NCBI GenBank assembly: GCA_018659375.1
Contig: JABJMO010000002.1
Location: forward strand, 76,373-140,372
DNA from: Methanobacteriota archaeon
GTDB lineage: Archaea > Thermoplasmatota > Poseidoniia > Poseidoniales > Poseidoniaceae
Reading direction: 5' to 3'
Length of the DNA stretch: 64,000 bases
Shown here: positions 1-64,000 of the stretch, piece by piece
Layout: every line of letters begins with the position of its first letter
Position numbering within the stretch: the first letter of the stretch is position 1
Program-made: the position numbers and the translations under genes
Notes under the pieces: model-generated
The model's database searches: none
What the model saw: the letters and a program-made list of their open reading frames with translations, nothing else
What the model was told of the DNA's origin: nothing

Positions 1-204
1 ACAATATTTTTCATAGAGCAAGGTGATATATTGCTTGAAGATAATGGGTCTATAATTGCACAGTTAGTTTACAATATTTCTCATACAATAGTGTCCATTT
101 TTGCTTTAATCCTGGCATTTGGAATTGCCATAGGGATTTTATTTTCCTCATTAACTCACTCAAAATCAAAGATAAATGAAGGTAAATTATCGGAAGAAGA
201 GTAG
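1..204 (+). CDS. C-terminal fragment of an unidentified membrane protein (CDS continues upstream of the window)
   Basis: Frame 1 is open from base 1 to TAG 202-204. The tail ...HTIVSIFALILAFGIAIGILFSSLTH... is one hydrophobic helix followed by a charged end. No family recognised. Confidence 0.3.
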   Translation, partial: TIFFIEQGDILLEDNGSIIAQLVYNISHTIVSIFALILAFGIAIGILFSSLTHSKSKINEGKLSEEE

Positions 205-264
205 AATCATCCTCCGTTTATTTCATAAGGGATTGGTAGGTGGGCGAAACATCGAGGTGAGTTT

Positions 265-444
265 ATGTCAAAAGGTACACCATCCATGGGTCGACGTCAG
301 AAGACAACACACATCCGATGTAGAAGATGTGGCAGGAATGCTTACCACAAGCAAAAGAGTGTATGTGCATCTTGTGGATACGGCGCTACAGCAAAGATGA
401 GAAAGTTTAGCTGGTCTAAGAAAACTCACCGTCCTAAGGCTTGA
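265..444 (+). CDS. rpl37e: 50S ribosomal protein L37e (59 aa, zinc ribbon)
   Basis: ATG 265 lies 4 nt after GAGGTGA (254-260). It translates to [59 protein letters not shown], with the CxxC...CxxC and basic pattern of L37e. At under 60 aa it is absent from the ORF track. Confidence 0.9.
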
Positions 445-510
445 TTTAGCTATGTCAACATCCGACAATCTCTGCAAACAATCATTTGCTAACTGTTTAG
501 AGGCCTAACT

Positions 511-2049
511 GTGTGCGGTATTCTAGGTGTTGTTGGTCGTCAAGGCTTTCACATCAATCAATTACTATATGACGGATTGACTGTATTACAGCATAGAGGT
601 CAAGATGCTGCTGGGATAATGACCGAACATGATGGTCAATTTAGGCTTAGAAAATCAAATGGTCTTGTTTCAGACATATTTTACACTAGACATATGCAGA
701 GGCTGCAGGGTCACATCGGAATAGGTCATGTTAGGTATCCAACAGCAGGAAGTTCATCTAAAGCAGAATCGCAACCGTTCTATGTTAACTCACCATACGG
801 ACTATCGATTGCCCACAATGGTAATCTAACCAATGCTAGTGACTTACGTAAAATCTTGTCAAACAAATACCATAGGCACATGAATACCCAAAGTGATTCA
901 GAAATTTTGCTAAATATTCTTGCTGTTGAATTAACTAAGTATTCGTCAGATATTTCTATAGAAGGAGAGCCACACCTTGATATCGAGACTGTATTTAAAG
1001 CAATAAATGCGCTTAACACTTATGTTAAAGGCGGCTATGCTTGTGTCTCAATGATTTCTGGCTATGGTTTGTTGGCATTTAGAGATCCAAACGGAATTAG
1101 GCCGTTAGTTTATGGTAAAAGAGATACAGAAGAAGGCGTAGAATGGATTGTGGCAAGTGAATCAGTTGCAATAACAGCCCTAGGTTTCGAAGTAGTTTCT
1201 GATGTTAAGCCAGGTGAAGCGATATTCATTTCTTCATCGGGTCATCTATTTTCTAGAGTCTGTGCTAAAGAGACCAAGAGTAACCCATGTATTTTCGAAT
1301 ACGTTTACTTTGCACGACCCGACTCAGTGATAGATGGGATATCTGTTTACGAAGCTAGGTTAAATCAAGGCAAAATATTAGCCGAGAGAATATTATCAGA
1401 GTGGCCTGATCATGACATAGATGCGGTAATCCCTATTCCCGATTCAGGAAGAATCGCAGCTCTACAGATGGCTAGTAGTCTAAAAGTACCGTATAGGGAA
1501 GGGTTTGTCAAAAACCGATATATTGGTAGGACATTCATTATGCCTGGACAGTCCTTGAGAGAAAAGTCAGTTAGAAGAAAGTTAAATGCTATCGACGACG
1601 AGTTTAGAGGTAAAAATGTTCTATTAGTTGATGATTCTATTGTTCGTGGCACAACTAGTAAGCAAATTGTTGAAATGGCCAGGGAATCTGGTGCCTCGAA
1701 AGTTTATTTTGCTTCTGCAGCCCCTCCAGTAAGGTTTCCAAACGTATATGGTATAGATATGCCAGCAACATCAGAATTCATTGCTAATAATCGTACTATT
1801 GAAGAAATAAACGAACACATTGGAAGCGATAAACTATTTTACCAAACTTTAGAGGATTTAATAAAATCAACCAAACATTCCAGCAGGGCTGAAATTAAAT
1901 TTGATTCTAGTTGTTTTGACGGAGTTTATGTCACTGGTGATGTCACAGATGAATACTTACAATTGTTACACCAACAAAGAAATGACAATGCTAAGCAGAT
2001 GAATCAAGATGATGATCAAATACTTGATATCCATAATGACTCAAATTGA
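511..2049 (+). CDS. purF: amidophosphoribosyltransferase (glutamine PRPP amidotransferase)
   Basis: GTG start followed by the Ntn nucleophile Cys (MCGILGV). PRPP-binding loop [13 protein letters not shown]. Full-length PurF-like sequence. Confidence 0.93.
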
Positions 2050-2115
2050 TGTTTCTAACAGATAAAATAAACATCGCGTAGAGAACTTAATGATACTAAG
2101 CGAAATGGATTATTC

Positions 2116-3687
2116 ATGCTTACCTATGAGGCGTCAATAACTTTCGCACCTCATTCGACTGTCACCGGCTTAGATTTGTCACCTGACGGTCAAACAATTG
2201 CCTGGTCTGAGACCGATGGCTCGGTTAGTATTTATCAAGGGATGGAAAAAGTATGCCAAATAAAATCCGAGGGTTTAGTTACAGGTATGGCTTTTCATCA
2301 AGAACATTTGATTGTATCCGATGACGCTTTCGGGATTAAAAGTTATGATTTAAACGCTAATGAATTGTGGAGACGGGAAGTTCCGGGTGGAGTTTCTATG
2401 TTCAAAACAACTAACACTTTCATTGCTATTGTTGACAACCTTGGAAGACTTGTAATTTCAGACTTACAAGGTAATTTAATTAACTCTAATTTACCCTATT
2501 CTTCTATTTGTAAACTTGAAAATTATGTTCAGGGAATAACAATTGTCCAGGAGGATGGAGGCGTCTATTGTTATAATGGTAATCAAAATACTTGGATAAG
2601 ACCGAAGCGTGGTGAAGTTGGCGAATCAATAACAGCATTGGGGTTTAGCCACGATGGAAATCTAATAATCGGGCGAGAAGGATATGCACTGGTTCCAGGT
2701 GATGAAGAAGCTTTAGAATTAGAAATATGGGATACTTCCACTAACAGGCTAATCACAAGATTGGATTTGAATAATAGATTAATGAAAGTGGTATCGGTTA
2801 ATAGCCAGACTGTAATAGGTCTAGATGATGGTTCAGTATATCTGATTGAGGGGCAAATAGGTGAAGGCTTCACATTAAAAGAACCAATAATGGAATGTAA
2901 ATATCCAATTAAAACACTATCCATCTGTGATAAATCAATAGTTGCAGGTTCATGGTTTTACATTCATGGACTAACTCAAGACGGCAAAACATGGACCGTG
3001 GAACACCAAGGTATTGTGCAGCATTCAGTTTATTCTAGCAAAACTAATTGTTTATATTTTGCTGGTGATGATCAAAATGACTTCACTGATAGCGAACCGA
3101 TTGGGTGTCTAGATTTCGATAAGGAATTAATAAAAGTTGACAAGTCTGAATTAACATTATGGTTTGAGCAAAAGGAAGTAACTACCCAATTAAGCGCTGA
3201 ACAAATCTATTCCGATGATACCAAGATGACAGAACTAATTAGTCTTGATAGTAGCATTAAAAATAAAGATTTAGGCGCTAAAGATGAAGAATTTACCAAT
3301 TTGTTAGATGCATTAGGGGACATTATTGAAAATAATAATTACTCTGAAAAAATATCAAATGACTCAGAATTAGATGATGATTCTCTTTTGGGTGAATTAT
3401 TAGATGATGTCATAAAAAACAAGCCTCTAATTGCGAATGCTGGTAATGATATGACTTATCATTCCGGAGATGATGATTTCGCAGTAATAATTCTTGATGG
3501 TACAGCCACCATGAACCAGCAAGGAAAAATAATCAAATGGTCTTGGACAGATGATACTGGAAGAGAAATTTCAACACTTACAAAATTTAGGGCCAAACTT
3601 AGTGTCGGAATGTATCGTTTTGAATTAAGAGTTAGTGATTTAGAAGGTAAATCAACCGCCGACTCTGTGCAAATTGAGGTGGTTTAA
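2116..3687 (+). CDS. beta-propeller (WD40/PQQ-like) repeat protein with acidic linker and C-terminal PKD-like domain
   Basis: Repeated ...DG.V..Y/W... blade-like segments. D/E-rich linker (SELDDDSLLGELLDD). C-terminal NAGND...LDGT...WSW.D..G....F...L..G.Y.F.L.V.D..G.S..D.V.I.V matches the PKD pattern. Confidence 0.6.
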   Translation: MLTYEASITFAPHSTVTGLDLSPDGQTIAWSETDGSVSIYQGMEKVCQIKSEGLVTGMAFHQEHLIVSDDAFGIKSYDLNANELWRREVPGGVSMFKTTNTFIAIVDNLGRLVISDLQGNLINSNLPYSSICKLENYVQGITIVQEDGGVYCYNGNQNTWIRPKRGEVGESITALGFSHDGNLIIGREGYALVPGDEEALELEIWDTSTNRLITRLDLNNRLMKVVSVNSQTVIGLDDGSVYLIEGQIGEGFTLKEPIMECKYPIKTLSICDKSIVAGSWFYIHGLTQDGKTWTVEHQGIVQHSVYSSKTNCLYFAGDDQNDFTDSEPIGCLDFDKELIKVDKSELTLWFEQKEVTTQLSAEQIYSDDTKMTELISLDSSIKNKDLGAKDEEFTNLLDALGDIIENNNYSEKISNDSELDDDSLLGELLDDVIKNKPLIANAGNDMTYHSGDDDFAVIILDGTATMNQQGKIIKWSWTDDTGREISTLTKFRAKLSVGMYRFELRVSDLEGKSTADSVQIEVV

Positions 3688-4443
3688 TTGCTAAATAATG
3701 ATTTGTGGGTCGAGTCGTTCATTGTTGGCGCTTTAGCAATGCGATGTTCTGTTGTAACTGACTTGAAAACAGGAGATACCGTAATAATTGACGGGGGTTC
3801 TGAAACTCAAAGAATAATATCTTGGATTGAAGATTTCTCTGGCCAAGGGCCGGATTGGTTTAAGGGTCCAAGTAGTTTTGATACTATGAACTCTTTTGGA
3901 CTATCCAGAAGAAAAGTAATTGCATTGGTAAATACACATGCGCATTTTGACCATTCAGGGGAGATACCATATTTGCTTGAAAGGTATGATGTAAGTTGGT
4001 ACTTACATCCTGAAGACGATTACTTGCAGTCATTAGCCCAAAAATCAGCTCAGCGTTGGGGATTTAATTTGCCAACACCAGCGATAGCAGATAAGCAACT
4101 TGAAGATAATATGACATTAGAACTTGGTTCCCTTAAATTTGAGATATATCATACTCCTGGACACACACTTGGGGGTTGTTGTATCGAAGTTGAGGTTGAA
4201 GATGGTGCTAATCACTTGTTTGCTGGAGATACGCTATTTGCTGGGTCTGTTGGAAGAACAGATTTACCATTTTCAGGTGGAGATTTCAATTTACTATCTC
4301 ATTCAGTCATTACTAAATTATGGCCTTTGGAAGGCGATACAGTAGTTCATCCGGGGCATGGTCCAATGACAACTATCGGCGTAGAGAAATCAACAAACCC
4401 ATTTGTTGGTGTACAAAGTGCAGCATTTGCAGAGTTTAATTAA
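3688..4443 (+). CDS. MBL-fold metallo-hydrolase (glyoxalase II-like)
   Basis: HAHFDHSG (HxHxDH) and HTPGHT motifs. TTG start immediately after the upstream stop. Confidence 0.85.
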   Translation: MLNNDLWVESFIVGALAMRCSVVTDLKTGDTVIIDGGSETQRIISWIEDFSGQGPDWFKGPSSFDTMNSFGLSRRKVIALVNTHAHFDHSGEIPYLLERYDVSWYLHPEDDYLQSLAQKSAQRWGFNLPTPAIADKQLEDNMTLELGSLKFEIYHTPGHTLGGCCIEVEVEDGANHLFAGDTLFAGSVGRTDLPFSGGDFNLLSHSVITKLWPLEGDTVVHPGHGPMTTIGVEKSTNPFVGVQSAAFAEFN

Positions 4444-4445
4444 AT

Positions 4446-5378
4446 TCATGAAAGCATGTTGGAGAGGGCACTGCTCAAAACCGGTAATGCCTCTTCCCAA
4501 GTTGAAACTATTCCATAATCTGCATATTGGAAAATAGGTGCATCAGCATCTTTGTTAATTGCTACAATATACTTCGATGATCGCATTCCGGCAAGATGTT
4601 GAATTGCTCCAGATATACCAACTGCGATGTATAGATTTGGATTAACAGTCTTTCCAGTTTGTCCAACTTGCATGGAATGAGGGATATCATCCCAAGTATC
4701 AACAGCAGCTCTTGAAGCACCAACAGCAGCTCCTAAAGTATCTGCAATTGCCTCTAGATGGGAGAAATTATCTGGTGACCCCATCCCTCTTCCCCCAGAA
4801 ATAATGATATTTGCTTCAGATACGTCTAACCTAGCGGAAGCTCTCTCGACTAATTCTTTTACTGCAGTAGATAAATCTCCTGAAGCGTCAATGACTTGTA
4901 TTTCACAAGAACCATCGTTACTTACTCCCGCAAATACGTTTGGTCGGATGCTTACTACAACATTGCCATTTATTGCGACATTTTCGATAGCTTTACCGGA
5001 ATATATTGGAGTAGACAAGGTGGTTCCAACGATGGAGATTACATCTTGAACCACTGAAACATTTCTTCTTGCGGCAATTCTTGCTGCTAAATCTTTTGAT
5101 TGTGCTGAGGCAGCAGTGACTATTATTCCTTGCGGAGCGACAGAATCCAATGCTTGTGCCCAACCTGATGCATCATAATTAGTAAAAACTGATGATTTGG
5201 CCGCAATTATTTTGCTTACCCCTGAAATATTACTTACTTGGTCTGCTAAACTTGAATCTGTACAAGGTATCACGAGTGTGCAATCTGACCCCAAAATGTT
5301 AGCTGCACTAATTAGTTCATTTGTTGTCGGGCTTACTTTTCCTTTGTTAATTTCTGCTATAACTACTGTTTCTGTCAT
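4446..5378 (-). CDS. etfA: electron transfer flavoprotein alpha subunit
   Basis: C-terminal FAD-binding signature YIAVGISGAIQHLAGM. Lies 9 nt downstream of etfB on the same strand. Confidence 0.9.
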   Translation of the reverse strand: MTETVVIAEINKGKVSPTTNELISAANILGSDCTLVIPCTDSSLADQVSNISGVSKIIAAKSSVFTNYDASGWAQALDSVAPQGIIVTAASAQSKDLAARIAARRNVSVVQDVISIVGTTLSTPIYSGKAIENVAINGNVVVSIRPNVFAGVSNDGSCEIQVIDASGDLSTAVKELVERASARLDVSEANIIISGGRGMGSPDNFSHLEAIADTLGAAVGASRAAVDTWDDIPHSMQVGQTGKTVNPNLYIAVGISGAIQHLAGMRSSKYIVAINKDADAPIFQYADYGIVSTWEEALPVLSSALSNMLS

Positions 5379-5387
5379 AATTTCACC

Positions 5388-6125
5388 TCAAATAATATTT
5401 GCTTCTTCTCTAAGTAATTGAACAACAGTTTCAGCTGATTGTCCACCTTCGAACTTCTTACCAGCTGGTTTTTCAGCAGGCATAGTTTGAGAAACAACTG
5501 TAACATTGGAAGGATTTGGATTGACACTTTTGACATCTACTTGCGCTCTTTTTGCCATCATAATACCTTTGACGTTTGGCTTTCTCACCTTTATGGATCC
5601 TTTGTCACAACTCACAACAAGTGGTGCTGAGACATTGATGATTGCGTTACCACCTTCTGCAGGGACAGTCACAGTCATACCATCAGTAAATTGGATATCT
5701 GTTACGTTTGATACCGATGCCCACCCTAATTTTTCAGCAACACCTGGACCAGTTGAACCAGACCCAGTGTCTGCCGAGGATTTGCCGCAGTATACAACTT
5801 CATATCCATCTTGTGAGATTACTCCAGAAATAACTGTCTGAAAGGCATTTGAATCCATATACTCTGTACAGTCTAGGCGAACAATTTCATCAACTCCGAT
5901 TGCTTTTGCATCTTTCAAAACTTTATCAGCAGAGTTTCCTCCAACTGTGATGGCGGTTACAGTACCCCCAACAGCCTCTTTGTGTAAGAGGGCGTTTTCT
6001 ACTGCAAATTCATCAAATGGACTCATGACCATCTTGACACTTGATAAATCGACTCTGTCGTTAGAAATTTGTATTTTTGAATTTGTATCCGGTACCTGCT
6101 TAACGAGTACTGCTATTTTCACCAT
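5388..6125 (-). CDS. etfB: electron transfer flavoprotein beta subunit
   Basis: MVKIAVLVKQVPD N-terminus typical of ETF-beta. The start is placed at ATG 6125 (GGTGAT just upstream) rather than the longer ORF-track start at 6158. Confidence 0.9.
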   Translation of the reverse strand: MVKIAVLVKQVPDTNSKIQISNDRVDLSSVKMVMSPFDEFAVENALLHKEAVGGTVTAITVGGNSADKVLKDAKAIGVDEIVRLDCTEYMDSNAFQTVISGVISQDGYEVVYCGKSSADTGSGSTGPGVAEKLGWASVSNVTDIQFTDGMTVTVPAEGGNAIINVSAPLVVSCDKGSIKVRKPNVKGIMMAKRAQVDVKSVNPNPSNVTVVSQTMPAEKPAGKKFEGGQSAETVVQLLREEANII

Positions 6126-6216
6126 AGTATCACCAATGAACATTCCTGTAGGATTCAATTGATGAACATTTGTATCGGCAGATTTTTGGATTTAGTAAAA
6201 AGAAACTAACTTCCGA

Positions 6217-7368
6217 TTACTTTCTTTGAATTATTTCATTGACCCTTTCCAATAAATCAGGCTTTTCCGCAAAGTGTTTAGCAACAGTGGTTAAACCTCG
6301 TGATATTCCGTCTGCGACGCCTAATTTAGCGTCTAAGGGGTGTAATTCTCCAGATTTCACAGCACTCTTGAATTCTTCTAGAGTTTGCCATGTAGAAGGT
6401 TGACCAAATTTAGGATTTGGTGTCACTAATATCTCTCCAAATTCAGGTAGCACTATATGCTCAGCCAGTTCATATATTGGGGAATTCTCGTCTTCAGGAT
6501 TTAAGTAAGCATGCTTCTGCATTTTCTTTTTTAGTGATTTAGCATTGTCATGGATCAGTATCGCTCCATTTGGATCTGATTTGCTCATTTTATGGTCAAA
6601 ACTTTCCATTCTTGAACCACTTGATTTCAATGAAGAGATAATCGGCGTATGAAGGCAAGTTGCCTTTTTCCAGCCGTATTTACTCGCAACGTCTCTCATA
6701 AACATATGTGCTTTTCTTTGGTCCATCCCACCGATGGCAATGTCAATTTCTAATTCAAAAATATCACTGGCTTGCATTGCGGGGTAGAAGAACTTCGATA
6801 AATCGTGGTCAGATGAAACTTCATCTCGGCCCATTATGGTAAATGTCTTTCTTACCATCGCTAGGGTTGCTCCTTTGGAACATCTTAAAACGCGTGCCCA
6901 ATAATCGCCAGAATTCATTAGCGTAGAAGCCCAACTAAATCTTAGTTCTCCTGGACCATCACCTTCTGGCGGATAATCTAGCAACGCTCTGAAAGTTTCT
7001 TCCATATAATTAGCAGTCAATTGAATGTCTGCCATATTGCCGTTGAATTTGTCATTTATCCACGCATGCCAATCAGCTAGAAAGATTAATACGTTTACGT
7101 CTGCATCGAGCATTCTTTTCAGCTGCAGTGATAGTACCTTCCAACCAATGTGTGCTTTTCCTGATGGTTCAAATCCAACATAACACCTGATAATGCCATC
7201 ACCAGCGGTGCTAGTATTATCAGCGATACAATCTACTAAGTGATCTAACCCTACAGTCTCTTCGACAGAACCAACTATCTTGTGAACTCTGGAGATTTGT
7301 TCACTGCTTAACTCTGTTAGCCTTGGGCACTTTTCTTGATATTGAATCATCATTTGTTCAATATCCAT
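6217..7368 (-). CDS. tyrS: tyrosyl-tRNA synthetase, archaeal/eukaryotic type
   Basis: GFEPSGKAHIGW (HIGH region), KMSKS, GGMDQRKAHM and ELHPLD blocks are colinear with M. jannaschii TyrRS. Confidence 0.88.
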   Translation of the reverse strand: MDIEQMMIQYQEKCPRLTELSSEQISRVHKIVGSVEETVGLDHLVDCIADNTSTAGDGIIRCYVGFEPSGKAHIGWKVLSLQLKRMLDADVNVLIFLADWHAWINDKFNGNMADIQLTANYMEETFRALLDYPPEGDGPGELRFSWASTLMNSGDYWARVLRCSKGATLAMVRKTFTIMGRDEVSSDHDLSKFFYPAMQASDIFELEIDIAIGGMDQRKAHMFMRDVASKYGWKKATCLHTPIISSLKSSGSRMESFDHKMSKSDPNGAILIHDNAKSLKKKMQKHAYLNPEDENSPIYELAEHIVLPEFGEILVTPNPKFGQPSTWQTLEEFKSAVKSGELHPLDAKLGVADGISRGLTTVAKHFAEKPDLLERVNEIIQRK

Positions 7369-7378
7369 AATTTACACC

Positions 7379-7939
7379 TCAAAACAAGTCATTGAGTTTC
7401 TTTACTTTACCTTCTGAAGGAGCATCGCCAGCTTCAATCATCGACTCAAGTTCTGCAATCATGCCAAGGGCCTTGTCTCTCAATTCATCAGTAAGTTTTG
7501 AACTCATTTCCATTGATTTGTGAGCCATCTTAATAGCGCCTTTAGCCTTGGAGAATTTCTTTGCTTCTTCTTTTGCCTTATCGCCTCTTTGTTTAGCATT
7601 ATAACCAGTAGCTTCGTCTAAAAAACCAGACCATCTTTTCCTTGACTGCATGGCCTTTTCCCGGCCTCCATCGGAAGCAAGGAATTCACTTAGTGAGTCA
7701 CCTTTCAGTTGGTCTACATCCATGGATAATTTCCCGTCTTCACTGTAATTGCCGCTAACCATGCTTAAAATACCAAAAGATGCGGTAAATATCCCTTCAG
7801 CATTTGCTGAAACATCATCGAAATATTGGGTCGCTAACTTTGCAAGACCTGCATTTCCACCCATTTGTTTAACCAATCCACGCTTAACAGAAAATTTCTC
7901 CATGTTGCAAGGCAAAACACCATTGAACATAAGGCTCAC
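7379..7939 (-). CDS. hypothetical soluble protein (K/E-rich helical C-terminus)
   Basis: Long ORF between well-supported genes. No family recognised. The true start may be Met13 (7903). Confidence 0.5.
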   Translation of the reverse strand: MSLMFNGVLPCNMEKFSVKRGLVKQMGGNAGLAKLATQYFDDVSANAEGIFTASFGILSMVSGNYSEDGKLSMDVDQLKGDSLSEFLASDGGREKAMQSRKRWSGFLDEATGYNAKQRGDKAKEEAKKFSKAKGAIKMAHKSMEMSSKLTDELRDKALGMIAELESMIEAGDAPSEGKVKKLNDLF

Positions 7940-7966
7940 CGTTGAAACTCTTCAAAGCGAAATATT

Positions 7967-9187
7967 TTGATTGAGCAGTTTATGGAACAAATTATGCGAG
8001 TTAGAAGTACAATGTGCATATTCATGCTTTTGATTCTATTAATGCCAACTATTCTGGCCGAAGATAATAATGTGGAATTGACATTAGAATCATCAATAAC
8101 TGATGAGGATGCGGGTATTACTAGCGCCGAGGTATCACCAAATCAAAAAACTGTGCTTATGGTAGGGCTTGACGGATTTGTTCATTTAATCTCAGCAAAA
8201 AATCCTGGGGACAGAACTTTAGACATTGAACTTAATAGCGGAAGACAGAATAATTTCAATGACGTTGCCTGGCATCCAAGGGGAGAAGCAGCATTGATTG
8301 CCGGAGATTTGGGAACGGCAATGAGGTATGAAAAAGTCGACCATGGTATTACTGTTGTTAATGGCACTGGAGCGGTTCTAGGCAGAAATCTAACTTCTGT
8401 TGATTGGCGTAGTGCTGGAGATTACTCTTACTTTGGAGCAGAAGATGGTTCTTTGTGGCGATTCTCCGAAGGAACAGGCTTTGTGCTTGTAGATACTGTA
8501 AATTCAGAAATAACAGGTATCTCTTGTCACAAAAATCATGACATATGTGTCGTTTCAACTCTTGCAGATGGTTTGGGGGTCATTGGACAAACTCATAATA
8601 TTTCATGGTTAAGCGGGACTAAAACTGATACTTGGGTAGATGTAGATTGCCCAGATTCACAACTAAATGAATGTGTAGCATATGGCAGCGGATTAAGATT
8701 AATTCCAATTTTACTGAACACAATAGATCATTCTAAATCCGATACAGGGGAACTGGTACAATATCCAAGCCTCACTGGTGATTTCATTGCGACTTCTTCT
8801 GGTTATGGTAGTACTTCAATGATTCAAATTGCCCCATTTGCAACTGTGAGATATGACTCGTTGGAAAATATTGCAAAGGTGCAAATCTCCTCTGAACAAA
8901 TGCTTGAATGGGATTCTGTTATCGCTGGCCGTCAGATTGCCTATGTCTGGGAGACAGGTTTTGATGACGGATTTATTCTCACAACCAATGGAAATGTAAT
9001 TTCTTTTGAACCAATGCTTGTTGAAATTGACAATACTATATTGACAACAATAATTCTAATTGCAGTTACTGTTTCAGTGCCAGGTGTTATACTTGGATTA
9101 ATCTACATGAGTAGTCCATCCCTGCAAAAAAAATATCTTAGTTTTAGACGGAAAAGTCGCAAGAAGAAATCTAATAAAAATAGTTAG
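7967..9187 (+). CDS. secreted beta-propeller-like protein with C-terminal TM anchor and basic tail
   Basis: N-terminal hydrophobic signal (CIFMLLILLMPTILA), repeated G..G...R/W blade-like motifs, C-terminal TM helix followed by RRKSRKKKSNKN. The start is uncertain (TTG 7967 or ATG 7982). Confidence 0.55.
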   Translation: MIEQFMEQIMRVRSTMCIFMLLILLMPTILAEDNNVELTLESSITDEDAGITSAEVSPNQKTVLMVGLDGFVHLISAKNPGDRTLDIELNSGRQNNFNDVAWHPRGEAALIAGDLGTAMRYEKVDHGITVVNGTGAVLGRNLTSVDWRSAGDYSYFGAEDGSLWRFSEGTGFVLVDTVNSEITGISCHKNHDICVVSTLADGLGVIGQTHNISWLSGTKTDTWVDVDCPDSQLNECVAYGSGLRLIPILLNTIDHSKSDTGELVQYPSLTGDFIATSSGYGSTSMIQIAPFATVRYDSLENIAKVQISSEQMLEWDSVIAGRQIAYVWETGFDDGFILTTNGNVISFEPMLVEIDNTILTTIILIAVTVSVPGVILGLIYMSSPSLQKKYLSFRRKSRKKKSNKNS

Positions 9188-9229
9188 GTTCTAAAAGCGC
9201 CTGTGGTAGGGACAGATTGGGGAGAACAT

Positions 9230-10405
9230 ATGGAACCATTTGAAGGTCTAGATTTCTACGACATAGAGAGTTTACTTACTGAAGAAGAAATAATGGTTCG
9301 GGACATGGTCAGAGCATGGGTTGATGAGGAAGTAATTCCAAACATCGAACATGCATGCGAAAAAGGCATATTTCCAGATGAATGGCGTGTTGCGCTAGGA
9401 GAAATGGGGGTATTAGGTGCGCCGCTTAAAGGCTACGGCTGCCCAGGATTATCATATGTTGCCTACGGTTTGATTTGTCAAGAACTGGAACGTGGAGATT
9501 CAGGTCTTCGCTCATTTGCCTCAGTCCAAGGGTCCCTTGCCATGTATCCAATTTGGGATTTTGGTAGCGAAGAACAAAAAAATCACTATCTGCCAAAGAT
9601 GGCCTCGGGTGAAATGATTGGTTGTTTCGGTCTTACTGAACCAGATTATGGTTCCAATCCTGGAGATATGATTACTAAAGCTGAAGATAAGGGTGACCAT
9701 TACCTCATCAATGGTGCAAAAATGTGGATTACCAATGGTACAATTGCCGATGTGGCTGTTGTCTGGGCTAAATTAGATGGCGTCATTAAAGGATTCATTG
9801 TCGAAAAAGGTGATGAAGGTTTTACCGCTCCTGAAATGAAAGGAAAACATTCGCTAAAGGCTTCAGTAACCAGCGAATTAGTATTTCAAGATTGCAAAAT
9901 ACCGAAAGATCGACTTCTCCCTGGAGTGAAGGGTCTTAGGGGTCCATTTTCTTGCCTCAACAATGCAAGGTTTGGAATCTCTTGGGGTGCTTTAGGTGCT
10001 GCAATGGCTTGTTTCCACAGTGCCAAGACATATTCTTTGTCAAGAATACAGTTCGATATTCCAATTGCTTCGTATCAATTGGTTCAAAACAAGTTAGCCT
10101 GGATGCTTAGAGAGATCACTAAAGGTCAATTATTGGCTTACCATCTTGGTAAGAAAAAGGATGATGGAACATGGTTTAATGAACAAATTTCGTTGGCGAA
10201 AATGAACAATGTCGACATTGCACTTGAGATTGCCAGAGTCGCAAGAGATATCCACGGAGCGAATGGAATCCTAGATGAGTATCCTGTTATGAGACACATG
10301 GCAAATCTAGAGTCTGTTAAAACATACGAGGGTACTCATGATATACACAACCTAATCATTGGTAGATATATCACTGGAATTCAAGCGTTTACCAGACAAG
10401 TTTGA
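9230..10405 (+). CDS. gcdH: glutaryl-CoA dehydrogenase (acyl-CoA dehydrogenase family)
   Basis: Colinear with human GCDH over the whole length (GVLG..KGYGC.G.S.VAYGL...ELERGDSG, GCFGLTEP, YEGTHDIH.LI.GR.ITGIQAFT). ATG 9230 has a GGGGAG element upstream. Confidence 0.9.
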   Translation: MEPFEGLDFYDIESLLTEEEIMVRDMVRAWVDEEVIPNIEHACEKGIFPDEWRVALGEMGVLGAPLKGYGCPGLSYVAYGLICQELERGDSGLRSFASVQGSLAMYPIWDFGSEEQKNHYLPKMASGEMIGCFGLTEPDYGSNPGDMITKAEDKGDHYLINGAKMWITNGTIADVAVVWAKLDGVIKGFIVEKGDEGFTAPEMKGKHSLKASVTSELVFQDCKIPKDRLLPGVKGLRGPFSCLNNARFGISWGALGAAMACFHSAKTYSLSRIQFDIPIASYQLVQNKLAWMLREITKGQLLAYHLGKKKDDGTWFNEQISLAKMNNVDIALEIARVARDIHGANGILDEYPVMRHMANLESVKTYEGTHDIHNLIIGRYITGIQAFTRQV

Positions 10406-10411
10406 AATTAA

Positions 10412-11716
10412 TCAAACTGATGGTAATAGTCCAATCTTGGCTAATCCATTCCAAACGGGATCTAAAAATCTTGGAAGTATCCTATGTCTTACATAAACAG
10501 CCGCAGCTAGACTCATCTTCTGCAGTTTGTTCAATTTTACCCTCTTGGTAAATACATCTCCTTGTTCTTTTTCGATTTGACGTAGGATTTTATCATAAAA
10601 TGCAATCATTGCGGCTGGAGAATATCTTGTTCTTCTAGGCAACAAGGGTAGTAATTGTCGAGCCTCTTCCAAATAGCTCCTTGCTCTTTTTGCGTAATGA
10701 TAGCAATATGGTTCCCAAGTCTTGTTAAGTACAACTTTACCATCAAGTTCCTTTTCCTGAATGCCATTCTTTTCCAATTCATCTAATGGCAGGTAAACAC
10801 GATCTCTTCCAATATCTTCACCAACATCTCTCAAAACATTGGTCAATTGCATGAAAATACCCCATGACTCGGCGTACTTCTTTGCTTTTGGGTCACTATA
10901 TCCATATATCTCAATGCACATCAAACCAACAACTGAAGCGACTCTGTAACAGTAGTCATATAACTCGTCAAAAGTTCGATAGCGATTGTTATACAAATCA
11001 TCCTCCATTCCAGAGATTAGGTCATCAAATACGCTCCTTGATATTTTATACCGGTCTACAGTATCTTTCAAAGCTAGGAACACAGGATCAGTTGAATAAA
11101 CATCAGAATAGCATGTTGAAAGTTTTTTTCTGAAGAAAAATAATTGAGTAATTTTGTTAAGATATGATTCTTCGTCCAAAATAGTTCCACGGTTTTGTAA
11201 AGATTCTAATTGTTCTCTGTAAGCGACAGCCTCTGGGTCAGTTTGTCCGTTGCTGCCTGGAAATCTGTCGGCCCAATCGCCGTCAGCAATGTCATCTGCT
11301 CTTCGACAAAATGCGTAAACTGCACACATGGCTAGTCTTTGTTCGTCTGGCAAATATTTGAATGAATGATAAAAGTTACCGGCTTCTTGCATAGTCAGTT
11401 TTTCACAGTACTGATATGCTAGTTTGAGCAATTCTTTGGGTGGCTTTTCTGACCAAATCGGAGCATCTAGGTTTTCAAATGGGTCGACAAGTTCATTTTT
11501 GTCAACTAACCCAATGAAAGCAACACCTTCACGCAATGCTTCCATTGCAGTTACACTAACTGCTTTTACTGCATCTTTGGCAAGCATTACACCAGCGCGA
11601 AGTCTATCTAGAGTAGTTATTTTTTCTACTTGCTCTTCGGAAATCCTACTATTTGCGCTTCCCTTGAGCGGGAATAACAAGTCGAGAGGTTTCCGTCGTT
11701 CTAACATCCCTATCAA
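10412..11716 (-). CDS. squalene/phytoene synthase family enzyme with about 100-aa N-terminal extension
   Basis: Asp-rich motifs YAFCRRADDIADGD and ISGMEDDL. YCYRVASVVGLMC and NVLRDVGEDIGRDRVYLP are typical of head-to-head trans-isoprenyl diphosphate synthases. Confidence 0.85.
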   Translation of the reverse strand: MIGMLERRKPLDLLFPLKGSANSRISEEQVEKITTLDRLRAGVMLAKDAVKAVSVTAMEALREGVAFIGLVDKNELVDPFENLDAPIWSEKPPKELLKLAYQYCEKLTMQEAGNFYHSFKYLPDEQRLAMCAVYAFCRRADDIADGDWADRFPGSNGQTDPEAVAYREQLESLQNRGTILDEESYLNKITQLFFFRKKLSTCYSDVYSTDPVFLALKDTVDRYKISRSVFDDLISGMEDDLYNNRYRTFDELYDYCYRVASVVGLMCIEIYGYSDPKAKKYAESWGIFMQLTNVLRDVGEDIGRDRVYLPLDELEKNGIQEKELDGKVVLNKTWEPYCYHYAKRARSYLEEARQLLPLLPRRTRYSPAAMIAFYDKILRQIEKEQGDVFTKRVKLNKLQKMSLAAAVYVRHRILPRFLDPVWNGLAKIGLLPSV

Positions 11717-11847
11717 TTACCTGTATGACTACTCCTTTTTGATTGCTTTGTAAAAGAGCATCATTCAACTATCAAGATTTTAAGCCTTTCACAAAGGAAA
11801 TTTCCCACACTAGTGACTCTAGTAAGCATAAACTAACAAACTATAAA

Positions 11848-12873
11848 TTACTTATTTACGGAATCTTTATTTTTTTCCAAAAGTCTTCTAACTCCACCAG
11901 GAATAATCAGTGCTCGTAATAATTTCCTCGCATAAGATTTAATCTCATCTCTAGTGACTTTAATTCGGTCAGCAGAATCAAGTATATTCCCCTCTCGAAG
12001 GAGAGTTACAGTTCTTTGCCCAATTAAAACTGGTAGCATACATGAAGCCTTGAGTCTAAATTGGGTTTCAGGAATCATCTTGATATATTCTATTGCGGCA
12101 TCAAGATGTTCATTCGTTAAATCCAAATATTCATCGTATAATGGCCTAAATTTCTCAATATTACTTGGTGAGAGTAAATCTTCCGGCTCCATCTGGTGCT
12201 TAGTTAGTTCTTCTATAGGAATATAACATCTTCCAAATCGTAAATCTTCAGGGATGTCACGTAGGATGTTGATCATTTGTAGTGCTTTACCAAATCTTAC
12301 GCCTTTTTCATAAAATCCTTCTTCTTGTTCTGGAGGTATTGATATTACATGGGCAAGGGACATTTTTGTCCAAAACACTCCAACACACCCTGCGACTCTG
12401 AACGTATAGTCATCCAATTCAGCATTATCGTTGAGTGCAGATATATTCCCTCCTTCGTTAGCGGGTCCAAATCTCTCTAAATCTAGAATCTGACCACCTA
12501 CAATAATGTCTAGACATTCTAGCATTCTTTCCCTGTCCTCTTCTGTGTAAATTTTTAATCCCTCGACAACATCTTGGACATTACGAAGAAGTTCTGCTTC
12601 GTGGGGGTTATCCTGAATTTCGGCAAGATTAGAAAAGTCGGGTATTATGCTTGATTTACCTTGGGCAATATCATTGTAATTGCGCAGCAATCTAAGAAGT
12701 TCTTCTGTATCACCGTGTTTGGAATCAGCAATCGTATCTGCGACTCTTGCTAAAAGGTAAAGCAGACCTATTTGCCCACGAACTTTCTTTGGGAGATATT
12801 TGAGTGTAGGATAAAAAGATCTTGAAGTTGATTTAAGCAAATTATCAATCTTGTCATTGATAAGTACTGACAA
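11848..12873 (-). CDS. squalene/phytoene synthase family enzyme (second paralog, HpnC/HpnD-like)
   Basis: LLARVADTIAD, GGQILDLERF, FRVAGCVGVFW and NILRDIPEDLRFGRCYIP motifs. Confidence 0.85.
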   Translation of the reverse strand: MSVLINDKIDNLLKSTSRSFYPTLKYLPKKVRGQIGLLYLLARVADTIADSKHGDTEELLRLLRNYNDIAQGKSSIIPDFSNLAEIQDNPHEAELLRNVQDVVEGLKIYTEEDRERMLECLDIIVGGQILDLERFGPANEGGNISALNDNAELDDYTFRVAGCVGVFWTKMSLAHVISIPPEQEEGFYEKGVRFGKALQMINILRDIPEDLRFGRCYIPIEELTKHQMEPEDLLSPSNIEKFRPLYDEYLDLTNEHLDAAIEYIKMIPETQFRLKASCMLPVLIGQRTVTLLREGNILDSADRIKVTRDEIKSYARKLLRALIIPGGVRRLLEKNKDSVNK

Positions 12874-13036
12874 TTAATCCCCTCATGCAACTCCAATGGT
12901 TATTTGTTTTTGAGGCTGTGGTCAAATAGGTACTTTCTGTGGATATTTTTCGTACTGATAATTAACGTATTATTAGTCGGTAAATTAGTTAATGCTTTAG
13001 GCATTGAGTTAGTCCGAAAGGCTAGAGGGGACGCTA

Positions 13037-14395
13037 ATGGATTGTATGTCGTGTGGTGAGCACATACCGAATGACAGTATTTTCTGTCCCGAATGTGGAG
13101 CAAGACAAGACTTATCCAGGGCAGGAGGTTTTACTGCACCAAACTCCGTTGGACTTGCTGGCCAAGAGGTGACCGGTGGGCGCAGCTTTGGTGTTGTCTC
13201 CGGGGAGGCAATTAGACAGCAACGAGAGATGTCGGTTAGTGACCCTAATGCAATTTCTCCTGAACTAATGAGGCAGATTGCTGAAGGAATGCAAAACCAA
13301 CAAAATATTCCCCCAGTTGGTAATTTTCCACCTCAAGGATTCCAAAACCAGACAAATAATCCTAATCAAATCCCAAGGAATGATTTAGGCAATATGAGAC
13401 AAAATATGCCAAATGTAACTCCTATGGGTCAATCATCCTCTCCTACAGACGAGATGGTTGACAGATTGGCACATGCAGAAAAAGCTATGAAGTCTGAAAG
13501 AAGAAGTCAATGGCTGAATATGAACCAAGCTTCAGCTTCTAATGTTTTATCCTCCCTTGGGGCAGATTTACCCGCTCACTTGCGAAATGAGAAAAATGCT
13601 GCCCAAGAAATCCTAACGGGAGCGCTGGGAGGTCAAAAAGAGGCGCCTAGTGATGCATTTTTGCGAAGAATGTGTGAAGTTGCGGTAAGGCGGGTTGCAA
13701 GGAAGCGGGGAGTTGCAGTTGAAACACCTCAAGCCAAATTAGCAGATGATGTACTAAGCGTAAACATAACCTATATTGATGATGGCAGAGTGCTAGATTC
13801 GCCTGAAGATTTGACGCAAGCCTTTGAACATGCTATCCAAACTGAAGTTGCTCTGAAAGGCTTTGATTATGTTTCTGAAATAAGTCTATTCCGTTCTAAA
13901 GACGGCGAGGTTGAGAATCTATCTGAAGAAGCAGAAGATGATGAAGAAATGTTTGCTTGCGAAATCTGTGATGGTTTGGTAAAAGAAAGCGATTCAAAGT
14001 GTCCACACTGTGGCGCAGTATTCGAAGATGACGATGATTTTGAAGAATCCAGCCCCCAACAAGCGCCAAGTTCACCTTCTAGAGGCGGTCCTCCAGGTGG
14101 TCCATCACGAGGTGGTCCTCCAGGTGGTCCATCAAGAAGCGGTCCTCCAGGTGGTCCAACAAGAGGCGGTCCTCCAGGTGGTCCATCAAGAGGCGGTCCC
14201 CCAGGCGGTCCAACAAGAGGCGGCCCTCCAGGTGGTCCATCAAGAGGCGGTCCATCTAAAAGTCCTGGAAGAGCACCTCCATCAAAATCTCCACCAAGTA
14301 AGAAACCGGGACCACCCGGTGGCTCATCAAGAGGACCACCTGGTGGTCCAAAAGGTGGCCCTCCAAAGGGACCTAAACGTGGCCCTCCTAGATGA
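13037..14395 (+). CDS. double zinc-ribbon protein with Q/N-rich region and C-terminal RGG/PPGG nonapeptide repeats
   Basis: CxxC-x10-CxxC at the N-terminus (CMSCGEHIPNDSIFCPEC). Second ribbon CEICDGLVKESDSKCPHC. Q/N/P-rich segment. Six-plus copies of GGPPGGP[ST]R. GAGGGG lies upstream of ATG 13037. Confidence 0.7.
   Translation: MDCMSCGEHIPNDSIFCPECGARQDLSRAGGFTAPNSVGLAGQEVTGGRSFGVVSGEAIRQQREMSVSDPNAISPELMRQIAEGMQNQQNIPPVGNFPPQGFQNQTNNPNQIPRNDLGNMRQNMPNVTPMGQSSSPTDEMVDRLAHAEKAMKSERRSQWLNMNQASASNVLSSLGADLPAHLRNEKNAAQEILTGALGGQKEAPSDAFLRRMCEVAVRRVARKRGVAVETPQAKLADDVLSVNITYIDDGRVLDSPEDLTQAFEHAIQTEVALKGFDYVSEISLFRSKDGEVENLSEEAEDDEEMFACEICDGLVKESDSKCPHCGAVFEDDDDFEESSPQQAPSSPSRGGPPGGPSRGGPPGGPSRSGPPGGPTRGGPPGGPSRGGPPGGPTRGGPPGGPSRGGPSKSPGRAPPSKSPPSKKPGPPGGSSRGPPGGPKGGPPKGPKRGPPR
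14084..14255 (+). repeat. in-frame 27-nt tandem repeat, about 6.3 copies (consensus GGCGGTCCTCCAGGTGGTCCATCAAGA)
   Basis: Copies start at 14084, 14111, 14138, 14165, 14192 and 14219, with a partial copy at 14246. They differ by 1-4 substitutions each and encode GGPPGGP[ST]R. Confidence 0.9.
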
Positions 14396-14407
14396 CGAGG
14401 GTTATTT

Positions 14408-17191
14408 TTGCGCACTGATAATTTACCAGAATTTGGGGCCATAAAATTTAACGGAAAATTAAGGCCATCCCAGATCGCAGCCGCATCTGTAATTGAACCA
14501 GAACTAGATCAACAAGGTAAGCACCTGCATATAGTTGCTCCACCTGGTTCAGGAAAAACCGTGCTAGGTCTCTATGTGTGGTCAGATTTGGTAAGAAAAC
14601 CAACTTTAGTGCTGTCTCCTAATTCTGCAATTCAGGCACAATGGGCAGCACGCACAGATCTTTTTGAGTTGGATGGGAAAGATGAATTTATCAGTACCGA
14701 CCCAGAAAATCCAGGTTTATTGACCAGTCTTACATACCAATCAATAACCATGCCAAAGCGTGGTGGCGAATCTTTAGATGAGTCTGCCATCGAGCTTTGG
14801 ATAAAATCATTAATTGTAAAAAAAGAGGCAATCGATGATGAATCTGCTCTTGCTTGGATAGAAGATTTAAGATCAAAAAATAGCAAATATTTTGATGACA
14901 GGATATCGGTCTATAGAAAAAAGGTGAGGGACGATTTTGCTCAACATGGTAACGCTCTATGGACTCTAAGTGAGTCATCAAGAAAGACCTTACAGCGACT
15001 AAAAAAGGTTGGTATTGGCTTGATAATATTAGATGAGTGTCATCATTTACTGCACCACTGGGGTAGAGTTCTTACAGAGGTAAGAGAATACTTCGATAAT
15101 CCAATTGTCCTTGGATTAACTGCAACCCCACCTGATTTTGATCATTATGATGAAATTGATTCTTTAAGGTATCAAGAATTCTTTGGTGAGATTGACTATG
15201 AAGTGCCTGTGCCCGCTTTAGTAAGGGATTCAAATCTCGCGCCTTACCAAGATCTTGCTTATTTCGTTAGACCATCCCAACATGAACTAAATTACGTTTC
15301 ACAGGTTGATGAAGAATTTAAGCTTCTTCTAGGAGAATTACACATAAAAGAGGAGTATGATAACGCAACACTTCCACTTGATAAATGGATTTTTCAAGCA
15401 TTAGATGAGAGAAAATCACCGGGTGGGAAGCAAGAAGGTTGGGATGACTTCAACAAAAGATACCCTACCTTTGCAAATGCAGCAAGAATGTTTTTGATGA
15501 GTTCGAATCAACAATTACCAACCAATGTACCTAGACCGGATAATTTCACAATAGATGATTTCCAAAATAAGTTGGCGATATTACGACCAGTCTTAGACAG
15601 ATATGTTAGGCATGGTCTAAGGAGGTCCAATAATGAAAAAGACCATGAAAAAGCAGAGTTAGTCACTCAAAGATTACGTATGCTGGGTACCCAAATAACA
15701 GAAACAGGAATCCGTCCATGCGCTTCTCCTGTTGGTAGAATAATGGCTTATGCTTCATCAAAGACTACAGCGCTCTCAGACATAATCTCTACTGAAATGC
15801 AAGCACTGGGTGGTGATATTAGAGCAGTAATTATCACAGATTTTGAAAAGACTTCTGCAACAACATTAGTAGAGGGAGTAATGGATGAAGAAGCGGGTGG
15901 CGCTATTGCCGCATTTAGGCAGGCAATAAGTTGCGATAACTTAGATTTACTCAATCCAATTTTAATGACTGGAAGCACAGTATTAGTTGATGATGACTTA
16001 GTTGATAAATTCTTACAGCACGCTAATTCATGGATTGCAAAGAGAGAGTTAAAGATTGAACTACTTGAAAAAGAAATTGATGGCTACCATCAAATAATTG
16101 GTAGAGGTGTAGATTGGAAACCCCGGTATTATTCATTGATGATAACACAATTTTTTCAGGATGGTTTGACTAAGTGTTTGATTGGAACCAGAGGATTATT
16201 AGGAGAAGGCTGGGATGCATCACGAATTAATGTACTAATCGACCTAACAACCGTTACTACCAGTATGAGTATCAATCAACTGAGGGGTCGGTCAATAAGA
16301 TTAGATAAAAACTGGCCAGAAAAAGTTGCCAATAATTGGGACATAGTCTGTTTAGCCGAAGAGTTCACCAATGGCTTTGCCGATTATGACCGCTTCAAGA
16401 TAAAACATAAGCAATTGTATGGTGTTTGTGATGATGGTGCAATTGAGAAAGGAGTTGGTCATGTTCATGCTGCTTTTACTGAGGCTGAACCCGAAGGGGT
16501 TAGCGAAGGTATGGCGGCTTTCAATGAAGATATGTTACGACGTAGCCGAAATAGGTCACATGTAAGAGGATTATGGGGGATAGGACAACCATTTAATGCA
16601 AAACCGACCACAGCGATTGAAGCAAAAGTTAGCAGTGGATTTGGTGGGGGATTTTCATTCGGTAAAGAGCAAACTCCATGGAGTGACGAATCACTAATTC
16701 ATGCGATTTCCCTTTCAATAGTTAACAGTTTAATTCATTTAGGCATGGTTTCAAAAAATTGTCGGGCAGATGGAGGTAACCGAGGTGGAGGATGGTTTCG
16801 TTTACATCTTCAAAATGCAACAGAAGAAGAGAGTGCATTATTTACTGCCTGTTTAGAAGAAATACTTGGGCCAATAAAGAAACCACGATATGTTATTTCC
16901 CGTTCTTCCAAATTTATTACTGATACATGGTTATCAAAACTCATGCCAGAAGTCATTGCCAAGTTTTTCAGGCCAGTAAAAGACCAACTTGTCATGTACC
17001 ACACAGTTCCTAAGATTCTAGCTGCATCATCAGAAAAGGCGGAACTCTTCCAGCGATATTGGAACCAATTTGTCAGCCCATCAGAGTTGTTTTACGCCAG
17101 AAGTAAAGATGGTAAAATGAGAGTTGAAGTCATTAAGTCATCTACGATGATCCCGGAAAATTCTTTACACAGAAAAGAAATATTCCTATGA
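14408..17191 (+). CDS. large SF2 helicase (DEAD/DEAH, type III restriction res-subunit-like core) with long insertion and C-terminal domain
   Basis: LRPSQ, Walker A APPGSGKT, motif II LDECHH, motif III GLTATP, motifs V/VI LLGEGWD...QLRGRSIRL. TTG start lies 7 nt after GAGGG and 13 nt after the upstream stop. Confidence 0.85.
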   Translation: MRTDNLPEFGAIKFNGKLRPSQIAAASVIEPELDQQGKHLHIVAPPGSGKTVLGLYVWSDLVRKPTLVLSPNSAIQAQWAARTDLFELDGKDEFISTDPENPGLLTSLTYQSITMPKRGGESLDESAIELWIKSLIVKKEAIDDESALAWIEDLRSKNSKYFDDRISVYRKKVRDDFAQHGNALWTLSESSRKTLQRLKKVGIGLIILDECHHLLHHWGRVLTEVREYFDNPIVLGLTATPPDFDHYDEIDSLRYQEFFGEIDYEVPVPALVRDSNLAPYQDLAYFVRPSQHELNYVSQVDEEFKLLLGELHIKEEYDNATLPLDKWIFQALDERKSPGGKQEGWDDFNKRYPTFANAARMFLMSSNQQLPTNVPRPDNFTIDDFQNKLAILRPVLDRYVRHGLRRSNNEKDHEKAELVTQRLRMLGTQITETGIRPCASPVGRIMAYASSKTTALSDIISTEMQALGGDIRAVIITDFEKTSATTLVEGVMDEEAGGAIAAFRQAISCDNLDLLNPILMTGSTVLVDDDLVDKFLQHANSWIAKRELKIELLEKEIDGYHQIIGRGVDWKPRYYSLMITQFFQDGLTKCLIGTRGLLGEGWDASRINVLIDLTTVTTSMSINQLRGRSIRLDKNWPEKVANNWDIVCLAEEFTNGFADYDRFKIKHKQLYGVCDDGAIEKGVGHVHAAFTEAEPEGVSEGMAAFNEDMLRRSRNRSHVRGLWGIGQPFNAKPTTAIEAKVSSGFGGGFSFGKEQTPWSDESLIHAISLSIVNSLIHLGMVSKNCRADGGNRGGGWFRLHLQNATEEESALFTACLEEILGPIKKPRYVISRSSKFITDTWLSKLMPEVIAKFFRPVKDQLVMYHTVPKILAASSEKAELFQRYWNQFVSPSELFYARSKDGKMRVEVIKSSTMIPENSLHRKEIFL

Positions 17192-17830
17192 ACATGCCTT
17201 GCACATAATTCTCTTGCCGCTTTCACAATCCCCACAGAATCGTTTTCGACATTTGAAACATCGAAAATCAAATGCAGACACAGGCTTTGAACAGTTAGGA
17301 TCTGCACAACTTTCATCTGTATTTCCTTCATTTTTTGCAACTCCCTTTGAAACATTATCCCAAAAGGTTGGATCTAATTTATTGGATTTATGTTTGGATT
17401 GGTCTGTATCTTGTGAAGGAGAATATAATCCTTGGTTACTTAGACTCAAGGTCGACATGACAAACGGATTGTGAAAAAATGGCTTTGCAGCCTTTTCGCC
17501 AACATTGAACAAACTCGAATAAGTCTTGATTGCTTCGTCTACTGTAGTTACAGTTACTCCACTAGAGTTTATTTTAGCAACTATTGAATTGTAATGATAA
17601 TTTCGATAATTATTAGTCGATTGAATATGTTTTGTTCTTGGCATTTGATTAACTGGCGTTATTTGCATAATTCCATTCTCTACAAGTATTTTAACAAATA
17701 ATGCAAACCCAACAAAAATTGCTAATGTAATCCATAATCCTGAATGAACAGCATCACGATAAGACTGTCTGATTAATCCTATCAATACAAAACAAAGTGA
17801 TATCGTTGAGATGTATTTTCTTAAAACCAT
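17186..17830 (-). CDS. membrane protein (2 N-terminal TM helices) with C-terminal 8-Cys zinc finger
   Basis: Hydrophobic N-terminus. C-terminal C-x4-C-x10-C-x2-C-x4-C-x2-C-x7-C-x2-C. Its 3' end overlaps the helicase by 6 nt in convergent orientation. Confidence 0.55.
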   Translation of the reverse strand: MVLRKYISTISLCFVLIGLIRQSYRDAVHSGLWITLAIFVGFALFVKILVENGIMQITPVNQMPRTKHIQSTNNYRNYHYNSIVAKINSSGVTVTTVDEAIKTYSSLFNVGEKAAKPFFHNPFVMSTLSLSNQGLYSPSQDTDQSKHKSNKLDPTFWDNVSKGVAKNEGNTDESCADPNCSKPVSAFDFRCFKCRKRFCGDCESGKRIMCKACS

Positions 17831-17851
17831 ATCATCACGAAAATGTGGCTA

Positions 17852-17870
17852 GGCGCTGTCCCCGAGCGCC
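17852..17870 (-). terminator. GC-rich hairpin followed by a T-run on the minus strand, candidate terminator of priS
   Basis: GGCGCT-GTCCCCG-AGCGCC forms a perfect 6-bp stem. The minus-strand continuation reads ...TAGCCACATTTTCG. It lies between the priS stop (17966) and the next gene start (17830). Confidence 0.3.
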
Positions 17871-17965
17871 GTCACCGATTGTTTCTAGCCTTCTTTAGAA
17901 AAATGTCACAGTCCTAAGACTCCATTGGGGACAATTTAAGTTATTGGTAAGCAGTCTATAAATAA

Positions 17966-19243
17966 TCACTCTCGAACAACCATTCTAATGCTTGGTTCAC
18001 TGTTTCCTGCGAGTTTATCAGGTTGAGATGAATCAATAGCAACTCCAAGTTTAGTTAGTAGTGTTAAATGTGCTTTTGAATAGATTGGTGTTGAACTATT
18101 ATTGTTAATAAGGGAGATGAACTTTGGTTCATTGTGCCATATACCACTATCATCCATTATACCGGAGATTCTGACCCAATAATGCTCTCGTTGTTTTAGG
18201 TTCTCTGATAATTTCTCAATGCCTAGTTCGCTTAGAATTTTTACTACTTTTGCCCTGGTGATAGATTCCGGGCAGATGAATAGAATCCTTTCACCATCTG
18301 AAAAAATAGCACAGTAACCCAGGTTTTCCATTTCGATTAACATGTTTAATCGGTCAAAGCATTCAGAACCTGTGCCCCATGAATAAGGAGTCCAAAAGAT
18401 TAGTGCGCTTCTATCTTTAGTCCCAGGTAAGTGGTTGCTAACTTCCATCATGTAGGTGTGTTGTTCGACTTCTCTTCCTTCATCTTTGACATATTTATTC
18501 ACTACCTTTTTATCTTGGACCTTTGCAGTCTTAGGTATTTTTAAATGCCCCCAAAAACTTGGAACTTGACCAATCCAAGAATCAATACTCATGCTCAATC
18601 TTTCTAGGCCTATCCTGTGGCATAACAATCCAGTTTTTCCGTGTATACTGCCGGGTAAGCGAATGATTCTACGCGTGTCAGCAGTAATTCTTGGGTCTAC
18701 TTTGAATCCTGCTAGCAATACTTCTTGAAGCAATTTATCGCGGTCTGCTTTTACTGCATTCTCTCTTTTCCTTGCATTCTCAATGGAAAATAAAGTTCTG
18801 TCTAATTCATGGTAGAAAAGGTGGAAACCTTTGCTACCAGAAAAAGAGATTGATATTAACTCATAATCATAGTTTTTTTCAATCCAATTAAGTAATTTCA
18901 ATGTTGTTGTTCTAGCCTGTTCTAAGTTCTCAAGAGATAATGGAGAATAGTCAATATCAAAGACAATCAAGTGATTCAAAAGAATCGGATGAGTTCTTGT
19001 ATCATCACTTAGTCTTGGTAAATCAATAGGGTTTAGCCAAGAAGATGTAGAAAAGTAGATGTCACTGGGATTATCCCGAGAAATTGATTTCCTAAAGGTC
19101 TCGATTGAACTAACTCTTCTTTTTGATTTTCGCCAACTGCCATCTTTGCATCGCCAGCGAAATTCATGTTGACTAGGCTTTTCTAGCCAAGCAAAGTCAA
19201 CTTCATGATTTTGATAGTAATGATTAAAATCAAAATCTTCCAT
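17966..19243 (-). CDS. priS: DNA primase small (catalytic) subunit, archaeo-eukaryotic primase
   Basis: AEP motifs I LIVFDIDYS, II FSGSKGFHLFY and III IRLPGSIHGKTG. The N-terminal YY...HEF...IYFSTSSWLNP resembles PriS. Confidence 0.8.
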   Translation of the reverse strand: MEDFDFNHYYQNHEVDFAWLEKPSQHEFRWRCKDGSWRKSKRRVSSIETFRKSISRDNPSDIYFSTSSWLNPIDLPRLSDDTRTHPILLNHLIVFDIDYSPLSLENLEQARTTTLKLLNWIEKNYDYELISISFSGSKGFHLFYHELDRTLFSIENARKRENAVKADRDKLLQEVLLAGFKVDPRITADTRRIIRLPGSIHGKTGLLCHRIGLERLSMSIDSWIGQVPSFWGHLKIPKTAKVQDKKVVNKYVKDEGREVEQHTYMMEVSNHLPGTKDRSALIFWTPYSWGTGSECFDRLNMLIEMENLGYCAIFSDGERILFICPESITRAKVVKILSELGIEKLSENLKQREHYWVRISGIMDDSGIWHNEPKFISLINNNSSTPIYSKAHLTLLTKLGVAIDSSQPDKLAGNSEPSIRMVVRE

Positions 19244-19252
19244 TACTCATTC

Positions 19253-20176
19253 TCACCTTAAGCCAGCTTTCTTCAACGAATCTAAAAGTACACTTCCTAG
19301 TTCAGAAGGATCCTTTGCACAAGCGATACCTGCAGCCTCAAAGGCCGCAAACTTTTCTTCTGCAGTACCCTTTCCACCAGAGATAATTGCTCCAGCATGC
19401 CCCATCCTTTTACCAGGAGGAGCAGTTGCACCAGCGACGAAACCGACAATGGGCTTAGTCATGTTTTCAGCAGCCCATGCAGCAGCTTCTTCTTCAGCGG
19501 TACCACCAATTTCTCCAATCATAACTATTGCTTCGGTTTGTTCATCTGCTTCAAAAGCAGCCAAGCATTCAATGAACCCAGTTCCGTTTACTGGATCCCC
19601 ACCAATTCCAATACAAGTAGACTGTCCTTCATCAATACTCATCGTTTGAGCAACCGCTTCATAAGTTAAGGTTCCTGATTTTGAAACAATTCCGATTCTG
19701 CCTTTTGCATGAATGTGGCCGGGCATGATTCCTATTTTTGCTCCGCCAGTATCTCCTGGAGTGATTATTCCTGGACAATTAGGACCAATCAGACGAACAC
19801 CGGGGCGATTGTAGACATAGGCGACTGCCTTTACCATGTCAAGGGTTGGAATACCCTCGGTTATACAAACGATTACACCTTCTCCCTTGACGTTGTCAAA
19901 AGCATCTGCGGCTTCCATGATAGCCTCCCCAGCAAATGGAGGAGGAACATAGATGACGGTAGCATCAGCATCTGTTTCAGTTATTGCTTCAGTCATTGAA
20001 TTCCATACCGGATAATTGCTTCCCTGTAATTCGACAGTTTGTCCGCCTTTTCCTGGGGTGCATCCACCGACAATATTAGTGCCATATTCAACCATTTTAT
20101 CCGCATGGAACATTCCTTGCTTTCCGGTTATTCCTTGAACCAAAACTTTAGCATCTTCTTCTATCCATATTGCCAT
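19253..20176 (-). CDS. sucD: succinyl-CoA synthetase alpha subunit
   Basis: [15 protein letters not shown] and the phosphohistidine loop [10 protein letters not shown]. The start overlaps the sucC stop (TAATG). Confidence 0.95.
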
Positions 20177-21387
20177 TACTGACCACCTCCACCGATAAGA
20201 GCGACTATTTTTTGTGCACCTTCTGCTAAATCATCCGCCGGATGAATATTAAGAGTAGATTTAGATAATATTTCCTTGCCTTCACCAACATTTGTGCCAG
20301 CGAGTCGAACCACTAGGGGTACCTCAAGTGACAGAGCTTCAGTTGCTGCAATAACACCTCGAGCAATGATGTCACAACGCATTATACCACCAAATATGTT
20401 GACTAAAATTCCTTTTACGTTGGGGTCTTCAAGGATAATAGAAAAAGCAGTCTTGACTTGCTCTTCATTTGCTCCTCCACCAACATCAAGGAAATTTGCC
20501 GGTTCACCACCATACAGTTTGATGACATCCATTGTGGCCATTGCCAATCCTGCACCATTTACTAAGCAACCAATATTACCATCAAGTTTCACATATGATA
20601 GGCCAGATTCTTTGGCACGAACTTCGACATCTTCCTCTTCGTTTAAGTCTCGTAATGAGTCCCAATCTTTATGTCTAAATTCAGCATTTTCATCAAATGA
20701 AACTTTTGCATCAAGAGCAACGATGTCATCACTCTTAGTCTTAACCAGTGGATTAATCTCGACCATAGTACAATCATTTGAAACAAACATTTGGTACATT
20801 CTTACCAACATCTTCATGAATGATTTCAAGGCTTTACCGCTCAGTCCAAGAGCAATCCCTAAATCTCTATTTTGAAAACCCATTAATCCCGAATTAGGGT
20901 CAATAGTGATTTTATGAATCAATTCTGGCGTTTCATGTGCAACATCTTCAATGTTCATACCACCTTCAGTTGAGGCCATTATCATGACAGCTTTGTTTTC
21001 TCTGTCAACCAATAGGGCAAGATAGAATTCGTGTTCGATGTCACACCCAGATTCGATGTACAAATTACTGACTAGTTTACCTTCATCTCCAGTTTGAATT
21101 GTTACGAGTATATTTCCAAGAATATTCTCAGAATATGATTTTACTTCATCTTTAGAGAAAGCGATTTTCACACCGCCGTCCATCACATGATCTCTTGTTT
21201 TGGGATTGTAAAGAGTTCCTTTTCCTCTGCCTCCAGCATGAATTTGTGACTTAACTGCAACCACTTTTGAATTTAGTAAGTCATACGCATCTAACGCTTC
21301 TTCAACAGTTTTGCAGTGTACTCCATCTAGAACAGGGACACCATTTGCCCTAAGCAATTCTTTTCCTTGATATTCATGGATATTCAT
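20176..21387 (-). CDS. sucC: succinyl-CoA synthetase beta subunit
   Basis: [13 protein letters not shown]-terminus, ATP-grasp GGRGKG. The start is taken at Met24 of the track ORF (ATG 21387). Confidence 0.95.
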
Positions 21388-21476
21388 GACTCTCTCCAAA
21401 TCTGTCCAATCGAAGACCGTCTTTGAATACTTTGCTTGAACTGAATATCTAAACACTGTGACAGTTAGGCTAAATT

Positions 21477-22151
21477 ATGTCCAACGACTTCTATTGGTTT
21501 GTCATTTTAGGATTGTGGTCGATCATAGTTGTATTTGGCATAAAACCATTTTATCACTACCTTAGAAAGCAGGGCTCAGAACACATGGTTGCGGTATATT
21601 ATAATCGAAAAGTTGCTCATATGCTGGCTGGTGGTGTGCCAATAATAGCCGCTCCAATGGTCTTTGAAAACCCATTTTGGGTTTTGGTTGGAGGGATATT
21701 GGGATGTTTAGGCTTAGCTTTAACCCATCTTACTGACCGACGATTGTGGTGGATGCAAACAGATCAAAATATGAATGATGCATCTTTCGCCTTGATGTTA
21801 GGAATTTCAGTTTATGCTATTTGGGAGTATAGTAACGAGCCTTGGTTAGCAATACTACCAGCACTCTACATGGCCTTTGGAGATGGAGTCACCGGAATTA
21901 TAAGAAATAAAATGTTCCAAAAAAGAACAAAAAGTGCTTGGGGAAATGTTGGAATGGCAATATTGTGCTTACCGTTGGGTTACTTCTTTGGACAGTTGGC
22001 AGAACCAGAAATTCCGTTGTGGGGGCTAATTTCAGGTGTTGTAGCGTCCTATGTAGAGAGATATGAATTTGGTTTCATAGATGATAATATTCTCATAGTG
22101 TTATTTTCAAGTCTAGTGTTAGTAATTGGTCTAAATATTGGGCCGATATAG
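21477..22151 (+). CDS. CTP-dependent polyprenol kinase family membrane protein (dolichol/phytol kinase-like)
   Basis: Polytopic membrane protein. NRKVAHMLAG, AFGDGVTGIIRNK....KSAWGN and VERYEFGFIDDNILI resemble the dolichol kinase / VTE5 family motifs. Confidence 0.55.
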   Translation: MSNDFYWFVILGLWSIIVVFGIKPFYHYLRKQGSEHMVAVYYNRKVAHMLAGGVPIIAAPMVFENPFWVLVGGILGCLGLALTHLTDRRLWWMQTDQNMNDASFALMLGISVYAIWEYSNEPWLAILPALYMAFGDGVTGIIRNKMFQKRTKSAWGNVGMAILCLPLGYFFGQLAEPEIPLWGLISGVVASYVERYEFGFIDDNILIVLFSSLVLVIGLNIGPI

Positions 22152-22191
22152 AATACAAGGTACTTTATTGAATGACTCTTGGTTTGGTAAC

Positions 22192-22734
22192 ATGACACTG
22201 AGTGTTGGAGATAGTTTGGTCGACTTTACCCTGAGAAATGCCAATATAGCCATCGGTGGGAATGAAGTTAGCGCGGTAGAATGTAATCAAGGAAACGGCT
22301 TAGTAGTAGCGTTCGAGTGTAATCATTGCCCATACGTTGTCGCCAGTGTTTTGAGGATGAATTCATTAGCCAAATACTGTCAACAAAATGATATTGGATT
22401 TGTTGGAATCAACTCGAACGATTCTTCAGTATACGAAACTGACTCATTTGAGCATATGGTCAAAAGGGCTGATAAAGGCATGCCATATCCGTATCTGCAC
22501 GATGAAAATCAATCAGTTGCTAGCAACTACGGCGCAAAAAGAACACCGGAGTTTTTCTTTTTCGACCAAAATAATTTATTGGTGTACAAAGGGCGAATGG
22601 ATGATTCACCAAAGAACCCAGCTGATGTTACATCAACTGATTTACTAGACGCAATCAATGCAGTATTAGCAGGCCATGCGCCTGAAGTAAAAGCCACAGA
22701 ATCTATCGGATGCTCGGTAAAATGGAAGGCATGA
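22192..22734 (+). CDS. thioredoxin-fold protein (AhpC/TSA-TlpA-like) with CxxC
   Basis: VVAFECNHCPYV redox motif in a thioredoxin-like context. ATG 22192 is preferred to the overlapping TTG 22138. Confidence 0.7.
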   Translation: MTLSVGDSLVDFTLRNANIAIGGNEVSAVECNQGNGLVVAFECNHCPYVVASVLRMNSLAKYCQQNDIGFVGINSNDSSVYETDSFEHMVKRADKGMPYPYLHDENQSVASNYGAKRTPEFFFFDQNNLLVYKGRMDDSPKNPADVTSTDLLDAINAVLAGHAPEVKATESIGCSVKWKA

Positions 22735-22738
22735 TTTG

Positions 22739-22852
22739 ATGAGTTGCCGAAGGCAGTGTGATTGGGACGACAATCAAGTTTGTCGCAGTTGTGGCATAGA
22801 CTACTCAACCCCAGATGAGAATAAGTCAGATAATGAATCAAAAGATGAGTAA
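22739..22852 (+). CDS. possible 37-aa zinc-ribbon micro-protein with acidic tail
   Basis: ATG 22739 lies about 10 nt after GGAAGG. Translation MSCRRQCDWDDNQVCRSCGIDYSTPDENKSDNESKDE (Cx3C...Cx2C). It fills the 126-nt gap and is too short for the ORF track. Confidence 0.35.
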   Translation: MSCRRQCDWDDNQVCRSCGIDYSTPDENKSDNESKDE

Positions 22853-22893
22853 CTAACGGATTGGTTCAAAGACTTAACCACGAACCGGTTAAC

Positions 22894-23892
22894 ATGCAAG
22901 TGGTTATCTTAGCCGGGGGCATCGGCTCAAGACTAAGTCCATGGACTAAATCGGTGCCTAAACCATTGCTACCTATGTTAGACAGAACTTTACTTGAACA
23001 AGTCATCCACACTATTCCTAATAATTTAATTGATGAGGTTATTGTTGCAGGTGGATACAAAGTCGATATGATAAAATCATATTTTGATTCTATTGAATCC
23101 GAATTTGAGGTTAATATTGTTAATGAAACAGAACCACTTGGCACAGGTGGTGCGCTTGGTAATTGCAAGGATAGTGTAAGTGGCACCTTTGCTTGTTTTA
23201 ATGGGGATATAATTTCATCACTAGATGTCGGAAAACTACTCGAATTACATAATAAAAATGGTGGCGTTGGCTCATTAGGTCTTTGGGAGGTTGAAGACCC
23301 AACGAGGTTTGGTATTGTTGGAGTTGATAGTTCAAATAAAATCACCCAATTTAAGGAAAAACCCGAACCAGAAGAGGTATTTTCGAATTTGATTAATGCC
23401 GGTTCATATATTTTTGAGGAGGACATCTTTGATTTTATGCCTCGGGGTCGTCATTCGTTAGAAAGAGATGTGTTCCCACAATTAACTGATACTAGAATGC
23501 TAAATGGAATGCAATTTGGTGGTTACTTTATTGATGCAGGGACAAGAGAATCATGGTGTGATGCGGTATCAAAATGTGTCGAGGAATCACGATTTAATAC
23601 GGGTTTAAAATCAACAAAGTCATGGTTTTCTTCACCGAAAGAAGCGACAAACGATAGTATTATTGAATCTTCAATGATCTCATCAGGTGTAGAAATTATG
23701 CAGTCATCAATAAGAGATTCAACCATCTTATCCAATAGCAAAATTGGCACATTAAGCCAGATATCGGGTAGTTTAATTGGTCGAAATAGCGTCATCGGGG
23801 AAAATAGTCGGTTGACAAATGTTATTGTTGGTCATGAGTCAGTAATTCCACCAGGTACTACCATAATGGATACTACTTGGGAAAACCAGTGA
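22894..23892 (+). CDS. sugar-1-phosphate nucleotidylyltransferase with C-terminal left-handed beta-helix repeats
   Basis: MQVVILAGGIGSRLSPWTKSVPKPLLPM signature. C-terminal hexapeptide-like I/V-G repeats. The sugar specificity cannot be determined from sequence. Confidence 0.85.
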   Translation: MQVVILAGGIGSRLSPWTKSVPKPLLPMLDRTLLEQVIHTIPNNLIDEVIVAGGYKVDMIKSYFDSIESEFEVNIVNETEPLGTGGALGNCKDSVSGTFACFNGDIISSLDVGKLLELHNKNGGVGSLGLWEVEDPTRFGIVGVDSSNKITQFKEKPEPEEVFSNLINAGSYIFEEDIFDFMPRGRHSLERDVFPQLTDTRMLNGMQFGGYFIDAGTRESWCDAVSKCVEESRFNTGLKSTKSWFSSPKEATNDSIIESSMISSGVEIMQSSIRDSTILSNSKIGTLSQISGSLIGRNSVIGENSRLTNVIVGHESVIPPGTTIMDTTWENQ

Positions 23893-23944
23893 ATAGCGCA
23901 ATATCAGTGGAAGAACTCAAATGCAATGTTAGCCTGCCAAACTC

Positions 23945-24604
23945 ATGGACAAACCATTGATAGTTGTTAATTTCAAGACATATCAAACCGCTAGTGGCGA
24001 ATCTGCTGAACAACTTGCTACAGTAATGGAGCAGGTTGCTAACCGAAATTACCGCATGATTGCAGTAGTGTCAGCATTTGACTTGTCTTTAATTTCCAAT
24101 AAAACTGATAATGTTGAGGTTTGGTCACAACATCTAGACCCAGTAGGAAAGGGCAGCCACACTGGTTGGTTAGAACCTGATTTGGCTATTTATCGTGGTG
24201 CAGTTGGAACAATAATTAATCATGCTGAGCACAAAGTTTCAATTGATCACGTCAGAGATTTGATGGCCATGTTACCTGAAAACTTCCCAATTTGTGCTTG
24301 TGCAGCAGATGTTGAGGAGGCAATTGCTTTGGCTCAATTAGGTCCAACTTTCATTGCTGTAGAGCCTCCCGAACTAATTGGTGGCGATATATCGGTAACC
24401 TCTGTAGACCCATCAATTGTTTCAGACACTGTTGCCGCAGTAAAATCCACTAATCCGAAGGTCAGAGTGCTTTGTGGTGCGGGTGTGAAGAATGGTGCAG
24501 ATGTCAAGAAGGCCATTGAACTAGGGGCAGAAGGTGTCCTACTCGCTAGTGGAGTAACCAAGGCGTCTGATGTAAGTTCTGTACTGAATGATTTGACTTC
24601 TTGA
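23945..24604 (+). CDS. tpiA: triosephosphate isomerase, short archaeal type
   Basis: 219 aa. VVNFKTY, INHAEH, AVEPPELIG and CGAGV blocks. Confidence 0.9.
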   Translation: MDKPLIVVNFKTYQTASGESAEQLATVMEQVANRNYRMIAVVSAFDLSLISNKTDNVEVWSQHLDPVGKGSHTGWLEPDLAIYRGAVGTIINHAEHKVSIDHVRDLMAMLPENFPICACAADVEEAIALAQLGPTFIAVEPPELIGGDISVTSVDPSIVSDTVAAVKSTNPKVRVLCGAGVKNGADVKKAIELGAEGVLLASGVTKASDVSSVLNDLTS

Positions 24605-24623
24605 GTCTTAAAGACTGAACAAA

Positions 24624-26381
24624 TCAGTCACAGCAAGACTTCTCTAAGGCATCTTGGGCGCAGAAGCAAGTCTTTGCTGGTATTATATCTGCACGGGAAC
24701 TTCGCTCATTGAACAGAGCAGTAACTTCTGCAAGTTCTTCTGAAGCATCACCACGGGCTTCCAAACATAGTTTGAGACCGAGTAATCCCCACATATTATC
24801 TTTCCATAATTTAATGTCAGCGCGGTAAACTTTCTCTGCTTCTTCAACATGACCTTGTTCGAATAGTAGTGCACCTAGGATGTGCCTAACTGGCTGCATT
24901 TGTCCCCATGGTTCGTTGTAAGCAAGGTTTAGTGACAGATCTACACCTCTACGTAGTTCATCAAATGCTGCTGTGAAATCAGCAGAATCACCATTAGCTT
25001 TTGCTAAGAATTGCCTTCTATATTCAATTTCAGCTTCTAATATTGCCGCATTGACGTTTAGAATAGATGGTCCTTCTGCAGGGTCTTGGTACATCAAATT
25101 GTTATGCATAACTCTGCCTGCAAGGGCTGGGTTTTCCAGTGCTTGACTGAACAACACTTGTTCTGCTTCTGCTTCAGGAACCATTCCTTTGGAGGCATAT
25201 GCTACACCACGAGCATAGTGTTGAGTGGCGATAGTTGCTGGGAATGCACCTTTGTCAGAATGCATTGGTTCAGCAAGAATCTCATCCCACTTGCCGAATC
25301 TAATCATAACATGCCAAGTCATAGTGACATATGATTCTAGGAAGATTGCACCCATTGGGATTATTCCAGCAAGCATGAAATTCACACCGTGATTTTCATC
25401 TCCAGCAGGCAAGGTTGCTGCGGCTTTTCGCGCATATTTCAAAGCGGTTTCATATTGTCCTTCAAACATTGCACACCAGACAATAAAGTGATGGTTGTGC
25501 ATACGATAAAACTTGTAAAACTGGGATTCATTACCGGTCAGTTCAACATATCTGTCATCGGCCTTAACAGCTGCAATATTACAATCCACTGCCTCTTTCC
25601 ATTGTCCCACCCATGCATCAATGTGTGAAGGCATGTGGACTAAGTGTCCTAGACCTGGCATTGTTGTACGTAGAACATCTGCAGCCGGTAGGGCTCTTTC
25701 TGGGAAAGGAGATAACTCAAGAGCGTGGCAATAAAGATGGCAAAGTGCAGTGTGAACCTTGGCTTCTTCACTACTCTCAAAGGCATCTTCCATTATTTTA
25801 ACCAACAACAGGGTATTGTCATCAGCCGGAGTTATTACTCCAGTGGTAGTATTTTTATCCCATAGTTGCCATGCTTTTAGGTTCATTAGACCCTCTACAT
25901 AGATAGCAGTTACATCTAAATCACCGCTGTACTTTTGATACAGAGGAGCCATTGCTTCAGCAAATGCAACATTCAGTTCAGGGCTGTTCCCCATATTAAG
26001 AACAGTCGGGTCCGCAGCATCTCGAGCTTCTGCTGAGTGACGAGTTGATAATGCTCTGATTAGATCTTGTTCTAATTCTGTACATTCACCCATTACCGAA
26101 AGTGCTTGTTGGATTGAATCATGTCCAGAGCCTAATCCTGGAGCCCAGTTATAGTTTGATGAAACACAGTAAGAAATTCCCCACCAAGCCATTGCACAAT
26201 CCGGTTCAAGTTCAGTACAGTTTGAGAAACAGGCGATTGCTTGTTCATGGTTGTAATTTAGCATGTGGCCCCATCCCTCAACAAACATTTTTCTAGTTTC
26301 ATCACTCTTACATGTTATTTTTTTGGCAAAGGCATAATTCGACGGACTTCCGAAGTCATAATCAGTTGGTGCTAACGACAT
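24624..26381 (-). CDS. TPR-like helical repeat protein
   Basis: Long helical-repeat sequence with W/Y/A-rich TPR-like periodicity. The start is taken at Met54 (ATG 26381), because the longer track ORF overlaps the next gene. Confidence 0.65.
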   Translation of the reverse strand: MSLAPTDYDFGSPSNYAFAKKITCKSDETRKMFVEGWGHMLNYNHEQAIACFSNCTELEPDCAMAWWGISYCVSSNYNWAPGLGSGHDSIQQALSVMGECTELEQDLIRALSTRHSAEARDAADPTVLNMGNSPELNVAFAEAMAPLYQKYSGDLDVTAIYVEGLMNLKAWQLWDKNTTTGVITPADDNTLLLVKIMEDAFESSEEAKVHTALCHLYCHALELSPFPERALPAADVLRTTMPGLGHLVHMPSHIDAWVGQWKEAVDCNIAAVKADDRYVELTGNESQFYKFYRMHNHHFIVWCAMFEGQYETALKYARKAAATLPAGDENHGVNFMLAGIIPMGAIFLESYVTMTWHVMIRFGKWDEILAEPMHSDKGAFPATIATQHYARGVAYASKGMVPEAEAEQVLFSQALENPALAGRVMHNNLMYQDPAEGPSILNVNAAILEAEIEYRRQFLAKANGDSADFTAAFDELRRGVDLSLNLAYNEPWGQMQPVRHILGALLFEQGHVEEAEKVYRADIKLWKDNMWGLLGLKLCLEARGDASEELAEVTALFNERSSRADIIPAKTCFCAQDALEKSCCD

Positions 26382-26478
26382 ATTAGAATCCAAAAAAACA
26401 AGAGTATTAAGTTCGACGGCTACATTTTGAATTCTTTTATAAACAAAGCATAAATTAGTAACATATTTTTCAGGAAAA

Positions 26479-27315
26479 CTAAACTTTTGGGCACGAGATT
26501 TTGTACGGACACCGGATACAATAATTGCTTGATTTGGCAAATGGTAATTTATTTGGGTTCATGGTTTTCACAAATTCATTTTGTAGTAAGTTCATATTGT
26601 GGGCATCCTTTTCTAGCAATTGTTTTGATTCTTGCAGCATTTTTTGACTCGGCATAATTGAATAATTCCTCCACTTGCCATTATTATAGAATAGCCCATG
26701 GATAGCAAACTTCTGTTCAATATTTGGCAAATATTGATTATATCTTGACCATAACAACATCGAACATAACTCTAAATCAACATATGGCTGGTTTTTTTCT
26801 GATTGAAAGTTTAGTCTAACTAAATGCCATTTTGACTTATACCGATAAACTATGTCTGGAGAGCAGTAGACCTCAATATGACCAAACATGACCGGTTTAA
26901 TCCGGTCGTGGAAACTCCATTCTTTGATAGTACCATTAACGATTTTAGTAATGATTGAATTACCTAATATTTTTTTAATTCGGATAAATGCATACAAAAT
27001 TAATTTATTCCTTTTCTTGTTGGTTATTTTCTCATAGGTTATACCAAAGGAAATCAATTGGCTAGTTAATTCAAATCTGATTCTAGATTGAATTAGTTTT
27101 TCACTCCAACTAACTCCTCTGTGTAAATCAGTTAATAATTCGAAAAATACGCTTCTTGAGGTACTTATCATCAAATCCCATGGTGAACTATACTTTTTTT
27201 TGTTGTTGATCCAAGTTTTATTGTTATTGTGAACATACTTTATAGCATATCTTCGAGCACAGTTAGTAAATATCTTTCTTCTTGTGATACTCCATCGTGT
27301 CGTAGCTTCAATCAT
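26479..27315 (-). CDS. PD-(D/E)XK (Cas4/RecB-like) nuclease-fold protein with 4-Cys Fe-S signature
   Basis: N-terminal ...FTNCARRYAIKY and C-terminal YCIRCPYKISCPK give the Cas4/AddB-type C...CxxCx5C pattern. Central ..SPDIVYR....HLVRLNF..EK and ELCSMLLW blocks. Very K/N/I-rich. Confidence 0.55.
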   Translation of the reverse strand: MIEATTRWSITRRKIFTNCARRYAIKYVHNNNKTWINNKKKYSSPWDLMISTSRSVFFELLTDLHRGVSWSEKLIQSRIRFELTSQLISFGITYEKITNKKRNKLILYAFIRIKKILGNSIITKIVNGTIKEWSFHDRIKPVMFGHIEVYCSPDIVYRYKSKWHLVRLNFQSEKNQPYVDLELCSMLLWSRYNQYLPNIEQKFAIHGLFYNNGKWRNYSIMPSQKMLQESKQLLEKDAHNMNLLQNEFVKTMNPNKLPFAKSSNYCIRCPYKISCPKV

Positions 27316-27352
27316 GTATTATGATATCTAAAGTCAACCAATGTCAAGGTTT

Positions 27353-29674
27353 TCATAACAGTCCGACGCTTATACTTGTTAAAATCGAGTTGATTGCTAC
27401 CCATATTGCCAATGGTAGAATACACCAGCCGACAAATTGAGTAAATGATTCAGCACCAAATCTGCCAAACAGTCTTGAAATTGGTCCACCAATAGCCGCA
27501 ATAATTCTAATTGATAAAATCGCTAATCCACCCATTAGAAGAATTAGTATTAATGATAAAAGTGATCGTAAAATCCCGGCAAAGCCACTGAGCATTGCTG
27601 CGCCAATTGCTTGAGGGAATAACGCAGGGAATGCAAGAATTCCAAACCAGCCAAACCAAATACCTAACAATACATCTCTTTCCATGTCTTCCAGAGGCCG
27701 CCAATCTTGGAAATGTTTAGGATATAGTTGATGAATAAATCCAGCTAATATTGTGGCTTCATACGGTTTACCGTTCTTAGCGGTGAAGAATGCCATTTCA
27801 ACAAACCAAAACATCATCAAGATGTCCATGTAAAACAACAATCCTGAACCAATAGGCAATATTGTGAGGATTAGTGTTGGTAAATTTACCAGTAAGATTC
27901 CAGCAGCCCCAGCACCAATAATCGAGGCCCATAATGAACCTGGAGGTACTGGTTCATCAGGTGGAGTCCATCCTTCTCTGGGTAGAGCTATGAAGAATAA
28001 GAATAATCCAGGGCCAACTAGCAGCGCAAAATATGGTGCAAGGTTTTGAGCTCCTCCCGATGGTATGGCGTCAATAGCTTCACTAATATCATCAGAATAA
28101 GCGACTGGTGATTTACTAAAAGTCACATGCATTGCTCTATCGATGACCAACACCGAGTCAGAAACACCGTTAGGTAAAGTCTCGGCAAATTGTCCATTCT
28201 GGTCCAACAAAATTGGCCATGTTGTGTTTAATTGAGTGCGCATTTGTATTAAGTCTGAGGTTAAAGGATTAGTTCCAGATATAATGTGTATGATTGCTAC
28301 ATCGTCGCCATAACTCTCTAAAGTCCGGTTGAATTGATTACTTTGTTCAATAAAATTTTCTGACGCAGGCAAACCAACACCGATTACCAAAGCATCCTTG
28401 CCATCAAATAGTTCATCAATTGTGTAAGAGTTTTCATTTTCATCATACAATTCAGCGTTAGAGATTCTGGTATTGTCGTAAATAGCAGCATCTGCTCCCA
28501 GATTATTCTGACTAAATGCAGTTGGAATAAATAATAACATCATTACCAAGAGCGCGCCTAAAATCGGTGCGGGAATTAAGAGTCCTTGATTAAATGCGTT
28601 ACCAACAAATAAAAGCAGTGCAAGCACCGTTGTGATGGTCAAAAATAGTTTAGCGTTAGCAAACCCATTATCTTCGTCTACAACTTCAAATCTGAGAATC
28701 CCCAACGCGTGACAATCACTGTTTAAGTCGCCATGAACTGTTTTTATACAAATTTGTAAGTTATATTCTCCGCTGTCAAGAGTTTCTTTGCCAGACCAAA
28801 CCAGAACGGATTTATTCTCAGTAATTTGTCTTTCAAGCATTGATTTTCCAGCAGAGTTCTCAATCATATCATCATTATCTAATGATATACGATCATATTT
28901 GCTGAGTGGTCCCCAAATTTCCCACTTAGTTTCTTTGATGTCTTCAGCCCCCCACGGAAGGATTGGATCTAATTCGATGTGTGGTATATTTGAATTATCA
29001 ACAACCATGTTCATTTCTGGCTGGTATAATTGGCCAACTATCAAAATACCGCCTGAATTTTGTGGTTCAGGGCCACCACCCCATTGAATCATAACACTAG
29101 ACCCTAAGCAGTTATGAACTCCTGAAAGAGTTAATTGAAAAGTATCTCCGGGGCTTGCAGTAATGTTAACATCATTTACCGGTCCAGAAAAATTCAAAGC
29201 AGATGAAGAACCGATTTCGTCGACAATTTCAGTTACGGATTCTTGGTAAATCTGTTGTCCTGCTAAAGATACTGTGTAGGATAAAGTGGTACTTGCATCT
29301 GAAATACCAAGACTCGTGCTTTGTTGTCTGACACATGTTTGTGGGCCGACGCTATCATCTAGATAGACTGAAAAGTATACACTCATCTTCACACTTTGAG
29401 TAAAACCGTGTTGTATTGGTTCACTTTGGATAGAAAATATGTCGCCGTTGAATAATGGGTCTAAACTAATTCCACCTTCTGTTTGGTCTGGTTTCTCTCT
29501 TTGAAGTATCGCTGTCTGTTCAGTGTCACCTTCGACAAATAAGTGCTCAACAGGATTAATTTCCCAGTCAATATATCCTGGTTGGTATGAATCATCTTTG
29601 GCTGAAACACCGTTAGAGCCAATAACTCCGACAAGTAAAATTAGCAATAAAATGCTAATGATACGCTTGCCCAT
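27353..29674 (-). CDS. large polytopic membrane protein with signal peptide and extracytoplasmic domains
   Basis: Signal peptide MGKRIISILLLILLVGVIGSNGVSA, a roughly 330-aa exported domain, TM helices, a second soluble domain and a multi-TM C-terminus. No family recognised. Confidence 0.6.
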   Translation of the reverse strand: MGKRIISILLLILLVGVIGSNGVSAKDDSYQPGYIDWEINPVEHLFVEGDTEQTAILQREKPDQTEGGISLDPLFNGDIFSIQSEPIQHGFTQSVKMSVYFSVYLDDSVGPQTCVRQQSTSLGISDASTTLSYTVSLAGQQIYQESVTEIVDEIGSSSALNFSGPVNDVNITASPGDTFQLTLSGVHNCLGSSVMIQWGGGPEPQNSGGILIVGQLYQPEMNMVVDNSNIPHIELDPILPWGAEDIKETKWEIWGPLSKYDRISLDNDDMIENSAGKSMLERQITENKSVLVWSGKETLDSGEYNLQICIKTVHGDLNSDCHALGILRFEVVDEDNGFANAKLFLTITTVLALLLFVGNAFNQGLLIPAPILGALLVMMLLFIPTAFSQNNLGADAAIYDNTRISNAELYDENENSYTIDELFDGKDALVIGVGLPASENFIEQSNQFNRTLESYGDDVAIIHIISGTNPLTSDLIQMRTQLNTTWPILLDQNGQFAETLPNGVSDSVLVIDRAMHVTFSKSPVAYSDDISEAIDAIPSGGAQNLAPYFALLVGPGLFLFFIALPREGWTPPDEPVPPGSLWASIIGAGAAGILLVNLPTLILTILPIGSGLLFYMDILMMFWFVEMAFFTAKNGKPYEATILAGFIHQLYPKHFQDWRPLEDMERDVLLGIWFGWFGILAFPALFPQAIGAAMLSGFAGILRSLLSLILILLMGGLAILSIRIIAAIGGPISRLFGRFGAESFTQFVGWCILPLAIWVAINSILTSISVGLL

Positions 29675-29722
29675 GAGTTAACCAAAGAGTATTAGTTGAA
29701 TAACTATCGGATTATTGATTAA

Positions 29723-30547
29723 TTAAAACCAACTAAGCCAAGCTAACATAATTAGCATGCCTGAAGAGATAGCCAAGGCATTGACGCCACCTTTGGTTAA
29801 CAGTCCACGGTTTTCAAACCAGGCCCCTAGTAAACTATCGATTTGACAGCCAATCCAACCTATGACAATAACTGCTATAGCAAGGTTGAAGCCGTAGGTA
29901 AACGTTTCATCTGGATTAATTAGTAACCATGCTCCAATTGTCATCACTGCGATAATTACTGAACCAATTAGTGCTGCTAACTGTCCAGTTTTGGAAAACC
30001 CTCCGTTTACTCCCGGTTCACATTTATTGAGAGTTGTAATCATTCTCACATTTTCATCAAGGCATCCAAATTCGCTGGCAAAAGTATCAGCAGCAGCAAC
30101 CGAGACAGCAGCGCCAAACATCCAAATGCCATATTCCCACTGTTCTGTCAAAAAGGCACCAGTTGCGACCAAGGCTGGAATACTACCGTTGGCAAATACA
30201 TTTACCCAACCCCGATGTCCATCATCACTTTCTGACATATTTTTGGCTTTTTTCTCTTCAAACTTCCATTTGGTGGCAAGATGAGAAAATACCAAGAAAG
30301 AAAGTAGAATAAGTAACCAACTCCAGTGGCCTAAAACACCTACTAGTAGACCAACAAATACCGCTGAAGCAACTCCAGCTGTATCCAAGAAGCGAGCCTT
30401 AGTGGACGCAATCACCAAAATCAACATTATCATTGAAGTGACAAACAAGTTACCTTGATTTATCCCCTCACTTAGATAATCCATAGTTATCCCCACACTC
30501 CAGTGCGGAAAGGTTTGTTTAAATCTGCTTCCCCAATATTGGCACAA
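29723..30547 (-). CDS. DUF92/TMEM19 (COG1836) family integral membrane protein, VTE6 phytyl-phosphate-kinase-like
   Basis: AADTFASEFG and QIDSLLGA motifs characteristic of DUF92. Polytopic. The start may be Met22 (30484). Confidence 0.6.
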   Translation of the reverse strand: MCQYWGSRFKQTFPHWSVGITMDYLSEGINQGNLFVTSMIMLILVIASTKARFLDTAGVASAVFVGLLVGVLGHWSWLLILLSFLVFSHLATKWKFEEKKAKNMSESDDGHRGWVNVFANGSIPALVATGAFLTEQWEYGIWMFGAAVSVAAADTFASEFGCLDENVRMITTLNKCEPGVNGGFSKTGQLAALIGSVIIAVMTIGAWLLINPDETFTYGFNLAIAVIVIGWIGCQIDSLLGAWFENRGLLTKGGVNALAISSGMLIMLAWLSWF

Positions 30548-30553
30548 AAAGCA

Positions 30554-32005
30554 CTATTCTGTAGTGATATTGGTTTCTTCAAGAGCGTAGGGAACCAGTC
30601 TCCGTAATATAATCCACAATAGGACAATTAACGTGATTATTGTCAGAATATTGGCTATTACTTGTATCAAGAGCGATGAATTCTGTAGAATTACGCTAGT
30701 TAACCATAATGATCCGTTCCATAAAGAATGGCATATTATTGCGATCAATATGGCTTTGACAGGTTTGTCAGTCATTGTAATCATCTTGTCTTGACCAGCA
30801 GAAAGCCATTTAGGGATTGATTTTTGTCCAATTTCACTTTTTGAAGAAATCATAGGTTGGCCTGATTTTTTGTTGAATAAAATCCATTGACTCTCTAAGT
30901 TACTGTTTGATTTGTCAAAAACACCTACACTCATTTTATTCCATCGCTGTTTAATTACGTAGCAACCGATAGCATAACCGGTGATTCCAGTCCATGTAGC
31001 ATGGCCTGGAATTGAACCAATTGCTCTTAAAATGGCTGTGAAAACAAAACTAATTGCAGCCCCTTCACCGGTAAATAAAGCACCAAGGATATAGATCATA
31101 TTTTCAAGAAGAGCAAAACCAAGGCCCACTGAAAAACCAATTTGGAAGCCACGTTTTGGTGAGTCAATAAATCTGGCAAGAAATAACACAGCACAGGCTT
31201 TAGATAATTCCTCACCAATAGGCGCAGAAAGGAATAGAATCATCCCATAACCAAGGCTATATTCATCAGTAATAGATAGCCCAAACATGTTGATGATTAT
31301 TGGTGAGATAAGCGAATTTATCGCTAAGGCAGGAAGTGTCGATAACATTCCAGCAATTAACATCCATTCTCCTTGCCTTCTTGTGGTTCTAAGTCCAAAA
31401 TATTCGTTTGAAGTTGACCACCAAGCAAATACTGGAGTTGAAAATCCAATAACCCACGCAGGCAAAGCGATAATTAAGAATAATAAGATTGCAGTAGTTT
31501 CCAACCCCAGCACCAACAATGGAGCCATGAATATCGCTGAAATAATGGTGCCAATAATGAAAATAATCCACAGGTGACTAAACTTAGGCATCTCTAGAGG
31601 TGCTGTATTGTGAATAAGATGGTGTTGTAGAATCGTCTGATGTGGTGTTTGAATCAATGTCCCAGGAGTTATATAATGTGCATTGCTACCGTTATTGTTG
31701 GTTTCAAGTCTAACAATATGAGCCAACTTTGGCTTTCTCATGACTAAAAATAATAGTAAGAAAGGTGTTGAACACAGGGTTCCAAAAATCACCATAAGCG
31801 GGTCCATTGGGCCAAGGTCACCATCCAAGTCACTATCCAAAAATCCGGATATTACAAGAACAAAAATTTGGACGAAGAAAAAGACTACGATTACCAAAAT
31901 TAACATTGAAAATATAGTTTTCCAAGGTGATGACTTTTGTGATAAATAGAGATTCTTTGGCGCTGGAGAAAGTCCGGTTTGAGGTACTCCTTGCATATTT
32001 CTCAC
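30554..32005 (-). CDS. PrsW-family intramembrane metalloprotease with extended N-terminal membrane domain
   Basis: PIGEELSK (EExxK), GFALLEN, GHATWTG and CHSLWN motifs within TM helices. Confidence 0.6.
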   Translation of the reverse strand: MRNMQGVPQTGLSPAPKNLYLSQKSSPWKTIFSMLILVIVVFFFVQIFVLVISGFLDSDLDGDLGPMDPLMVIFGTLCSTPFLLLFLVMRKPKLAHIVRLETNNNGSNAHYITPGTLIQTPHQTILQHHLIHNTAPLEMPKFSHLWIIFIIGTIISAIFMAPLLVLGLETTAILLFLIIALPAWVIGFSTPVFAWWSTSNEYFGLRTTRRQGEWMLIAGMLSTLPALAINSLISPIIINMFGLSITDEYSLGYGMILFLSAPIGEELSKACAVLFLARFIDSPKRGFQIGFSVGLGFALLENMIYILGALFTGEGAAISFVFTAILRAIGSIPGHATWTGITGYAIGCYVIKQRWNKMSVGVFDKSNSNLESQWILFNKKSGQPMISSKSEIGQKSIPKWLSAGQDKMITMTDKPVKAILIAIICHSLWNGSLWLTSVILQNSSLLIQVIANILTIITLIVLLWIILRRLVPYALEETNITTE

Positions 32006-32482
32006 AATAAGGATGAGGTCTGATCAAATCGTTTTGTCCCGCTCAGTTCGCCCATCACTCGTCACTGAAAAAAATCAGCAGTCGGCTAAAGCATTCATCA
32101 CTGCGGGGTTTGGCCTGTTTGTGGTATGTCATGAAGTAATCGCTTCAATAGAAATAAACATGCCTTTTTATCATTAATCCATCGAAAGTCGGAATATGGG
32201 GATTAAGGAATACCTATTTGCTCCAAGACTAGACCATCGTGGCTGGTCAACACCAAGTGAAGCCTCAAGGCTGTTTTTCATAATAGCAATGATTGGTTGT
32301 GGGATTTGGTCTTGGGACTTATCGCAATCCAATATTATAGTATTCCTGTGCCTACTTATGTTGACTTCTACTCCAATACTATCTTTTGGTTGGTGGTTAA
32401 TTTCTATAGTTAGTAAAGGCATAGAGCCAAGAGTTCTAACTGAATCAGTCAACAATTTAGACAAGAGTAAGAAGTTACCTAT

Positions 32483-34117
32483 TCACTCTTTTAGGAAGCC
32501 ATAAGTCCACTCATGCGGCGGAGCGAATGTCTCTTTGATTGACCTTGGACTTACCCACCTTAACAGATTTAGTGGTGAGCCAGCTTTGTCATTAGTACCA
32601 CTACCTCTTGCACCTCCAAATGGTTGCTGACCGACAACAGCACCGGTTGGTTTGTCGTTGATGTAGAAATTTCCTGATGAATATCTCAAAGCAGCCATTG
32701 CAGTAAGAACATCTTCACGATTTGCCGCAAAGATAGAACCTGTTAGTGCGTATTGGGAAGTCGAATCACAAACTTTCAAGATATTCTCAAAGTCATAGTC
32801 AGGGTATACGTGAATAGATAATACAGGACCAAATATTTCCTCCGCCATTGATTCATATCGAGGGTCATTGCAAACAATGGTTGTTGGTCGGATGAAGTAT
32901 CCTGTAGAATCGTCATATGTGCCACCTGTGATTACTTCGCAACCAGTATCTTGTTTGGCTCGCTCAATATATCCAACAATGTTGTCAAAGGATTTTTTGT
33001 CTATGACTGCAGACATAAAATTGGAGAAGTCCTTGGGATCTCCAACAGTTATACTAGCAACTTGTTCGATGTAATTATCCTTAATAGATTCCCAAACAGA
33101 TTCAGGAATGTATGCTCTACTAGCAGCGCTACATTTTTGACCTTGGAATTCAAATGCTCCTCTAATTAAAGCAACAGTTAACGCCTCTTTGTCACATTTT
33201 GGATGTGCTACAATGAAATCTTTGCCTCCAGTTTCACCAACTATTCTTGGATATGAGCGTAGATTCTCTAGATTATTAGCAACATCTTTCCACATTTGTC
33301 TAAATACTGATGTTGAGCCAGTAAAGTGGATTCCAGCCAGCATTGGGTGGGATAGACAAGTATCTCCTACCATGCTTGCCTTACCAGGTATGAAATTGAT
33401 TACTCCGTCTGGTAATCCTGCATCCATCATGAGTTGCATCAGGTAGTAATTTGACAAGTAAGAATTTCTGCTTGGCTTCCAAACTCCAGTATTTCCCATG
33501 ATTGCTGTAGATGATGGAAGATTAGCCGCAATACTGCTGAAATTAAATGGAGTGACTGAGAAAACAAAACCTTCCAAAGGCCTTATTTCGCTGGAATTCC
33601 ACATGCCAGATGAGGATACGGGAGGTTGTAGGTCTTCGTATATTTCTCTCGCATATTGAACATTAAATCGCCAAAAGTCAATTAATTCACATGCAGAGTC
33701 AATTTCTGCTTGATGACAGGTTTTTGACTGGTTAATCATTGTACTTGCGTTGATTTTGGCGCGATATTCTCCTTTTAGCAACTCACTTGCCTTGAGAAAT
33801 ATAGCACCTCTGGCTTCCCATGGCATTGTTGACCATGAATCATGAGCATTCAATGCAGCATCAATGGCATCAGCAACTTCTTTTTCTCCAGCCATATGCA
33901 CTCTAGCAATAACATGGCTGTGATTGTGTGGCATAACCTGTTCTACGACGTTATCAGTGTAGACTTCTACTCCATTTATGATGCACGGTATTTCCACAAC
34001 TTGTGCGGATTGTCTTGACAATTCAGCTTTGAGTTCTGTGCGTTCTTTACTACCCGGGAGATATCCTAAAACTGGTTCATTAACCGGTGTTGGCGGGGTT
34101 GGTACATTATTCACCAT
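32483..34117 (-). CDS. 1-pyrroline-5-carboxylate (L-glutamate gamma-semialdehyde) dehydrogenase
   Basis: 544-aa ALDH4-type aldehyde dehydrogenase. VGETGGKDF and the catalytic FEFQGQKCSAASR. Confidence 0.88.
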   Translation of the reverse strand: MVNNVPTPPTPVNEPVLGYLPGSKERTELKAELSRQSAQVVEIPCIINGVEVYTDNVVEQVMPHNHSHVIARVHMAGEKEVADAIDAALNAHDSWSTMPWEARGAIFLKASELLKGEYRAKINASTMINQSKTCHQAEIDSACELIDFWRFNVQYAREIYEDLQPPVSSSGMWNSSEIRPLEGFVFSVTPFNFSSIAANLPSSTAIMGNTGVWKPSRNSYLSNYYLMQLMMDAGLPDGVINFIPGKASMVGDTCLSHPMLAGIHFTGSTSVFRQMWKDVANNLENLRSYPRIVGETGGKDFIVAHPKCDKEALTVALIRGAFEFQGQKCSAASRAYIPESVWESIKDNYIEQVASITVGDPKDFSNFMSAVIDKKSFDNIVGYIERAKQDTGCEVITGGTYDDSTGYFIRPTTIVCNDPRYESMAEEIFGPVLSIHVYPDYDFENILKVCDSTSQYALTGSIFAANREDVLTAMAALRYSSGNFYINDKPTGAVVGQQPFGGARGSGTNDKAGSPLNLLRWVSPRSIKETFAPPHEWTYGFLKE

Positions 34118-34153
34118 GAGCAGGCGTGTAGCAGCCGTCTATTGAATTTCACT

Positions 34154-34714
34154 CTAGTATAAGTGAGCAAATTTTTGGCGTATCTTTGAGATTTTCGGGC
34201 CTACAACTGCCATGCAGTACCCTTGACTAGGATTTCTGTCATAGTAATCGTGATGATATTTTTCAGCTATTACAAAATTGATCGGTTCTTCGATTATAGT
34301 GACAATTTCTCTGTCAAAGTAATCTTGCATTTCAACAATTTTACTCCTCGCAACTGCTGCTTGATTTTCATCTAATGGCATTATGCAACTTCTGTACTGA
34401 GTGCCAATATCATTTCCCTGTCGGTTCAATTGTGTTGGGTCATGGACGGTGAAAAAGATGTCTAAAATTGTTGGGTAATCGATTATTTTGGGGTTATAAA
34501 TAATTTCAACAATTTCTGCATGACCTGTTTTTCCTGAGCATACTGACTTGTAGTTGGGTTTCTTATCAGGCCCTCCAGCATATGCTGGTAGAGCAGATTC
34601 TATACCTTTCATTCTTTTGTAGGCTCCTTCTGTACACCAAAAACACCCTCCACCGAGTAAGGCTCTTTCCATGGCTGGTGTACACAGTGATAAGTTATCA
34701 AGCCTCGTTTCCAA
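34154..34714 (-). CDS. msrA: peptide-methionine (S)-S-oxide reductase
   Basis: GGGCFWCTE active-site motif and MsrA-length protein. Confidence 0.9.
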   Translation of the reverse strand: METRLDNLSLCTPAMERALLGGGCFWCTEGAYKRMKGIESALPAYAGGPDKKPNYKSVCSGKTGHAEIVEIIYNPKIIDYPTILDIFFTVHDPTQLNRQGNDIGTQYRSCIMPLDENQAAVARSKIVEMQDYFDREIVTIIEEPINFVIAEKYHHDYYDRNPSQGYCMAVVGPKISKIRQKFAHLY

Positions 34715-34774
34715 CTGTTGTAAAACTCACCTAGTAAAACATTAATTGAAATACCAAATTCCTTCCCCCGAGCC

Positions 34775-37111
34775 ATGGACTGGTCAACGGACCCAAAGAT
34801 GCTAGAAGGTAGAGCCTTTTACAAACTGGGCGAATCGATTTTCGATCACAAAAGGAAGGTCCTAGTTATTGGAATTTTATCGTGTATGTTGTTAGGATCG
34901 TTAATCTCTATGGGTCCAAATTGGGCCGAGTCTTGGGGTGAAGGTGATTTGGAATCTGTAGAAGCAGGTGATCTCAAGGACAGCGCTTTTGCTTCTGAGG
35001 AAGAAGGAGTTGAGAGGTTCACGCTGTTAATCAATCATCCAACATTAGACGACTCGTCCCCCATATGGCAGCAAGCTGTGACCGATGCGCTAGCAGACTT
35101 CATTGAAATGGAGGATGTCGCAATTGAATACTCTTGGGATACAACAGGCGACAAGAGAGACAAATTTATTGTTGAAGATGAAGATGGTTTTTGGGCCAAA
35201 AACGTCGTAACAATTTACCTTGACAGGAAAGATGCAAAACAACTGTATTCTGATAACTGGGAAGATATTGATGTTGATGATGAATTCAATTCTTGGAGAA
35301 CTGGCGGAATTGCCATAGATGTGATATTTGACACTAGAATACAAGATGATTTAATCAAGGCTGAGATTATTTCTGGCCCGCTATCAATAATTATTTTGGG
35401 TATCGTCTTTGGTACAGTAGTGGCAGCATTATTGCCTATAGGTGTTGCAGTTTTGACAGTCATTTCTGCAATGGGAGTTACTATTTGGCTTTCAAACGTA
35501 ACAGATGTTACCCAATACGCTCTAAACATAATTACCTTGATTGGGATTGGTGTTTCAGTTGACTACTCGTTATTTATTGTTAATCGGTTTAGAGAGGAAC
35601 TAAACCAGGGCAGGGACATCAGAACTTCGACTGCAATCTCAGTCGCAACTGCAGGTAAAGCCATATTCTTCAGTGGAATAACTGTAGCAATTGGCCTAAT
35701 GGGTATGTTATTCTTTGAAAATACGGGATTGCCAAGCTTAGGAATAGGGGGTACCCTATCAGTGAGTATCGCAATGGTATTTTCAGTAATAGTGTTACCT
35801 GCAATCTTGGCTATGCTCGGACACCGGGTTTTCAAGGGTAAAATACCGTTTTCATTTAGTACTGAAAACGAAAAAGAAGACGGCGCTTGGGCCAAAATCG
35901 CCAACACTGTAATGGCTCGCCCGTGGGCAGTTCTCATACCCACATTAGTAATCTTGTTAGGCGCAGGTTTGCCATTTTTACAAGCAGATTTTTCAATAGC
36001 ATCCCGAGACGCATTGCCTCCGGATGACGAGACAAGAATCGGTTTCGAACTAATGGATGAAAAATGGCCAGAAGAAGCAGTTAATGCGGCTATGATTGTA
36101 ATTGATTTTGATGGTCAAGACCCACTTCAAGAAAGTAATTTACTTGCAGTGCATCGTTGGATGGTAAATTACATCGAGGAAGACAGGGTACTCGACGGTT
36201 TTGGTTATGCGTTACCAAACTCCAGTATGAATGAATCAGAAGTTCTAGAATTTTGGCAAACTCCAGATGAATTTCTGGATAACGAAACTTTAGCAACCAG
36301 AGAATATGTTCGTGCCCAATTTTTGTCTGATAATATTACTTACCTAGTATTTTCACTTGATGGTTCAATCACTGGTGAAACAAGTAGAGAGTTTGTTTCA
36401 GATTTAAGATCAGATCGTTCAGAGCTGCTCGAGGAACTAAACATCGGTGATGATGGAGTCTTGAAAGTTGCAGGATTTGCTGCATATAGTTTGGATGTAT
36501 TAGATGCTATTATCGAAAATCTTCCAATTGCTTTAGCATTCATTCTAATTGCTACCATGGTGCTCATATTTATTCAGGTAAGAAGTGTAATAATTCCAAT
36601 TAAAGCCATCATAATGAATATTTTATCAATTTCGGCATCTTTTGGAATGTTAGTCTTTGTTTTCCAGTGGGGTTATGGGGCAGATTTGCTAAACTTCACA
36701 CCTCAACCAATCGAAACCACCAATCCAATAATCATGTTCTGTATCGTATTTGGTCTGTCTATGGATTATGAGGTTCTAATGTTGTCAAGAATTCATGAGG
36801 AATGGGAGCGAACAGGAGATAACACATTGGCAGTAGCTAACGGTTTACAGAAGACAGGTAGACTAATCACCGGTGCTGCTGCTATTATGGTTGTAGTATT
36901 CAGTGCCTTTGGATTATCATCGATTGTGATTTTGAAACAAATCGGTTTTGGCCTGGCTTTAGCGATTTTAATTGATGCCACAATTGTTAGAGCGCTAGTT
37001 GTGCCAGCAACTATGAGGCTGATGGGCAAAGCAAATTGGTGGTCACCAAAATGGTTGGATAATTTGTTCCCATCAAGACCACATGAAGTATCAGACAAGT
37101 CAGAAGAGTAA
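34775..37111 (+). CDS. MMPL/RND-superfamily transporter
   Basis: Two repeats, each a large loop followed by 5-6 TM helices. GIGVSVDYSLFIVNRFREEL and GLSMDYEVLMLSRIHEEW are MMPL hallmark segments. Confidence 0.85.
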   Translation: MDWSTDPKMLEGRAFYKLGESIFDHKRKVLVIGILSCMLLGSLISMGPNWAESWGEGDLESVEAGDLKDSAFASEEEGVERFTLLINHPTLDDSSPIWQQAVTDALADFIEMEDVAIEYSWDTTGDKRDKFIVEDEDGFWAKNVVTIYLDRKDAKQLYSDNWEDIDVDDEFNSWRTGGIAIDVIFDTRIQDDLIKAEIISGPLSIIILGIVFGTVVAALLPIGVAVLTVISAMGVTIWLSNVTDVTQYALNIITLIGIGVSVDYSLFIVNRFREELNQGRDIRTSTAISVATAGKAIFFSGITVAIGLMGMLFFENTGLPSLGIGGTLSVSIAMVFSVIVLPAILAMLGHRVFKGKIPFSFSTENEKEDGAWAKIANTVMARPWAVLIPTLVILLGAGLPFLQADFSIASRDALPPDDETRIGFELMDEKWPEEAVNAAMIVIDFDGQDPLQESNLLAVHRWMVNYIEEDRVLDGFGYALPNSSMNESEVLEFWQTPDEFLDNETLATREYVRAQFLSDNITYLVFSLDGSITGETSREFVSDLRSDRSELLEELNIGDDGVLKVAGFAAYSLDVLDAIIENLPIALAFILIATMVLIFIQVRSVIIPIKAIIMNILSISASFGMLVFVFQWGYGADLLNFTPQPIETTNPIIMFCIVFGLSMDYEVLMLSRIHEEWERTGDNTLAVANGLQKTGRLITGAAAIMVVVFSAFGLSSIVILKQIGFGLALAILIDATIVRALVVPATMRLMGKANWWSPKWLDNLFPSRPHEVSDKSEE

Positions 37112-37153
37112 ACAGATGGCAATCTCTATACATTATCTCATTGAGAGAAAGTT

Positions 37154-38404
37154 ATGACCGACCCAGTCTACAGTCCAGATGGAAATTACATTTGGAGCGG
37201 TGCAGAGTGGATACCAGCACCACCAAAAAGTAATCAAATTTTGAACCTAAAAGATTCGGTAATTGGTGGAGACGTTGTTCACAATACGGTAATCAACAAT
37301 GATGTTGATGCGGTAACAAATGCTGTAATTACTGCTCTACAACGCCTTGGAATGGTCAACAAAGATGAAACAACTTCCCAAATTGAGGAAATCATAGATA
37401 TGCCGATTTTGGCTAAATTAGAAGTTGGAATGCATGTCGAATATTTCAGTCCAACTAATGAGCGTTGGCTGGATAGGTGTACAATAACTAGGGTTAATCG
37501 CGATGGAAGTTATGATGTTGATGTTCCTAAAACCAGTGGTATAGAATCAAAGCAAAATTTGGATATTGGTGAAGAGCCAAGCAATATTCGTCGCGCTGAT
37601 GATGCTTTGAACAAAGGGGATAGAGTCCTAGTAAATTGGAAGGACTATGGTACTTTTTTCCCTGGTGTAATTGCTGAGGTACAACCTCATCACACATACA
37701 TGATACACTTTGATGATGGTGATGTGGAATCAAGAGTTCCTCCTTCTAGAATTGCCAAGCAAGCAGATTCACAAGCAACACAAGATTATGTTGAGCAAAT
37801 TTCTCAAGAAGAACAAGAACTAATTCAATCATTCAAAGTATTTGATGAGGGCAACACCGGAACTATCCATGCCAGTAAAATGTTCAAAATACTCACAGAA
37901 ATGGGTGATCCACTCGATATTTCTGAAGCAGAGGAAATGTTCTATGAAATGGGTATTTCACTTGATTCTGAAATAAACTACAAAGAATTAGCTAAAATCA
38001 TGGTTCGACCTTTTGGAACGAAATCTGAAGTTATAATCCAAGATGCCGAAATAACAGGTAATTCATTACACGGTTTTGTTTATGCGCATCCCATGCTGGG
38101 CGACGCTCAACTAAAATCTTCTGATATCCTGAAGATAAGTTATGATAATCACGCAACTGCGAGAGTTGAGACAAATAATACAATCTACATTGTTGGCCCA
38201 ACTGGTTGGAGAATTAGACCAAATGACCATCCGTTTAACAAACCAGATTACACTACAGGCCAACAAGTAAAAATTGAATGGAGAGGTAGTTGGTGGGACG
38301 GATTGATTCGTGAAGTAAGGGGAGATAAGTACCTAATCCACTACACTGGGTTTGATTCTAGTTGGGATGAACTAGTAGATGAGAGCAGAATTAGCAATCG
38401 TTAA
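37154..38404 (+). CDS. multi-domain protein: three Tudor/Agenet-like modules plus an EF-hand-like pair
   Basis: Tudor-like segments at about 37415-37528, 37610-37756 (GDRVLVNWKDYGTFFPGVIAEV..HTYMIHFDDGD.E.V) and 38252-38392 (GQQVKIEWRGSWWDGLIREVRGDKYLIHYTGFD). EF-hand-like pair at about 37805-38008 (FKVFDEGNTGTIHASKMFKILTEMGDPLDISEAEEMF...INYKELAKIM). Confidence 0.6.
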   Translation: MTDPVYSPDGNYIWSGAEWIPAPPKSNQILNLKDSVIGGDVVHNTVINNDVDAVTNAVITALQRLGMVNKDETTSQIEEIIDMPILAKLEVGMHVEYFSPTNERWLDRCTITRVNRDGSYDVDVPKTSGIESKQNLDIGEEPSNIRRADDALNKGDRVLVNWKDYGTFFPGVIAEVQPHHTYMIHFDDGDVESRVPPSRIAKQADSQATQDYVEQISQEEQELIQSFKVFDEGNTGTIHASKMFKILTEMGDPLDISEAEEMFYEMGISLDSEINYKELAKIMVRPFGTKSEVIIQDAEITGNSLHGFVYAHPMLGDAQLKSSDILKISYDNHATARVETNNTIYIVGPTGWRIRPNDHPFNKPDYTTGQQVKIEWRGSWWDGLIREVRGDKYLIHYTGFDSSWDELVDESRISNR

Positions 38405-38445
38405 TCTAAACATGTGCTTATATCCTAACCAAGTAACCCTAAAGC

Positions 38446-39999
38446 ATGTCTAAAGAACCAGTAATCAAGAAGTGGTTCTTTGTTTGTTATGACCAATTAA
38501 ATCACGATTTATTCCCGTGGTCTTTCGGCAATCGTGCAGAAAACGGTCTAATTTTTATCGAATCGAAAATTAAAGGTGACTCGTTAAACTATCACCAACA
38601 AAAATTAGCATTATTACTCTCTAACATGCGACATTTTGCCAAAGAGTCAGAAGATTTAGGCCATCCGGTAAGGTATTACCACACTGATGGTAATTACTCT
38701 GATTTGTTGACAGAAATAACTAGTCAGTTAGGACCAATAAATTTGGTCGAGCCTGCGGAGAGGAGCATGCGAATGGAAGTTAAACCGCTAGTAGAAAGGG
38801 AGAGACTGCAAGTGCACCAACATGATGGATGGTTGACAAAGCGTGATTGGTTTAGCGAAACAGTTGGCACAGAGCCTCCGTTTAGAATGGACAGATTCTA
38901 CAAGAGAGTAAGAAAAGAAACCGGCGTTTTGATGCAAGATGGGAAACCAATGGGCGGTAAATTTAGCTTTGATGCTGAGAATCGTTTGCCATGGAAAGGC
39001 GACCCTGAGACACAATCCGACATTGACTTCGAAGTTGACCAAATCGATATGGAGGTAATGGAACTAGTTAGGTCAAAGTTTGCTGATCACCCAGGTAATT
39101 GCGATCTTAGTAAGGTCCCAACTACCTTAGAACAAAATCACCAGTTGCTAAAATGGGCTATGGACAATATGCAATATTTTGGCCCATATGAAGATGCAAT
39201 GAGTTCTAAAAGCCGGTTTTTATTCCATTCAAAATTAGCGATATCGACCAATCTCTCAAGACTATCAGCCAAAGAGATAGTAGATTCTGCTTTAATGACA
39301 GGAGCTCCATTAAATTGTCTTGAAGGATTTTATCGACAACTAATTTGGCGTGAATATGTTAAGCATGTTCATGATGTTACCGACGGTTTTCGGTCCCTAG
39401 AAGTATATGATATTCAATCTAATCAACCAAACTTCTTGCAACAAAACAATCCCCTGCCTGATGCCTTTTGGGGGAAGAAATCAGGATTTAATTGCTTGGA
39501 TACAGTAGTTGAATCGGTTATGGATGAGGGGTGGACCCATCACATTCCAAGATTGATGGTGTTGAGTAATTTTGCCAGCTTATTAGATATCAATCCAAGA
39601 AAACTGACTACATGGTTTCATGAAGCCTTTATCGATGCTTATGACTGGGTGGTTGAGCCAAATGTGCTTGGCATGGGCACCTATTCTTTAGGCTCTGCAA
39701 TGATGACTAAACCCTACGTTTCGGGTACTCCATACATCAACAAAATGTCAGATTACTGTAAAAGTTGTAAATTCAACCCGAAAAAAGATTGCAAGGTTTC
39801 AAATCTTTATTGGGCATTTCTCGAGCGACATAAGGATTCATTCGAGGGAAATATTAGGATGGCTATGCCACTTCGAAGTCTAGCAAAGCGCAGTGATGAC
39901 AAGAAGCGAGCAGATATAGAAGCATTTCAGGACATAAATGAGGCATTGACTAACGGCCAAGAATATCTGCCATACGTTGAGATGAAACCATTAATCTAG
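38446..39999 (+). CDS. FeS-BCP type cryptochrome/photolyase family protein (COG3046, (6-4) photolyase-like)
   Basis: NCLEGFYRQLIWREY and SDYCKSCKFNPKKDCKVSNLYWAFL supply the four Fe-S cysteines. The overall layout is that of the PhrB/CryB class. Confidence 0.82.
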   Translation: MSKEPVIKKWFFVCYDQLNHDLFPWSFGNRAENGLIFIESKIKGDSLNYHQQKLALLLSNMRHFAKESEDLGHPVRYYHTDGNYSDLLTEITSQLGPINLVEPAERSMRMEVKPLVERERLQVHQHDGWLTKRDWFSETVGTEPPFRMDRFYKRVRKETGVLMQDGKPMGGKFSFDAENRLPWKGDPETQSDIDFEVDQIDMEVMELVRSKFADHPGNCDLSKVPTTLEQNHQLLKWAMDNMQYFGPYEDAMSSKSRFLFHSKLAISTNLSRLSAKEIVDSALMTGAPLNCLEGFYRQLIWREYVKHVHDVTDGFRSLEVYDIQSNQPNFLQQNNPLPDAFWGKKSGFNCLDTVVESVMDEGWTHHIPRLMVLSNFASLLDINPRKLTTWFHEAFIDAYDWVVEPNVLGMGTYSLGSAMMTKPYVSGTPYINKMSDYCKSCKFNPKKDCKVSNLYWAFLERHKDSFEGNIRMAMPLRSLAKRSDDKKRADIEAFQDINEALTNGQEYLPYVEMKPLI

Positions 40000-40015
40000 T
40001 CTGGGTGGAACGTTC

Positions 40016-41098
40016 GTGAAGGTTACAGATTCTATCGATTTAGGGCGCGGTTTTACTGCCAAAAATCGAACTCTTTTAGCGGCGATGACCAACAAGCAAA
40101 GCAACAATGACGGGACATTGTCTGCTGAAGAAATAAAATGGCTTGTTAGAAGGGGCCAAGGTGGATTTGGAATCACTACTACTGCGGCAGCGAATGTCAC
40201 TAAAGATGGGCAGGGCTGGGAAGGTGAAATGGGTGTCTGGAGCGACAACCATATTCCCGGCTTGACAGAATTAGCTGAAAAGCTAAATGAAACAGGTACT
40301 ATTTCATTAGTCCAGTTATTTCATGGCGGCATGAGAGCTCCGCAAAGAATAACTGGTGTTAGACCAATTTCTGCTAGTGAAAATACTGAGTCAGGAATGA
40401 ATGGAGTTTACACTAAGGCAATGACAGAATTAGAAATCAAATCCATGATTCAATCCTTTATTGATGCTGCTATCAGGTGTAAAAAAGCCGGGTTTCACGG
40501 TATAGAATTACATGGTGCTCATTCTTACCTGATTTGCCAATTTTTAGGCCAAGAAACTAATCGAAGAACCGATAAATGGGGCGGTGATATTACCGGAAGA
40601 AGTAGATTCTTGAGTGAAATAATACGTTCTGTTCGTAGTGCAGTGGGTGAAGATTTCCTCATTGCAGTTCGAATTTCTCCCATCATTGAAAAAGCCGGAA
40701 TTTACCTACATGATAGTCTTGAACTAGCCAAGATTATTTGTGAATTGGAAATAGATATGTTGCACATTTCTTGCTGGGACGTATTCCAACCGGTTGATGA
40801 TAGTAATGATAATTCGCTTACCAAACGCTTCCGCCAAGTCATCCCAAAAGGCATGCCACTAATCTCAACTGGAGCTGTATGGGATGGTAAAGATGCGCAG
40901 TGGTTGTCAGACGAAGGGGCCGATATAGTTGGAGTTGCCAGAGTTGGAATCGCCCATCCAGATTGGCCAAAACTCTTGATAGATTCCGATTATCAGCCTC
41001 AAATGCCGCCATTCACTGTTGAACATTTAGCAAATGTAGATCTAAGTCCAGTTTTCATTGAATACATGAAGCGGTGGAAAAACTTCGTAATTCTATAG
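40016..41098 (+). CDS. NADH:flavin oxidoreductase, Old Yellow Enzyme family
   Basis: NRTLLAAM, QLFHGG, ELHGAHSYLICQFL and WGG..TGRSRF blocks. GTG start lies 7 nt after GGGTGG. Confidence 0.85.
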   Translation: MKVTDSIDLGRGFTAKNRTLLAAMTNKQSNNDGTLSAEEIKWLVRRGQGGFGITTTAAANVTKDGQGWEGEMGVWSDNHIPGLTELAEKLNETGTISLVQLFHGGMRAPQRITGVRPISASENTESGMNGVYTKAMTELEIKSMIQSFIDAAIRCKKAGFHGIELHGAHSYLICQFLGQETNRRTDKWGGDITGRSRFLSEIIRSVRSAVGEDFLIAVRISPIIEKAGIYLHDSLELAKIICELEIDMLHISCWDVFQPVDDSNDNSLTKRFRQVIPKGMPLISTGAVWDGKDAQWLSDEGADIVGVARVGIAHPDWPKLLIDSDYQPQMPPFTVEHLANVDLSPVFIEYMKRWKNFVIL

Positions 41099-41100
41099 AA

Positions 41101-41176
41101 TGGTGGACGTGCCGAGATTTGAACTCGGGGCCTCTACCATGCCAAGGTAGCGATCTTCCAACTGATCTACACGCCC
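41101..41176 (-). tRNA. tRNA-Ala (anticodon GGC), CCA encoded
   Basis: Reverse complement GGGCGTG-TA-GATC-AGTTGGAA-GATC-G-CTACC-TTGGCAT-GGTAG-AGGCC-CCGAG-TTCAAAT-CTCGG-CACGTCC-A-CCA. All four stems pair, and the G3:U70 Ala identity pair is present. Confidence 0.92.
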
Positions 41177-41209
41177 ATAGGTGTTTGTAGCCATGCCACC
41201 AACAGACCC

Positions 41210-41815
41210 ATGATAAGCATTTTCAATGATAATACAGTTGATGAACATCGGATGATTGGCCGGTATATGGCGGATTCAGGTATGTTGGGTGATACGCCTG
41301 TGCCAACAATTGAACCTCACATACCAGAAGGTGCGATAGTAGACTCATTATCAGTCCTTTCAGGCGTCACTGATGCAGTATTTATGCCGTGGATTGAACA
41401 AAGGATAGAACTTATTTGGTTAGAACCGATTGATGACCGATTAGGTATGACAAGATTCGAAGAGGGTTCTGCAGAGTTGAACCGTAGAAGAAAGCTAAGA
41501 CTCGACCCAGGTGTTGTGACAATTGGATTACATCCAGCCTTACTTGAAGATGAAGTGCTGTACAAACATACCTTTGTTCATGAATTTCTGCATGCTGCTG
41601 GTTTAACATTGCATACTTCGCAACATGATGAGTTGACAAATAAAGTCGCACCAATGCCAAAAATGTCGGAATCGCCATTATTACAGCGATTAAGAAATTC
41701 AGTACTTGGAGATCTAAAGGTGAAATCATGGACGTGTAGTCACTGTGGCTATAGTTGGGATAGAACTACTGTTAGAAAGCCCACTAGATGTTACAAATGT
41801 GCCCGCCCTCTTTGA
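41210..41815 (+). CDS. SprT-like zinc metalloprotease-fold protein with C-terminal zinc ribbon
   Basis: HTFVHEFLHAAG (HExxH) followed by CSHCGYSW...RCYKCARPL (CxxC...CxxC). Confidence 0.5.
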   Translation: MISIFNDNTVDEHRMIGRYMADSGMLGDTPVPTIEPHIPEGAIVDSLSVLSGVTDAVFMPWIEQRIELIWLEPIDDRLGMTRFEEGSAELNRRRKLRLDPGVVTIGLHPALLEDEVLYKHTFVHEFLHAAGLTLHTSQHDELTNKVAPMPKMSESPLLQRLRNSVLGDLKVKSWTCSHCGYSWDRTTVRKPTRCYKCARPL

Positions 41816-41861
41816 GTTCGCATACTCAAAGTTCATGAAAGAGATACATTTGGGGTGGGTT

Positions 41862-41937
41862 GGACGTATAGTGTAGTTGGATATCACTCTGGCCTTCTAA
41901 GCCGGCGACCCGGGTTCGAATCCTGGTACGTCCGCCA
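41862..41937 (+). tRNA. tRNA-Arg (anticodon UCU), CCA encoded
   Basis: GGACGTA-TA-GTGT-..-TCAC-T-CTGGC-CTTCTAA-GCCGG-CGAC-CCGGG-TTCGAAT-CCTGG-TACGTCC-G-CCA. The acceptor, anticodon and T stems pair. Confidence 0.9.
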
Positions 41938-42000
41938 TGAATCAACTCATTGATTTTAATAGATTACGTACTCCAACAAATCTAGTATTTAACGATGCTA

Positions 42001-42010
42001 TCATATATGG
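42001..42010 (+). promoter_or_regulatory. TATA-box candidate (TCATATATGG) for rpl41e
   Basis: AT-rich box about 26-35 nt upstream of ATG 42036, implying a very short leader or a leaderless mRNA. The same 9-mer TCATATATG precedes the rpl3 operon. Confidence 0.35.
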
Positions 42011-42035
42011 AATGTTGGTGGGATGCCTGTTCACC

Positions 42036-42143
42036 ATGAAGAGAGGCTCACGTGCTTGGAAGAAAACCGGCAACCAACGTTGGAAGTGGCGCAAGAAGAA
42101 ATTGCGACGCCGAAAGCGTGCTCGCCGACAGGCTAAGAACTGA
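42036..42143 (+). CDS. rpl41e: 50S ribosomal protein L41e (35 aa)
   Basis: MKRGSRAWKKTGNQRWKWRKKKLRRRKRARRQAKN closely resembles archaeal L41e as I recall it from M. jannaschii (...[32 protein letters not shown]...). The 68-aa track ORF starts inside the tRNA-Arg CCA end and is rejected. Confidence 0.72.
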   Translation: MKRGSRAWKKTGNQRWKWRKKKLRRRKRARRQAKN

Positions 42144-42160
42144 TTTTGATGATGAACCGA

Positions 42161-42346
42161 GGGAGTATAGTATAGCTTGGTAGTATCGCGGGCTCCAGTT
42201 GCACGGGAATGACGACGAGTGGGTTTGCTGAAGTTGATGACCAACTGGAGCGCCGACCTGTTGCATCCTGCAAACCTTGCCCACTAACACTGGGCGGTTT
42301 CAGAAGAAATCCGCTGGGGGGGGTTCAAATCCCTCTGCTCCCACCA
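42161..42346 (+). tRNA. tRNA-Trp (anticodon CCA) with 110-nt intron after position 37, CCA encoded
   Basis: Exon 1 42161-42198 (GGGAGTA acceptor, GCGGG anticodon stem, loop CTCCAG). Exon 2 42309-42346 (A-TCCGC-TGGG-GGGGG-TTCAAAT-CCCTC-TGCTCCC-A-CCA). The joined exons give a 76-nt cloverleaf. Confidence 0.88.
42209..42256 (+). ncRNA. box C/D guide RNA module inside the tRNA-Trp intron
   Basis: Box C ATGACGA (42209-15), 12-nt guide, box D' CTGA (42228-31), 3 nt, box C' TGATGA (42235-40), 12-nt guide, box D variant CCGA (42253-56). The guides are complementary to the anticodon loop and to the 3' anticodon stem of the host tRNA. Confidence 0.75.
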
Positions 42347-42410
42347 ATTTTTAATCAATTAATGAATATCTTGATGTGCAATTAACTTCTGCTGTGTATG
42401 AGGGAGTATT

Positions 42411-44579
42411 ATGAAACAGTTTCTTGCGGTTTTACTTTGCGTGATTTTCTTTTTACCGTTAACTGGTTCGATTTATGATCAACCAGTGTATGATAGAGCA
42501 GATTGGACCATTGCAGACGACTACGGAATAATTTGGCATCATGTTGATTCAACCGACTCTATACCAATTCAACAAGAACCACAATGGGCTGGAACAGAAA
42601 CTGCTTGGTGGGATATCTCATCATATGACATAAACAGGAATGGTATACATGATTCTATAGAATCTGCCACAGGCATGGTTGGCATGGGTATTTCCTATGA
42701 TGTTGAAGTTACTGAGGTCCAATTACAGGAATTAGCCAATCTAGGAATTGTGGTTGTTGATACCCTTGAATCAATTAATTCAGTATTAATCGGTCTACAG
42801 GAAGTTAATCTCGCAGATTCAATAACTAATTTGTCTAATGTGGTAATGGTCCATCAATATGGTGCAGTCAAATTCTATGGGGACATTCAGACGCCCAATG
42901 TCAAAGCAAGAAATTCATCAATCTATCCAGACGCAGCATGGAATTTTGGTGTAACCGGTAAAGGTGTTAACATCGCTATGGTAGACACGGGTGTCGATAA
43001 TGAACATCCAGGATTAGTTGGTAAATTCGTTGCTGGTTATGATGCAGTATGCTATCTACACACCGATCCTACTTGTGTCGCAGCTGGACTTGGTGCCCGG
43101 GAAACAGATGGTTCTTTTGATCCAGATGACGGTAACCAGCATGGTACAGCCTGTATTGGAATGTCATCAGCAACAGGTATCGAAGCAGATGGAAGTCAAG
43201 GAGAGTTTTATGGTTCAGCTCCCGGTTCTACTTTAGTCGACGTTCGAATAGGGACGGATGCCGGAGCAGGACCGTTTGAAAACTATGTCTTGGAGCAGGA
43301 ATTTTATGAATCAGCAATGAATGGAATTCAATGGATAATTGACAACAAAGACACAGCTTGGGCAGGGGTCGATGAAAGTCTTCACGGAATTGACATCATT
43401 TCACTCTCATGGGGAATTACCTCTCACGAAGGGGGTGGCTCAGACGGCTCAGACATGCACAGTATGATTCTTGATGTGGCCATGGAAGAAGGAATTGTGG
43501 TTAGTGTTGCAGCAGGCAATGATGGCCCAAATAATGATGGTCTATCTGGAATGGGCTCATCCGACCTTTCAATCACAGTTGGTGCTACTGATGATGGTAA
43601 TACGATAATTAGAGATGATGATACAATTGCTTCTTATTCTTCAAGAGGACCTCGTCGTGATAATGGTGATGGTAATCCGCTTAATGAATTGAAACCAGAA
43701 GTAAGTGCTCCGGGTACCAATATTATCCAAGCAGAAGGTTGTGTGACATCAGGTGGTTGCAACAACTTACTAGGTGGTGATGCATCATCCAATACCTACA
43801 CCAGTAGAGGTTCAGGTACTTCTTACGCCGCACCAGCAGTATCGGGCATCTTGGCGTTGATGATTGAGGCAAACCCGAACTTAACGGCCTTTGAGATGAA
43901 AGAGATTTTGAAATTTACTGCAGAACGCAAAGGCGAACCCACTCAACCGGACGTTGATCCGTTTTGGAATAGGGACTTTGGTTGGGGATTAGTCGATGCT
44001 TACGAAGCAGTGAAGCTGTCGATAAAATTGCGAGACCAGGGATTGAATGGATTAATAGATGTCAATACTCAAGTTCACGTAGAATCATCCTCAATTGACA
44101 ACCAATCTGGTCTTTACGTTATCCAAGGGATTGCATGGGGTCAAATGGGATCAGTAAATGCCATCGAGTATCGCATAAATGACGGGGAATGGATGTCGGT
44201 TGCCTTTGAACAAACCAATAGCTCGTTGTCTGCCTTAGAACGATTTTCATGGTCTTTAGCCCTTGATTTGGATAAAATATCGAAAGGTAATAATTCTCTT
44301 GAGATAAGGGGTCTAAGTGATGATGGTCAATCGTTACCTATCACTATTATAGTTCAAGGGAACGGAAATCTTGCAGATTCATCTGAGTCTTTCATCTGGG
44401 ATTTATTGCCAAATACAATTTTCTTTGCACTGTTTATTATCTTAGGTTTATTATTGTGGAATTCACGAACAGAAAACCCTGAAGCGTTGTTTTTAGATTC
44501 TAATGATTCGATTGCCAAGGTGCTCAAAGAAGATAAAGATCTAGCATCTGTAGTCGATGCCGAATTGTTGGAAGGATAA
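42411..44579 (+). CDS. secreted subtilisin-like serine protease (S8) with C-terminal TM anchor
   Basis: Signal peptide. Catalytic triad motifs MVDTGVD, HGTACIG and GTSYAAPAVSG. C-terminal hydrophobic helix FFALFIILGLLLW. Confidence 0.9.
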   Translation: MKQFLAVLLCVIFFLPLTGSIYDQPVYDRADWTIADDYGIIWHHVDSTDSIPIQQEPQWAGTETAWWDISSYDINRNGIHDSIESATGMVGMGISYDVEVTEVQLQELANLGIVVVDTLESINSVLIGLQEVNLADSITNLSNVVMVHQYGAVKFYGDIQTPNVKARNSSIYPDAAWNFGVTGKGVNIAMVDTGVDNEHPGLVGKFVAGYDAVCYLHTDPTCVAAGLGARETDGSFDPDDGNQHGTACIGMSSATGIEADGSQGEFYGSAPGSTLVDVRIGTDAGAGPFENYVLEQEFYESAMNGIQWIIDNKDTAWAGVDESLHGIDIISLSWGITSHEGGGSDGSDMHSMILDVAMEEGIVVSVAAGNDGPNNDGLSGMGSSDLSITVGATDDGNTIIRDDDTIASYSSRGPRRDNGDGNPLNELKPEVSAPGTNIIQAEGCVTSGGCNNLLGGDASSNTYTSRGSGTSYAAPAVSGILALMIEANPNLTAFEMKEILKFTAERKGEPTQPDVDPFWNRDFGWGLVDAYEAVKLSIKLRDQGLNGLIDVNTQVHVESSSIDNQSGLYVIQGIAWGQMGSVNAIEYRINDGEWMSVAFEQTNSSLSALERFSWSLALDLDKISKGNNSLEIRGLSDDGQSLPITIIVQGNGNLADSSESFIWDLLPNTIFFALFIILGLLLWNSRTENPEALFLDSNDSIAKVLKEDKDLASVVDAELLEG

Positions 44580-44588
44580 TACGCGGTG

Positions 44589-45743
44589 ATGCAGATGGGT
44601 GGGTTTAGCGATCGAGCATTGGCAATACAACCGACAGGGGTCCGCAAAATGTTTGATCTTGCTGGCGATGATGTTATTTCTTTTGGACTTGGAGAACCAG
44701 ACTTTCAACCGCCAAAAGTAGCAATCGAAGCCTTTCATCAAGCTATGGTTGACGGCCATAACAAGTATACGACAACTGCTGGTTTACCTGCATTAAGAGA
44801 AAAAATTGCTCAATCTTGGGAGTCTTACCAACAAGGTATGGCTGCAGACAATGTCTGCATAACTATGTCTGGGACAAACGCCCTCCTCAATATATTCCTG
44901 ACGTTGGTAAATCCAGGCGATAATGTGCTGCTGCCAGAGCCATACTTTCCTTTGTATGGTCCAGATGTCTCTATTTGCGGTGGCGAAGATAGATATTATC
45001 CTTGCAAATTTGACAACGAATTTATTCCTCAACTATCTGATTTAGAACCATTAATCGATGAAAATACAGTGGCTATTTTGTATAACTTCCCAAGTAATCC
45101 TACTGGGGGTACTTTAGATTCCCGCCAACGTGATGAGTTGCTCGATTTCGCCAAAAAACATGATTTATGGATTATTAGCGATGAAGTCTATGATCGAATC
45201 GTCTTTGAAAGCAAACACATATCGTTCATGGGCACGGATTATGATAAGGTCCTCGTAGTGAACTCTTTTTCCAAGACATTTGCCATGACTGGTTGGCGAA
45301 TTGGCTATATCATTTCTGACAATCTTGAGGCTATGAAACAAATCATCAAGATGCAATATTACATTACCGCCTGTTCTAATGATGCTATGCAATACGCCGT
45401 ACTTGCAGCACTTGAGCACGCAGCAGATTATCCCGAGATAATTGCTAAAGAGTTCCAACAACGCTGTGATTTGATTGTCGGACGGCTAAATGCTATGCCT
45501 GGGGTTGAATGCCATAAGCCTAAAGGTGCAATATATGTATTTCCTAAGGTTAAAGTCGAAGGAATGAACTCTGAAGAAATTGCGTTGGAATTGCTAAAAG
45601 ATGGGGTACTATGTTCTCCTGGTTCTGCCTTTGGCCCATCTGGCGAAGGGCATCTTAGATTTGCTTATACGATCTCCAAGGAGGATATCGAAATAGGTAT
45701 GGATAAGGTTGAACAATCGCTGAAAAGGCTAAATGGTTTGTGA
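44589..45743 (+). CDS. class I/II PLP-dependent aminotransferase (aspartate aminotransferase-like)
   Basis: NSFSKTFAMTGWRIGY (PLP lysine), NPTG and LRFAY blocks. Confidence 0.88.
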   Translation: MQMGGFSDRALAIQPTGVRKMFDLAGDDVISFGLGEPDFQPPKVAIEAFHQAMVDGHNKYTTTAGLPALREKIAQSWESYQQGMAADNVCITMSGTNALLNIFLTLVNPGDNVLLPEPYFPLYGPDVSICGGEDRYYPCKFDNEFIPQLSDLEPLIDENTVAILYNFPSNPTGGTLDSRQRDELLDFAKKHDLWIISDEVYDRIVFESKHISFMGTDYDKVLVVNSFSKTFAMTGWRIGYIISDNLEAMKQIIKMQYYITACSNDAMQYAVLAALEHAADYPEIIAKEFQQRCDLIVGRLNAMPGVECHKPKGAIYVFPKVKVEGMNSEEIALELLKDGVLCSPGSAFGPSGEGHLRFAYTISKEDIEIGMDKVEQSLKRLNGL

Positions 45744-45747
45744 TATT

Positions 45748-46362
45748 ATGTCCTTTATTAGTTCACTGATGTATTTTTTTGCTGGATTTATTATCGCTTT
45801 TTTATTTCCTAGAATTCCAATTCTAATGATAACTCGAGGTAAGGGTTTCAATCTTGCTTTTCCCGAGCATCCAGCCCCAGTTCCTCTATCGCCCAAATTA
45901 ACTCAACGGGTACTCCACATGCGGATGATTTATTGGATGGGATTTGTCGTTTCGCTCGTTCCTTTGGTGTTTGGTCTTGCTTCAATAAAATGGGGTAATG
46001 CCGCCTTTGGATTTGGTCTGTGGATTTCTTCTGGCTGGTTTATCTTATCACGTTTACAGACATTTATCGGAGGTCCAAAGCCGCCATGGACTCTAGATAT
46101 GGCGCAACAGTTACAAATCATAATGGATGAAACAAAATCTGTTGAAAATTGTTGTCCAATGCCTGTTGCGGAATGGAGGGTTTTGACGGTATCTTGTGCT
46201 AGATGTGACGCTAAATTATCGGATTTGCCCCGCCCAGATTTAGGAAGAAAGCGGATGGATGGGTTTTTTCTGGGTGGGTTAAGATTATTGATGACCGATG
46301 GTTATCCAGTGATTGATTTTGATAATGACTCAAAAAACAAACTTAGCGATAGTGAAGAATAA
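45748..46362 (+). CDS. hypothetical membrane protein with Cys-containing C-terminal domain
   Basis: 3-4 predicted TM helices followed by CCPMPVAEWRVLTVSCARC. No family recognised. Confidence 0.45.
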   Translation: MSFISSLMYFFAGFIIAFLFPRIPILMITRGKGFNLAFPEHPAPVPLSPKLTQRVLHMRMIYWMGFVVSLVPLVFGLASIKWGNAAFGFGLWISSGWFILSRLQTFIGGPKPPWTLDMAQQLQIIMDETKSVENCCPMPVAEWRVLTVSCARCDAKLSDLPRPDLGRKRMDGFFLGGLRLLMTDGYPVIDFDNDSKNKLSDSEE

Positions 46363-46438
46363 TTTGCTAGCCGTAAACCCTACTTTTTTTACTGAGATTT
46401 CAGCAATAATTGATAATCCATTAAATTGACGTGGAGGT

Positions 46439-47677
46439 ATGGCGGGCAAGGTTCGTAAAAAACCATTCAGTGCTCGCCTGTGGCTTACCTTTGTTGCCTT
46501 ATGCCAGGTTTTCCTTACACCGTTGATTGCTTTTACTTTGACATATTTATTCGAATTCAATATTTTTGGTGAAACAATAAATATTTCATTTCAAAAAGAA
46601 ATGATACCTTGGATTGTTACCGCATCTCTCATGTATGGTATGCTGGCCTTATTCCTTGCACTAGCTATTGGGGGATACACTCCTATAAGGGTTGTAGAAA
46701 GTGGAGGCTGGAAGAAGTTTTTCAAGTTCTCGCGTTCTCCAAGAAATGCTACACAGCGTCGGTTGGCAAGACAAAATTATGCCCACTCCCCTCACGGTCA
46801 GATCAGTGTACTTGCTCATCGCAGGTGGCAAGAAGGCCACTCCATTATCTCAACTCATGGTGGTTTGATATTGCTAGCAGTCCCCTTCCAAGTCTTACTT
46901 GCGACATTGCCATTAGCCATGGTATTAATGGTCCCAGATTCAGTAATGAGAGAAAATAGGCGCTTGGAGTTGGCCTTAATTCTCTATGTTTTCACGCTAA
47001 GTATTGTCATGAAATACTATCCAAGGATCGCAAATAAGTATATTGGGATTGCTTCGTTCACTAGGAAGTGGTTAATTTCGATGACCAAAATTTCATGGTT
47101 AGCGCCAGTTCTTATTCTTTGGTTGATGGGTAGAATGGCTAGTGTAGTTGTCTTGGGTTGGATTGGGTCTGATATTGATTTGAACATAGACTTGGAGAAA
47201 TCATTCTTCGAAACAACGCTAAATATCGGTTCAATACCAAAAACTTCATTTTTAGATTTAATCGCCGCATTGGCAGTAATTCCTCTCGCTACTTTCACTA
47301 CTCTAGCAGTATTAGGGGCCGGGTCTGGTGACCCACCTGAATGGATGGTTGAGCGCCTTGAATTGAATGCCGATAGTGATGGAAGTTCGATGATTAATGC
47401 AGTTGGAACTTTATCCAACGCAGTTGTATCTGGAGAGATAAATCAGATTTTCAGCTCAGAAGAGTCAACAAATCATACCGAAGAAATAGCAGAAGTAACT
47501 GATGAGCAAAACGAATATAATCAATCAGTTAGTGAATCAGAATCTAATGACGAAATTAGTTCAGTTGGCGAAGAATCTGAAGTAGATTTCAATGACTTTT
47601 TTGCTGGTGACTTTGGACAAGGCGAAGGTGAGGAATCTCACAACAAACCTTCTATTACTGGATTTAAACTAGAGTGA
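46439..47677 (+). CDS. hypothetical polytopic membrane protein with acidic C-terminal tail
   Basis: Multiple hydrophobic helices. C-terminal E/D/S-rich tail. No family recognised. Confidence 0.45.
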   Translation: MAGKVRKKPFSARLWLTFVALCQVFLTPLIAFTLTYLFEFNIFGETINISFQKEMIPWIVTASLMYGMLALFLALAIGGYTPIRVVESGGWKKFFKFSRSPRNATQRRLARQNYAHSPHGQISVLAHRRWQEGHSIISTHGGLILLAVPFQVLLATLPLAMVLMVPDSVMRENRRLELALILYVFTLSIVMKYYPRIANKYIGIASFTRKWLISMTKISWLAPVLILWLMGRMASVVVLGWIGSDIDLNIDLEKSFFETTLNIGSIPKTSFLDLIAALAVIPLATFTTLAVLGAGSGDPPEWMVERLELNADSDGSSMINAVGTLSNAVVSGEINQIFSSEESTNHTEEIAEVTDEQNEYNQSVSESESNDEISSVGEESEVDFNDFFAGDFGQGEGEESHNKPSITGFKLE

Positions 47678-47746
47678 TTTTACCGATTTCATCTTAGTCA
47701 ATCAACAATTAGTTTCATGTGTTGAATGCACATCGGATGATTGTTG

Positions 47747-50700
47747 ATGATGATGAGAAGACTATCTTCGGTAACTTTAGTGACCTTACTATTACTACAA
47801 ACATTAGCTCTGAACTATGTTCCTGAAGTTGATGCTGCAACCGCAAAAGGTGGCTCAAAGGATGACTTTAGTATCTTCAGCATAGAGGTTGGAAACCAGA
47901 CCATACCTACCGAAAAATGGATACAGCCAAACGGTGAGGTTATTGATTACTTACTACAAGATGATTTTATCGAAGTAAAGGTTACTGTTTACAAAGACGG
48001 TTCAGTAACTGGTGTACAAAAACAAACTGAAGCACTGTTAGAAATTGTTCATCCTATCGGTTTCGTAATCGAATCATTTGGCTGGACTACCGGATTGATG
48101 GCTGGTGGTGCTAAAGATGCAACAACAATCTCGTGGAATCCTCAAGAGGCTCATTCTGTTTTGGATACCAATACTAACGAACTATCAGGTGGGCTCATAC
48201 TTAGAGCATCAGTTAATTTCACTGCTGACGACAGAAACGATAATGATATAATGGAAAAGCAAGTACCAATCGCAGTATACAAAGACATCTTTGATGGTGA
48301 AGCCTCTGGTACCTCGCTCACCTTTAGACCAGCTCGCTATCCTATTGGTGGGGGTGACGCTAATGATTATGGCTCTTGGTATGAGGATAATACAGATGCA
48401 ACCTCCGGCAGTTCTCACTGGAGAATGTCTTTGCCAGGTGGTAACACATATCCGTCCAGTGCCTTTGACAGATTAGTTCACTCATATAAAAATCCAGATA
48501 ATAATTGCAATGGTGACCAGCTAGACTCTGGTTTGACAAATTTAGAACAAGCATGGGTTTGCCGTAAAATTTTCCAATCACAAAATTATATTTCCAGCCA
48601 AATACATCTTCAAGCATGGGGTACAATGGGTGCAGGAGATGCTGCTTACCTAGAGTTCTGGAATAACAATGGGAATTTTTCAGACCCGTTACAATCAGTA
48701 CATTGGGATGTTGCAGAAATAAATCCTAGTCCAATTCCAGGTCAATGGAAAAATATTTCCTGGGACCCGCAAACAGTATGGTCTCAAAATCCATCCTTAG
48801 CAAATCCAGATTTGTTCTTAGGCGGCAATTCATGGACCTTCGGTTTAGTATTCAGGTCAGACAGTTCAAGCGCAACTCAAGGTATGCATTTTGATGATTT
48901 TGTTCAATTCGGTGTCTCTAAGGTGGATGGTTTTACTCTTACTGCTAACTGTGATAATCCAGTTGGTGGATTTGAAACGGTGCCAAATGATTTAGTTTCA
49001 TGGAAGTGTTTAGTGACCAACAATGGCTACAAAAATGTCCAATTCCGAGCACAAACCAATGTCACAAATTCCTCATGGATGAACCCTACAGTGCCCCAGT
49101 TAAGGCTTGATACCACCAATCCAAATGACAACGATTTCAGTGTGGTTATTCCACCCATAGGTCCATTTGAAACCACTGAGGTTTGGGCGAATCTTTCTAT
49201 ACCGGTTGGCGCAGATGTCCAAATTCAAGATTGGGATATATGGTTTACTGATGCTAGTTCAGCCAACACAGGTGAGAAAGCTAGAGTGTCAACAACTGTT
49301 TCGATAGATTCTCAATACAGTGTGAGGCTAAACTCAAATGCCAATCAAATAGCGCTTACTATGACTCCGGGTGAAACTGCAAATCTACCATTCCAAATCA
49401 CCAATACCGGTAATTTAGATTCAACATTCGAGTTACGCTCAACCTTTAACGCAGAATTATGGAGCGGTACCATACAAGACGATGTTGGAAATGCTATTAC
49501 TTCTATATTTATGGAAAAGGGCACATCTACAGACTTATCGCTCTCCATATCTGCTGAACAGCAAGCCACTCCAGGTCAAATATCTGTCGAGATAAGGGCA
49601 ACAAGAACTAGCGGTAATGTGGTTGGCGATACAACTCTTAATCGGTTGATTAATGTACCAATCTATCGGGACAGCAACCTTGAGGTTGACTATTCATCAC
49701 CTTACTTTTCGACCGACGAAAGTGGTTTACCAGTAGTTGTTGGCTATGCTAATGGCGAAGAAAAAATGCTTAGAATGACGCTATTTAATAACGGTAATGA
49801 TGAAGAATCATTCAATATTACAGTGGCCAATAATTTCCCGATATATTACCGGCAAACAGGTGCAACTGTAGATAATGTTGAATCACCTTTGCTAAACGAA
49901 TGGGGTGGTACTTGGAGTTTCTTCTTGAATTTGCCAATGCCTCTTGGTCTGCCTGAGGGGTTTTACGATGTTATAGTGACTGCTACTAACGTGAACGACC
50001 CGTCACTATCCGTAAGTGAAGTAGTCTCGATTGAGGTCAAGAAAACTGCCAGTGTCCACGTTGAAACAGATATTTCTGACCAGTCTTACATCCCAGGTGA
50101 TCTTGCTCAATCAATGACTTTCGAAGTCACCAATAATGGAAATATCCAAGATACCTTTGAAATGAGTCTAAATCTCCCTCAAGGTATGAATGCTCAATTC
50201 ACCAACCTTGTTGATGGCTCAAAGACCGTACCAATCAATAGCGGTGCTAGTTACAACGTAACCGTCGAATTTTCGTTTGTTGAAGGTACCAGTGCTGATC
50301 TAAATATGGTAATCATTGCTAAGAGTCTTTTTGATGAGACGGTAATTGCTAGTGGTGGTTCAACTTACTCTGTTGGAAGTACCAATCAATTGTTGAAGAT
50401 TTTACCTTCACAGTTGGTCATAATCGACGACTTTGAAAATGAAGTAACCTTAGAAGTGACAGTTAGAAACCAATATTCAACAGCGCAATCAGTTTCGATG
50501 GACATCGGTGCTGGAAACTCTAGCAGTTGGTTCCAATCAAGAATTGATAGTAATGATCGACAATTTGTCCTTGGTACTGGAGATGATTCCATTAGGGTTA
50601 TTACAGTTACATTCCAAGTCACTGAATCAACTCTGATGACGCTTGATCAGCCAACATTTGATTCTGAAATAACACTCTATGCCAGGTCAGATACCGTCGC

Positions 50701-51196
50701 AGAAGTAGCTCAATCAGAAATCCAAGTCCAACTCAGGAAAATAATCATCGAAACGAACGATGATCAGGGTTCTTCTTTTGACCTTGCTGGAGCTGCAATG
50801 TGGTTTGGATTTGTTCTAGTAATGGTAGCAGGAATTGTGATTGCAATTAGAATTCTCAAGAATGTTGAAGATGAAGATGATGAATATGCCAATTGGGGGC
50901 AAGAAGGTTACCAAGATAGTATTACAGCAACATACCAATCGGTAATTTCTGCGCCTACGGTTCCATCAGGTCCGCCTGCAACCTTGCCATCATCCATGCC
51001 ACCTCAATCAGCACCACCTGCAAGTGTGCCATCATCTATGCCGCCGAAGTCTGCTCTACCAGCACAATCAGCACCATCTGCCCCTTCGCAACCGTCAGGA
51101 CCTCCTCTTCCAGCCACTGGACTACCCGCTGGGTGGACTATGGCACAATGGGGTGCATATGGCGCTCAGTGGCTTGAACAAAACGAGCAACAATAA
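47747..51196 (+). CDS. giant cell-surface protein with repeated CARDB-like beta-sandwich modules, C-terminal TM anchor and Pro-rich cytoplasmic tail
   Basis: Signal peptide. Recurring ..[VF].N.G[NY]....F.. strands (VTNNGYKNVQF, ITNTGNLDSTFEL, LFNNGNDEESFNI, VTNNGNIQDTFEM). TM helix MWFGFVLVMVAGIVIAI. Tail PSSMPPQSAPPASVPSSMPPKS... Confidence 0.7.
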   Translation: MMMRRLSSVTLVTLLLLQTLALNYVPEVDAATAKGGSKDDFSIFSIEVGNQTIPTEKWIQPNGEVIDYLLQDDFIEVKVTVYKDGSVTGVQKQTEALLEIVHPIGFVIESFGWTTGLMAGGAKDATTISWNPQEAHSVLDTNTNELSGGLILRASVNFTADDRNDNDIMEKQVPIAVYKDIFDGEASGTSLTFRPARYPIGGGDANDYGSWYEDNTDATSGSSHWRMSLPGGNTYPSSAFDRLVHSYKNPDNNCNGDQLDSGLTNLEQAWVCRKIFQSQNYISSQIHLQAWGTMGAGDAAYLEFWNNNGNFSDPLQSVHWDVAEINPSPIPGQWKNISWDPQTVWSQNPSLANPDLFLGGNSWTFGLVFRSDSSSATQGMHFDDFVQFGVSKVDGFTLTANCDNPVGGFETVPNDLVSWKCLVTNNGYKNVQFRAQTNVTNSSWMNPTVPQLRLDTTNPNDNDFSVVIPPIGPFETTEVWANLSIPVGADVQIQDWDIWFTDASSANTGEKARVSTTVSIDSQYSVRLNSNANQIALTMTPGETANLPFQITNTGNLDSTFELRSTFNAELWSGTIQDDVGNAITSIFMEKGTSTDLSLSISAEQQATPGQISVEIRATRTSGNVVGDTTLNRLINVPIYRDSNLEVDYSSPYFSTDESGLPVVVGYANGEEKMLRMTLFNNGNDEESFNITVANNFPIYYRQTGATVDNVESPLLNEWGGTWSFFLNLPMPLGLPEGFYDVIVTATNVNDPSLSVSEVVSIEVKKTASVHVETDISDQSYIPGDLAQSMTFEVTNNGNIQDTFEMSLNLPQGMNAQFTNLVDGSKTVPINSGASYNVTVEFSFVEGTSADLNMVIIAKSLFDETVIASGGSTYSVGSTNQLLKILPSQLVIIDDFENEVTLEVTVRNQYSTAQSVSMDIGAGNSSSWFQSRIDSNDRQFVLGTGDDSIRVITVTFQVTESTLMTLDQPTFDSEITLYARSDTVAEVAQSEIQVQLRKIIIETNDDQGSSFDLAGAAMWFGFVLVMVAGIVIAIRILKNVEDEDDEYANWGQEGYQDSITATYQSVISAPTVPSGPPATLPSSMPPQSAPPASVPSSMPPKSALPAQSAPSAPSQPSGPPLPATGLPAGWTMAQWGAYGAQWLEQNEQQ

Positions 51197-51265
51197 AAAA
51201 AGTGCGAAATTTTTGAATCGTAGGGTTCAAGGCTTGGGCGTACTCGCAGACCATGAGGCGAAAAC

Positions 51266-52888
51266 ATGTACGGTAATGGACAAGCACCCATATTTATTTT
51301 GAAAGATGGCACTCAAAGGACAAGAGGAAGAACTGCTCAATCAAATAACATAGCGGCTGCCAAAGCAGTAGCAGATGCGGTTAGGTCAACTTTGGGTCCA
51401 AAAGGAATGGACAAGATGTTGGTTGATTCAATGGGTGACGTAGTCATCACTAATGATGGTGCAACCATTCTCAAAGAAATGGACATAGAACACCCTGCGG
51501 CAAAGATGATTATCGAAGTTGCTAAGACACAAGAGCAACATTGCTTCGACGGAACAACAACTGCTGTTGTATTATCTGGTGAACTTCTCAAGAGAAGTGA
51601 AGACCTCATTGAACAAAATGTACATCCTACAGTAATTTGTGAGGGTTTTAGGTTAGCCGCCGAAAAAGCAGTTGGTCTACTCGGGAGTCACGGAATTGAA
51701 ACCAAAAACGACGATGCTGTACTGATGGAAGTTGCTAAGACTGCTTTAACCGGAAAGTCAGCGGGTGCTGTGAAGTCATTCATGGCAGATATTTGTGTTA
51801 GGGCGGTAAACGCAGTTGGAATTATTGACGGTGAACAAAGAATAGTAGACTTGTCTGATATTAAAGTCGAAAAGCGACAAGGCGGTTCAATCAAAGACTC
51901 TACCCTCATTGATGGAATAATCTTGGATAAGGAAAGAGTTCATGCAGGTATGCCAAGATCAATATCTGGCGCTAAAATAGCCTTAGTGAACTCAGCGATT
52001 GAAGTTAAGAAAACCGAAGTGGATGCTAAAATACAAATTACCGATCCGAACCAACTTTCCAAATTCCTCGAGGAAGAAGAAAACTACATCAGAGGACTAG
52101 TTGAAAAGATTAAGAATTCTGGTGCAAATGTACTAATTTGTCAAAAGGGAATTGATGAACTTGCTCAACACTATATGGCAAAATCAGGTATTTTCGCAAT
52201 ACGCCGAGCCAAGAAATCTGATATGGAAGCATTATCAAAGGCTACAAGCGGTAAAATTGTTACTAATTTAGATGATTTGACTCCAGAGGACTTGGGTAAT
52301 GCAGAGCGCGTTGAGGAAAAGAAAATTGGAGAATCAGAGATGACATTCATTACTGGATGCCCTGAAGCAAAATCAGTTTCAGTATTACTCAGGGGTGGTA
52401 CAGAACACGTAGTTGATGAAATTAGAAGAGCGTTTGATGATGCTGTTGGCGTGGTATCCGTGGCTTGGGAAGATGGTGCAGTTCTAACTGGAGGGGGTAG
52501 TGTTCTTGCCGCTCTTTCACGTGATTTGAGGACCTTTGCAGAAACAGTCGGAGGAAGAGAGCAGATGGCTATTGAAGCATTTGCTTCGGCGCTAGAAATA
52601 GTTCCAAGAACCTTGGCGGAAAATGCTGGATTAGATCCAGTTACAACACTGATAGAGCTTCGAAAAGCTCACGCAGACGGTCAGTCTCACGCTGGAATCA
52701 ATGTTTACGAAGGTGGAGTAGTCGACATGAGAAAGGCCAACGTCATAGAACCACTACGTGTTGTTGAACAAGCAATTCAATCTGCTACAGAGACCGCAGT
52801 AATGATTTTGCGAATCGACGATGTTATTTCATCCAAGGGCGTATCCATGGGTAGCGAAATGGGCGACATGGGCGACTTCCAGATGTAA
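51266..52888 (+). CDS. ths: thermosome subunit (group II chaperonin)
   Basis: [21 protein letters not shown], the apical helical-protrusion region, and a C-terminal GDMGDFQM tail. Confidence 0.95.
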
Positions 52889-52986
52889 TCTGGCCGATAA
52901 ATTATCTCGCACAGCAAATCAACTCTCCTTGGGAGAGCAAGCAACCTTCAAAGACTACGGCGGTTTGGCATCACTGAGTGAGTATA

Positions 52987-55146
52987 ATGCCAGAAGTCGC
53001 TGATAGGAATCTTACCATCTATTTTGGTTCCCAAACAGGCAATGCAGAGGAACTTGCAAGTAAAACTGCTAAGTTAGCCAAAAAATTCAATCTCTCTGCG
53101 AAGGTAGTTGACCTTGGAGATATAAAACCAGAAGATTTTACTTCGTCAAAAAGAGCGCTCATCATCACTTCTACTTGGGGAGAAGGCGAGATGCCGGATA
53201 ACTCAGAATCTATTTGGGCAGCAACCTGTGAATCAAATCCAAATTTGTCTACAGTAAATTTCAGCATCTGTGCAATTGGTGACACATCATATGATGAATT
53301 CTGTAAGGCTGGATTAGATTGGGATGAGAAGTTCAAACAGCTTGGCGCCAACTGCGTTCATGATATTCAACTGTGTGATGTAGAATATGAACCCGAATGG
53401 CAAACATGGGCCAATTCAGCATTACAAGCAATGTCTGATGTAGACACTGGAACTGTAATGGTTGATGAGTCAGAAGCAACGGCACAAGTAGAAACAGCAT
53501 CCGCCCCAGTTGCCTCAGGAAGTGCCAGTGCAGGACTATCTTCTCTGTTTGAAGGTGACAGATCTCTAGCCATTTTATTTGGATCACAAACCGGAAATGC
53601 TGCTGCTCTGGCTGAAAAGACAGCGAAAATGGCTGCTGATTATGGATTGATTCCTACCGTTTACGATATGGATGGATTTGATGCAGCAACATTAGCAACT
53701 CACAAACGCACTCTGATAATCACTTCAACATGGGGCGAAGGAGAAATGCCTGATAATGCTGAATCACTATGGCAGGCGGTAAATTCTAACTCACCTTCAC
53801 TCTCTGGAGTAAATTTTAGTATTTGTGCAATCGGGGACACAGCTTATGACGAGTTTTGTAAAGCTGGAACTGACTGGGATGACAAATATGAATCGCTAGG
53901 GGCTAGTAGAGTCCACCAAATACAACTGTGCGATGTTGACTTTGAACCGCCATTTGTCACATGGGTTGCTCAGGCTTTGCCAAAGATTGCCTGTGTTGAC
54001 TCATCAGGAACCCTACAAATCGAGCTACTCGACGAAATGATTGCTTATGGTTCAAGTGGAGATGACGAAGTAGTTTCAGGAGATTTTGCTCCTGGGGTTG
54101 TGGATGAAACAGAACTAACTGTAACAGTCGAAATCTTCCGTTACTGCCCAAGTGCAGCCGAGTCCGGATGGGATACAATCGTATGTTCACTTCCTGCTAA
54201 TGCCTCCATACAAGACATGTTACTTGCCATCAAGAATGATGTTGACGGAAGTCTGACTTTCAGGATGGGTGACGGCAGTGGTACTGCAAGTTGTGGAATT
54301 AGAATCAACGGCAGACTTGTTCTCGCAGATACAACATCAATTGGAAGCGTTACTAAAGCAGATGGAAGATTAAAAATCGAACCACTATCTGGATACCCGG
54401 TCATTAGAGATTTGATGGTAGACTATTCGAAGTTTGAAGAAAACCGCATGAAAGCTAAGCCATGGATGCAATCTAATCCACGTGAGGGAGAGTACCTGTT
54501 AAACGGTATGGCGGTTGGAACAATGTCCAAAGAACAAGCGTCTAAACTACATTCTTCAAGTGACATTAAATCGTATTATTTACTTCACTCAATGTCTGAT
54601 ACAGTTACTTATGATTCAAAATACGAAGGCCCCGGAATTCATCTACAAAGATGGAATCGAGTCATCGACCCAAGGTCTAGCGAGACATTCAAGAACTCAC
54701 TTATTGATTCGCTAAATAACTCAACTGGAGTTTGGGGAGAAGCCGATCTAGCATCGATTGCTAGGTATGGGCAAGAGGGTAAAACAGCCTCATCCGGTCT
54801 CAATGACGTTCGCGCCTACATCCTAAACCAAACCAACTACAGAGGTCCACATGGAAGACTGGTCAAGTGGTACGGAAGAAGCGTCAAATGGACTGGTAAA
54901 TTGAACGAAACTACGCTATATCGCCAAGTTCTTGGCCCTATTGGCCTGCTGAGTAACATTTTCGATGGCGTTTCTGCTCGAATGGTACTAGGATTCACTA
55001 GAACTGGTGGGCCTCCGATTAGAAGTCTACAAGCATTGGTATTACCACCTTCAGGTATTGGTAAAATACCAAATATGTTCAATTCCAAAGTTAAGAACCA
55101 TCACCAAGTTGTCGGATTGTTTAACGAAATTGACCAGAGGTTTTGA
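52987..55146 (+). CDS. fusion protein: two flavodoxin-like FMN domains plus a cysteine-depleted SdhB/FrdB-like domain plus an unknown C-terminal extension
   Basis: Flavodoxin 1 at about 53011-53428 and flavodoxin 2 at about 53566-53983 (GSQTGNA...STWGEGEMPDN...FSICAIGDT.YDEFCKAG). The SdhB-like region at about 54100-54830 is colinear with E. coli SdhB but lacks the Fe-S Cys blocks. An alternative GTG start exists at 52978. Confidence 0.8.
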   Translation: MPEVADRNLTIYFGSQTGNAEELASKTAKLAKKFNLSAKVVDLGDIKPEDFTSSKRALIITSTWGEGEMPDNSESIWAATCESNPNLSTVNFSICAIGDTSYDEFCKAGLDWDEKFKQLGANCVHDIQLCDVEYEPEWQTWANSALQAMSDVDTGTVMVDESEATAQVETASAPVASGSASAGLSSLFEGDRSLAILFGSQTGNAAALAEKTAKMAADYGLIPTVYDMDGFDAATLATHKRTLIITSTWGEGEMPDNAESLWQAVNSNSPSLSGVNFSICAIGDTAYDEFCKAGTDWDDKYESLGASRVHQIQLCDVDFEPPFVTWVAQALPKIACVDSSGTLQIELLDEMIAYGSSGDDEVVSGDFAPGVVDETELTVTVEIFRYCPSAAESGWDTIVCSLPANASIQDMLLAIKNDVDGSLTFRMGDGSGTASCGIRINGRLVLADTTSIGSVTKADGRLKIEPLSGYPVIRDLMVDYSKFEENRMKAKPWMQSNPREGEYLLNGMAVGTMSKEQASKLHSSSDIKSYYLLHSMSDTVTYDSKYEGPGIHLQRWNRVIDPRSSETFKNSLIDSLNNSTGVWGEADLASIARYGQEGKTASSGLNDVRAYILNQTNYRGPHGRLVKWYGRSVKWTGKLNETTLYRQVLGPIGLLSNIFDGVSARMVLGFTRTGGPPIRSLQALVLPPSGIGKIPNMFNSKVKNHHQVVGLFNEIDQRF

Positions 55147-55154
55147 GTGATAAA

Positions 55155-56012
55155 ATGCCAAAGATTGCTTATTATCCTGGTAATGTTGCCCGAGCTGCTT
55201 CAATGGAAGTAGAGGATTGTATACAACCGCTATGCAAAACCTTGGGTATTGATTTAATTGAATTGCCAGAAGCGACTAGTGATGGTGGTAATATTATCAA
55301 GCAAGCTTCAACAAAATTACAACATGCTTTGGTTGCAAGAAACCTAGCATTGGCTGAAGAAAAAGGGCTAGATATCATGACTACTTGCGCAACAAGCCAT
55401 GGGATTATGAAAGATACTATGCAAGATTTGAAAGATGACCCTGTCTATTCTGCCCAATTAAATAACTTGATTGCCCGTTCTACGGGTGTTGAGTACCGAG
55501 GTGAAGCAGAGTCATGGCATCTATTGCACTACTTAGTAGAAGAGATTGGCCTTGACAAAATTAACGACGCAGTAATTAATCCAATCGATCTCAACATTGC
55601 ACCTTATTATGGACCAAATATGCAAAGAGAGGGGTTTTGTGCCCAAGACGACCCATTTATGCCGTCCTATCTAGAGCAACTCATTACCGCATTAGGTGGC
55701 CGACCGGTAAATTACGACTTAAAGTGTCAAAGTGTCGGTGCCCCCTCATTACTTACTCTAGAAAAACCCGTTATGTCCCTCATATCATCTGTTATTAGTG
55801 ACGCAAAATCAAATGGTGCTGATATAATAGTGAGTGCTTGTACAGTATCTCACTCAAACCTTGATTCATATCAATCTAAGGCAGGGCGTAAGACTGGTAA
55901 AAATACCAGTATACCTGTGATACATCTAGCTGAACTAGTAGCCTTTGCCTTGGGTCATTTCCCTGACAGATTGGCACAGTTGAGAACTAGAGCAATTTTG
56001 ATTGGTGGCTGA
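55155..56012 (+). CDS. HdrB/SdhE-like double CCG-domain protein with degenerate cysteine motifs
   Basis: Colinear with HdrB as I recall it from M. marburgensis: KIAYYPGN vs EIAYFLGC, ATSDGG vs ASCCPAPG, TTCATSHG vs TECNGCFG, PYYGPNM vs VHYGCHF, KCQSVGAP vs MCCGAGG, SACTVSHSNLD vs NVCPFCHLQFD, IPVIHLAELVAFALG vs IPVLHLAQLLGLAMG. Starts 8 nt after the upstream stop. Confidence 0.75.
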   Translation: MPKIAYYPGNVARAASMEVEDCIQPLCKTLGIDLIELPEATSDGGNIIKQASTKLQHALVARNLALAEEKGLDIMTTCATSHGIMKDTMQDLKDDPVYSAQLNNLIARSTGVEYRGEAESWHLLHYLVEEIGLDKINDAVINPIDLNIAPYYGPNMQREGFCAQDDPFMPSYLEQLITALGGRPVNYDLKCQSVGAPSLLTLEKPVMSLISSVISDAKSNGADIIVSACTVSHSNLDSYQSKAGRKTGKNTSIPVIHLAELVAFALGHFPDRLAQLRTRAILIGG

Positions 56013-56019
56013 AATTTAC

Positions 56020-58626
56020 TCAGGCATATAAAAAAGGCATAATAAGTTCATAATTCTCAGCGCTCAAAATCTCAGATAGCCTTGCTTTATCGGATTTTAA
56101 AATATCAGCGATTGAATCGAATCTGTCAAATAATTGAAGGCAAATTTCCAAATCTAAGTCAGTTATTTGACACAATATTGTTGCTTGCTTATTTATTCCA
56201 TCAGTATTCCACCTGGCTAACAAGGTGTGTGACTCATCACCTTGATTGACCATTGCTGCGATTTCTTGTGCAGCGTTGCTACAGTGCTTTTCAATGGCAC
56301 CATCTTCGATGCTTTGATACTTCACACAAGCGCGCATTTTCGTTGAAAAGTTTTGATTATTCCTAGCAATTAAAAATATCAAATGAGCAGATTCCATTGA
56401 GTCTTTTGTTGTCAAAATCGGCACGCCTAAGTCTAAACTAACATGTGCTAAAGCGCCGAGTACCGCGTTGGGGTGAACTGAATTGCCTATTTCTCCAAGT
56501 TCAATTAATAATATTGGCTGATTGGTAGATTGTCTCATTCTTTGGCACTGTTTGAACAATCTTTGATCAATTATTGAGGTTAGTAAGTCACGCGAAGTTT
56601 TCCGCTCAATTAGAATGTCCTTTGTTAACAAAATATCACCAGTTTCTAAGTTTTCAAATCTAACCGACATTCCAAGGCTGGTAAGATAGGCAGATAAAGT
56701 CGAAGACGCTTCCCGGTGATCAAGAACCACATTCATTTCAATGGTTTGAGATAAGGTTTGAATGACTTCATTAGTGGCTTTTATCGCAGATACTTCATGC
56801 TCTCTGGTAATCTTCTCAGTATTCTTTTCTTGAAAAAAGTCATCTAAGCCAGTCTGATTTCTCGGGCGCTTATCTTTTGGTGCAATAGCAGTTTGATTTA
56901 CCGGTGTATCGGGCTGTTCTATAGAATTTATATTAGTTTCATCTTTAATTATTTGATATTCAAGATTGAGTCGTTCTTGCTCAATTGTCAGGAATTTCTC
57001 GGCAGGAATTTGATTGTCTCCCAACTTGACTGCAAAACTCGATAGAACATCTCCAGAAGCTGGTTCGCGTAATGGGATTCGCCCCATTCGCTGTACTTCC
57101 TCAAGATTTTTGTACATACGTCGCTCTCTTACCTTAGCTGCATTGTTGACAAATTCATCCCTTGTGTTGCGCGCAATTAATGTCTTTACCGTACCCGAAC
57201 TCTGTCTAGCAGTACGTCCACGCCTTTGTATTGCTCTTATGGCGCTTGGCACCGGTTCATACATCAAAACGAGATCAGCAGATGGGACGTCCAATCCCTC
57301 TTCCCCAACAGATGTTGCAACCAGTACATTTACTTCTCCAGAGCGAAATTCTTCAAGTCTTGCCAATTGTTCTTTCTGCGTCATACCCTTTTGTTTTCCG
57401 CTAGTGGCTTGCCCAATAAATGGTGCTACCTTAACCTCATCAATATTTTTGAGTACTTGATTGAGATTTTGCACAGTGTATCTGTACTCTGTAAATATGA
57501 GAATACGTGAATTAGGATTTTCTTTCAACCTTTCAGTAATCATATCGCTTACTTGGGTGACCTTTGGGTGTATCTCGCCGAGTTTTTCAGCCGCCTTCCT
57601 GAAGTTGTGAATTACCGGTTTTGCAATGAATCGATTTGTCCCTCTGCCACCAGTTCTGCCTTCGTCTTCGGCTTTGTCGAGAAATAATGTTGCTGGTATT
57701 ACTCCTTGAGTCCTGAGCAAGTCTAGTAGCATGTGCATTCTGCGAACATCCGAAACTTTACGCGCAGCGTTGTAACCTCTAGCGTCTCTTCGACTAATTG
57801 CCCTGCTAACAGATTGCTGTGCATCGGTTATGATTTTTGAAGTGAGATTTTTTACTGGAGCCATAAAACCCATCCTCTGTAAGGTTTCAACTTCTGTTGA
57901 TTGATATTCTTGCAATGGGTAAATAAGTGTATTTAATGTGTCAGGAAGGTCGACTGGGACAATGTCGTTTTGTAAGTCGACAGCATATGGTTTTAGCATT
58001 ACTTCATCTCTTTTGGAGATGTCAAGCCTGTCGATTCCTAATCTTTTGGCAACCTCAAGTATCGATGATTTTGTAGTCCCAGGGCTGGCTGTAGCACCCA
58101 AAGTATAGCCATTAGGGTTGGCAGCAAGGAATAAGTCTCCAACTTGAGCGTAAGGATGATTTCCTGTGGCATGATGAGCCTCATCGAAAATTAACAACGC
58201 CACGTCACTTAAGGAAATAATGTTGTTAATTGCATCATTTCTAATCACTTGGGAAGTAGCCATCAAAATTTTACCTACATCCCACACTGAACGTCGCTTA
58301 CTTGGTGGTGTTTCACCGGTATATCTTACGATTGTCTCGGGATCTATGTTTAACATCTCTCGAGCCATTCTCTGTTGTTGATCGACTAATCCAGTAGTAG
58401 GCGCAATTAGAATTATTTTTTTGTCAGATAAACGGAGGGTCTCTGCCATGAGCATCCATTGTACTGCTGTTTTACCAAAACCTGTTGGCATTACCATCAA
58501 ACATGAAGATGTCAATGCGTTTTTTAGTGCCCTAATTTGATATCCCCTTGCTTCAACACCATCTTGTAAAAGCGGGTGTATCATCGTAGGCATCAAAGGT
58601 TCTTTTGGCCGAGGGTTCAAAAGCAT
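56020..58626 (-). CDS. hef: Hef helicase-nuclease (SF2 helicase plus ERCC4/XPF nuclease plus HhH2)
   Basis: PTGFGKT, DEAHH, QRRGRTAR, then the ERCC4 motif GDILL....ERKTSRDL and a C-terminal helix-hairpin-helix-like tail. Confidence 0.88.
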   Translation of the reverse strand: MLLNPRPKEPLMPTMIHPLLQDGVEARGYQIRALKNALTSSCLMVMPTGFGKTAVQWMLMAETLRLSDKKIILIAPTTGLVDQQQRMAREMLNIDPETIVRYTGETPPSKRRSVWDVGKILMATSQVIRNDAINNIISLSDVALLIFDEAHHATGNHPYAQVGDLFLAANPNGYTLGATASPGTTKSSILEVAKRLGIDRLDISKRDEVMLKPYAVDLQNDIVPVDLPDTLNTLIYPLQEYQSTEVETLQRMGFMAPVKNLTSKIITDAQQSVSRAISRRDARGYNAARKVSDVRRMHMLLDLLRTQGVIPATLFLDKAEDEGRTGGRGTNRFIAKPVIHNFRKAAEKLGEIHPKVTQVSDMITERLKENPNSRILIFTEYRYTVQNLNQVLKNIDEVKVAPFIGQATSGKQKGMTQKEQLARLEEFRSGEVNVLVATSVGEEGLDVPSADLVLMYEPVPSAIRAIQRRGRTARQSSGTVKTLIARNTRDEFVNNAAKVRERRMYKNLEEVQRMGRIPLREPASGDVLSSFAVKLGDNQIPAEKFLTIEQERLNLEYQIIKDETNINSIEQPDTPVNQTAIAPKDKRPRNQTGLDDFFQEKNTEKITREHEVSAIKATNEVIQTLSQTIEMNVVLDHREASSTLSAYLTSLGMSVRFENLETGDILLTKDILIERKTSRDLLTSIIDQRLFKQCQRMRQSTNQPILLIELGEIGNSVHPNAVLGALAHVSLDLGVPILTTKDSMESAHLIFLIARNNQNFSTKMRACVKYQSIEDGAIEKHCSNAAQEIAAMVNQGDESHTLLARWNTDGINKQATILCQITDLDLEICLQLFDRFDSIADILKSDKARLSEILSAENYELIMPFLYA

Positions 58627-58717
58627 GATGATTAAAATTAGTAGACATTAACCATTAAAAAACTATCATACCCATATACATAATCGATTGACAGAAAAGC
58701 AATACAGACCGAACCAC

Positions 58718-58727
58718 TCATATATGA
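58718..58727 (+). promoter_or_regulatory. palindromic TATA-box candidate TCATATATGA upstream of the rpl3 operon leader
   Basis: The only strong AT box in the hef-rpl3 intergenic region on this side. It would place a transcription start near 58748, at the beginning of the GC-rich element. Confidence 0.35.
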
Positions 58728-58749
58728 TTGGTAAGTCGGATGGTTGCTC

Positions 58750-58895
58750 AAAGGTGAGTAGCCAGACACAACGGGCCATCCCAGGAGGACCCCGATAGTC
58801 TTGTTCCGCATTCGTTGGAACGAGGCGCAGTGTCACGGCCACTCCTATCTGGAGAGCCCTCGTACGCCCTCTCGGTGGGGCCCCTGCGCTGTAAC
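58750..58895. other. GC-rich structured-RNA candidate (5' leader of the r-protein operon or an independent small RNA), identity unknown
   Basis: Hand counts give about 58% G+C for 58801-58860 and about 77% for 58861-58890, against roughly 40% counted in a coding line elsewhere in the window (25921-25980). Helices seen: 58798-58807/58817-58826 (10 bp with G-U pairs) or alternatively GCGCAG 58825-30 with CTGCGC 58884-89, GGCC 58837-40 with GGCC 58879-82, and GAGAG 58852-56 with CTCTC 58869-73. Confidence 0.35.
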
Positions 58896-58915
58896 AAAAT
58901 AATGGAGGAATCCCA

Positions 58916-59935
58916 ATGGCGAAAAGAAGTCACCCACGAAGAGGTTCGATGGCGTTTAGTCCGCGTAAGCGTGCCAAGCGTCCTTTCGGACACGTCAAGT
59001 CGTGGCCAAAAACCGAAGCGAGCGAAGTTAGAATACAAGGATTTGCTGGATGGAAAGCCGGCATGACGCATATTCTAGCTCGTGATTTAAACCCAAGAAG
59101 CCCAGCAGCCGGACAGGAAGCAAGAATTCCAGTCACTGTTGTAGAATGCCCAAAGATGAGAATCTTAGGCGTTCGTGGATATCAGATGACTCCCTATGGC
59201 AAGCAAGCTATTGGTGAGGCATGGGCTGATGCTGGAATGATTGCTGAGGCTTTTAGCGATCTATTCAAGAAACTGCCTCAACGCAAAGAGCATGATGCTG
59301 AGAAACATTTCGAAAATCTAGAAAATGCAGACTTGTGCGAAGTGAGACTAATAGTCGCTACTCAACCAAGTCAAATTTCAGGAATACCAACTAAGGTCCC
59401 CGATGTAATGGAAGTAGGTCTGGATGGTGGAAACTCCAGCGAACAACTAAACTATGCTAAGGCAAAGTTTGGTGAAGAATTTTCATTTGCTGATTGTTTC
59501 GAAGAAGGAATCCTTACCGATATCGTAGCTGTAACCAAAGGATACGGATGGCAGGGTGTAATCAAGCGGTTTGGCGGTAAACTTCAATCTCACAAGAACT
59601 CAAAGAAGCGCAGGCAACACGGAAACATGGGTGACTTCGGTACAGGATATGTAAGAAAGACAATCCGACAAGGTGGTCAAACAGGTTACCATCAAAGAAC
59701 CGAATACAACAAGAGAATTATGAGAGTTGCTAACCCAGAAGAACATGCAATAACTCCATCAGGTGGATTTTTGCACTATGGTGAAGTGAATTCAGACTAC
59801 ATCTTGGTCAAAGGTAGCGTGCCTGGGCCGTCAAAGCGTTTGATTAGATTCAGAGATGCTACTAGAGGTAGTGACAGAACTCTTCATGATTATGAAATCA
59901 CGTACGTAAGTACAGCATCCAAGCAGGGGGCCTGA
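58916..59935 (+). CDS. rpl3: 50S ribosomal protein L3
   Basis: MAKRSHPRRGSMAFSPRKRA N-terminus typical of archaeal L3. GGAGG lies 7 nt upstream. First gene of the conserved operon. Confidence 0.95.
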   Translation: MAKRSHPRRGSMAFSPRKRAKRPFGHVKSWPKTEASEVRIQGFAGWKAGMTHILARDLNPRSPAAGQEARIPVTVVECPKMRILGVRGYQMTPYGKQAIGEAWADAGMIAEAFSDLFKKLPQRKEHDAEKHFENLENADLCEVRLIVATQPSQISGIPTKVPDVMEVGLDGGNSSEQLNYAKAKFGEEFSFADCFEEGILTDIVAVTKGYGWQGVIKRFGGKLQSHKNSKKRRQHGNMGDFGTGYVRKTIRQGGQTGYHQRTEYNKRIMRVANPEEHAITPSGGFLHYGEVNSDYILVKGSVPGPSKRLIRFRDATRGSDRTLHDYEITYVSTASKQGA

Positions 59936-59937
59936 AG

Positions 59938-60819
59938 ATGAAAGTTGCAGTAAAAGATATTACCAACACAATCAGTGCTGATGAACTAGATGCAGGTAGG
60001 CTCCAAGATACTTTTGAGATCTCAGTCTCAGACGGGTCAAAGATTGCATTACCTGACTCATTTGCTACTCCACTTCGTGAGGATTTAGTGAAACTAGCAG
60101 TAGCTTCTAGCCGAGCAAATCGCAGACAACCATACGGTTCAAGGCCACATGGCGGAAAAAGAAAACCAATGGCTGGTATGAAGCACTCCGTCGAATGGTG
60201 GGGTAAGGGGAGAGGTGTCTCAAGAATTATGAGGCGAACTGGTCAAAAGAGAGCAGCACAAAACCCTCACACACTTGGTGGTAGAAGAGCCCATGGACCT
60301 AAGGTCGAAAAGATATGGGCCCGTAAATTAAATCAAAAAGAACGAAGACTAGCAAGAGATACCGCACTCAGGGCAACCACTGACCTGGAAATGGTAAGTT
60401 CACGCGGTCACCAAATTTCAGAAGAAGTATCTTCTTTACCTATTATACTAGGTAATTATGTTGAAGTTAGAGACGGCAAGAAAGAAGAGTTTGACTTTGA
60501 ATCATTCAACCATGGCTCGGCAACTCGTAAGGTTCTAGCAATCTTTGACGGACTTGGTCTTGGTGATGACTTGCAAAGAGCAAGAGATGGAAGAAAAATT
60601 CGTGCTGGAAAGGCGACAATGAGAGGGAGAGTCCACAAGACTCCTAAATCTATACTACTTGTTGTTAAGGAAAAATCAGGATTAGCACAAGCAGCTAGAA
60701 ATCTACCAGGTGTAGATGTAGTTGCTGCTAAGGATCTAAACGCTGAAGACCTGGCGCCAGGTGGCGCACTTGGTCGTTTGACAGTGTTTACTAAATCCGC
60801 TGTGGAGGAACTCAATTGA
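59938..60819 (+). CDS. rpl4: 50S ribosomal protein L4
   Basis: Position after L3. RRQPYG, WG.GRGVSR and GGRRAHGPK blocks. Confidence 0.92.
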   Translation: MKVAVKDITNTISADELDAGRLQDTFEISVSDGSKIALPDSFATPLREDLVKLAVASSRANRRQPYGSRPHGGKRKPMAGMKHSVEWWGKGRGVSRIMRRTGQKRAAQNPHTLGGRRAHGPKVEKIWARKLNQKERRLARDTALRATTDLEMVSSRGHQISEEVSSLPIILGNYVEVRDGKKEEFDFESFNHGSATRKVLAIFDGLGLGDDLQRARDGRKIRAGKATMRGRVHKTPKSILLVVKEKSGLAQAARNLPGVDVVAAKDLNAEDLAPGGALGRLTVFTKSAVEELN

Positions 60820-60829
60820 GGTGTTTACT

Positions 60830-61087
60830 ATGAATGCATACGATATAATCATACAACCATGGCTTACTGAAAAATCCATGGAAGCTAGATCAACTCAACA
60901 AAGACTTGAGTTCATCGTCAGAAGAAGTGCATCAAAGGATGAAATTGCTAAAGCAGTTGAAACAATCTTTGATGTTGAAGTAGCGAAAGTTAATGTTAGA
61001 AACAGCAAGCATGGAAAACATGCTTCAGTAAAACTGGCCGAAGGCCATGACGCAGAAGACGCAGCAATGCGCTTAGGAGCATTCTGA
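60830..61087 (+). CDS. rpl23: 50S ribosomal protein L23
   Basis: MNAYDIIIQPWLTEKSM... with GAGGTG 6 nt upstream of ATG 60830. The track start at 60821 would lie inside this Shine-Dalgarno element. Confidence 0.92.
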   Translation: MNAYDIIIQPWLTEKSMEARSTQQRLEFIVRRSASKDEIAKAVETIFDVEVAKVNVRNSKHGKHASVKLAEGHDAEDAAMRLGAF

Positions 61088-61096
61088 GGTGATATA

Positions 61097-61813
61097 ATGG
61101 GTAAGAGAATACGCGCACAGAGAAAAGGTTCCTCGCCAAGGTACCGTGTAAGAAGCCATAGATTTCCTGGATCAAACAGAATGCCTCGTGAAAACGACAT
61201 CGTTGGTGAAGTAACTGAACTAATTCATAGTCCAGTTCACTCTGCTCCGCTAGCTAGACTCAAGTTACCTGATGGCGATACCACGTTAGTGGTCGCAACA
61301 GAAGGTCTTTCTGTTGGTAGTAACGTAGCAGTCGGCAACAATGTTTCGCTAAGGCCTGGTAACATTACTAGTATTGGTAACATACCAGAAGGTACAGCAA
61401 TTAACAATCTTGAACTAAGACCTGGTGATGGTGGCAAAGTTGCCCGTTCAGCAGGAAACTCATGTTATGTTGAAGCCAAAATCGGTGAGAAAGTTCGTAT
61501 CAGAATGCCGTCAGGATCACTCAAAGAATTGCCAGCAAACTGCCGTGCAACTATTGGTGTTCTTGCAGGACATGGAAGAGATGAGATGCCTCTAAGAACT
61601 GCTGGTGCTGCATATTACAAGGCAAAGGCAAGAGGAAAATTATTCCCGCATGTTAGCGGTGTTGCAATGAATCCAGTTGACCACCCTCACGGTGGAGGAA
61701 ATCATCAGGCTGTCCACGGACCAAATTCGGTTGCCCGTGGAACTCCACCTGGTGCTAAGGTTGGTATCATTGCGCCAAGAAGAACCGGTAGAGGCCGTGG
61801 AAAGAAAGTTTGA
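61097..61813 (+). CDS. rpl2: 50S ribosomal protein L2
   Basis: MGKRIRAQRKG..., GNIPEGT and VAMNPVDHPHGGG motifs. Confidence 0.95.
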   Translation: MGKRIRAQRKGSSPRYRVRSHRFPGSNRMPRENDIVGEVTELIHSPVHSAPLARLKLPDGDTTLVVATEGLSVGSNVAVGNNVSLRPGNITSIGNIPEGTAINNLELRPGDGGKVARSAGNSCYVEAKIGEKVRIRMPSGSLKELPANCRATIGVLAGHGRDEMPLRTAGAAYYKAKARGKLFPHVSGVAMNPVDHPHGGGNHQAVHGPNSVARGTPPGAKVGIIAPRRTGRGRGKKV

Positions 61814-61824
61814 GGTGATTATGT

Positions 61825-62316
61825 ATGGCAAGAAAGAATAAGAAGTCCTTTATGACCCCAAAGGCCAGTAGAAGAAAAGCAAGAAAGCGCTTGTCTACCA
61901 CAACTGGCCGTGTTAAGAAAGAATTTACCTACCGTGGATACACCATGGAAGAATTATCACAAATGGAACTTTGGCCATCTGAAGGTTCCGACAATTCAAT
62001 CATAGAATTGTTACCTTCAAGAGCTAGAAGATCCATAGGCCGTGGTATGTCTGTAGAAAACGAACATTTCCTTGACCGAACAAGAAGAAACAGTTCAATA
62101 ACTGTAAGAACACATAGAAGAGATATGCCAATTCTACCAGAATTTGTAGGTCGAAGAATCGCAATTCATAACGGGCAACATTTCATCGAACTTGATGTCA
62201 AGCCAGAAATGATTGGACATTATCTTGGTGAATTTGCTCTAAGCAGAAAGAATGTGGCCCACAGTGGCCCAGGTGTAGGTGCTACCCGTTCATCAAAGCA
62301 CGTAGCATTGAAGTGA
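61825..62316 (+). CDS. rps19: 30S ribosomal protein S19 (with about 27-aa basic N-terminal extension)
   Basis: KKEFTYRGYTMEELSQM... and GQHFIELDVKPEMIGHYLGEF core. Operon position. Confidence 0.9.
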   Translation: MARKNKKSFMTPKASRRKARKRLSTTTGRVKKEFTYRGYTMEELSQMELWPSEGSDNSIIELLPSRARRSIGRGMSVENEHFLDRTRRNSSITVRTHRRDMPILPEFVGRRIAIHNGQHFIELDVKPEMIGHYLGEFALSRKNVAHSGPGVGATRSSKHVALK

Positions 62317-62326
62317 GGTGAGAAAT

Positions 62327-62923
62327 ATGGCAAAGCAAAGACAAATGGATCGCAGAACCAAGAGGAGACAACTTCCTCAGAAAGGTTTCACTCAACTATT
62401 ACAAGGAAGTAGAATTGCTTCAGCAAGGGCAGTCAATGTGGACATGCACGTAAAACACTGTTTTGAAGTGTGCAGAGCAGTCAAGAATATGACTGCTGGA
62501 AGCGCAATTGATTATCTAAACGAAGTCTTGAGAATTGACTCAGACAGGGCAGACATTAGAAGAAAAGCAGTAGCAGTACCTTTCAGATTAGGCAGTGGAA
62601 ACAAGAAACGCAAGCGAAGTGGGCCTTCAATGGTCGGTCATCGAAAAGGTGGCGTTGGGCCAGGTAGATATCCAGTAAAGGCATCAAAAGCAATAATTAA
62701 ATTGATTCAAAGTGCTATGGACAATGCTCGACACCAATACGAAGATATTGATGCTGAAGAGATGGAAATCACTCACATTGCTGCACACAGAGGCCAAATT
62801 CGTCGTGGATGGATCCCTCGTGCTAGAGGCCGTGCAACACCATCGAACCACTACCAAGTCAATTTGGAAATATTCCTAGAAGACTTCAACACAGTTGAAG
62901 ACGAATTGGAGGATGAATTCTGA
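62327..62923 (+). CDS. rpl22: 50S ribosomal protein L22 (acidic C-terminal tail)
   Basis: ATG 62327 lies 5 nt after GAGGTGA. VGHRKG...GRYPVKA and AHRG blocks. Operon position. Confidence 0.9.
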   Translation: MAKQRQMDRRTKRRQLPQKGFTQLLQGSRIASARAVNVDMHVKHCFEVCRAVKNMTAGSAIDYLNEVLRIDSDRADIRRKAVAVPFRLGSGNKKRKRSGPSMVGHRKGGVGPGRYPVKASKAIIKLIQSAMDNARHQYEDIDAEEMEITHIAAHRGQIRRGWIPRARGRATPSNHYQVNLEIFLEDFNTVEDELEDEF

Positions 62924-62933
62924 GGTGAATATC

Positions 62934-63608
62934 ATGGCTGGAAAACAAAGTGTACTTAGAACAATCGTCAACAGAAATGTTGAGAGACAACTGGTCAAGG
63001 AATTCTTGATGGAAAATACCAAATCAGCAGGATTTGGTGGATTAACCATCAGCAGGACTCCTAGTGGTACTAGTGTAGAGATTAGAGCAGAAAAGCCGGG
63101 AAGAATAATCGGTAAGCGAGGAAAAATAATCAACGAACTCCAAAAGAGGTTGAATGATGAATTTGAATTGTATAATCCAAGGCTTTCAGTTGAAGAAGTA
63201 GAAGATCCGACTCTAAACGCTCAAGTCATGGCACAGAAAATCGCCTCTGCTCTTGAGCGTGGATGGTATTACCGAAGAGCCGGCGCATCCGCCGCGGTCA
63301 ACGTTATGGAAAAGGGTGCTAGAGGAGTAATTGTCACTGTAGCTGGTAAACTAACAGGTGCTAGAAACCGAACCCAGAAATTTATTCTTGGCCACGTAAA
63401 GTATTGCGGTGAAACCGCATTACAATTCATGGACAGAGGCTATGCAGTTGCTGTCAAGAAGTTGGGAACAATTGGTGTGACTGTACAAATCATGCGTAAA
63501 GGAACTAAATTGCCACACGAAATAGCGGTCTTTTCAGAGGAAGAACTCCGTATAAGAGCTGAATCTGAAACCACAGAAGTTGAAATTGTCGAGGAGGCTA
63601 GTAAATGA
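62934..63608 (+). CDS. rps3: 30S ribosomal protein S3
   Basis: ATG 62934 lies 5 nt after GAGGTGA. KH-domain segment KPGRIIGKRGKIINEL. Operon position. Confidence 0.93.
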   Translation: MAGKQSVLRTIVNRNVERQLVKEFLMENTKSAGFGGLTISRTPSGTSVEIRAEKPGRIIGKRGKIINELQKRLNDEFELYNPRLSVEEVEDPTLNAQVMAQKIASALERGWYYRRAGASAAVNVMEKGARGVIVTVAGKLTGARNRTQKFILGHVKYCGETALQFMDRGYAVAVKKLGTIGVTVQIMRKGTKLPHEIAVFSEEELRIRAESETTEVEIVEEASK

Positions 63609-63799
63609 GCTACGTATCCAACAGAGAGATCGCAGCCATGAGCGCTGAAGCAAGAGATGCCCGCCTTCTTGAACTTCAAGAAGAACTTCTACAACTTCGT
63701 GCGGAGAAATCACTAGGTGGTACTCCTGCAAGTATTGGTGCTTACAAAGCAACCAGAAGAAGTATTGCTCGACTAAAGACGCACATGAATAACAACTGA
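63605..63799 (+). CDS. rpl29: 50S ribosomal protein L29
   Basis: ATGA overlap with the S3 stop. LQEELLQLRAEK coiled-coil motif. 64 aa. Confidence 0.92.
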   Translation: MSYVSNREIAAMSAEARDARLLELQEELLQLRAEKSLGGTPASIGAYKATRRSIARLKTHMNNN

Positions 63800-63838
63800 A
63801 TAATAACGTAACAACAACGGGAAGGAGACTGAAAACAA

Positions 63839-64000
63839 ATGAGCGGAATCTGTAATGTTTGTGGATTACCAGATGAGTTATGTATATGCCAGGAGATTGC
63901 AAAAGAACAACAATGCGCAATTTTGTCAACAGATAGAAGAAGATACGGAAAAATAGTAACAAAAGTAGAGGGTTTGGAGGATTCAGCGATAGATATCAAT
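63839..64000 (+). CDS. translation initiation factor SUI1/aIF1 (5' part, continues beyond the window)
   Basis: ATG 63839 lies after [30 protein letters not shown]...[14 protein letters not shown] is the zinc-knuckle plus SUI1 core that typically follows L29 in euryarchaeal operons. Confidence 0.85.

Follow-up and report, generated by a model that had tools for sequence, protein, structure and literature searches.

Organisation of the locus

Analysis of the window, the whole 64,000 nucleotide stretch of DNA under study, revealed an ORF encoding a protein of 416 aa (Table 1). This ORF and the segments quoted from it in an initial annotation of the DNA were all present, with scores well above chance. 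It is preceded by an MMPL-family transporter gene and followed by photolyase-related (DPRP/FAD_binding_7) and Old Yellow Enzyme (OYE) genes. The gene was transcribed, as it was covered by contigs of marine metatranscriptomes (RNA runs). One of these contigs (35586-38073) bridged the junction between the MMPL gene and the 416-aa gene and another (38302-40335) bridged the end of the gene, DPRP and OYE. The wider surroundings, which showed an ordinary GC content, contained ETF genes, a succinyl-CoA ligase and a ribosomal-protein cluster; the gene sits in the core chromosome.

Table 1. Features of the 416-aa gene and its flanking genes (positions are those of the window).
Feature	Residues	Position	Strand	Basis
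MMPL-family transporter gene, upstream		34775..37111	+	Pfam MMPL 1.8e-66; context only, conserved in MGIIa
Whole gene	1-416	37154..38404	+	ORF of 416 aa; no signal peptide or TM segment by crude heuristic
N-motif, SPDG-x3-W-x-G-x2-W-I-P-x-P-P	1-24	37154..37225	+	Nearly invariant columns; no Pfam match
Invariant QDSVIGGDVVHNTVINND stretch, then amphipathic helix AVT.AVI.AL	28-68	37235..37357	+	Invariant columns; no Pfam match
T1, putative Tudor/SH3-like barrel	~90-147	37421..37594	+	Five predicted strands, pLDDT ~80
T2, Tudor of 53BP1/KDM4A/PHF20 type	~153-202	37610..37759	+	Pfam Tudor_2/Tudor_5, PDB profile
Calmodulin-C-lobe-like EF-hand pair	~207-284	37772..38005	+	phmmer vs PDB, EF-hand_7, four predicted helices
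Beta domain, seven strands	288-362	38015..38239	+	AF2; family-specific
T3, chromo-barrel (Tudor-knot/Agenet/MRG-Eaf3 type)	~366-416	38249..38401	+	Agenet, PDB profile
Photolyase-related (DPRP/FAD_binding_7) and OYE genes, downstream		38446..41098	+	Pfam; context only, conserved in part of MGIIa

Assigning a function from the operon was considered and rejected, as clustering of the neighbourhoods of 80 loci revealed no family-wide partner; at most approximately 20 of the 80 loci shared any one neighbour. Since no neighbour is conserved across the family, the gene context gives no partner for the protein.

Distribution and conservation of the gene

The 416-aa protein had 350 homologues, the best 120 of which were full-length and shared 52-96% identity with it. 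The gene family was present in at least 151 species-level genomes/loci and orthologues occurred in both families of Marine Group II archaea (MGII; Poseidoniales). Among the best 80 loci, every record title naming a lineage named Poseidoniales or MGII. The gene is specific to MGII and apparently universal there. Its dN/dS was 0.09-0.16, with each domain below 0.32, and it is under strong purifying selection. The initial annotation had allowed that this might be a lineage-restricted ORF without conservation; it is restricted to a lineage, yet very strongly conserved.

No catalytic domain was found in the protein with Pfam or NCBIfam, and NCBIfam contained no model for the whole family. Nothing in the literature searched linked Tudor domains with Marine Group II, and in the literature on EF-hands and Poseidoniales, Ca-binding families were mentioned only in general terms.

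The Tudor-type barrels T2 and T3 and the putative barrel T1

Three Tudor modules and an EF-hand pair had been proposed in the initial annotation, with generic SH3-like or KOW folds as the competing outcome. Pfam and PDB matches bore out the domain calls of T2, T3 and the EF pair; the segments matched specific royal-family and EF-hand domains, not generic folds. Two of the three Tudor modules (T2 and T3) were verified by sequence, whereas T1 had no significant match.

Pfam Tudor_2 and Tudor_5 matched residues 155-195 at E ~5e-6, and comparison of the T2 family profile with the PDB returned KDM4A (5e-7), PHF20 (2e-5) and 53BP1 (5e-5). T2 showed 37% identity, ungapped, with Tudor-1 of 53BP1. In this alignment the candidate cage residues W162, F169, F186 and D188 fell opposite W1495, Y1502, F1519 and D1521, which we take to be the cage residues of 53BP1; they were reportedly described by Botuyan and colleagues in 2006, the Asp being said to contact Kme2. 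Over 68 diverse members W162 and D187-D190 were invariant and F186 was at least 90% conserved. T2 resembles the Tudors of 53BP1, KDM4A (JMJD2A) and PHF20, and in the ungapped alignment with 53BP1 it keeps the Trp, an aromatic residue, the Phe and the Kme2-contacting Asp. It differs from 53BP1 at the fifth cage position, which is an invariant Asp (D190) in T2 and Tyr in 53BP1, and the BRCT or JmjC partners of 53BP1 and KDM4A are absent from the MGII protein.

The Pfam Agenet model matched residues 375-409 (E 1.4e-7; 32.3 bits against a cut-off of 27), while Tudor-knot scored 18.9 bits on the 416-aa protein, under its cut-off of 20.8. The T3 family profile matched Eaf3 (1.2e-8, 38 bits), MRG2 (1.8e-7) and MRG15 (4e-7) in the PDB. 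The cage motif of T3, W376/W380 ... Y397-x-G-F400-x-S-S-W404, aligned to the Eaf3 motif Y81-x-x-W84-x3-W88, and each of its five aromatic residues was either invariant or shared by at least 90% of the 68 diverse members. The chromo-barrels of eukaryotic MRG15, Eaf3 and MSL3 are H3K36me readers; their motif Y-x-G-[W/F]-x-S-S-W-D-E-W-V was near-identical in T3, but the MGII protein lacks an MRG domain and the NuA4/Rpd3S context.

By sequence comparison T2 and T3 share homology (hhalign probability 92.5%) and belong to the royal family/Tudor clan (Pfam CL0049); T1 was not placed in the clan. Its best match was to PHF20 at an E of 0.44, which is not significant, and hhalign of T1 against T2 gave an E of 0.008 and a probability of 5%. 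Analysis of the AF2 model with DSSP showed five strands each at 94-147, 157-202 and 371-415 (pLDDT 76-88), and T1 is a putative third barrel on the strength of this predicted structure. An aromatic cage could not be verified in T1 by sequence, nor could T1-T2 be verified as a pair of the tandem or hybrid Tudor kind. T1 was absent from a 358-aa MGIIa subclade (P0059-P0068) and may be a degenerate barrel that is dispensable in one subclade.

The full AF2 model had a pTM of 0.47, with no confidence in the inter-domain arrangement. When the whole model was compared by Foldseek, the top matches (E 2e-7 to 3e-7) were the triple Tudor of SETDB1 and the multi-Agenet reader AGDP3 of plants, which are likewise arrays of royal-family barrels. 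The TM-scores of 0.13-0.24 were low, the inserts and the order of the domains differed, and modular design is the sole resemblance. The model also matched Spt5 KOW arrays in Pol II complexes (Foldseek E 1e-5 to 1e-4). SH3-like barrels can bind nucleic acids too, and the protein could instead be a nucleic-acid-associated factor, its barrels binding DNA or RNA in a nucleoid role that possibly belongs to a response to light or oxidative damage. Certain chromo and Tudor domains do bind DNA (PMC5906684), T2 resembles the Tudor of the DNA-damage adaptor 53BP1, and the MGIIa gene adjoins, and appears co-transcribed with, genes for the photolyase-related protein, OYE and MsrA, with a glutaredoxin gene downstream in MGIIb. 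We nevertheless consider this explanation unlikely. The neighbourhood differs between the two MGII families, and the likeness to Spt5 was seen with Foldseek only, Pfam giving no KOW or NGN match at an E up to 1. The profiles matched methyl-lysine readers specifically and the conserved residues are those of the cages. The protein, judged by eye from its translation, also looks acidic to neutral and not basic.

The EF-hand pair

Residues 218-284 matched the calmodulin C-lobe in the PDB (phmmer E 9e-14) with 27 of 67 residues identical (40%). Pfam EF-hand_7 matched residues 220-283 (E 8e-7) with 29.7 bits, just under the cut-off of 30, and the relative P0122 passed the cut-offs of both EF-hand_1 and EF-hand_7 (36.9 bits on the latter). 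AF2 placed helices at 207-228, 240-250, 256-266 and 276-283. As in the C-lobe of calmodulin there are two helix-loop-helix motifs; calmodulin proper differs in being a stand-alone protein of ~149 aa with four EF-hands in two lobes, whereas here a single pair lies inside a 416-aa protein.

The 12 residues of a canonical Ca2+ loop were defined as D1, D/N/S3, D/N/S5, G6, a hydrophobic residue at 8 and E/D12. The window protein has DEGNTGTIHASK as loop 1 and GISLDSEINYKE as loop 2, and both are non-canonical, bearing out the degeneracy noted in the initial annotation. In loop 1, position 3 is Gly and position 12, the Glu position, is Lys; this Lys was present in 80 of 121 members, and 31 of the 121 had a canonical loop 1 (DKDNSGTINSQE). 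Of 117 members none had a canonical loop 2; all 117 carried Gly at position 1 and 116 carried Ser at position 6. An EF-hand that has lost Asp-1 or Glu-12 no longer binds in the canonical way.

The term calcium sensor, used in the initial annotation, does not suit this genome: with Lys at the Glu position of loop 1 and a loop 2 that is never canonical, such a role is unlikely here on the sequence of the loops. That the protein is a genuine sensor, in which Ca2+ bound to the EF pair would switch ligand binding by the flanking barrels, would agree with the calmodulin-like score of the pair, with the members that have a fully canonical loop 1 and with P0122. Against the substitutions in both loops we consider it very unlikely as a general account, although the pair could be a Ca2+ switch in the 31 members with one canonical loop. 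In this genome the EF pair between the barrels would most likely be a Ca2+-independent module that grips a helix or peptide, as myosin essential light chains do; it resembles the non-binding light chains in having lost its Ca2+ ligands. Self-methylation of the calmodulin K115 type was considered as a source of ligand and rejected, since the residue that corresponds to K115 is Pro253.

The N-module and the beta domain

The initial annotation passed over the N-module (residues 1-68) and the beta domain (residues 288-362), which of all parts of the protein are the most specific to the family. The N-terminal motif that it did record, SPDG..W.G..WIP.PP, was confirmed and is nearly invariant across the family. 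Its core (W14, G16, W19-I20-P21 and P24) showed zero variation, and S7-P8-D9-G10 and P23 did not vary among the 24 members compared and reached at least 90% conservation among 68. In the AF2 model residues 26-48 had a pLDDT below 50 and residues 51-64 formed a helix. The N-module had no match in Pfam or among PDB sequences. It also heads a different MGII protein, encoded at L032 1083-1742(-), which by eye has a C-terminal hydrophobic helix and the look of a tail-anchored protein; if so, the module would sit in the cytoplasm. Being common to at least one other MGII protein, the N-module probably serves as a docking module that brings the protein to a shared partner or site.

The beta domain contained 20 invariant residues, including H312, D331, E339, W352 and H359, and modelling of the isolated domain with AF2 gave a pLDDT of 92 and a pTM of 0.80. 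It had no match in Pfam or among PDB sequences and nothing significant was found with Foldseek against the PDB (best E 0.67); some small phage proteins, themselves uncharacterised, matched weakly (E 2e-3, TM 0.64). The possibility of a cryptic fourth Tudor was rejected, as no relation to T2 or T3 emerged when the beta domain was compared with them by hhalign. The contiguous fragment of the beta domain and T3 was searched against 1.84 billion representatives and the best 150 were examined. Among these the beta domain was restricted to orthologues and its combination with T3 occurred in no protein outside MGII. This invariant domain, rich in His, Asp, Glu and Thr, may form a second ligand site.

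Relatives of T3

The non-family relatives of T3 that scored highest, as examined, were bacterial tandem Tudor-knot/Agenet domains with 62-79 bits per domain; T3 and the bacterial P0128 showed 46% identity (E 6e-16). The initial annotation had described a eukaryote-like chromatin reader. That description holds only in part: the Tudor and chromo-barrel calls behind it stand, but the bacterial relatives of T3 outscore Eaf3 (38 bits). Tandem T3-like domains were also present in dinoflagellates, and some MGIIb members carried an additional C-terminal copy of the T3 type.

Chromo-like (Tudor-knot/Agenet-type) domains of secreted bacterial proteins have been described by Kaur, Iyer, Subramanian and Aravind (2018, PMC5906684), who argued that those conserving the cage bind methyl-lysine-like peptides. 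Judged by its sequence, T3 is a member of this family, with which it shares the motif W.G.W(Y/W)...Y.IHY.G(Y/F)..SWDEWV...RI and a conserved aromatic cage. For archaea that paper mentions only "rare cases in euryarchaea". The MGII protein differs from the bacterial ones: the crude heuristic gave it no signal peptide, it lacks any partner of the peptidase, sigma-factor or kinase kind, and its T3 is joined to a Tudor of the 53BP1 type, an EF pair resembling calmodulin and two unique modules.

The bacterial relatives raise the alternative of a peptide binder of the cell envelope or the extracellular space, which would have to reach it by non-classical export. A crude heuristic flagged a signal-peptide-like N-terminus in 92 of 132 closest T3 relatives, fusion to caspase-like peptidases was frequent among them, and EF-hand fusions are listed for extracellular bacterial chromo-like proteins (PMC5906684). 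Applied to 120 family members, the same crude hydrophobicity heuristic, which is not a trained predictor, flagged a hydrophobic stretch at the N-terminus in just 2 and a TM segment in none. Together with the cytoplasmic position suggested by the tail-anchored look of the N-module paralogue, this makes an extracellular role highly improbable.

Recent transfer of a eukaryotic chromatin gene that kept its eukaryotic role has, in our estimation, hardly any probability. Among solved structures the best matches for T2, T3 and the EF pair all come from eukaryotes, the EF pair scored 54 bits against calmodulin and 20.8 bits against a neighbouring MGII EF-hand protein, and dinoflagellates have the tandem T3-like domains. 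However, the top non-orthologous T3 relatives examined had bacterial-type N-termini or bacterial fusion partners and scored about twice as high as Eaf3. In the 137 relatives scanned, 36 Pfam families co-occurred and no EF-hand was among the 25 commonest of them, and the pairing of the beta domain with T3 was confined to MGII among the best 150 representatives. The core-chromosome location and ordinary GC content also speak against recent transfer, and because the gene is in both MGII families any transfer was ancient.

Proposed function and significance

We tentatively prefer, with doubts that are still considerable, to regard the protein as a non-secreted, non-enzymatic and MGII-specific adaptor, multivalent in its binding, for motifs in which Lys/Arg is methylated or cationic. 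T2 (53BP1/KDM4A type) and T3 (MRG/Eaf3 type), with their intact aromatic/acidic cages, would bind short peptide motifs, presumably peptides of partner proteins with methylated or otherwise cationic Lys/Arg.

A more far-reaching proposal is a Poseidoniales-specific methyl-lysine reading system, in which this protein would read a histone-fold or other methylated nucleoid protein. It would then be a chromatin-mark reader built from prokaryotic chromo-like domains independently of eukaryotes, with the beta domain as a new ligand-binding fold. The histone-fold candidate would be the "acidic quadruplet" protein, which is exclusive to Poseidoniales and the sole histone of their genomes (PMC13260811). 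No histone-fold gene was present in the 24 window ORFs scanned. We hold this larger proposal to be decidedly unlikely.

Domains that read methyl marks are usually regarded as eukaryotic innovations (bioRxiv 10.1101/2021.11.30.470311), and the prokaryotic relatives known so far are proteins secreted by bacteria (PMC5906684). In this case abundant uncultured archaea of the ocean retain a non-secreted candidate reader with two cages in every lineage examined. As a conserved, MGII-only protein with reader-type barrels, it makes methyl-mark reading in a non-Asgard archaeon testable, and it is an expressible reagent for asking whether there is methyl-lysine signalling in Euryarchaeota-grade archaea. 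It also bears on the pre-eukaryotic role of chromo-like domains and on the job of a Ca-blind calmodulin lobe in a prokaryote, and its N-module and beta domain are two new domain families for annotation.

Gene, distribution and constraint

The Tudor/EF gene is real, expressed and under strong constraint. An open reading frame encoding 416 aa was found at exactly 37154..38404 on the + strand, and all of the segments quoted in the initial annotation, including the N-terminal SPDG..W.G..WIP.PP motif, were present in its translation, which confirms the initial observation. The best 120 of 350 matches were full-length orthologues (52-96% identity) and, wherever the source gives a name, the homologues came from Ca. 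Poseidoniaceae, Thalassarchaeaceae or a marine Euryarchaeota MAG. Among GTDB species representatives, 151 loci were found to encode a relative; in the best 80 of these, every title naming a lineage was Poseidoniales or Marine Group II (MGII), the others being generic Methanobacteriota, Euryarchaeota or Thermoplasmata MAGs. Pairwise dN/dS against four orthologues was 0.09-0.16, and each domain had a value <0.32. The family is confined to one lineage but is no orphan, contrary to the refuting outcome named in the initial annotation (a lineage-restricted ORF without conservation). Marine metatranscriptome runs yielded contigs covering the gene, one running from the MMPL gene upstream into the Tudor/EF gene and a second from its 3′-end into the two downstream genes; these are assembled contigs in which DNA carry-over is possible. 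Between the window and locus L006, T1 had a dN of 0 and a dS of 0.08 (gene-wide dS 0.56), which may represent a recombination mosaic inside the gene.

Genomic context

The window is ordinary core chromosome (~40% GC) carrying ETF genes, succinyl-CoA ligase, an L4/L2/S3 ribosomal cluster and two tRNAs. Seven ORFs of appreciable size (201-773 aa) had no Pfam match at the thresholds used. In MGIIa the gene order MsrA - MMPL - Tudor/EF gene - photolyase-related (DPRP) - Old Yellow Enzyme was conserved, whereas MGIIb loci had the gene of a large EF-hand protein upstream, divergently oriented, and a glutaredoxin gene downstream. No neighbour was common to more than ~20 of the 80 loci compared. AT-rich TATA-like elements precede the ATGs at 37154 and 38446 by ~20-25 nt. 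The context gives at most a faint hint of stress-repair and indicates no partner. A rival reading, binding of nucleic acid or in a damage response, is unlikely.

Coordinates of the protein parts and other features (nucleotides refer to the window unless a locus is named)
Feature	Residues	Nucleotides	Description
(a) N-motif	1-24		SPDG..W.G..WIP.PP, nearly invariant
(b) N-module, second half	28-68		invariant QDSVIGGDVVHNTVINND stretch with predicted disorder, followed by helix AVT.AVI.AL
(c) T1	about 90-147	37421-37594	barrel of five strands; missing from a 358-aa MGIIa subclade
(d) T2	about 153-202		Tudor domain
(e) EF pair	about 207-284		EF-hand pair, calmodulin-like
(f) Beta domain	288-362	38015-38239	seven strands
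(g) T3	about 366-416		chromo-barrel
MGIIa-conserved run		32483-41098	repair/detoxification-type: aldehyde dehydrogenase, MsrA, MMPL transporter, photolyase-related protein, Old Yellow Enzyme
ORFs without Pfam match		41210-41815, 45733-46362, 46439-47677, 27353-29674, 26479-27315, 55143-56012, 21477-22151	
MGIIb EF-hand protein		L001 2107-5805 (-)	1232 aa, divergently adjoins Tudor/EF gene; many canonical EF-hands (EF-hand_1 E 3e-25)
N-module protein		L032 1083-1742 (-)	219-aa MGII protein, ~2 kb upstream of Tudor/EF gene

Domain organisation

Alignments of 24 and 68 diverse members, together with an AlphaFold2 model (pLDDT 73), divided the protein into seven parts. An extra C-terminal barrel was present in some MGIIb members (P0086, P0111, P0096, P0109) and some family members were 520-540 aa long. 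Reading the sequences of P0054 and P0122 revealed an insert of ~105 aa that separates the beta domain from T3 (NQFYTVQGAGTSKCNGT...WWYLADRNSLD..GDYYRVKS), for which a Pfam search gave no match; loci L069-L071, L075-L080, L084 and L085 had matches of similar length, as judged by length alone.

Three Tudor modules had been proposed, of which T2 and T3 were verified by sequence; T1 was not verifiable by sequence comparison and is a structural inference. In single-sequence Pfam searches Agenet matched residues 375-409 (E 1.4e-7; 32.3 bits, exceeding the 27-bit cut-off) and Tudor_2/Tudor_5 matched residues 155-195 (E about 5e-6). The T3 family profile matched Eaf3 (1.2e-8), Arabidopsis MRG2 (1.8e-7) and MRG15 (4e-7), as well as FXR/FMRP Agenet domains (5e-6) and MOF/Tip60. 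T3 Y397-x-G-F400-x-S-S-W404-D-E-W-V pairs with Eaf3 Y81-x-G-W84-x-S-S-W88-D-E-W-V, in which we take Y81, W84 and W88 to be three of the four cage residues of the Eaf3/MRG15 structures. The T2 profile matched KDM4A (5e-7), PHF20 (2e-5) and 53BP1 (5e-5). Ungapped BLASTP against the 53BP1 Tudor-1 sequence paired W162/W1495, F169/Y1502, F186/F1519 and D188/D1521, whereas 53BP1 Y1523 corresponded to D190. The cage-equivalent residues W162, F186, D188, W376, W380, Y397, F400 and W404 were invariant or ≥90% conserved in the 68-member alignment, and residue 169 varied between Phe and Tyr. An hhalign comparison established homology between T2 and T3 (92.5%, E 5e-7).

The EF-hand pair was borne out by a phmmer match of residues 218-284 to the calmodulin C-lobe in the PDB (E 9e-14, 27/67 identical); EF-hand_7 in Pfam, at 29.7 bits over residues 220-283 in the single-sequence search, just missed its cut-off of 30 bits. 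The pair is far nearer to calmodulin (54 bits) than to the adjoining 1232-aa MGII protein (20.8 bits), whose EF-hands are not close to it. Both loops deviate from the canonical pattern, as had been noted. Loop 1 of the window protein, DEGNTGTIHASK, has Gly-3 and Lys-12, the latter shared by 80/121 members, and a canonical loop 1 such as DKDNSGTINSQE occurred in only 31/121; loop 2 (GIS.DSEINYKE) has Gly-1 in 117/117 and Ser-6 in 116/117. Established rules for EF-hands predict no canonical Ca2+ binding by the window protein. A true Ca2+ sensor is improbable despite the calmodulin likeness; a role akin to that of a non-binding light chain is more likely for the pair.

The beta domain alone gave a confident AF2 fold (pLDDT 92, pTM 0.80) with no match in Pfam or a PDB sequence search and no significant PDB Foldseek match. 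A relationship to T2 or T3 was discarded after comparison with both. In BFVD its model weakly matched uncharacterised phage proteins of only 60-110 aa (E 2e-3 to 3e-2, TM 0.55-0.64), among them T4-like phage proteins such as Escherichia phage VR7 cd.1 and proteins of Acinetobacter phage Acj61 and Klebsiella phage JD18. Because 20/81 positions were invariant, H312, D331, E339 and H359 among them, the conservation points to a site for a ligand or metal.

The N-module (residues 1-68) had no Pfam match. It also opens the L032 protein (SPDGKMIWSGSEWIPIP...QDSVIMGD), which had no match in Pfam or NCBIfam and which looks tail-anchored: its translation, read by eye, shows a helical region after the module and then a hydrophobic helix at the C-terminus. 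The N-module is therefore portable, and it probably faces the cytoplasm. P0143, a bacterial Ser/Thr kinase ending in three T3-like domains, has a similar QDSVIVGD motif behind a double zinc ribbon; the sequence there, VQDSVIVGDEVV, resembles the family's QDSVIGGDVV, and DSVI.GD may be a short module that recurs.

Relatives of T3

Searching a beta+T3 profile against 1.84 billion representatives returned 2187 matches at E ≤1e-3 and 674 at E ≤1e-10; among the top 150 the beta domain occurred in orthologues only, though weaker homologues may rank lower. The best non-orthologues were short and carried 2-8 T3-like domains in tandem, at 62-79 bits per domain against 38 bits for Eaf3, and P0128 shared 46% identity with T3. 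These relatives are the bacterial chromo-like family of PMC5906684, described there as having "rare cases in euryarchaea" and argued to bind methyl-lysine-like peptides. The "eukaryote-like" label is consequently apt in part only. Judged on sequence, the T3 lineage is prokaryotic, and recent transfer from a eukaryote is extremely improbable.

Two of ten relatives looked up were dinoflagellate proteins. P0130 and P0183 (Prorocentrum, Polarella, Gymnodinium) carry tandem T3-like chromo-barrels with low-complexity linkers between them; P0151 and P0159 are grouped with these by resemblance, and all four have 6-8 copies. A few relatives were fused to caspase-like peptidases, ECF sigma factors, a Ser/Thr kinase or ankyrin repeats. 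By a crude heuristic, 92/132 relatives had a signal-peptide-like N-terminus compared with 2/120 MGII family members. Unlike the bacterial proteins, the MGII protein lacks a signal peptide, and its partner domains differ as well. That it is an envelope peptide binder like its bacterial relatives is very improbable.

Proposed function and novelty

Our leading reading, held tentatively, is a non-secreted multivalent adaptor. The T2 and T3 cages would recognise Lys/Arg motifs that are methylated or cationic, the EF pair would act as a Ca-independent grip in this genome, and additional docking or ligand sites would come from the N-module and beta domain. Poseidoniales alone possess an "acidic quadruplet" histone-fold protein, the only histone they have (PMC13260811). 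Because the phyletic ranges of the two proteins match, it could be the target that the Tudor/EF protein reads, although we consider this quite unlikely.

The literature search found no paper describing the family. NCBIfam has no model for it, and one NCBI homologue record bears the name "Tudor-knot domain-containing protein". The domain families are already known; what is new is their architecture, the non-secreted archaeal context and the two additional modules.

Follow-up and report, generated by a model that had tools for sequence, protein, structure and literature searches.

A tRNA-Trp intron with the anatomy of a box C/D guide RNA in register with positions 34 and 39 of the tRNA it interrupts in a Poseidoniales archaeon

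The window, the whole 64,000-nt stretch of contig JABJMO010000002.1 that was analysed, carries on its forward strand a tRNA-Trp(CCA) gene interrupted by an intron in which a box C/D element is embedded (Table 1). The intron-bearing gene proposed in the initial annotation is returned both by ARAGORN in intron mode, which calls a tRNA-Trp(cca) with a 110-nt intron, and by the Rfam tRNA model, which bridges the intron with 33.6 bits in a search confined to the small region. The gene is reported neither by default ARAGORN nor by a whole-window Rfam search at the gathering threshold. In the source genome (G000; an assembly of 1.9 Mb in 80 contigs, 90.65% completeness), ARAGORN also calls a tRNA-Met(CAT) with a 52-nt intron at G000:C47:3358-3485 and a tRNA-Tyr with a 25-nt intron at G000:C61:501-601. 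The far longer introns (467-1349 nt) that it calls in tRNA-Phe, tRNA-Glu and tRNA-Pro appear to be false positives.

Table 1. Features of the tRNA-Trp gene and of the box C/D element in its intron (window coordinates).
Feature	Position	Strand	Evidence
tRNA-Trp(CCA) gene with intron	42161-42346	+	ARAGORN intron mode, Rfam tRNA
tRNA-Trp(CCA) exon 1, positions 1-37	42161-42198	+	ARAGORN intron mode, Rfam tRNA 33.6 bits, cloverleaf
C34 (42195), predicted 2'-O-methylation target of the D guide	in exon 1	+	
Canonical 37/38 intron, 110 nt	42199-42308	+	ARAGORN i(37,110); bulge-helix-bulge geometry for borders
Terminal (k-turn C) stem, 5' strand, pairs with 42257-42261	42203-42207	+	
Box C, ATGACGA, C for U at position 5 (k-turn 3b)	42209-42215	+	
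D' guide, 12 nt, N+5 = G42223	42216-42227	+	
Box D', CTGA, consensus	42228-42231	+	
D'-C' loop, 3 nt (k-loop)	42232-42234	+	
Box C', TGATGA, consensus	42235-42240	+	
D guide, 12 nt, N+5 = G42248	42241-42252	+	
Box D, CCGA, C for U at position 2 (k-turn 3n)	42253-42256	+	
Terminal stem, 3' strand	42257-42261	+	
Extra hairpin in intron tail, Poseidoniales-specific	42268-42303	+	RNAalifold, two groups of relatives
3' half of splicing motif	42301-42308	+	Geometry common to 58 distinct Thermoplasmatota introns
tRNA-Trp exon 2, positions 38-76, CCA encoded; U39 = 42310	42309-42346	+	ARAGORN, Rfam tRNA

The intron borders that had been claimed, 42199-42308, fit a bulge-helix-bulge motif. One flank of this motif is the anticodon stem, the central helix is formed by C32-C35 with 42303-06, and the second flank (h') consists of U42200-G42201 paired with 42301-02. 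The two 3-nt bulges are A36-G37-U42199 and A42307-A42308-A38, with the cut after the second base of each. The border of ARAGORN, shifted by one base, would place A37 where G37 is expected; the splice motif favours 42199-42308. The central helix contains a C34.A mismatch (42195 with 42304). It is no defect but the rule, as 48 of 58 distinct tRNA-Trp introns from Thermoplasmatota show it. A perfect central helix is found in only three of the 58, through a change of the mismatched A to G. Across the Poseidoniales, the intron is 105-118 nt long.

Inside the intron, boxes C, D', C' and D follow each other in this order, both spacers measure exactly 12 nt, and five base pairs (42203-07 with 42257-61) flank the C/D pair. 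All coordinates and letters of this four-box layout with two guides are as given in the initial annotation. The letters also agree with its claim that the boxes depart from consensus only twice, by a C at box C position 5 and a C at box D position 2. The features of a box C/D kink-turn are present: the letters for tandem G.A/A.G pairs, a Watson-Crick 4b.4n pair (G-C here) and the flanking C stem.

Ten contiguous Watson-Crick pairs join the D guide to 42192-42201, across the anticodon loop and the 5' splice site. G42248, the fifth base upstream of box D, pairs with C42195, i.e., C34, exactly as had been proposed. Of 20,000 shuffled D guides, 18 score as well as the real one at some site of the pre-tRNA (p ~0.001), and the best pre-tRNA target in the shuffle test is C34 for the D guide and U39 for the D' guide. 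Moreover, in one relative (L192), the target base G37 is changed to A together with a C to U change in the D guide. By analogy with known guides of this kind, we predict with good confidence that Cm34 is made in the source species. In tRNA-Trp, this modification is thought to lock C34 to G, preventing UGA reading (PMC7668247), and it would be expected to limit the anticodon to UGG.

The D' guide is G/U-rich and forms seven Watson-Crick and two G.U pairs with 42307-42315, covering the last intron bases and the anticodon stem. This pairing was confirmed letter by letter, and so was the position of G42223, the fifth base upstream of D', which lies opposite U42310 (U39) as a G.U wobble. The observed score is reached by shuffled D' guides in 1563 of 20,000 trials, so the D' match alone is not above chance. 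Position N+3 of the D' guide covaries with the last intron base, being U-A or A-U (A-U in L032, L040 and L034), and the pairing with the 3' splice junction seems to be kept. A dual guide on C34 and U39 had originally been put forward. The register stands at both positions; U39 as a methylation target is doubtful, because N+5 is a G.U pair and a Watson-Crick pair there is reported to be essential for methylation (PMC6009581). Methylation of U39 in the source species despite this wobble is somewhat less likely than not. U39 faces G in most congeners too, and their guide has not changed to A. Because the congeners with C39 (L004 and L008) and the sister families with C39 show a normal G-C pair at N+5, C39 looks ancestral and the wobble derived.

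We lean slightly towards a reading in which the D arm alone methylates, while the D' arm would serve as a non-methylating clamp on the 3' splice junction and leave U39 unmodified. This is a sub-question and compatible with the dual C/D guide as the main reading. Besides the wobble shared with most congeners, without a guide turned to A, and the reported need for a Watson-Crick pair, the case of Pyrobaculum speaks for it, where conserved N+5 mismatches are read as interaction without methylation (PMC6009581). Furthermore, the D' arm erodes in several relatives of Group IIb. Five loci (L028, L029, L033, L116 and L122) have an 11-nt D' spacer, which would move N+5 off C39 and onto C40. In L026, D' N+5 is a U-C mismatch, and in L103, the D' complementarity is lost; the D arm on C34 is intact in all seven. 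However, a G.U counts as a pair and not as a mismatch, Haloferax volcanii has exactly the same register on position 39, and the two C39 congeners pair normally at N+5.

A target outside the tRNA was also considered for the D' guide, namely, 16S rRNA near position 1226 (numbered on the congener 16S). In three congeners (L232, L233 and L234), this match comprises 10-11 contiguous pairs with a Watson-Crick N+5 and scores 18-20, compared with 16 for the tRNA site; the source assembly contains no 16S or 23S rRNA genes. However, shuffled rRNA reaches a score of 18 in 36% of the trials and a score of 20 in 8.5%, and the covariation between the 3' end of the D' guide and the last intron base is left unexplained by a 16S target. 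The match to the congener 16S is probably due to chance, and it is very unlikely that the true target of the guide is the rRNA instead of tRNA position 39.

Our prediction, made with high confidence and by analogy with characterized guides, is that the intron is a box C/D dual-guide RNA whose register falls on positions 34 and 39 of the tRNA that carries it, i.e., a methylation guide. The proteins for this function are encoded in the same genome: the genes of Nop5 and fibrillarin are adjacent, and genes of L7Ae and of the splicing endonuclease are present as well, all over Pfam cut-offs. A full C/D machinery is, hence, encoded by Marine Group II archaea. On the precursor or on the intron after excision, L7Ae would occupy two sites, the terminal C/D k-turn and the internal C'/D' k-loop, and the complex would be joined by Nop5 and fibrillarin. 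Acting in cis or in trans on a pre-tRNA-Trp, the D guide would then pair with the anticodon loop and with intron bases 1-3, and fibrillarin would 2'-O-methylate C34. The D' guide would pair with positions 38-44 and the three intron bases that precede them, presenting nucleotide 39. After this putative sequence of events, the RNA may refold into the bulge-helix-bulge, to be cut by the splicing endonuclease at 42198/42199 and 42308/42309.

An intron guide of tRNA-Trp acting on C34 and U39 is textbook archaeal biology. The dual guide in the pre-tRNA-Trp intron of Haloferax volcanii was reportedly described by Clouet d'Orval et al. in 2001 and by Singh et al. in 2004. Judged by its letters, the source guide appears to be a member of this known family of pre-tRNA-Trp intron C/D guides and not a new mechanism; the known mechanism of tRNA-Trp intron guides is unchanged by the finding. 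In this family, a box C/D RNA nested in the intron selects C34 and U39 for 2'-O-methylation (PMC4090602, PMC2584109), and guide sequences have been listed for 26 archaea (PMC2584109, Additional file 4).

The likeness to the Haloferax volcanii guide drawn in the initial annotation holds, as the register on 34 and 39 matches (PMC4090602, PMC2584109). In both, the canonical 37/38 intron of tRNA-Trp(CCA) carries the boxes C, D', C' and D, and the fifth letter of box C and the second letter of box D are C. The D guide reaches from the anticodon loop across the 5' splice site and places N+5 at C34; the D' guide bridges the 3' splice site and places N+5 at position 39. However, in Haloferax volcanii, U39 forms a Watson-Crick pair with a guide A, whereas the source U39 faces G. 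Between D' and C', the haloarchaeal introns have a hairpin of ~25 nt, compared with 3 nt here, and the source intron has, unlike that of Haloferax volcanii, an extra hairpin of ~35 nt after box D. Methylation has been demonstrated in Haloferax volcanii; for the source guide, it is a prediction.

The Rfam family RF01133 (sR3) is the tRNA-Trp intron guide family, and a check against Rfam covariance models gave a split result. The tRNA model succeeded, as described above; the sR3 model matches the intron core with 29.9 bits and an E-value of 5e-6, below its gathering score of 41. Because of this shortfall, the source guide is a divergent sR3 homologue and not a formal Rfam member. The layout and both guide cores are common to it and the model consensus; different are the two box letters and those guide letters that track its own splice junctions. 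Tryptophan tRNA intron guides of other Thermoplasmatota (L214 and L222) pass the gathering score with 46-48 bits.

The tRNA-Trp intron guides of Thermoplasma, Picrophilus and Ferroplasma come from the same phylum and agree with the source guide in the D-guide core on the anticodon loop, in G37 and in U as the first intron base (PMC2584109). They differ from it in that box C position 6 is U and box D position 1 is A (4b.4n is U-A), 3b.3n is U.U, and the introns measure ~65-70 nt and lack the tail hairpin. Free-standing Cm34 guides (for tRNA-Met, of the Pyrococcus sR49 type, and stand-alone ones for tRNA-Trp) have in common with the source guide the chemistry, the wobble C34 and the inclusion of intron bases in the pairing, hence action before splicing (PMC2584109). 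These guides are separate genes that work in trans, whereas the source guide is located inside the intron of its own substrate.

Most congeners have the intron with its boxes, as do members of all three families of the order Poseidoniales (Marine Group II), and the element also occurs in many other families of the Thermoplasmatota. The Marine Group II archaea, abundant in the surface ocean and uncultured, are thus added to the lineages with a self-targeting tRNA-Trp intron guide. A covariance model of the core matches 71 of 151 sampled Thermoplasmatota genomes, nearly always with one copy per genome, and 39 of the 49 loci examined sit inside a tRNA-Trp gene recognised by ARAGORN. A lack of conserved boxes and guides in related introns, named in the initial annotation as an argument against the element, is not what is observed. 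In an alignment of 21 relatives, the four boxes keep their GA letters throughout and the D guide most of its bases, while the D'-C' loop and the intron tail are variable. At box C position 5, relatives have C, A or U. The terminal stem is paired in 99% of the cells of the 21-sequence alignment, and one of its pairs varies between G-C, A-U and G.U. This conservation is a stronger argument for the element than the shuffle tests.

That an ordinary tRNA intron resembles box C/D motifs by chance might be read from the two non-consensus box letters and the sR3 score under the gathering threshold. Such a coincidence would have to produce four boxes in the right order with two 12-nt spacers, a D guide match at p ~0.001 and an sR3 match at E 5e-6, but also an element that is conserved across the order and the phylum. 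The conservation data refute it in practice, and its probability is negligible.

Not all relatives have kept the element. Intron-less tRNA-Trp(CCA) genes with a different anticodon stem occur in four genomes of the same genus (L043-L046, in G003, G025, G017 and G028), where position 37 is also A, and in three genomes of the sister family, Group IIb (L047, L048 and L050, in G038, G052 and G057). In L049 (G058:C11:2528-2914), a 109-nt intron is kept, with decayed boxes and D guide and a changed 5' junction, likely a dead guide in a live intron. Among the scored candidates of a scan with covariance model R1 (150 of ~2000 first-look candidates), no free-standing guide was found in the intron-less G003, G017, G025 and G028, and the same scope gave no second copy of the guide in the source genome. 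G015, a genome with no tRNA-Trp on record, was scanned with R1 as well. A link between the loss of the intron and a loss of fibrillarin was rejected, since fibrillarin is kept in all 10 genomes checked, the intron-less ones included. The guide function appears to be dispensable in the clade, because no free-standing guide was found among the candidates scored in the congeners with an intron-less tRNA-Trp and the guide of L049 is decayed. The intron-less congeners and the relative with the decayed guide could show the consequences of intron loss.

These losses raise the question of whether the source guide could itself be a relic, with an intron that is merely spliced out and neither arm directing methylation now. 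The seven intron-less genes and the decayed guide within the retained intron of L049 are in line with such a relic. Moreover, Haloferax volcanii reportedly tolerates deletion of the intron (Joardar et al. 2008). However, the 21 aligned relatives keep the boxes and the D guide unchanged or nearly so while the neighbouring parts of the intron diverge, compensatory changes maintain the guide-target and stem pairs, and all protein partners are encoded. A relic is improbable on these grounds, and a guide in use is the preferred reading.

The two deviant box letters had been proposed to face each other in the C/D kink-turn. This is the case, as box C position 5 is 3b and box D position 2 is 3n by the standard k-turn numbering. 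The accompanying suggestion of a correlated C-C change was borne out as an order-wide state and failed as strict covariation. Among 31 distinct Poseidoniales introns, 3b.3n is C.C in 23, A.C in four, C.U in three and U.C in one, and U.U does not occur. In other Thermoplasmatota, it is mostly U.U, with some G-C, G.U and A-U. C.C at 3b.3n appears to be a real, lineage-wide state. It would not be a strict compensatory pair, because single-change forms are tolerated, nor would it be peculiar to this gene, because haloarchaeal tRNA-Trp introns have the same box letters: they carry C at both 3b and 3n, and Pyrococcus has G with C (PMC2584109, Additional file 4).

The neighbouring pair 4b.4n covaries cleanly between G-C, U-A and A-U across families. 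At the terminal k-turn, 3b.3n and 4b.4n also change jointly, to G-C with A-U (L204 and L206) and to G-C with U-A (L224). At the internal C'/D' motif of Group IIb, U.U at 3b.3n is replaced by A.A (L032 and L040) or U-A (L042), and A.C or G-C at this place also occurs among the variant loci. Box covariation is seen at L194, L199, L200, L204, L206, L207, L212 and L224 of other Thermoplasmatota as further loci. A C at 3b, unless 3n is G, lets a k-turn fold in metal ions alone; ordinary box C/D k-turns require protein to fold (PMC4382518, PMC5689011; Lilley's group). A literature search returned nothing relevant on the C.C box variant or on C/D RNAs in Poseidoniales. One could imagine that the guide pre-folds without L7Ae and belongs to a one-armed methylase whose other arm would clamp the 3' splice site without methylating, giving a lineage-specific order with methylation before splicing; we regard this combination as rather unlikely. 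The natural variants could be used to probe the tolerance of the k-turn at 3b.3n and methylation with G.U at N+5.

The tail of the intron forms a hairpin (42268-42303) with compensatory changes in its inner stem, as found by RNAalifold in two groups of relatives. In the tail, this hairpin rather than a complementarity to the D' guide appears to be conserved, because the inner stem is swapped for unrelated letters in L013. The outer three pairs of the hairpin compete with the splice motif for 42301-03.

Contigs from four marine RNA libraries cover the intron-containing gene, with a word depth above that of the flanks. In one RNA run, the cover starts near the 5' end of the tRNA and falls after its 3' end, although contigs of this kind are unable to show transcript ends or levels. 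They suggest, if weakly, that RNA of the precursor or of the excised intron is present. Neither a spliced form (a skip of 110) nor a circular form of the source tRNA-Trp was seen in the RNA-library contigs. A lone RNA joint, with a skip of 115 and five other letters between, was rejected as a splice product; it matches the intron-less tRNA-Trp of sister species. RNA-library contigs, covering 41908-42345 (run X1) and 42052-42349 (run X4), bridge the tRNA-Trp gene and a short upstream gene (42036-42143), and co-transcription of the two is possible.

What the first reader, a model, noticed from the sequence alone, without database searches (positions are those of the whole stretch)
52987..55146. 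Double-flavodoxin fusion to an SdhB/FrdB homologue that has lost its Fe-S cluster cysteines: candidate iron-free electron-transfer subunit
The region at about 54100-54830 is colinear with succinate dehydrogenase/fumarate reductase Fe-S subunits. Compared with E. coli SdhB as I recall it: FSIYRYNPD vs VEIFRYCPS, LSFRRSCREGVCGS vs LTFRMGDGSGTASCG, IRPLPGLPVIRDLVVDM vs IEPLSGYPVIRDLMVDY, and FIGPAGLLAAYRFLIDSRD vs YEGPGIHLQRWNRVIDPRS. The ligand blocks are gone. CILCACCSTSCP corresponds to LLHSMSDTVTY, and the second C...C...CP block corresponds to GEADLASIARYGQEG. Of the 2Fe-2S ligands, at most one Cys remains. Only three Cys occur in the roughly 350-aa SdhB-like part, whereas three clusters need 10-11 ligands. 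Two tandem flavodoxin-type FMN domains (53011-53428 and 53566-53983) are fused in front instead. They share their signature blocks nearly verbatim in protein sequence but differ at many synonymous sites, so the duplication looks old. An unknown tail of about 100 aa follows. Replacement of Fe-S carriers by flavodoxin is a known iron-sparing strategy in marine microbes. A structural SdhB scaffold that swaps all three clusters for FMN domains would be a new variant of that theme. No sdhA, sdhC or sdhD lies in the window.
Basis: partly seen in the sequence, partly recalled or inferred. Interest (0 to 1): 0.85.

Follow-up and report, generated by a model that had tools for sequence, protein, structure and literature searches.

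The report
Iron-free SdhB/HdrB relic with swappable carriers
Marine Group II archaea all carry a two-gene module made from succinate-dehydrogenase parts that lost every iron-sulfur cluster. It keeps only attached electron-carrier domains, and the outermost one is swapped between an iron-containing ferredoxin and an iron-free flavodoxin among near-identical strains.

Summary
ORF 52987-55146 encodes two CysJ-type FMN (flavodoxin) domains, then an SdhB homologue with none of its 11 cluster cysteines.

- The "unknown tail" is the C-terminal extension of long, non-classical (SdhABE/type-E-like) SdhBs.
- The next gene (55155-56012) has a full HdrB/SdhE fold (TM 0.88) but has also lost its CCG cysteines.
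- The first flavodoxin is a replaceable cassette. Contigs about 96% identical in flanking DNA carry a [4Fe-4S] ferredoxin domain at the same position.

The pair is core to Poseidoniales: 285 GTDB species, fixed synteny, dN/dS 0.01-0.10. Deeper relatives carry ferredoxin only, with one CCG cluster retained. So cluster loss came before flavodoxin gain and does not depend on it.

The gene is therefore not an SdhB whose clusters were swapped for FMN. It is a cofactor-less SdhB'/SdhE' scaffold with tethered carriers. This window holds the zero-iron allele.

The function is inferred, not shown: low-potential electrons relayed through FMN to a site on the scaffold or to a docked partner.

No paper found describes this module. 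I rate it a new variant of known kinds, interest about 0.7.

The parts
52987..55146 (+). Gene 1: Fld1-Fld2-SdhB' fusion, 719 aa from the ATG (the mechanical ORF starts at GTG 52978)
   Evidence: ORF list. Pfam and NCBIfam domains. Homologues start at MPEVA. dN/dS 0.01-0.10 against L004 and L005.
52974..53550 (+). Replaceable N-terminal cassette: ribosome-binding region, start codon, flavodoxin 1 and linker. In sister alleles it is replaced by a 394-nt cassette encoding a [4Fe-4S] Fer4_13 ferredoxin and linker.
   Evidence: In blastn of window against L004, 94% identity ends at 52973 and 93.4% identity resumes at 53551, with no homology between. The same break appears in L092 against L093, whose flanks are 95-96% identical. 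Pfam Fer4_13 on P0014, 3e-10.
53011..53428 (+). Flavodoxin domain 1 (outer carrier, FMN, CysJ/MioC type)
   Evidence: Pfam Flavodoxin_1. PDB 1ykg CysJ FMN domain at 1.4e-21, with the motifs SQTGNA, STWGEGE and GDTSY kept. Foldseek TM 0.91 to 1ykg.
53566..53983 (+). Flavodoxin domain 2 (inner carrier, FMN). Present in all MGII members and the most constrained part.
   Evidence: Pfam best stretch aa 199-320. CPR and NOS FMN domains at 1e-18 to 1e-19. dN/dS 0.01. Near-invariant across 51 sequences.
54100..54834 (+). SdhB' core: Fer2_3-like N-domain plus helical C-domain of SdhB, with all cluster ligands replaced
   Evidence: The only Cys are 390, 403 and 439.
54835..55143 (+). Conserved tail. It is homologous to the C-terminal extension of long (SdhABE-type) SdhBs, plus a roughly 20-aa insertion. 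It probably binds the HdrB' partner.
   Evidence: Alignment A4. dN/dS 0.014-0.019. AF2 pLDDT is about 30 when modelled alone, despite the highest conservation. The binding role is inferred.
55155..56012 (+). Gene 2: HdrB'/SdhE'. It has the HdrB fold with both CCG cluster sites lost. Only two former ligand cysteines survive, at codons 55386-55388 and 55839-55841.
   Evidence: PDB HdrB 8rvv_B at 1e-33; TIGR03288 at 5e-40; MFR SdhE at 8e-32. AF2 pLDDT 88.7 and Foldseek TM 0.88 to HdrB. Ligand columns are now N10, S42, D43, C78, S193, V194, C229, S232 and H233, invariant in 49 sequences, with P154 near-invariant.

Best explanation
**Shown.**
- Genes 52987-55146 and 55155-56012 form a two-gene module that is core to Poseidoniales (Marine Group II archaea).
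- The module descends from two subunits of a non-classical SdhABE (type-E-like) succinate:quinone oxidoreductase: the iron-sulfur subunit (long SdhB with a C-terminal extension) and the CCG-domain subunit (SdhE/HdrB-like).
- Both proteins keep their folds and evolve under strong purifying selection, but neither has any cluster-binding cysteine motif left.
- The only predicted redox cofactors sit in carrier domains fused to the N-terminus through flexible linkers. The inner one is a CysJ-type FMN domain that is always present in MGII. The outer one is either a [4Fe-4S] ferredoxin or a second FMN domain.
- The two outer domains are alleles of one cassette at one locus and are exchanged within species-level populations.
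- This window carries the all-flavin allele, which needs no iron.

**Inferred.**
- The module works as a tethered-carrier electron relay.
- The outer carrier takes low-potential electrons, for example from the 2-oxoacid:ferredoxin oxidoreductases reported as core genes in MGII.
- The inner FMN passes them to an acceptor bound at the conserved polar pocket that replaced the clusters of HdrB'/SdhE'. The acceptor would be a quinone, by analogy with SdhE, EtfD and WrbA, or a disulfide, by analogy with HdrB. Alternatively the FMN passes them to a partner docked on the scaffold.
- The ferredoxin/flavodoxin polymorphism is an iron-economy adaptation.

**My confidence by part.** Descent and architecture about 0.9. 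The cassette as an allelic polymorphism about 0.9. A redox relay role about 0.5. The specific acceptor 0.3 or less.
For: **Domains and cysteine loss.**

**Folds.**
- SdhB chains rank first for the C-terminal half.
- The HdrB' model has pLDDT 88.7 and TM 0.88 to HdrB.
- The FMN-binding motifs are kept in both flavodoxin domains.

**Ancestry.**
- Among the closest cluster-bearing SdhBs, the one whose locus was examined (P0277, E 3e-15) lies in an sdhA-sdhB-CCG operon.
- SdhB' is colinear with it to the C-terminus.

**Graded series of partners.**
- The canonical SdhE has both CCG sites.
- Partners of Fd-SdhB' (L088), Fd-Fd-SdhB' (L089) and a Fd-Fld form (L090) keep only CCG site 1.
- The partner of the one Thalassarchaeaceae (MGIIb) Fld-Fld locus examined (L091) keeps two site-1 cysteines, one CCG Cys and the first CxxC Cys. 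All examined MGIIa partners keep no site-1 cysteine except that first CxxC Cys. None has a complete CCG site.

**Conservation.**
- 285 GTDB species encode a relative; the best 80 loci returned are all in Poseidoniales MAGs apart from one bin labelled Rhodobiaceae.
- Synteny is identical.
- dN/dS is 0.01-0.10.
- The residues that replaced the ligands are themselves invariant.

**Cassette.**
- The replacement boundaries are clean.
- Fld-Fld and Fd-Fld forms are intermingled at the tips of the tree of the shared part.
- P0003 and P0021 are 99.6% identical outside the cassette.
- Their flanks are 95-96% identical in DNA.
- Among 69 typed species representatives, 43 are Fd-Fld and 26 are Fld-Fld.
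- Both forms also occur in Thalassarchaeaceae.

**Metabolic context from the literature.** In PMC6336850 Suppl. Data 10, 'cysJ' is present in 158/158 and 91/92 genomes and korA/korB in about 90%. That I equate these 'cysJ' clusters with this gene is my inference.
Against: - No biochemical data exist, and no partner or acceptor is identified.
- The best-conserved segment, the tail, could not be modelled alone, so its contact with HdrB' is inferred.
- FMN in a flavodoxin fold normally hands electrons to a metal or flavin centre in a partner. Direct reduction of a quinone or disulfide at a cluster-less HdrB pocket has no characterised precedent.
- The link to iron is not clean. The closest species genome (98% identical fusion protein) is a North Sea MAG and carries the iron-free allele.
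- The apparent excess of Fld-Fld forms in open-ocean MAGs is confounded by phylogeny.
- 'sdhC' in the published core-gene table may be this very HdrB' gene, and no sdhD is listed there. A link to complex II therefore cannot be dismissed.
Confidence: 0.45

Rival explanations
1. The fusion is an iron-free stand-in for SdhB. It docks onto SdhA, with HdrB' as the SdhE-type anchor, and its FMN domains replace the three-cluster wire of complex II.
For: - The SdhB fold and its most typical surface motifs are kept (DGSLTFR, IEPL.G.PVIRDL.VD).
- Its ancestor worked with SdhA and SdhE.
- JGI names the partner 'succinate dehydrogenase cytochrome b subunit'.
- The published MGII core table lists sdhA, sdhB and one 'sdhC' cluster but no sdhD. 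The anchor of MGII complex II is therefore unresolved.
Against: - The Cys-less SdhB' exists without any flavodoxin in deeper relatives.
- No sdhA is linked in about 90 loci.
- A separate 'sdhB' cluster is reported in about 90% of MGII genomes.
- Tethered FMN domains cannot reproduce a fixed three-cluster chain (inference from general knowledge of complex II).
- Sister alleles use an iron-containing ferredoxin, so the family as a whole is not iron-free.
Confidence: 0.12
2. The SdhB'/HdrB' pair is a purely structural adaptor with no active site. It only positions the tethered ferredoxin or flavodoxin carriers, for example at the membrane or on another enzyme. The carriers then serve several unrelated acceptors.
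For: - The outer carrier can be exchanged with 97-99.6% identity in the rest of the protein, so no co-adaptation is needed.
- Long disordered linkers separate the domains.
- All metal sites are lost.
Against: - The residues that replaced the cluster ligands are themselves invariant. In HdrB' these are N10, S42, D43, C78, S193, V194, C229, S232 and H233. In SdhB' they are D451, S540 and the W586-E-x-D-x2-S-x2-R block, with D541 and T542 in at least 90% of sequences.
- That pattern points to a maintained pocket rather than a filled-in core.
Confidence: 0.2
3. HdrB' has become a cofactor-independent two-cysteine enzyme or a redox-active dithiol site. It uses the one cysteine kept in each pseudo-symmetric half (C78 and C229). 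The flavodoxin domains supply or sense reducing power.
For: - Exactly one former ligand Cys per CCG half is invariant, from canonical SdhE through to MGII.
- The model gives weak fold matches to two-Cys Asp/Glu racemases (TM about 0.4, E about 1e-4).
- Pfam gives a faint Asp_Glu_race hit at E 0.05.
Against: - The racemase similarity is at the level of a generic two-Rossmann-domain cleft.
- The two cysteines could be kept for structural reasons.
Confidence: 0.08
4. The gene is a decaying pseudogene, or an assembly or frameshift artefact removed the Cys-containing segments.
For: None beyond the missing cysteines.
Against: - The alignment is colinear and ungapped through all three ligand blocks.
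- dN/dS is 0.01-0.10.
- The module is present in 285 species genomes and in hundreds of independent contigs.
Confidence: 0.01

Closest known systems
SdhB + SdhE of non-classical (type E / SdhABE, MFR-type) succinate:quinone oxidoreductases (Sulfolobus SdhE, PMC2754724; Wolinella/Campylobacter SdhABE, PMC2680327)
   Same: - Both subunits are homologous over their full length, including the C-terminal extension specific to long SdhBs.
- The B gene is followed directly by the E gene.
- The examined close cluster-bearing relative, P0277, lies in an sdhA-sdhB-CCG operon.

   Different: - There is no sdhA.
- All 11 SdhB ligands and both CCG motifs are lost.
- Ferredoxin and flavodoxin domains are fused to the N-terminus.
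- A roughly 20-aa insertion sits in the tail.
- Scores fall far below the NCBIfam cutoffs (80 against 344 bits; 111 against 500 bits).
HdrB of methanogen heterodisulfide reductase (PDB 5odc_B, 8rvv_B)
   Same: The fold is the same: TM 0.88, E 1e-33, 26-29% identity over the structural alignments. The two-domain pseudo-symmetry is kept.
   Different: Both noncubane [4Fe-4S] sites are gone, with one Cys left per half. There is no HdrA or HdrC. The host is an aerobic heterotroph.
FMN domain of CysJ / cytochrome P450 reductase / MioC flavodoxins
   Same: The sequence motifs and fold of both flavodoxin domains match: 1ykg at 1.4e-21, TM 0.91. Like those domains, they are tethered shuttle modules.
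   Different: There is no FAD/NADPH reductase domain. Two FMN domains lie in tandem, or one ferredoxin plus one FMN domain. They are fused to a cofactor-less SdhB.
Ferredoxin/flavodoxin substitution under iron limitation (isiB/fldA against petF in cyanobacteria and diatoms)
   Same: An iron-containing and an iron-free carrier are interchangeable in the same functional slot.
   Different: Here the two carriers are not separately regulated genes. They are alternative alleles of a domain cassette inside one conserved ORF, segregating within species-level populations. Control by iron is not shown.

Membership tests
SdhB/FrdB iron-sulfur subunit | N-terminal plant-ferredoxin-like domain (Pfam Fer2_3) | tested here: met
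   52.3 bits against a gathering cutoff of 27, aa 384-487.
SdhB/FrdB iron-sulfur subunit | C-terminal bacterial-ferredoxin-like domain recognised as Fer4_8 or Fer4_17 | tested here: not met
   No Fer4 family appears at E up to 1, whereas canonical P0277 hits Fer4_8 and Fer4_17. Homology of this region is still seen by NCBIfam, PDB and Foldseek.
SdhB/FrdB iron-sulfur subunit | Eleven Cys ligands for the [2Fe-2S], [4Fe-4S] and [3Fe-4S]/[4Fe-4S] clusters | tested here: not met
   All ligand columns are replaced. The only Cys present is C439, which the family does not conserve.
SdhB/FrdB iron-sulfur subunit | Score above curated NCBIfam cutoffs | tested here: not met
   Best model PRK12576 scores 80.4 bits against a cutoff of 344.
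SdhB/FrdB iron-sulfur subunit | Genetic linkage and complex with the flavoprotein SdhA | tested here: not met
   No sdhA lies in the window or in about 90 related loci. Physical interaction cannot be tested here.
HdrB/SdhE CCG-domain proteins | Two CCG motifs, CXnCCGXmCXXC | tested here: not met
   The motifs now read N / SD / C..S and P / SV / C..S. Pfam CCG scores 20.1 bits against a cutoff of 20.6.
HdrB/SdhE CCG-domain proteins | HdrB fold | tested here: met
   AF2 pLDDT 88.7. Foldseek TM 0.88 and rmsd 2.3 Å to 8rvy_B and 5odc_B.
Flavodoxin / CysJ-type FMN domain | Flavodoxin_1 profile and FMN-binding loops (SQTGNA; aromatic-GEGE; GD[TS]SY) | tested here: met
   186.5 bits against a cutoff of 25, in two stretches. 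The motifs align with the CysJ FMN domain 1ykg. FMN binding itself is not testable with these tools.
Diflavin reductase (CysJ/CPR) | FAD- and NADPH-binding ferredoxin-reductase domain after the FMN domain | tested here: not met
   TIGR01931 cysJ scores 238 bits against a cutoff of 668, and only profile positions 58-224 are matched. Pfam finds no FAD or NAD binding domain.
Iron-responsive ferredoxin/flavodoxin replacement | Iso-functional Fe-S and FMN carriers occupying the same slot | tested here: met
   The cassette is allelic at an identical locus, and the remainder of the protein is 97-99.6% identical.
Iron-responsive ferredoxin/flavodoxin replacement | Choice of carrier governed by iron availability | not testable with these tools
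   There is only a crude hint, confounded by phylogeny, from MAG names. No sample iron data are available.

The most novel reading that the evidence does not exclude
The module is a working respiratory or redox enzyme whose whole electron path has been rebuilt without iron. On this reading the lineage went step by step from five Fe-S clusters (SdhB + SdhE), to about two (ferredoxin plus one CCG cluster), to one (Fd-Fld), to none (Fld-Fld).

The enzyme would be a ferredoxin/flavodoxin-dependent quinone or disulfide reductase, or an alternative partner of SdhA. The ferredoxin/flavodoxin cassette would be kept as a balanced polymorphism, tuned by iron supply, in the most abundant planktonic archaea of the surface ocean.
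Probability: 0.25. Interest if true: 0.85.

Novelty: new variant of a known kind. Interest (0 to 1): 0.7.

Why it matters
**Scale.** Poseidoniales are among the most abundant archaea of the surface ocean, where iron limits growth. This module is in essentially every genome. It is most likely the gene the published pangenome labels 'cysJ', which occurs in 249 of 250 genomes. No paper found describes it.

**It would show three things.**
1. The SdhB and HdrB folds can be kept under strong selection with no metal clusters at all. This challenges the automatic 'iron-sulfur' names now attached to these proteins. It may also inflate KEGG-based calls of complex II subunits in MGII.
2. Ferredoxin-to-flavodoxin replacement can occur as an allelic domain cassette inside one gene. 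That gives a compact, sequence-readable marker that could be mapped against iron in ocean metagenomes.
3. It offers a candidate route by which low-potential electrons from 2-oxoacid:ferredoxin oxidoreductases are handled in archaea that lack a complete Rnf complex.

Tried and rejected
- **Pseudogene or assembly error.** Rejected on dN/dS, the colinear alignment and 285 species.
- **Flavodoxin 1 as a recent tandem copy of flavodoxin 2.** Rejected. They are 59% identical in protein, and most MGIIa Fld1 domains form their own clade. P0037/P0038 and the MGIIb forms P0244/P0246 look like separate duplications or gene conversions.
- **Full-length AF2 model.** The domains are well folded, but the tail (aa 620-722) has pLDDT about 30. 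No statement about tail structure is possible.
- **Cys-Cys distance.** The distance between the two surviving HdrB' cysteines could not be measured. Model coordinates are not exposed.
- **Finding a canonical MGII SdhB.** The last homologue search used the cluster-bearing relative P0277. The top 120 hits were Nitrospirota, Chloroflexi and others, with none from MGII, so the result is inconclusive. Cluster look-ups of the closest canonical SdhBs gave almost no taxonomy. I therefore rely on the published pangenome table for the existence of a separate sdhB.
- **Literature.** Searches on flavodoxin + MGII/Poseidoniales, type E SdhE/CCG, ferredoxin oxidoreductase + MGII, and sdhA/sdhB + MGII found no description of this module. 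Only PMC6741140 mentions the two genes, under automatic names.
- **Lost script.** One script call returned nothing and was repeated in another form.
Full report
**1. What is in the window**

The window is from a Marine Group II archaeon. Its fusion, thermosome and L3 proteins are 98-99% identical to their homologues on a North Sea Poseidoniales MAG contig (L006). GC content is about 41%.

The ORF at 52978-55146 (+) most likely starts at ATG 52987, because homologues begin MPEVA. The next gene starts at ATG 55155, 8 nt after the stop codon, and ends at 56012.

The neighbours are a thermosome gene (51266-52888), a Hef-type helicase/nuclease on the minus strand (56020-58626), and the L3/L4 ribosomal-protein operon.

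**2. Check of the observation**

*Domains.*
- Pfam finds two Flavodoxin_1 domains (E 3.6e-55) and a Fer2_3 domain (E 6.6e-14).
- NCBIfam SdhB models align aa 378-587, but score far below their cutoffs.
- E. coli SdhB aligns at 3e-11.
- On the AF2 model, Foldseek ranks SdhB chains first at 3e-12. It matches the FMN domains to the CysJ FMN domain with TM 0.91.
- The FMN-binding loops are intact in both flavodoxin domains.

*Cysteines.*
- Only Cys 390, 403 and 439 lie in aa 375-722.
- In an alignment with cluster-bearing long SdhBs, all 11 ligand columns are replaced, with no gaps.

*sdhA.* No SdhA-like ORF is in the window.

**3.

(a) *The tail is not an unknown sequence.* It aligns to the very C-terminus of about 310-330-aa SdhBs. 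The shared motif reads G.RHA.AF....G.LNE..L, which here is GRLVKWYGRSVKWTGKLNETTLYRQVLGP. There is one insertion of about 20 aa. The examined close cluster-bearing relative, P0277, sits in an sdhA-sdhB-CCG operon on an archaeal contig. That arrangement is the non-classical SdhABE (type-E-like) layout (PMC2754724, PMC2680327).

(b) *The downstream protein is an unmistakable HdrB/SdhE homologue that has lost both CCG motifs.*
- Sequence matches: PDB 8rvv_B at 1e-33; TIGR03288 at 5e-40; MFR SdhE at 8e-32.
- Structure: AF2 pLDDT 88.7 and TM 0.88 to HdrB.
- The ligand positions now read N / SD / C..S in the first half and P / SV / C..S in the second.
- These replacement residues are invariant across 49 MGIIa sequences (P154 near-invariant). 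One cysteine per half is kept: C78 and C229 in ATG numbering.

(c) *The family has two main architectures.* One is about 720 aa, Fld-Fld-SdhB'. The other is about 656 aa, and carries a Fer4_13 [4Fe-4S] ferredoxin (CITCDAC...ACPVE) in place of flavodoxin 1.

**4. The N-terminal domain is an allelic cassette**

*Clean boundaries.*
- Against a ferredoxin-type Tara contig (L004), the window is 94% identical up to position 52973.
- It is non-homologous over 52974-53550, which is 577 nt against 394 nt in L004.
- It is 93.4% identical again from 53551.

*Tree pattern.* In a tree of the shared part of 114 proteins, the two types are intermingled at the tips in several sister pairs. Three deeper clades are Fld-Fld only.

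*Within-species evidence.*
- P0003 (Fld-Fld) and P0021 (Fd-Fld) differ at 2 residues in about 530 (99.6%).
- Their contigs are 96.1% identical over 3.9 kb downstream. Upstream they are 95% identical to within about 25 nt of the start codon.

*One slot per genome.*
- Synteny is the same for both types, and the thermosome-to-gene spacer is only about 100 nt. There is therefore one slot per genome.
- Both cassette types diverge roughly in step with the rest of the gene.
- Most MGIIa Fld1 domains form a clade apart from Fld2.
- So both alleles are old, and they persist or recombine among close relatives.

*Counts.* Among typed GTDB species representatives, 43 are Fd-Fld and 26 are Fld-Fld. Both types also occur in Thalassarchaeaceae, MGIIb.

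**5. Evolutionary series**

A search of 1.8 billion representatives with aa 375-722 finds about a dozen full-length 50%-identity clusters of the family. E-values then fall from 1e-47 to 1e-16, where the cluster-bearing SdhBs begin. The most distant members sit in the same synteny and are all Cys-less in the SdhB' part.

| Form | Example | State of the partner's CCG sites |
|---|---|---|
| Canonical SdhB + SdhE | L086 (P0277) | both sites intact |
| Fd-SdhB' | P0254 / L088 | site 1 kept, site 2 lost |
| Fd-Fd-SdhB' | P0250 / L089 | site 1 kept, site 2 lost |
| Fd-Fld-SdhB' | P0248 / L090 | site 1 kept, site 2 lost |
| Fld-Fld (MGIIb) | P0246 / L091 | no complete site; site 1 keeps one CCG Cys and the first CxxC Cys |
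| All MGIIa loci examined | window, L001, L004 and others | no complete site; one Cys kept per half |

Predicted iron content thus falls from five clusters, to about two, to one, to none. Cluster loss in SdhB' came before any flavodoxin was acquired.

**6. Selection and distribution**

- dN/dS against L004 and L005 is 0.01 for Fld2, 0.05-0.10 for the SdhB' core, and 0.014-0.019 for the tail.
- 285 GTDB species genomes encode a relative. The best 80 loci returned are all in Poseidoniales MAGs, apart from one bin labelled Rhodobiaceae.
- In a published pangenome, 'cysJ' is present in 158/158 MGIIa and 91/92 MGIIb genomes. This is most likely the KEGG name given to this gene; that match is my inference from the automatic names of the syntenic genes. 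The same table lists separate rows for sdhA, a single 'sdhB' cluster (145/83), a single 'sdhC cytochrome b' cluster (151/85) and no sdhD. korA/korB, the 2-oxoacid:ferredoxin oxidoreductase genes, are also core (PMC6336850 Suppl. Data 10).
- JGI gives the 'cytochrome b subunit' name to HdrB' proteins P0129 and P0130. The 'sdhC' row may therefore be this gene.
- Another paper lists the two genes beside the ribosomal operon, under automatic names only (PMC6741140).

**7. Interpretation**

*Shown.* This is a cofactor-less SdhB'/SdhE' pair derived from an SdhABE enzyme, carrying tethered carrier domains. The outer carrier is a ferredoxin/flavodoxin allelic cassette. This window holds the iron-free allele.

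*Inferred.* The module relays low-potential electrons.
- The outer carrier collects them.
- The invariant inner FMN delivers them to a conserved polar pocket on the scaffold, or to a docked partner.
- The parallel 'ferredoxin domain to CCG cluster' in the deep relatives resembles HdrC to HdrB.
- CCG proteins such as SdhE and EtfD, and flavodoxin-like WrbA, reduce quinones (general knowledge). For that reason a quinone or a disulfide is my preferred acceptor, at low confidence.

*Iron.* The iron-economy reading follows from the known ferredoxin/flavodoxin biology of marine microbes. It has no direct support here. Open-ocean MAG names (SP, NP, SAT) are mostly Fld-Fld, and coastal or marginal-sea ones (Puget Sound CM001443.1, Saanich Inlet, Red Sea, Mediterranean, Fram Strait) are mostly Fd-Fld. 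This pattern is confounded by phylogeny. It is also contradicted by the closest species genome to the window, a North Sea MAG, which carries the iron-free allele.

**8. Comparison and verdict**

- The protein fails the defining tests for SdhB: cluster ligands, curated score cutoffs and SdhA linkage.
- The partner fails the CCG motif test.
- Both keep the folds.
- The flavodoxin domains pass as CysJ-type FMN domains, but the protein is not a diflavin reductase.
- No paper found describes the module.

I rate it a new variant of known kinds.

Noticed in passing
window 4446-6158 (-) and 9203-10405 (+): Electron-transfer flavoprotein alpha and beta subunits lie next to an acyl-CoA dehydrogenase, with no ETF:quinone oxidoreductase in the window. 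CCG-domain proteins such as EtfD serve that role elsewhere, and EtfD appeared among the fold matches of HdrB'.
   Followed up: no
window 10412-11716 (-) and 11848-12873 (-): Two adjacent squalene/phytoene synthase (SQS_PSY) paralogues, at E 1e-72 and 7e-45.
   Followed up: no
window 37154-38404 (+): A 416-aa archaeal protein combines Tudor/Agenet-like and EF-hand domain hits. All are below or near the Pfam cutoffs. The combination is unusual for an archaeon.
   Followed up: no
window 38446-41098 (+): A photolyase-related DPRP/FAD_binding_7 protein is followed by an Old-Yellow-Enzyme-type FMN oxidoreductase.
   Followed up: no
window 47741-51196 (+): A 1151-aa protein with a signal-like N-terminus, a C-terminal membrane helix and a Pro/Ser/Ala-rich tail has no Pfam match. 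It is syntenic upstream of the thermosome gene across MGII and may be an S-layer or surface protein.
   Followed up: partly
L088 5490-7943: In the deepest relative (a 3.0-Mb contig, GC 68%), a PLD-domain protein is inserted between the thermosome gene and the Fd-SdhB' gene. This lineage's ribosomal protein L3 is only 53% identical to the window's.
   Followed up: partly
PMC6336850 Suppl. Data 10 against window 55155-56012: The MGII core-gene table lists one 'sdhC cytochrome b' cluster and no sdhD. JGI gives that same KEGG name to the Cys-less HdrB' proteins. KEGG-based calls of a complete complex II in MGII may therefore partly rest on this gene.
   Followed up: partly
P0037/P0038 and P0244/P0246: The first flavodoxin domain of these members groups with Fld2 domains rather than with the main MGIIa Fld1 clade. 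This suggests repeated duplication or gene conversion producing tandem flavodoxins.
   Followed up: partly

Follow-up and report, generated by a model that had tools for sequence, protein, structure and literature searches.

Unusual Fe-S clusters are the defining feature of proteins built from CCG domains, among them HdrB, SdhE, GlpC, LutA, DsrK, and EtfD. HdrB, the subunit of methanogen heterodisulfide reductase that partners with HdrC and HdrA, uses 10 Cys residues, arranged as two copies of the signature Cx31-39CCx35-36CxxC, to bind two noncubane [4Fe-4S] clusters. Two of these residues, Cys81 and Cys234, are bridging ligands that are displaced by the substrate (PMC13083937). SdhE (formerly SdhC) of the type-E succinate:quinone reductases of Sulfolobus and Acidianus, and MfrE of the Campylobacter methylmenaquinol:fumarate reductase (MFR), are proteins of about 285 aa that have no transmembrane helices and are encoded directly after an SdhB-like gene. 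All 10 Cys are present in SdhE, which carries Fe-S clusters (PMC2754724). In the type-E enzymes (SdhABEF), whose operons include sdhA, the SdhA flavoprotein and SdhF are encoded or assembled together with SdhB and SdhE, and SdhB has three clusters (2Fe-2S, 4Fe-4S, and a second 4Fe-4S). In thiol:fumarate reductase, TfrB pairs SdhB-like and HdrB-like modules in a single chain and keeps all clusters. CCG domains of aerobes can alter or lose a cluster. In EtfD one Cys-to-Thr change accompanies a linear 3Fe-4S cluster, and in FadF and DgcB the ligands of one CCG cluster are missing (PMC13083937). All three still have at least one CCG cluster together with cubane clusters and heme, which form a continuous wire.

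Poseidoniales (Marine Group II, MGII) are abundant marine archaea and make up a major fraction of surface-ocean archaea. We analyzed a 64-kb stretch of Poseidoniales DNA (the window) in which two neighboring genes, here called gene A and gene B, resemble the SdhB-SdhE pair of the type-E enzymes. Gene B (55155..56012, + strand) is an ATG-initiated ORF of 285 aa; an in-frame TTG at 55143 offers an alternative start, but the orthologues begin at the ATG. Its product consists of two tandem CCG-derived domains with the HdrB fold and is collinear with HdrB over its full length, as seen with TIGR03288, hhalign, and Foldseek. The HdrB model TIGR03288 matches residues 3-274 to model positions 1-275 of 290 (E=5e-40), the MFR SdhE model NF042965 matches with E=7e-32, and solved HdrB chains in the PDB with E=1e-33. 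The AlphaFold2 model (pLDDT 88, pTM 0.88) superposes on HdrB with a TM of 0.86 in Foldseek, with 26-29% identity in structure alignments to HdrB (PDB 5ODC, 8RVV), and hhalign aligns the gene B family with its canonical relatives at a probability of 100. The block-for-block likeness to HdrB and SdhE proposed in the first-pass annotation is thus borne out by both models, the PDB chains, and the predicted structure. The scores are nonetheless below the curated cut-offs (137.6 bits vs 345 for TIGR03288, 111 vs 500 for NF042965), and Pfam CCG (PF02754) gives 20.2 bits, marginally under its 20.6-bit gathering threshold. HdrB and gene B have the CxxxH...NLD and ARN motifs and the cleft between the domains in common. 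Like SdhE and MfrE, gene B has no transmembrane helix, and neither does gene A. The nearest canonical relatives are bacterial, from Gloeobacter, Dehalococcoidia, and Thermovibrio; the HdrB and MFR SdhE models give them equal scores, and their sources name them heterodisulfide reductase or Sdh/Frd subunit.

The ligand positions set gene B apart from all of these proteins. It contains six Cys (22, 27, 78, 162, 191, 229) and no CC dipeptide, as first annotated and confirmed from the translation, and holds only two of the ten signature Cys; across the whole family the number is two to three. In domain 1, the PGC of the first Cys in the motif has become PGN at N10 (55182..55184, + strand) in the HdrB and profile-profile alignments, and this residue is Asn in 226/226 family sequences. 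The first CC pair is replaced by S42-D43 (55278..55283, +) in profile alignments, with position 43 being Asp in 112/112 sequences from the first search and Cys in 113/113 from the P0121 search. The Asp belongs to MGIIa and the Cys to the Thalassarchaeum-type (MGIIb) clade. CxxC has become C78-A-T-S81 (55386..55397, +), in which C78 is invariant and S81 stands where HdrB has the bridging, substrate-displaced Cys. In domain 2, YYGC is changed to YYGP at P154 (55614..55616, +), the second CC pair is replaced by S193-V194 (55731..55736, +), which HMMER and hhalign both place there and which is invariant in the family, and CPxC has become C229-T-V-S232 (55839..55850, +), with C229 and S232 invariant and followed by an invariant H233. 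Both bridging catalytic Cys of HdrB (81 and 234) are therefore gone, and the ligand Cys that survive are the first of each CxxC only, C78 and C229. Gene B also keeps three invariant His, and its family has gained C162 (55638..55640, +), which is conserved at 97-100% where the canonical consensus has no Cys.

The replacements GN, SD, CATS, GP, and CTVS were all read correctly in the first-pass annotation. It had placed the second CC pair at C191-Q192 (CC to CQ), which does not hold; since this pair aligns to S193-V194, eight of the ten signature Cys have been lost rather than the seven it counted. A hidden set of Cys masked by an alignment artefact was considered and rejected, as HMMER, MAFFT, and hhalign agree everywhere save at the second CC, and profile alignment over the CCG ligand columns restores no Cys. 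Both [4Fe-4S] sites are dismantled and, as the initial reading had it, cannot form as known. Gene B retains the fold and the cleft between its domains and is unable to build either noncubane [4Fe-4S] cluster. Judging from sequence, its conserved Cys, Asp, and His could bind a metal at a new, small site.

Loss of eight of ten defining Cys, with scores under the family cut-offs, is also what a decaying relic, an incipient pseudogene of an HdrB/SdhE gene, might look like. However, the ORF is intact in every locus and the Cys replacements are fixed across Poseidoniales, in the 226 sequences of the family. The dN/dS of gene B is 0.005, equal at dS 0.28 and at dS 1.4, and is lower than those of the neighboring thermosome (0.02) and ribosomal protein genes (rpl3, rpl4); gene A has a value of 0.03 and Hef of 0.09-0.11. 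Purifying selection is thus strong on gene A and gene B alike. Conservation within the protein peaks at the former cluster cleft, and the invariant residues gather at the old ligand motifs (YYPGN, SDG, TxCA, HLLH, YYG, SVG, and SACTxSHxNLDxYQ). The dN/dS and the order-wide invariance rule out a pseudogene or relaxed selection, and we give the relic reading practically no chance of being right. In a library of 1.84 billion representative proteins, 126 full-length representatives were found, 120 with at least nine Cys and 111 with 10/10; among these 126, only the gene B family, a single cluster at 50% identity, has two or three signature Cys. Other Cys-reduced matches in that library are truncated or have lost part of one domain, and a search of it for intermediates yielded the MGIIb clade with C43 as the only, partly intermediate, state.

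Gene A (52978..55146, +) encodes 722 aa comprising two flavodoxin domains and a cluster-less SdhB-like half. Pfam identifies Flavodoxin_1 (PF00258) twice (E=4e-55) and Fer2_3 (E=7e-14), and the GSQTGNA of the phosphate-loop motif (F/Y)GSQTGNA occurs in two copies. Flavodoxin domain 2 (53566..53982, +) is present in nearly all complete orthologues scored. The SdhB-like half (54109..55143, +) underlies matches to NCBIfam SdhB models at E=1e-22, and its predicted structure matches SdhB chains in Foldseek at E=1e-11. In alignment with E. coli SdhB, the Cys positions of the 2Fe-2S, 4Fe-4S, and 3Fe-4S clusters are all occupied by other residues, and these columns contain no conserved Cys in 69 gene A orthologues. 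The C-terminal half of gene A is homologous to SdhB, and all three of its cluster sites have been lost, in keeping with the Cys depletion originally reported for this partner. It ends in a nearly invariant tail (54847..55143, +), GRLVKWYGRSVKW...NETTLYRQVLGP..., that is basic and aromatic and in large part modeled at low confidence, with residues 635-706 having pLDDT < 50. The hydrophobic moment of this tail gives a weak amphipathic signal.

TfrB is also similar to the A-B pair in combining SdhB-like with HdrB-like modules, and its model NF004898 matches gene A at E=3e-10. An uncharacterized 514-aa Helicobacter pylori protein (PDB 3KWL) matches both the SdhB-like model of gene A (E=3e-6) and the gene B model (E=8e-10, TM 0.73). 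Unlike A-B, TfrB and 3KWL are single chains without a flavodoxin. Another candidate, P0222, was rejected as a 3KWL relative and is instead an HdrC-HdrB fusion. Compared to the type-E systems, only A-B has fused flavodoxin and ferredoxin domains, and it has neither an sdhA nearby nor an SdhB with clusters.

Flavodoxin domain 1 (53011..53427, +) is a swappable N-terminal cassette, and in most orthologues a 4-Cys ferredoxin domain takes its place. Among 69 species-level orthologues, 54 have a CxxCxxC...CP ferredoxin (Cys at 0, +3, +6, and +61, with matches to Fer4_13/Fer4_15, PF13370/PF13459), and 15, including the one in the window, have a second flavodoxin. Between close relatives, flavodoxin 2, the SdhB-like half, and gene B can be 92-100% identical while the first 190 residues are unrelated, one being a ferredoxin and the other a flavodoxin. 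At least 10 cassette switches are needed on a neighbor-joining tree. Independent duplication is supported as the origin of flavodoxin 1 for the MGIIb example only, and the mosaic pattern in MGIIa points to exchange of the cassette by recombination. The pair was initially described as an iron-free module. This is only partly right: it does not extend to the family, as the 54 ferredoxin-type partners carry a four-Cys domain, and the conserved Cys, Asp, and His of gene B may bind a metal.

Gene B begins 8 nt after gene A, as first noted: the stop codon of gene A is at 55144-55146 and the spacer GTGATAAA (55147..55154, +) runs to the ATG. With this spacing and an AGAGG located 14 nt upstream of the ATG, the two genes probably share a single transcript. 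They are adjacent in 83/83 loci, for each of which up to 10 kb was fetched on either side, and in MGIIb loci as well; in all 83, the gene B match starts 12-25 nt from where the gene A match ends. The SdhB-then-SdhE gene order, which the first-pass annotation proposed was preserved, is borne out by the models, the SdhB alignment, the 83 loci, and the fold matches. Given the strong selection, the constant pairing, the fixed replacements, and this gene order, random decay of the two intact ORFs is excluded, as had been argued at the outset. Gene B is a functional descendant of a two-CCG-domain HdrB/SdhE subunit across the order, in both MGIIa and MGIIb, and we infer that the ancestor of A-B was a type-E SdhB/SdhE pair whose descendant has no clusters. 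HdrB serves heterodisulfide reduction in methanogens with HdrC and HdrA, whereas the host of gene B is an aerobic non-methanogen and its partner is SdhB-like.

No SdhA was found within about 10 kb in the loci with called genes listed, nor among the scanned ORFs of the 64-kb window, and sdhA is present elsewhere in MGII genomes according to the MGII core genome listing, in which the genes go by KEGG labels. Gene A is currently labeled "sulfite reductase flavoprotein" and gene B either "heterodisulfide reductase iron-sulfur subunit B" or "succinate dehydrogenase cytochrome b subunit". Gene B is probably the sole protein labeled sdhC in the MGII core genome. A literature search for an MGII flavodoxin or a Cys-less HdrB returned nothing relevant. 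The MAG of the window comes from the coastal North Sea; iron scarcity as a driver is not indicated.

The reading we tentatively prefer, while giving it somewhat less than even chances, is that this cluster-less SdhB/SdhE descendant acts as a platform at which tethered carriers, FMN and ferredoxin, dock or reach an acceptor site. The SdhB-like half of gene A would pair with gene B as SdhB does with SdhE in the type-E succinate:quinone reductases and as the modules do in TfrB, forming a platform with few cofactors that may sit on the membrane surface. Such membrane association is suggested by analogy with SdhE and by the amphipathic signal of the tail. The N-terminal ferredoxin or flavodoxin cassette would receive low-potential electrons, one at a time, from a soluble enzyme able to use either carrier, the obvious candidate being the core 2-oxoacid:ferredoxin oxidoreductase of these archaea, and would hand them on to FMN in the constant flavodoxin. 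This FMN may then react directly with an acceptor at the remodeled, invariant cleft of gene B or at the A/B interface. Without Fe-S centers, the flavodoxin FMN would need to dock within about 14 Å of the acceptor. The acceptor would most likely be a quinone, given the presumed ancestral role of SdhE, though C78, C229, C162, D/C43, and the His residues are no less compatible with a thiol-based or metal site than with a quinone pocket. As a subunit of a flavin-based ferredoxin/flavodoxin oxidoreductase, gene B would then provide both the acceptor site and the anchor, and the enzyme would have given up its terminal Fe-S chemistry. In the MGII core genome, korAB, fdxA, and rnfB occur without an Rnf complex (PMC6336850), which we count as a metabolic need for such an oxidoreductase. 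Gene B may instead, or additionally, serve the ordinary SdhAB of these archaea.

The latter possibility is close to a reading in which the respiratory complex II of Poseidoniales has gene B as its monotopic anchor of the SdhE type, together with SdhA and either a canonical SdhB from another locus or gene A in the place of SdhB. The SdhE clusters would have been structural only, as Hamann et al. suggested might be the case for the SdhE cluster (PMC2754724), with side chains now replacing them. Listed in the MGII core genome are sdhA and a single gene cluster each for sdhB and sdhC, with no sdhD, and the equal scores of the nearest bacterial relatives as HdrB and SdhE also fit an anchor. Gene B, however, never adjoins sdhA or a canonical sdhB and is always next to gene A, and a structural role poorly explains the invariant polar residues at ligand positions and a dN/dS of 0.005. 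We consider this reading rather unlikely. Retention of only the first Cys of each CxxC, both invariant and each directly before a helix in the model, could instead signify a thiol enzyme, in which C78 and C229 form either an FMN-fed dithiol/disulfide, an iron-free heir of heterodisulfide reduction, or a two-base pair like that of Asp/Glu racemases and maleate isomerase. The first fold matches outside the CCG proteins are Asp/Glu racemases (Foldseek E ~3e-4), and racemases of the Asp/Glu/hydantoin superfamily (PF01177) likewise have two Rossmann-like domains with one Cys each at a strand-to-helix junction. A precomputed PF01177 match exists on two database clusters, and weak Pfam Asp_Glu_race matches occur in 12/32 family members (best E=7e-4) vs 2/32 canonical relatives. 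These matches are, however, far under the gathering threshold (E=0.049 and 13.8 bits vs a cut-off of 31 for gene B), with TM of only 0.33-0.38, the best racemase matches in Foldseek reaching 0.36-0.38. The CxxxH likeness is partly inherited, and the canonical HdrB profile also touches an aspartate racemase, so the resemblance (TM ~0.35) is probably a deep fold-level kinship common to canonical HdrB. Furthermore, PF01177 racemases have no redox partner, and a cofactor-free racemase has no need of a ferredoxin/flavodoxin partner. A thiol enzyme therefore appears quite unlikely.

The same residues bear on whether gene B is metal-free at all. A new, smaller site at the domain interface could hold either a single metal ion or a small cluster that is stable to oxygen, with C78, C229, C162, D43/C43, and His122, His125, or His233 as candidate ligands. 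The lineage-fixed Cys-to-Asp change at 43 and the gained C162 and His125 are typical of ligand sets, and single Cys changes do shift the CCG cluster type in EtfD, FadF, and DgcB (PMC13083937). The former ligand loops also have the lowest pLDDT of an otherwise confident model. The pattern remaining within either domain nevertheless matches no known cluster type, and the four candidate ligands would be drawn from two formerly separate sites, which makes a metal site about as improbable as a thiol enzyme.

The gene B family retains a fold and cleft under extreme constraint with both clusters discarded, indicating that the CCG scaffold can do something else, and it provides a natural test case for the purpose that CCG clusters serve. 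As a core gene of Poseidoniales, gene B carries a wrong label that partly underlies metabolic reconstructions of MGII respiration. The cassette of gene A is a clean natural experiment on the equivalence of ferredoxin and flavodoxin, and it could mark how Poseidoniales populations adapt to iron or oxygen. A further reading, which we regard as very doubtful, is that respiratory-type redox chemistry runs through the SdhB/SdhE scaffold without any Fe-S wire, with tethered FMN replacing five Fe-S clusters. The reaction could be ferredoxin/flavodoxin:quinone reduction, or even the succinate/fumarate step of complex II if gene A is a working SdhB. If true, flavodoxin-flavodoxin variants such as the one in the window would be a wholly iron-free module, and one of the surface ocean's most abundant archaeal groups would have redesigned the pair to be oxygen- and iron-proof.

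The window belongs to the genome of a Poseidoniales archaeon (Marine Group II, MGII). Gene B (55155–56012, + strand) has an ATG start and encodes 285 amino acids. It starts 8 nt downstream of gene A (52978–55146, + strand; 722 amino acids), the flavodoxin and SdhB-like partner, and these ORF boundaries agree with the gap reported in the first-pass annotation. A thermosome gene precedes the two, and a convergent Hef helicase/nuclease gene and then the rpl3 ribosomal operon follow. The B protein is identical or nearly identical to the copy in North Sea MAG QXXX01000012 (100% and 99.6% in two comparisons). Two models match it, TIGR03288 (HdrB) along the full length (E = 5e-40) and the methylmenaquinol:fumarate reductase SdhE model (E = 7e-32), both with scores far under the curated cut-offs; Pfam CCG gives 20.2 bits against a threshold of 20.6 bits. 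HdrB chains of solved structures match at E = 1e-33. AlphaFold2, given 32 family sequences, models B with confidence (pLDDT 88, pTM 0.88), and HdrB superposes on the model with a TM of 0.86. The closest canonical relatives come from bacteria (Dehalococcoidia, Gloeobacter, Thermovibrio, and Veillonella) and score equally as HdrB and SdhE. B is homologous to the HdrB/SdhE family but lacks its defining feature, and it is very probably a functional, cluster-less descendant partnered with A.

We read the ten HdrB ligand positions in B from HMMER, MAFFT, and hhalign alignments. In domain 1, the first Cys is N10, the CC pair is S42-D43, and the CxxC motif is C78..S81. In domain 2, the corresponding residues are P154, S193-V194, and C229..S232. 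Eight of the ten ligands are therefore lost rather than the seven counted previously, because the profile alignments place the second CC site two residues beyond the C191-Q192 of the first-pass annotation. Each CxxC keeps its first Cys only. The six Cys of the protein (22, 27, 78, 162, 191, and 229) include no CC pair, as originally read. The bridging cysteines of the HdrB catalytic irons, Cys81 and Cys234 (PMC13083937), have their equivalents among those lost. Judged from these alignments, the two noncubane clusters cannot assemble in their known form, and that earlier claim holds with eight ligands gone. Partial loss or remodeling of CCG clusters is already known from EtfD, FadF, and DgcB (PMC13083937). 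However, EtfD has a CCG cluster remodeled to a linear 3Fe-4S and FadF and DgcB are missing one, whereas both sites are dismantled in B. Our literature search found no description of a strongly constrained family with both CCG sites dismantled.

The replacements are fixed. Among 226 full-length family members from Poseidoniaceae and Thalassarchaeaceae, N10, S42, C78, S193, V194, C229, and S232 are invariant, and the invariant residues of B cluster at the former ligand motifs. Two conserved residues were gained relative to the canonical relatives: C162 (55638–55640; 97–100% conserved) and the invariant His125. The former ligand position 43 (55281–55283) shows a clade-fixed exchange, with Asp in 112/112 members of the first homolog search and Cys in 113/113 of a search seeded with P0121, a set that includes proteins named Thalassarchaeum. 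By the Nei-Gojobori method, the dN/dS of B is 0.005 whether the relative compared is close (dS 0.28) or more distant (dS 1.4), as against 0.02 for the thermosome, 0.009–0.026 for rpl3 and rpl4, and 0.03 for gene A. Random decay, which the first-pass annotation had argued against, is refuted by this ratio and by fixation across the 226 members. When 1.84 billion representatives were searched exhaustively with HMMER, the whole family fell into one 50%-identity cluster, with the next full-length relatives at only 35–37% identity. Of 126 full-length representatives, 111 keep all ten Cys and nine keep nine; only the B family is reduced to two or three.

Two other genes in the window are less constrained. 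The Hef-type helicase/ERCC4 nuclease (56020–58626, − strand) has the highest dN/dS of the block (0.09–0.11), and in loci from the MGIIb clade it is called at only 579 amino acids, where no ERCC4 domain match was found. An 1151-amino acid ORF (47741–51196, + strand) also evolves faster than its neighbors (dN/dS 0.06–0.09); an N-terminal signal-like segment, a C-terminal hydrophobic helix, and a Pro/Ser/Ala-rich tail mark it as a probable large surface protein. A photolyase-related protein with DPRP and FAD-binding photolyase domains (38446–39999, + strand) and a phytoene/squalene synthase (10412–11716, − strand) would fit a surface-ocean archaeon that is exposed to light and makes carotenoids.

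Gene A contains two flavodoxin domains (Pfam E = 4e-55) and a C-terminal half that matches SdhB models (PRK12576, E = 1e-22; also TfrB and MfrB). Aligned with E. coli SdhB, its 2Fe-2S, 4Fe-4S, and 3Fe-4S ligand positions are all replaced, and none of 69 A orthologs has a conserved Cys at these positions. Although this half is modeled with only moderate confidence (pLDDT 64), a Foldseek search with the model finds SdhB chains (E = 1e-11). The last ~100 residues (624–722; 54847–55143) are the most conserved stretch of the gene; they hardly vary, include many invariant Arg, Lys, Trp, and Tyr residues, and have no Pfam match. Residues 635–706 have a pLDDT below 50, as expected if the segment packs against a partner or a membrane. 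The tail is a candidate interface with B or with the membrane. Relatives turned up in 286 stretches when a genome collection was scanned, and 80 loci were retained. A and B are adjacent in 83/83 fetched loci (12–25 nt between tblastn matches). MGIIb loci share the order thermosome, A, B, Hef, and rpl3 operon, so the pairing proposed earlier is borne out; this order was already noted by Pereira et al. 2019, with automatic names only (PMC6741140). PDB 3KWL, a 514-amino acid Helicobacter pylori protein of uncharacterized function, matches both the SdhB-like A model and the HdrB-like B model, and a fused version of this pairing thus already has a solved structure.

The first ~190 residues of A (52978–53560) are an exchangeable cassette. 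In 54 of the 69 complete A orthologs (species) it is a single-cluster, four-Cys ferredoxin domain (CxxCxxC, ~55 residues, CP; e.g. loci L009–L011, L018, and L033), and in the other 15, the window included, it is a second flavodoxin (L012–L017 and L032). Pairs of close relatives are 92–100% identical across flavodoxin 2, the SdhB-like half, and B, with unrelated N-termini, and a neighbor-joining tree of the conserved part of A requires at least ten switches. Such mosaics over near-identical downstream sequence in sister lineages suggest recombination or long-lived polymorphism. Flavodoxin 1 is 53–71% identical to flavodoxin 2, of which it is a diverged copy. In MGIIa it looks to have spread via recombination; in an MGIIb example its nearest match is the flavodoxin 2 of the same protein, pointing to an independent duplication. 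The earlier proposal of an iron-free module therefore fits the flavodoxin-flavodoxin allele alone; what the family shares is the lack of cluster sites in the SdhB-like and SdhE-like parts. The cassette would act like a generic low-potential one-electron carrier.

The cluster-less modules would remain paired in the manner of SdhB and SdhE in type-E enzymes, and as in TfrB. Since an Fe-S wire is lacking, the last cofactor ahead of the acceptor would be the FMN that the constant flavodoxin carries, and the only candidate acceptor sites are the invariant cleft of B and the A/B interface. We tentatively propose, as possible rather than probable, that A-B passes electrons from ferredoxin/flavodoxin to quinone as an entry point of the respiratory chain, B being its acceptor-site and anchor subunit. 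Flavodoxin-fold FMN proteins such as WrbA and NQO-type enzymes can reduce quinones directly. An SdhE-type quinone-reactive monotopic anchor has been proposed for type-E enzymes (PMC2754724), and the canonical bacterial relatives nearest to B may by analogy be such anchors. The MGII core genome contains 2-oxoacid:ferredoxin oxidoreductase and ferredoxin, and of the Rnf complex only RnfB (PMC6336850). Together these points favor quinone entry.

B could instead serve MGII complex II as its SdhE-type anchor, as it is probably the sole "sdhC" of the MGII core genome, which also lists sdhA and one sdhB gene cluster. The sdhB cluster may represent a canonical Fe-S protein or gene A itself. Full-length A more probably carries the label cysJ, while JGI labels A fragments without flavodoxin as SdhB iron-sulfur subunit. 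Thiol-based catalysis by C78 and C229 is a further, unlikely, reading; each sits at a strand-to-helix junction like the catalytic Cys of Asp/Glu racemases. Racemases are also the first non-CCG fold matches of the B model (E about 3e-4, TM about 0.37), and weak PF01177 matches occur in 12/32 family members versus 2/32 canonical controls, but this resemblance, though suggestive, is far under family thresholds. C78, C229, C162, D/C43, and His residues might alternatively form a new small metal site.

A and B are a selected, conserved SdhB-like/SdhE-like pair without cluster sites, tethered to FMN and ferredoxin carriers. The public annotation names of the family are unfit for these sequences: B is currently misfiled as an iron-sulfur subunit, heterodisulfide reductase, or cytochrome b subunit, and should be none of these.
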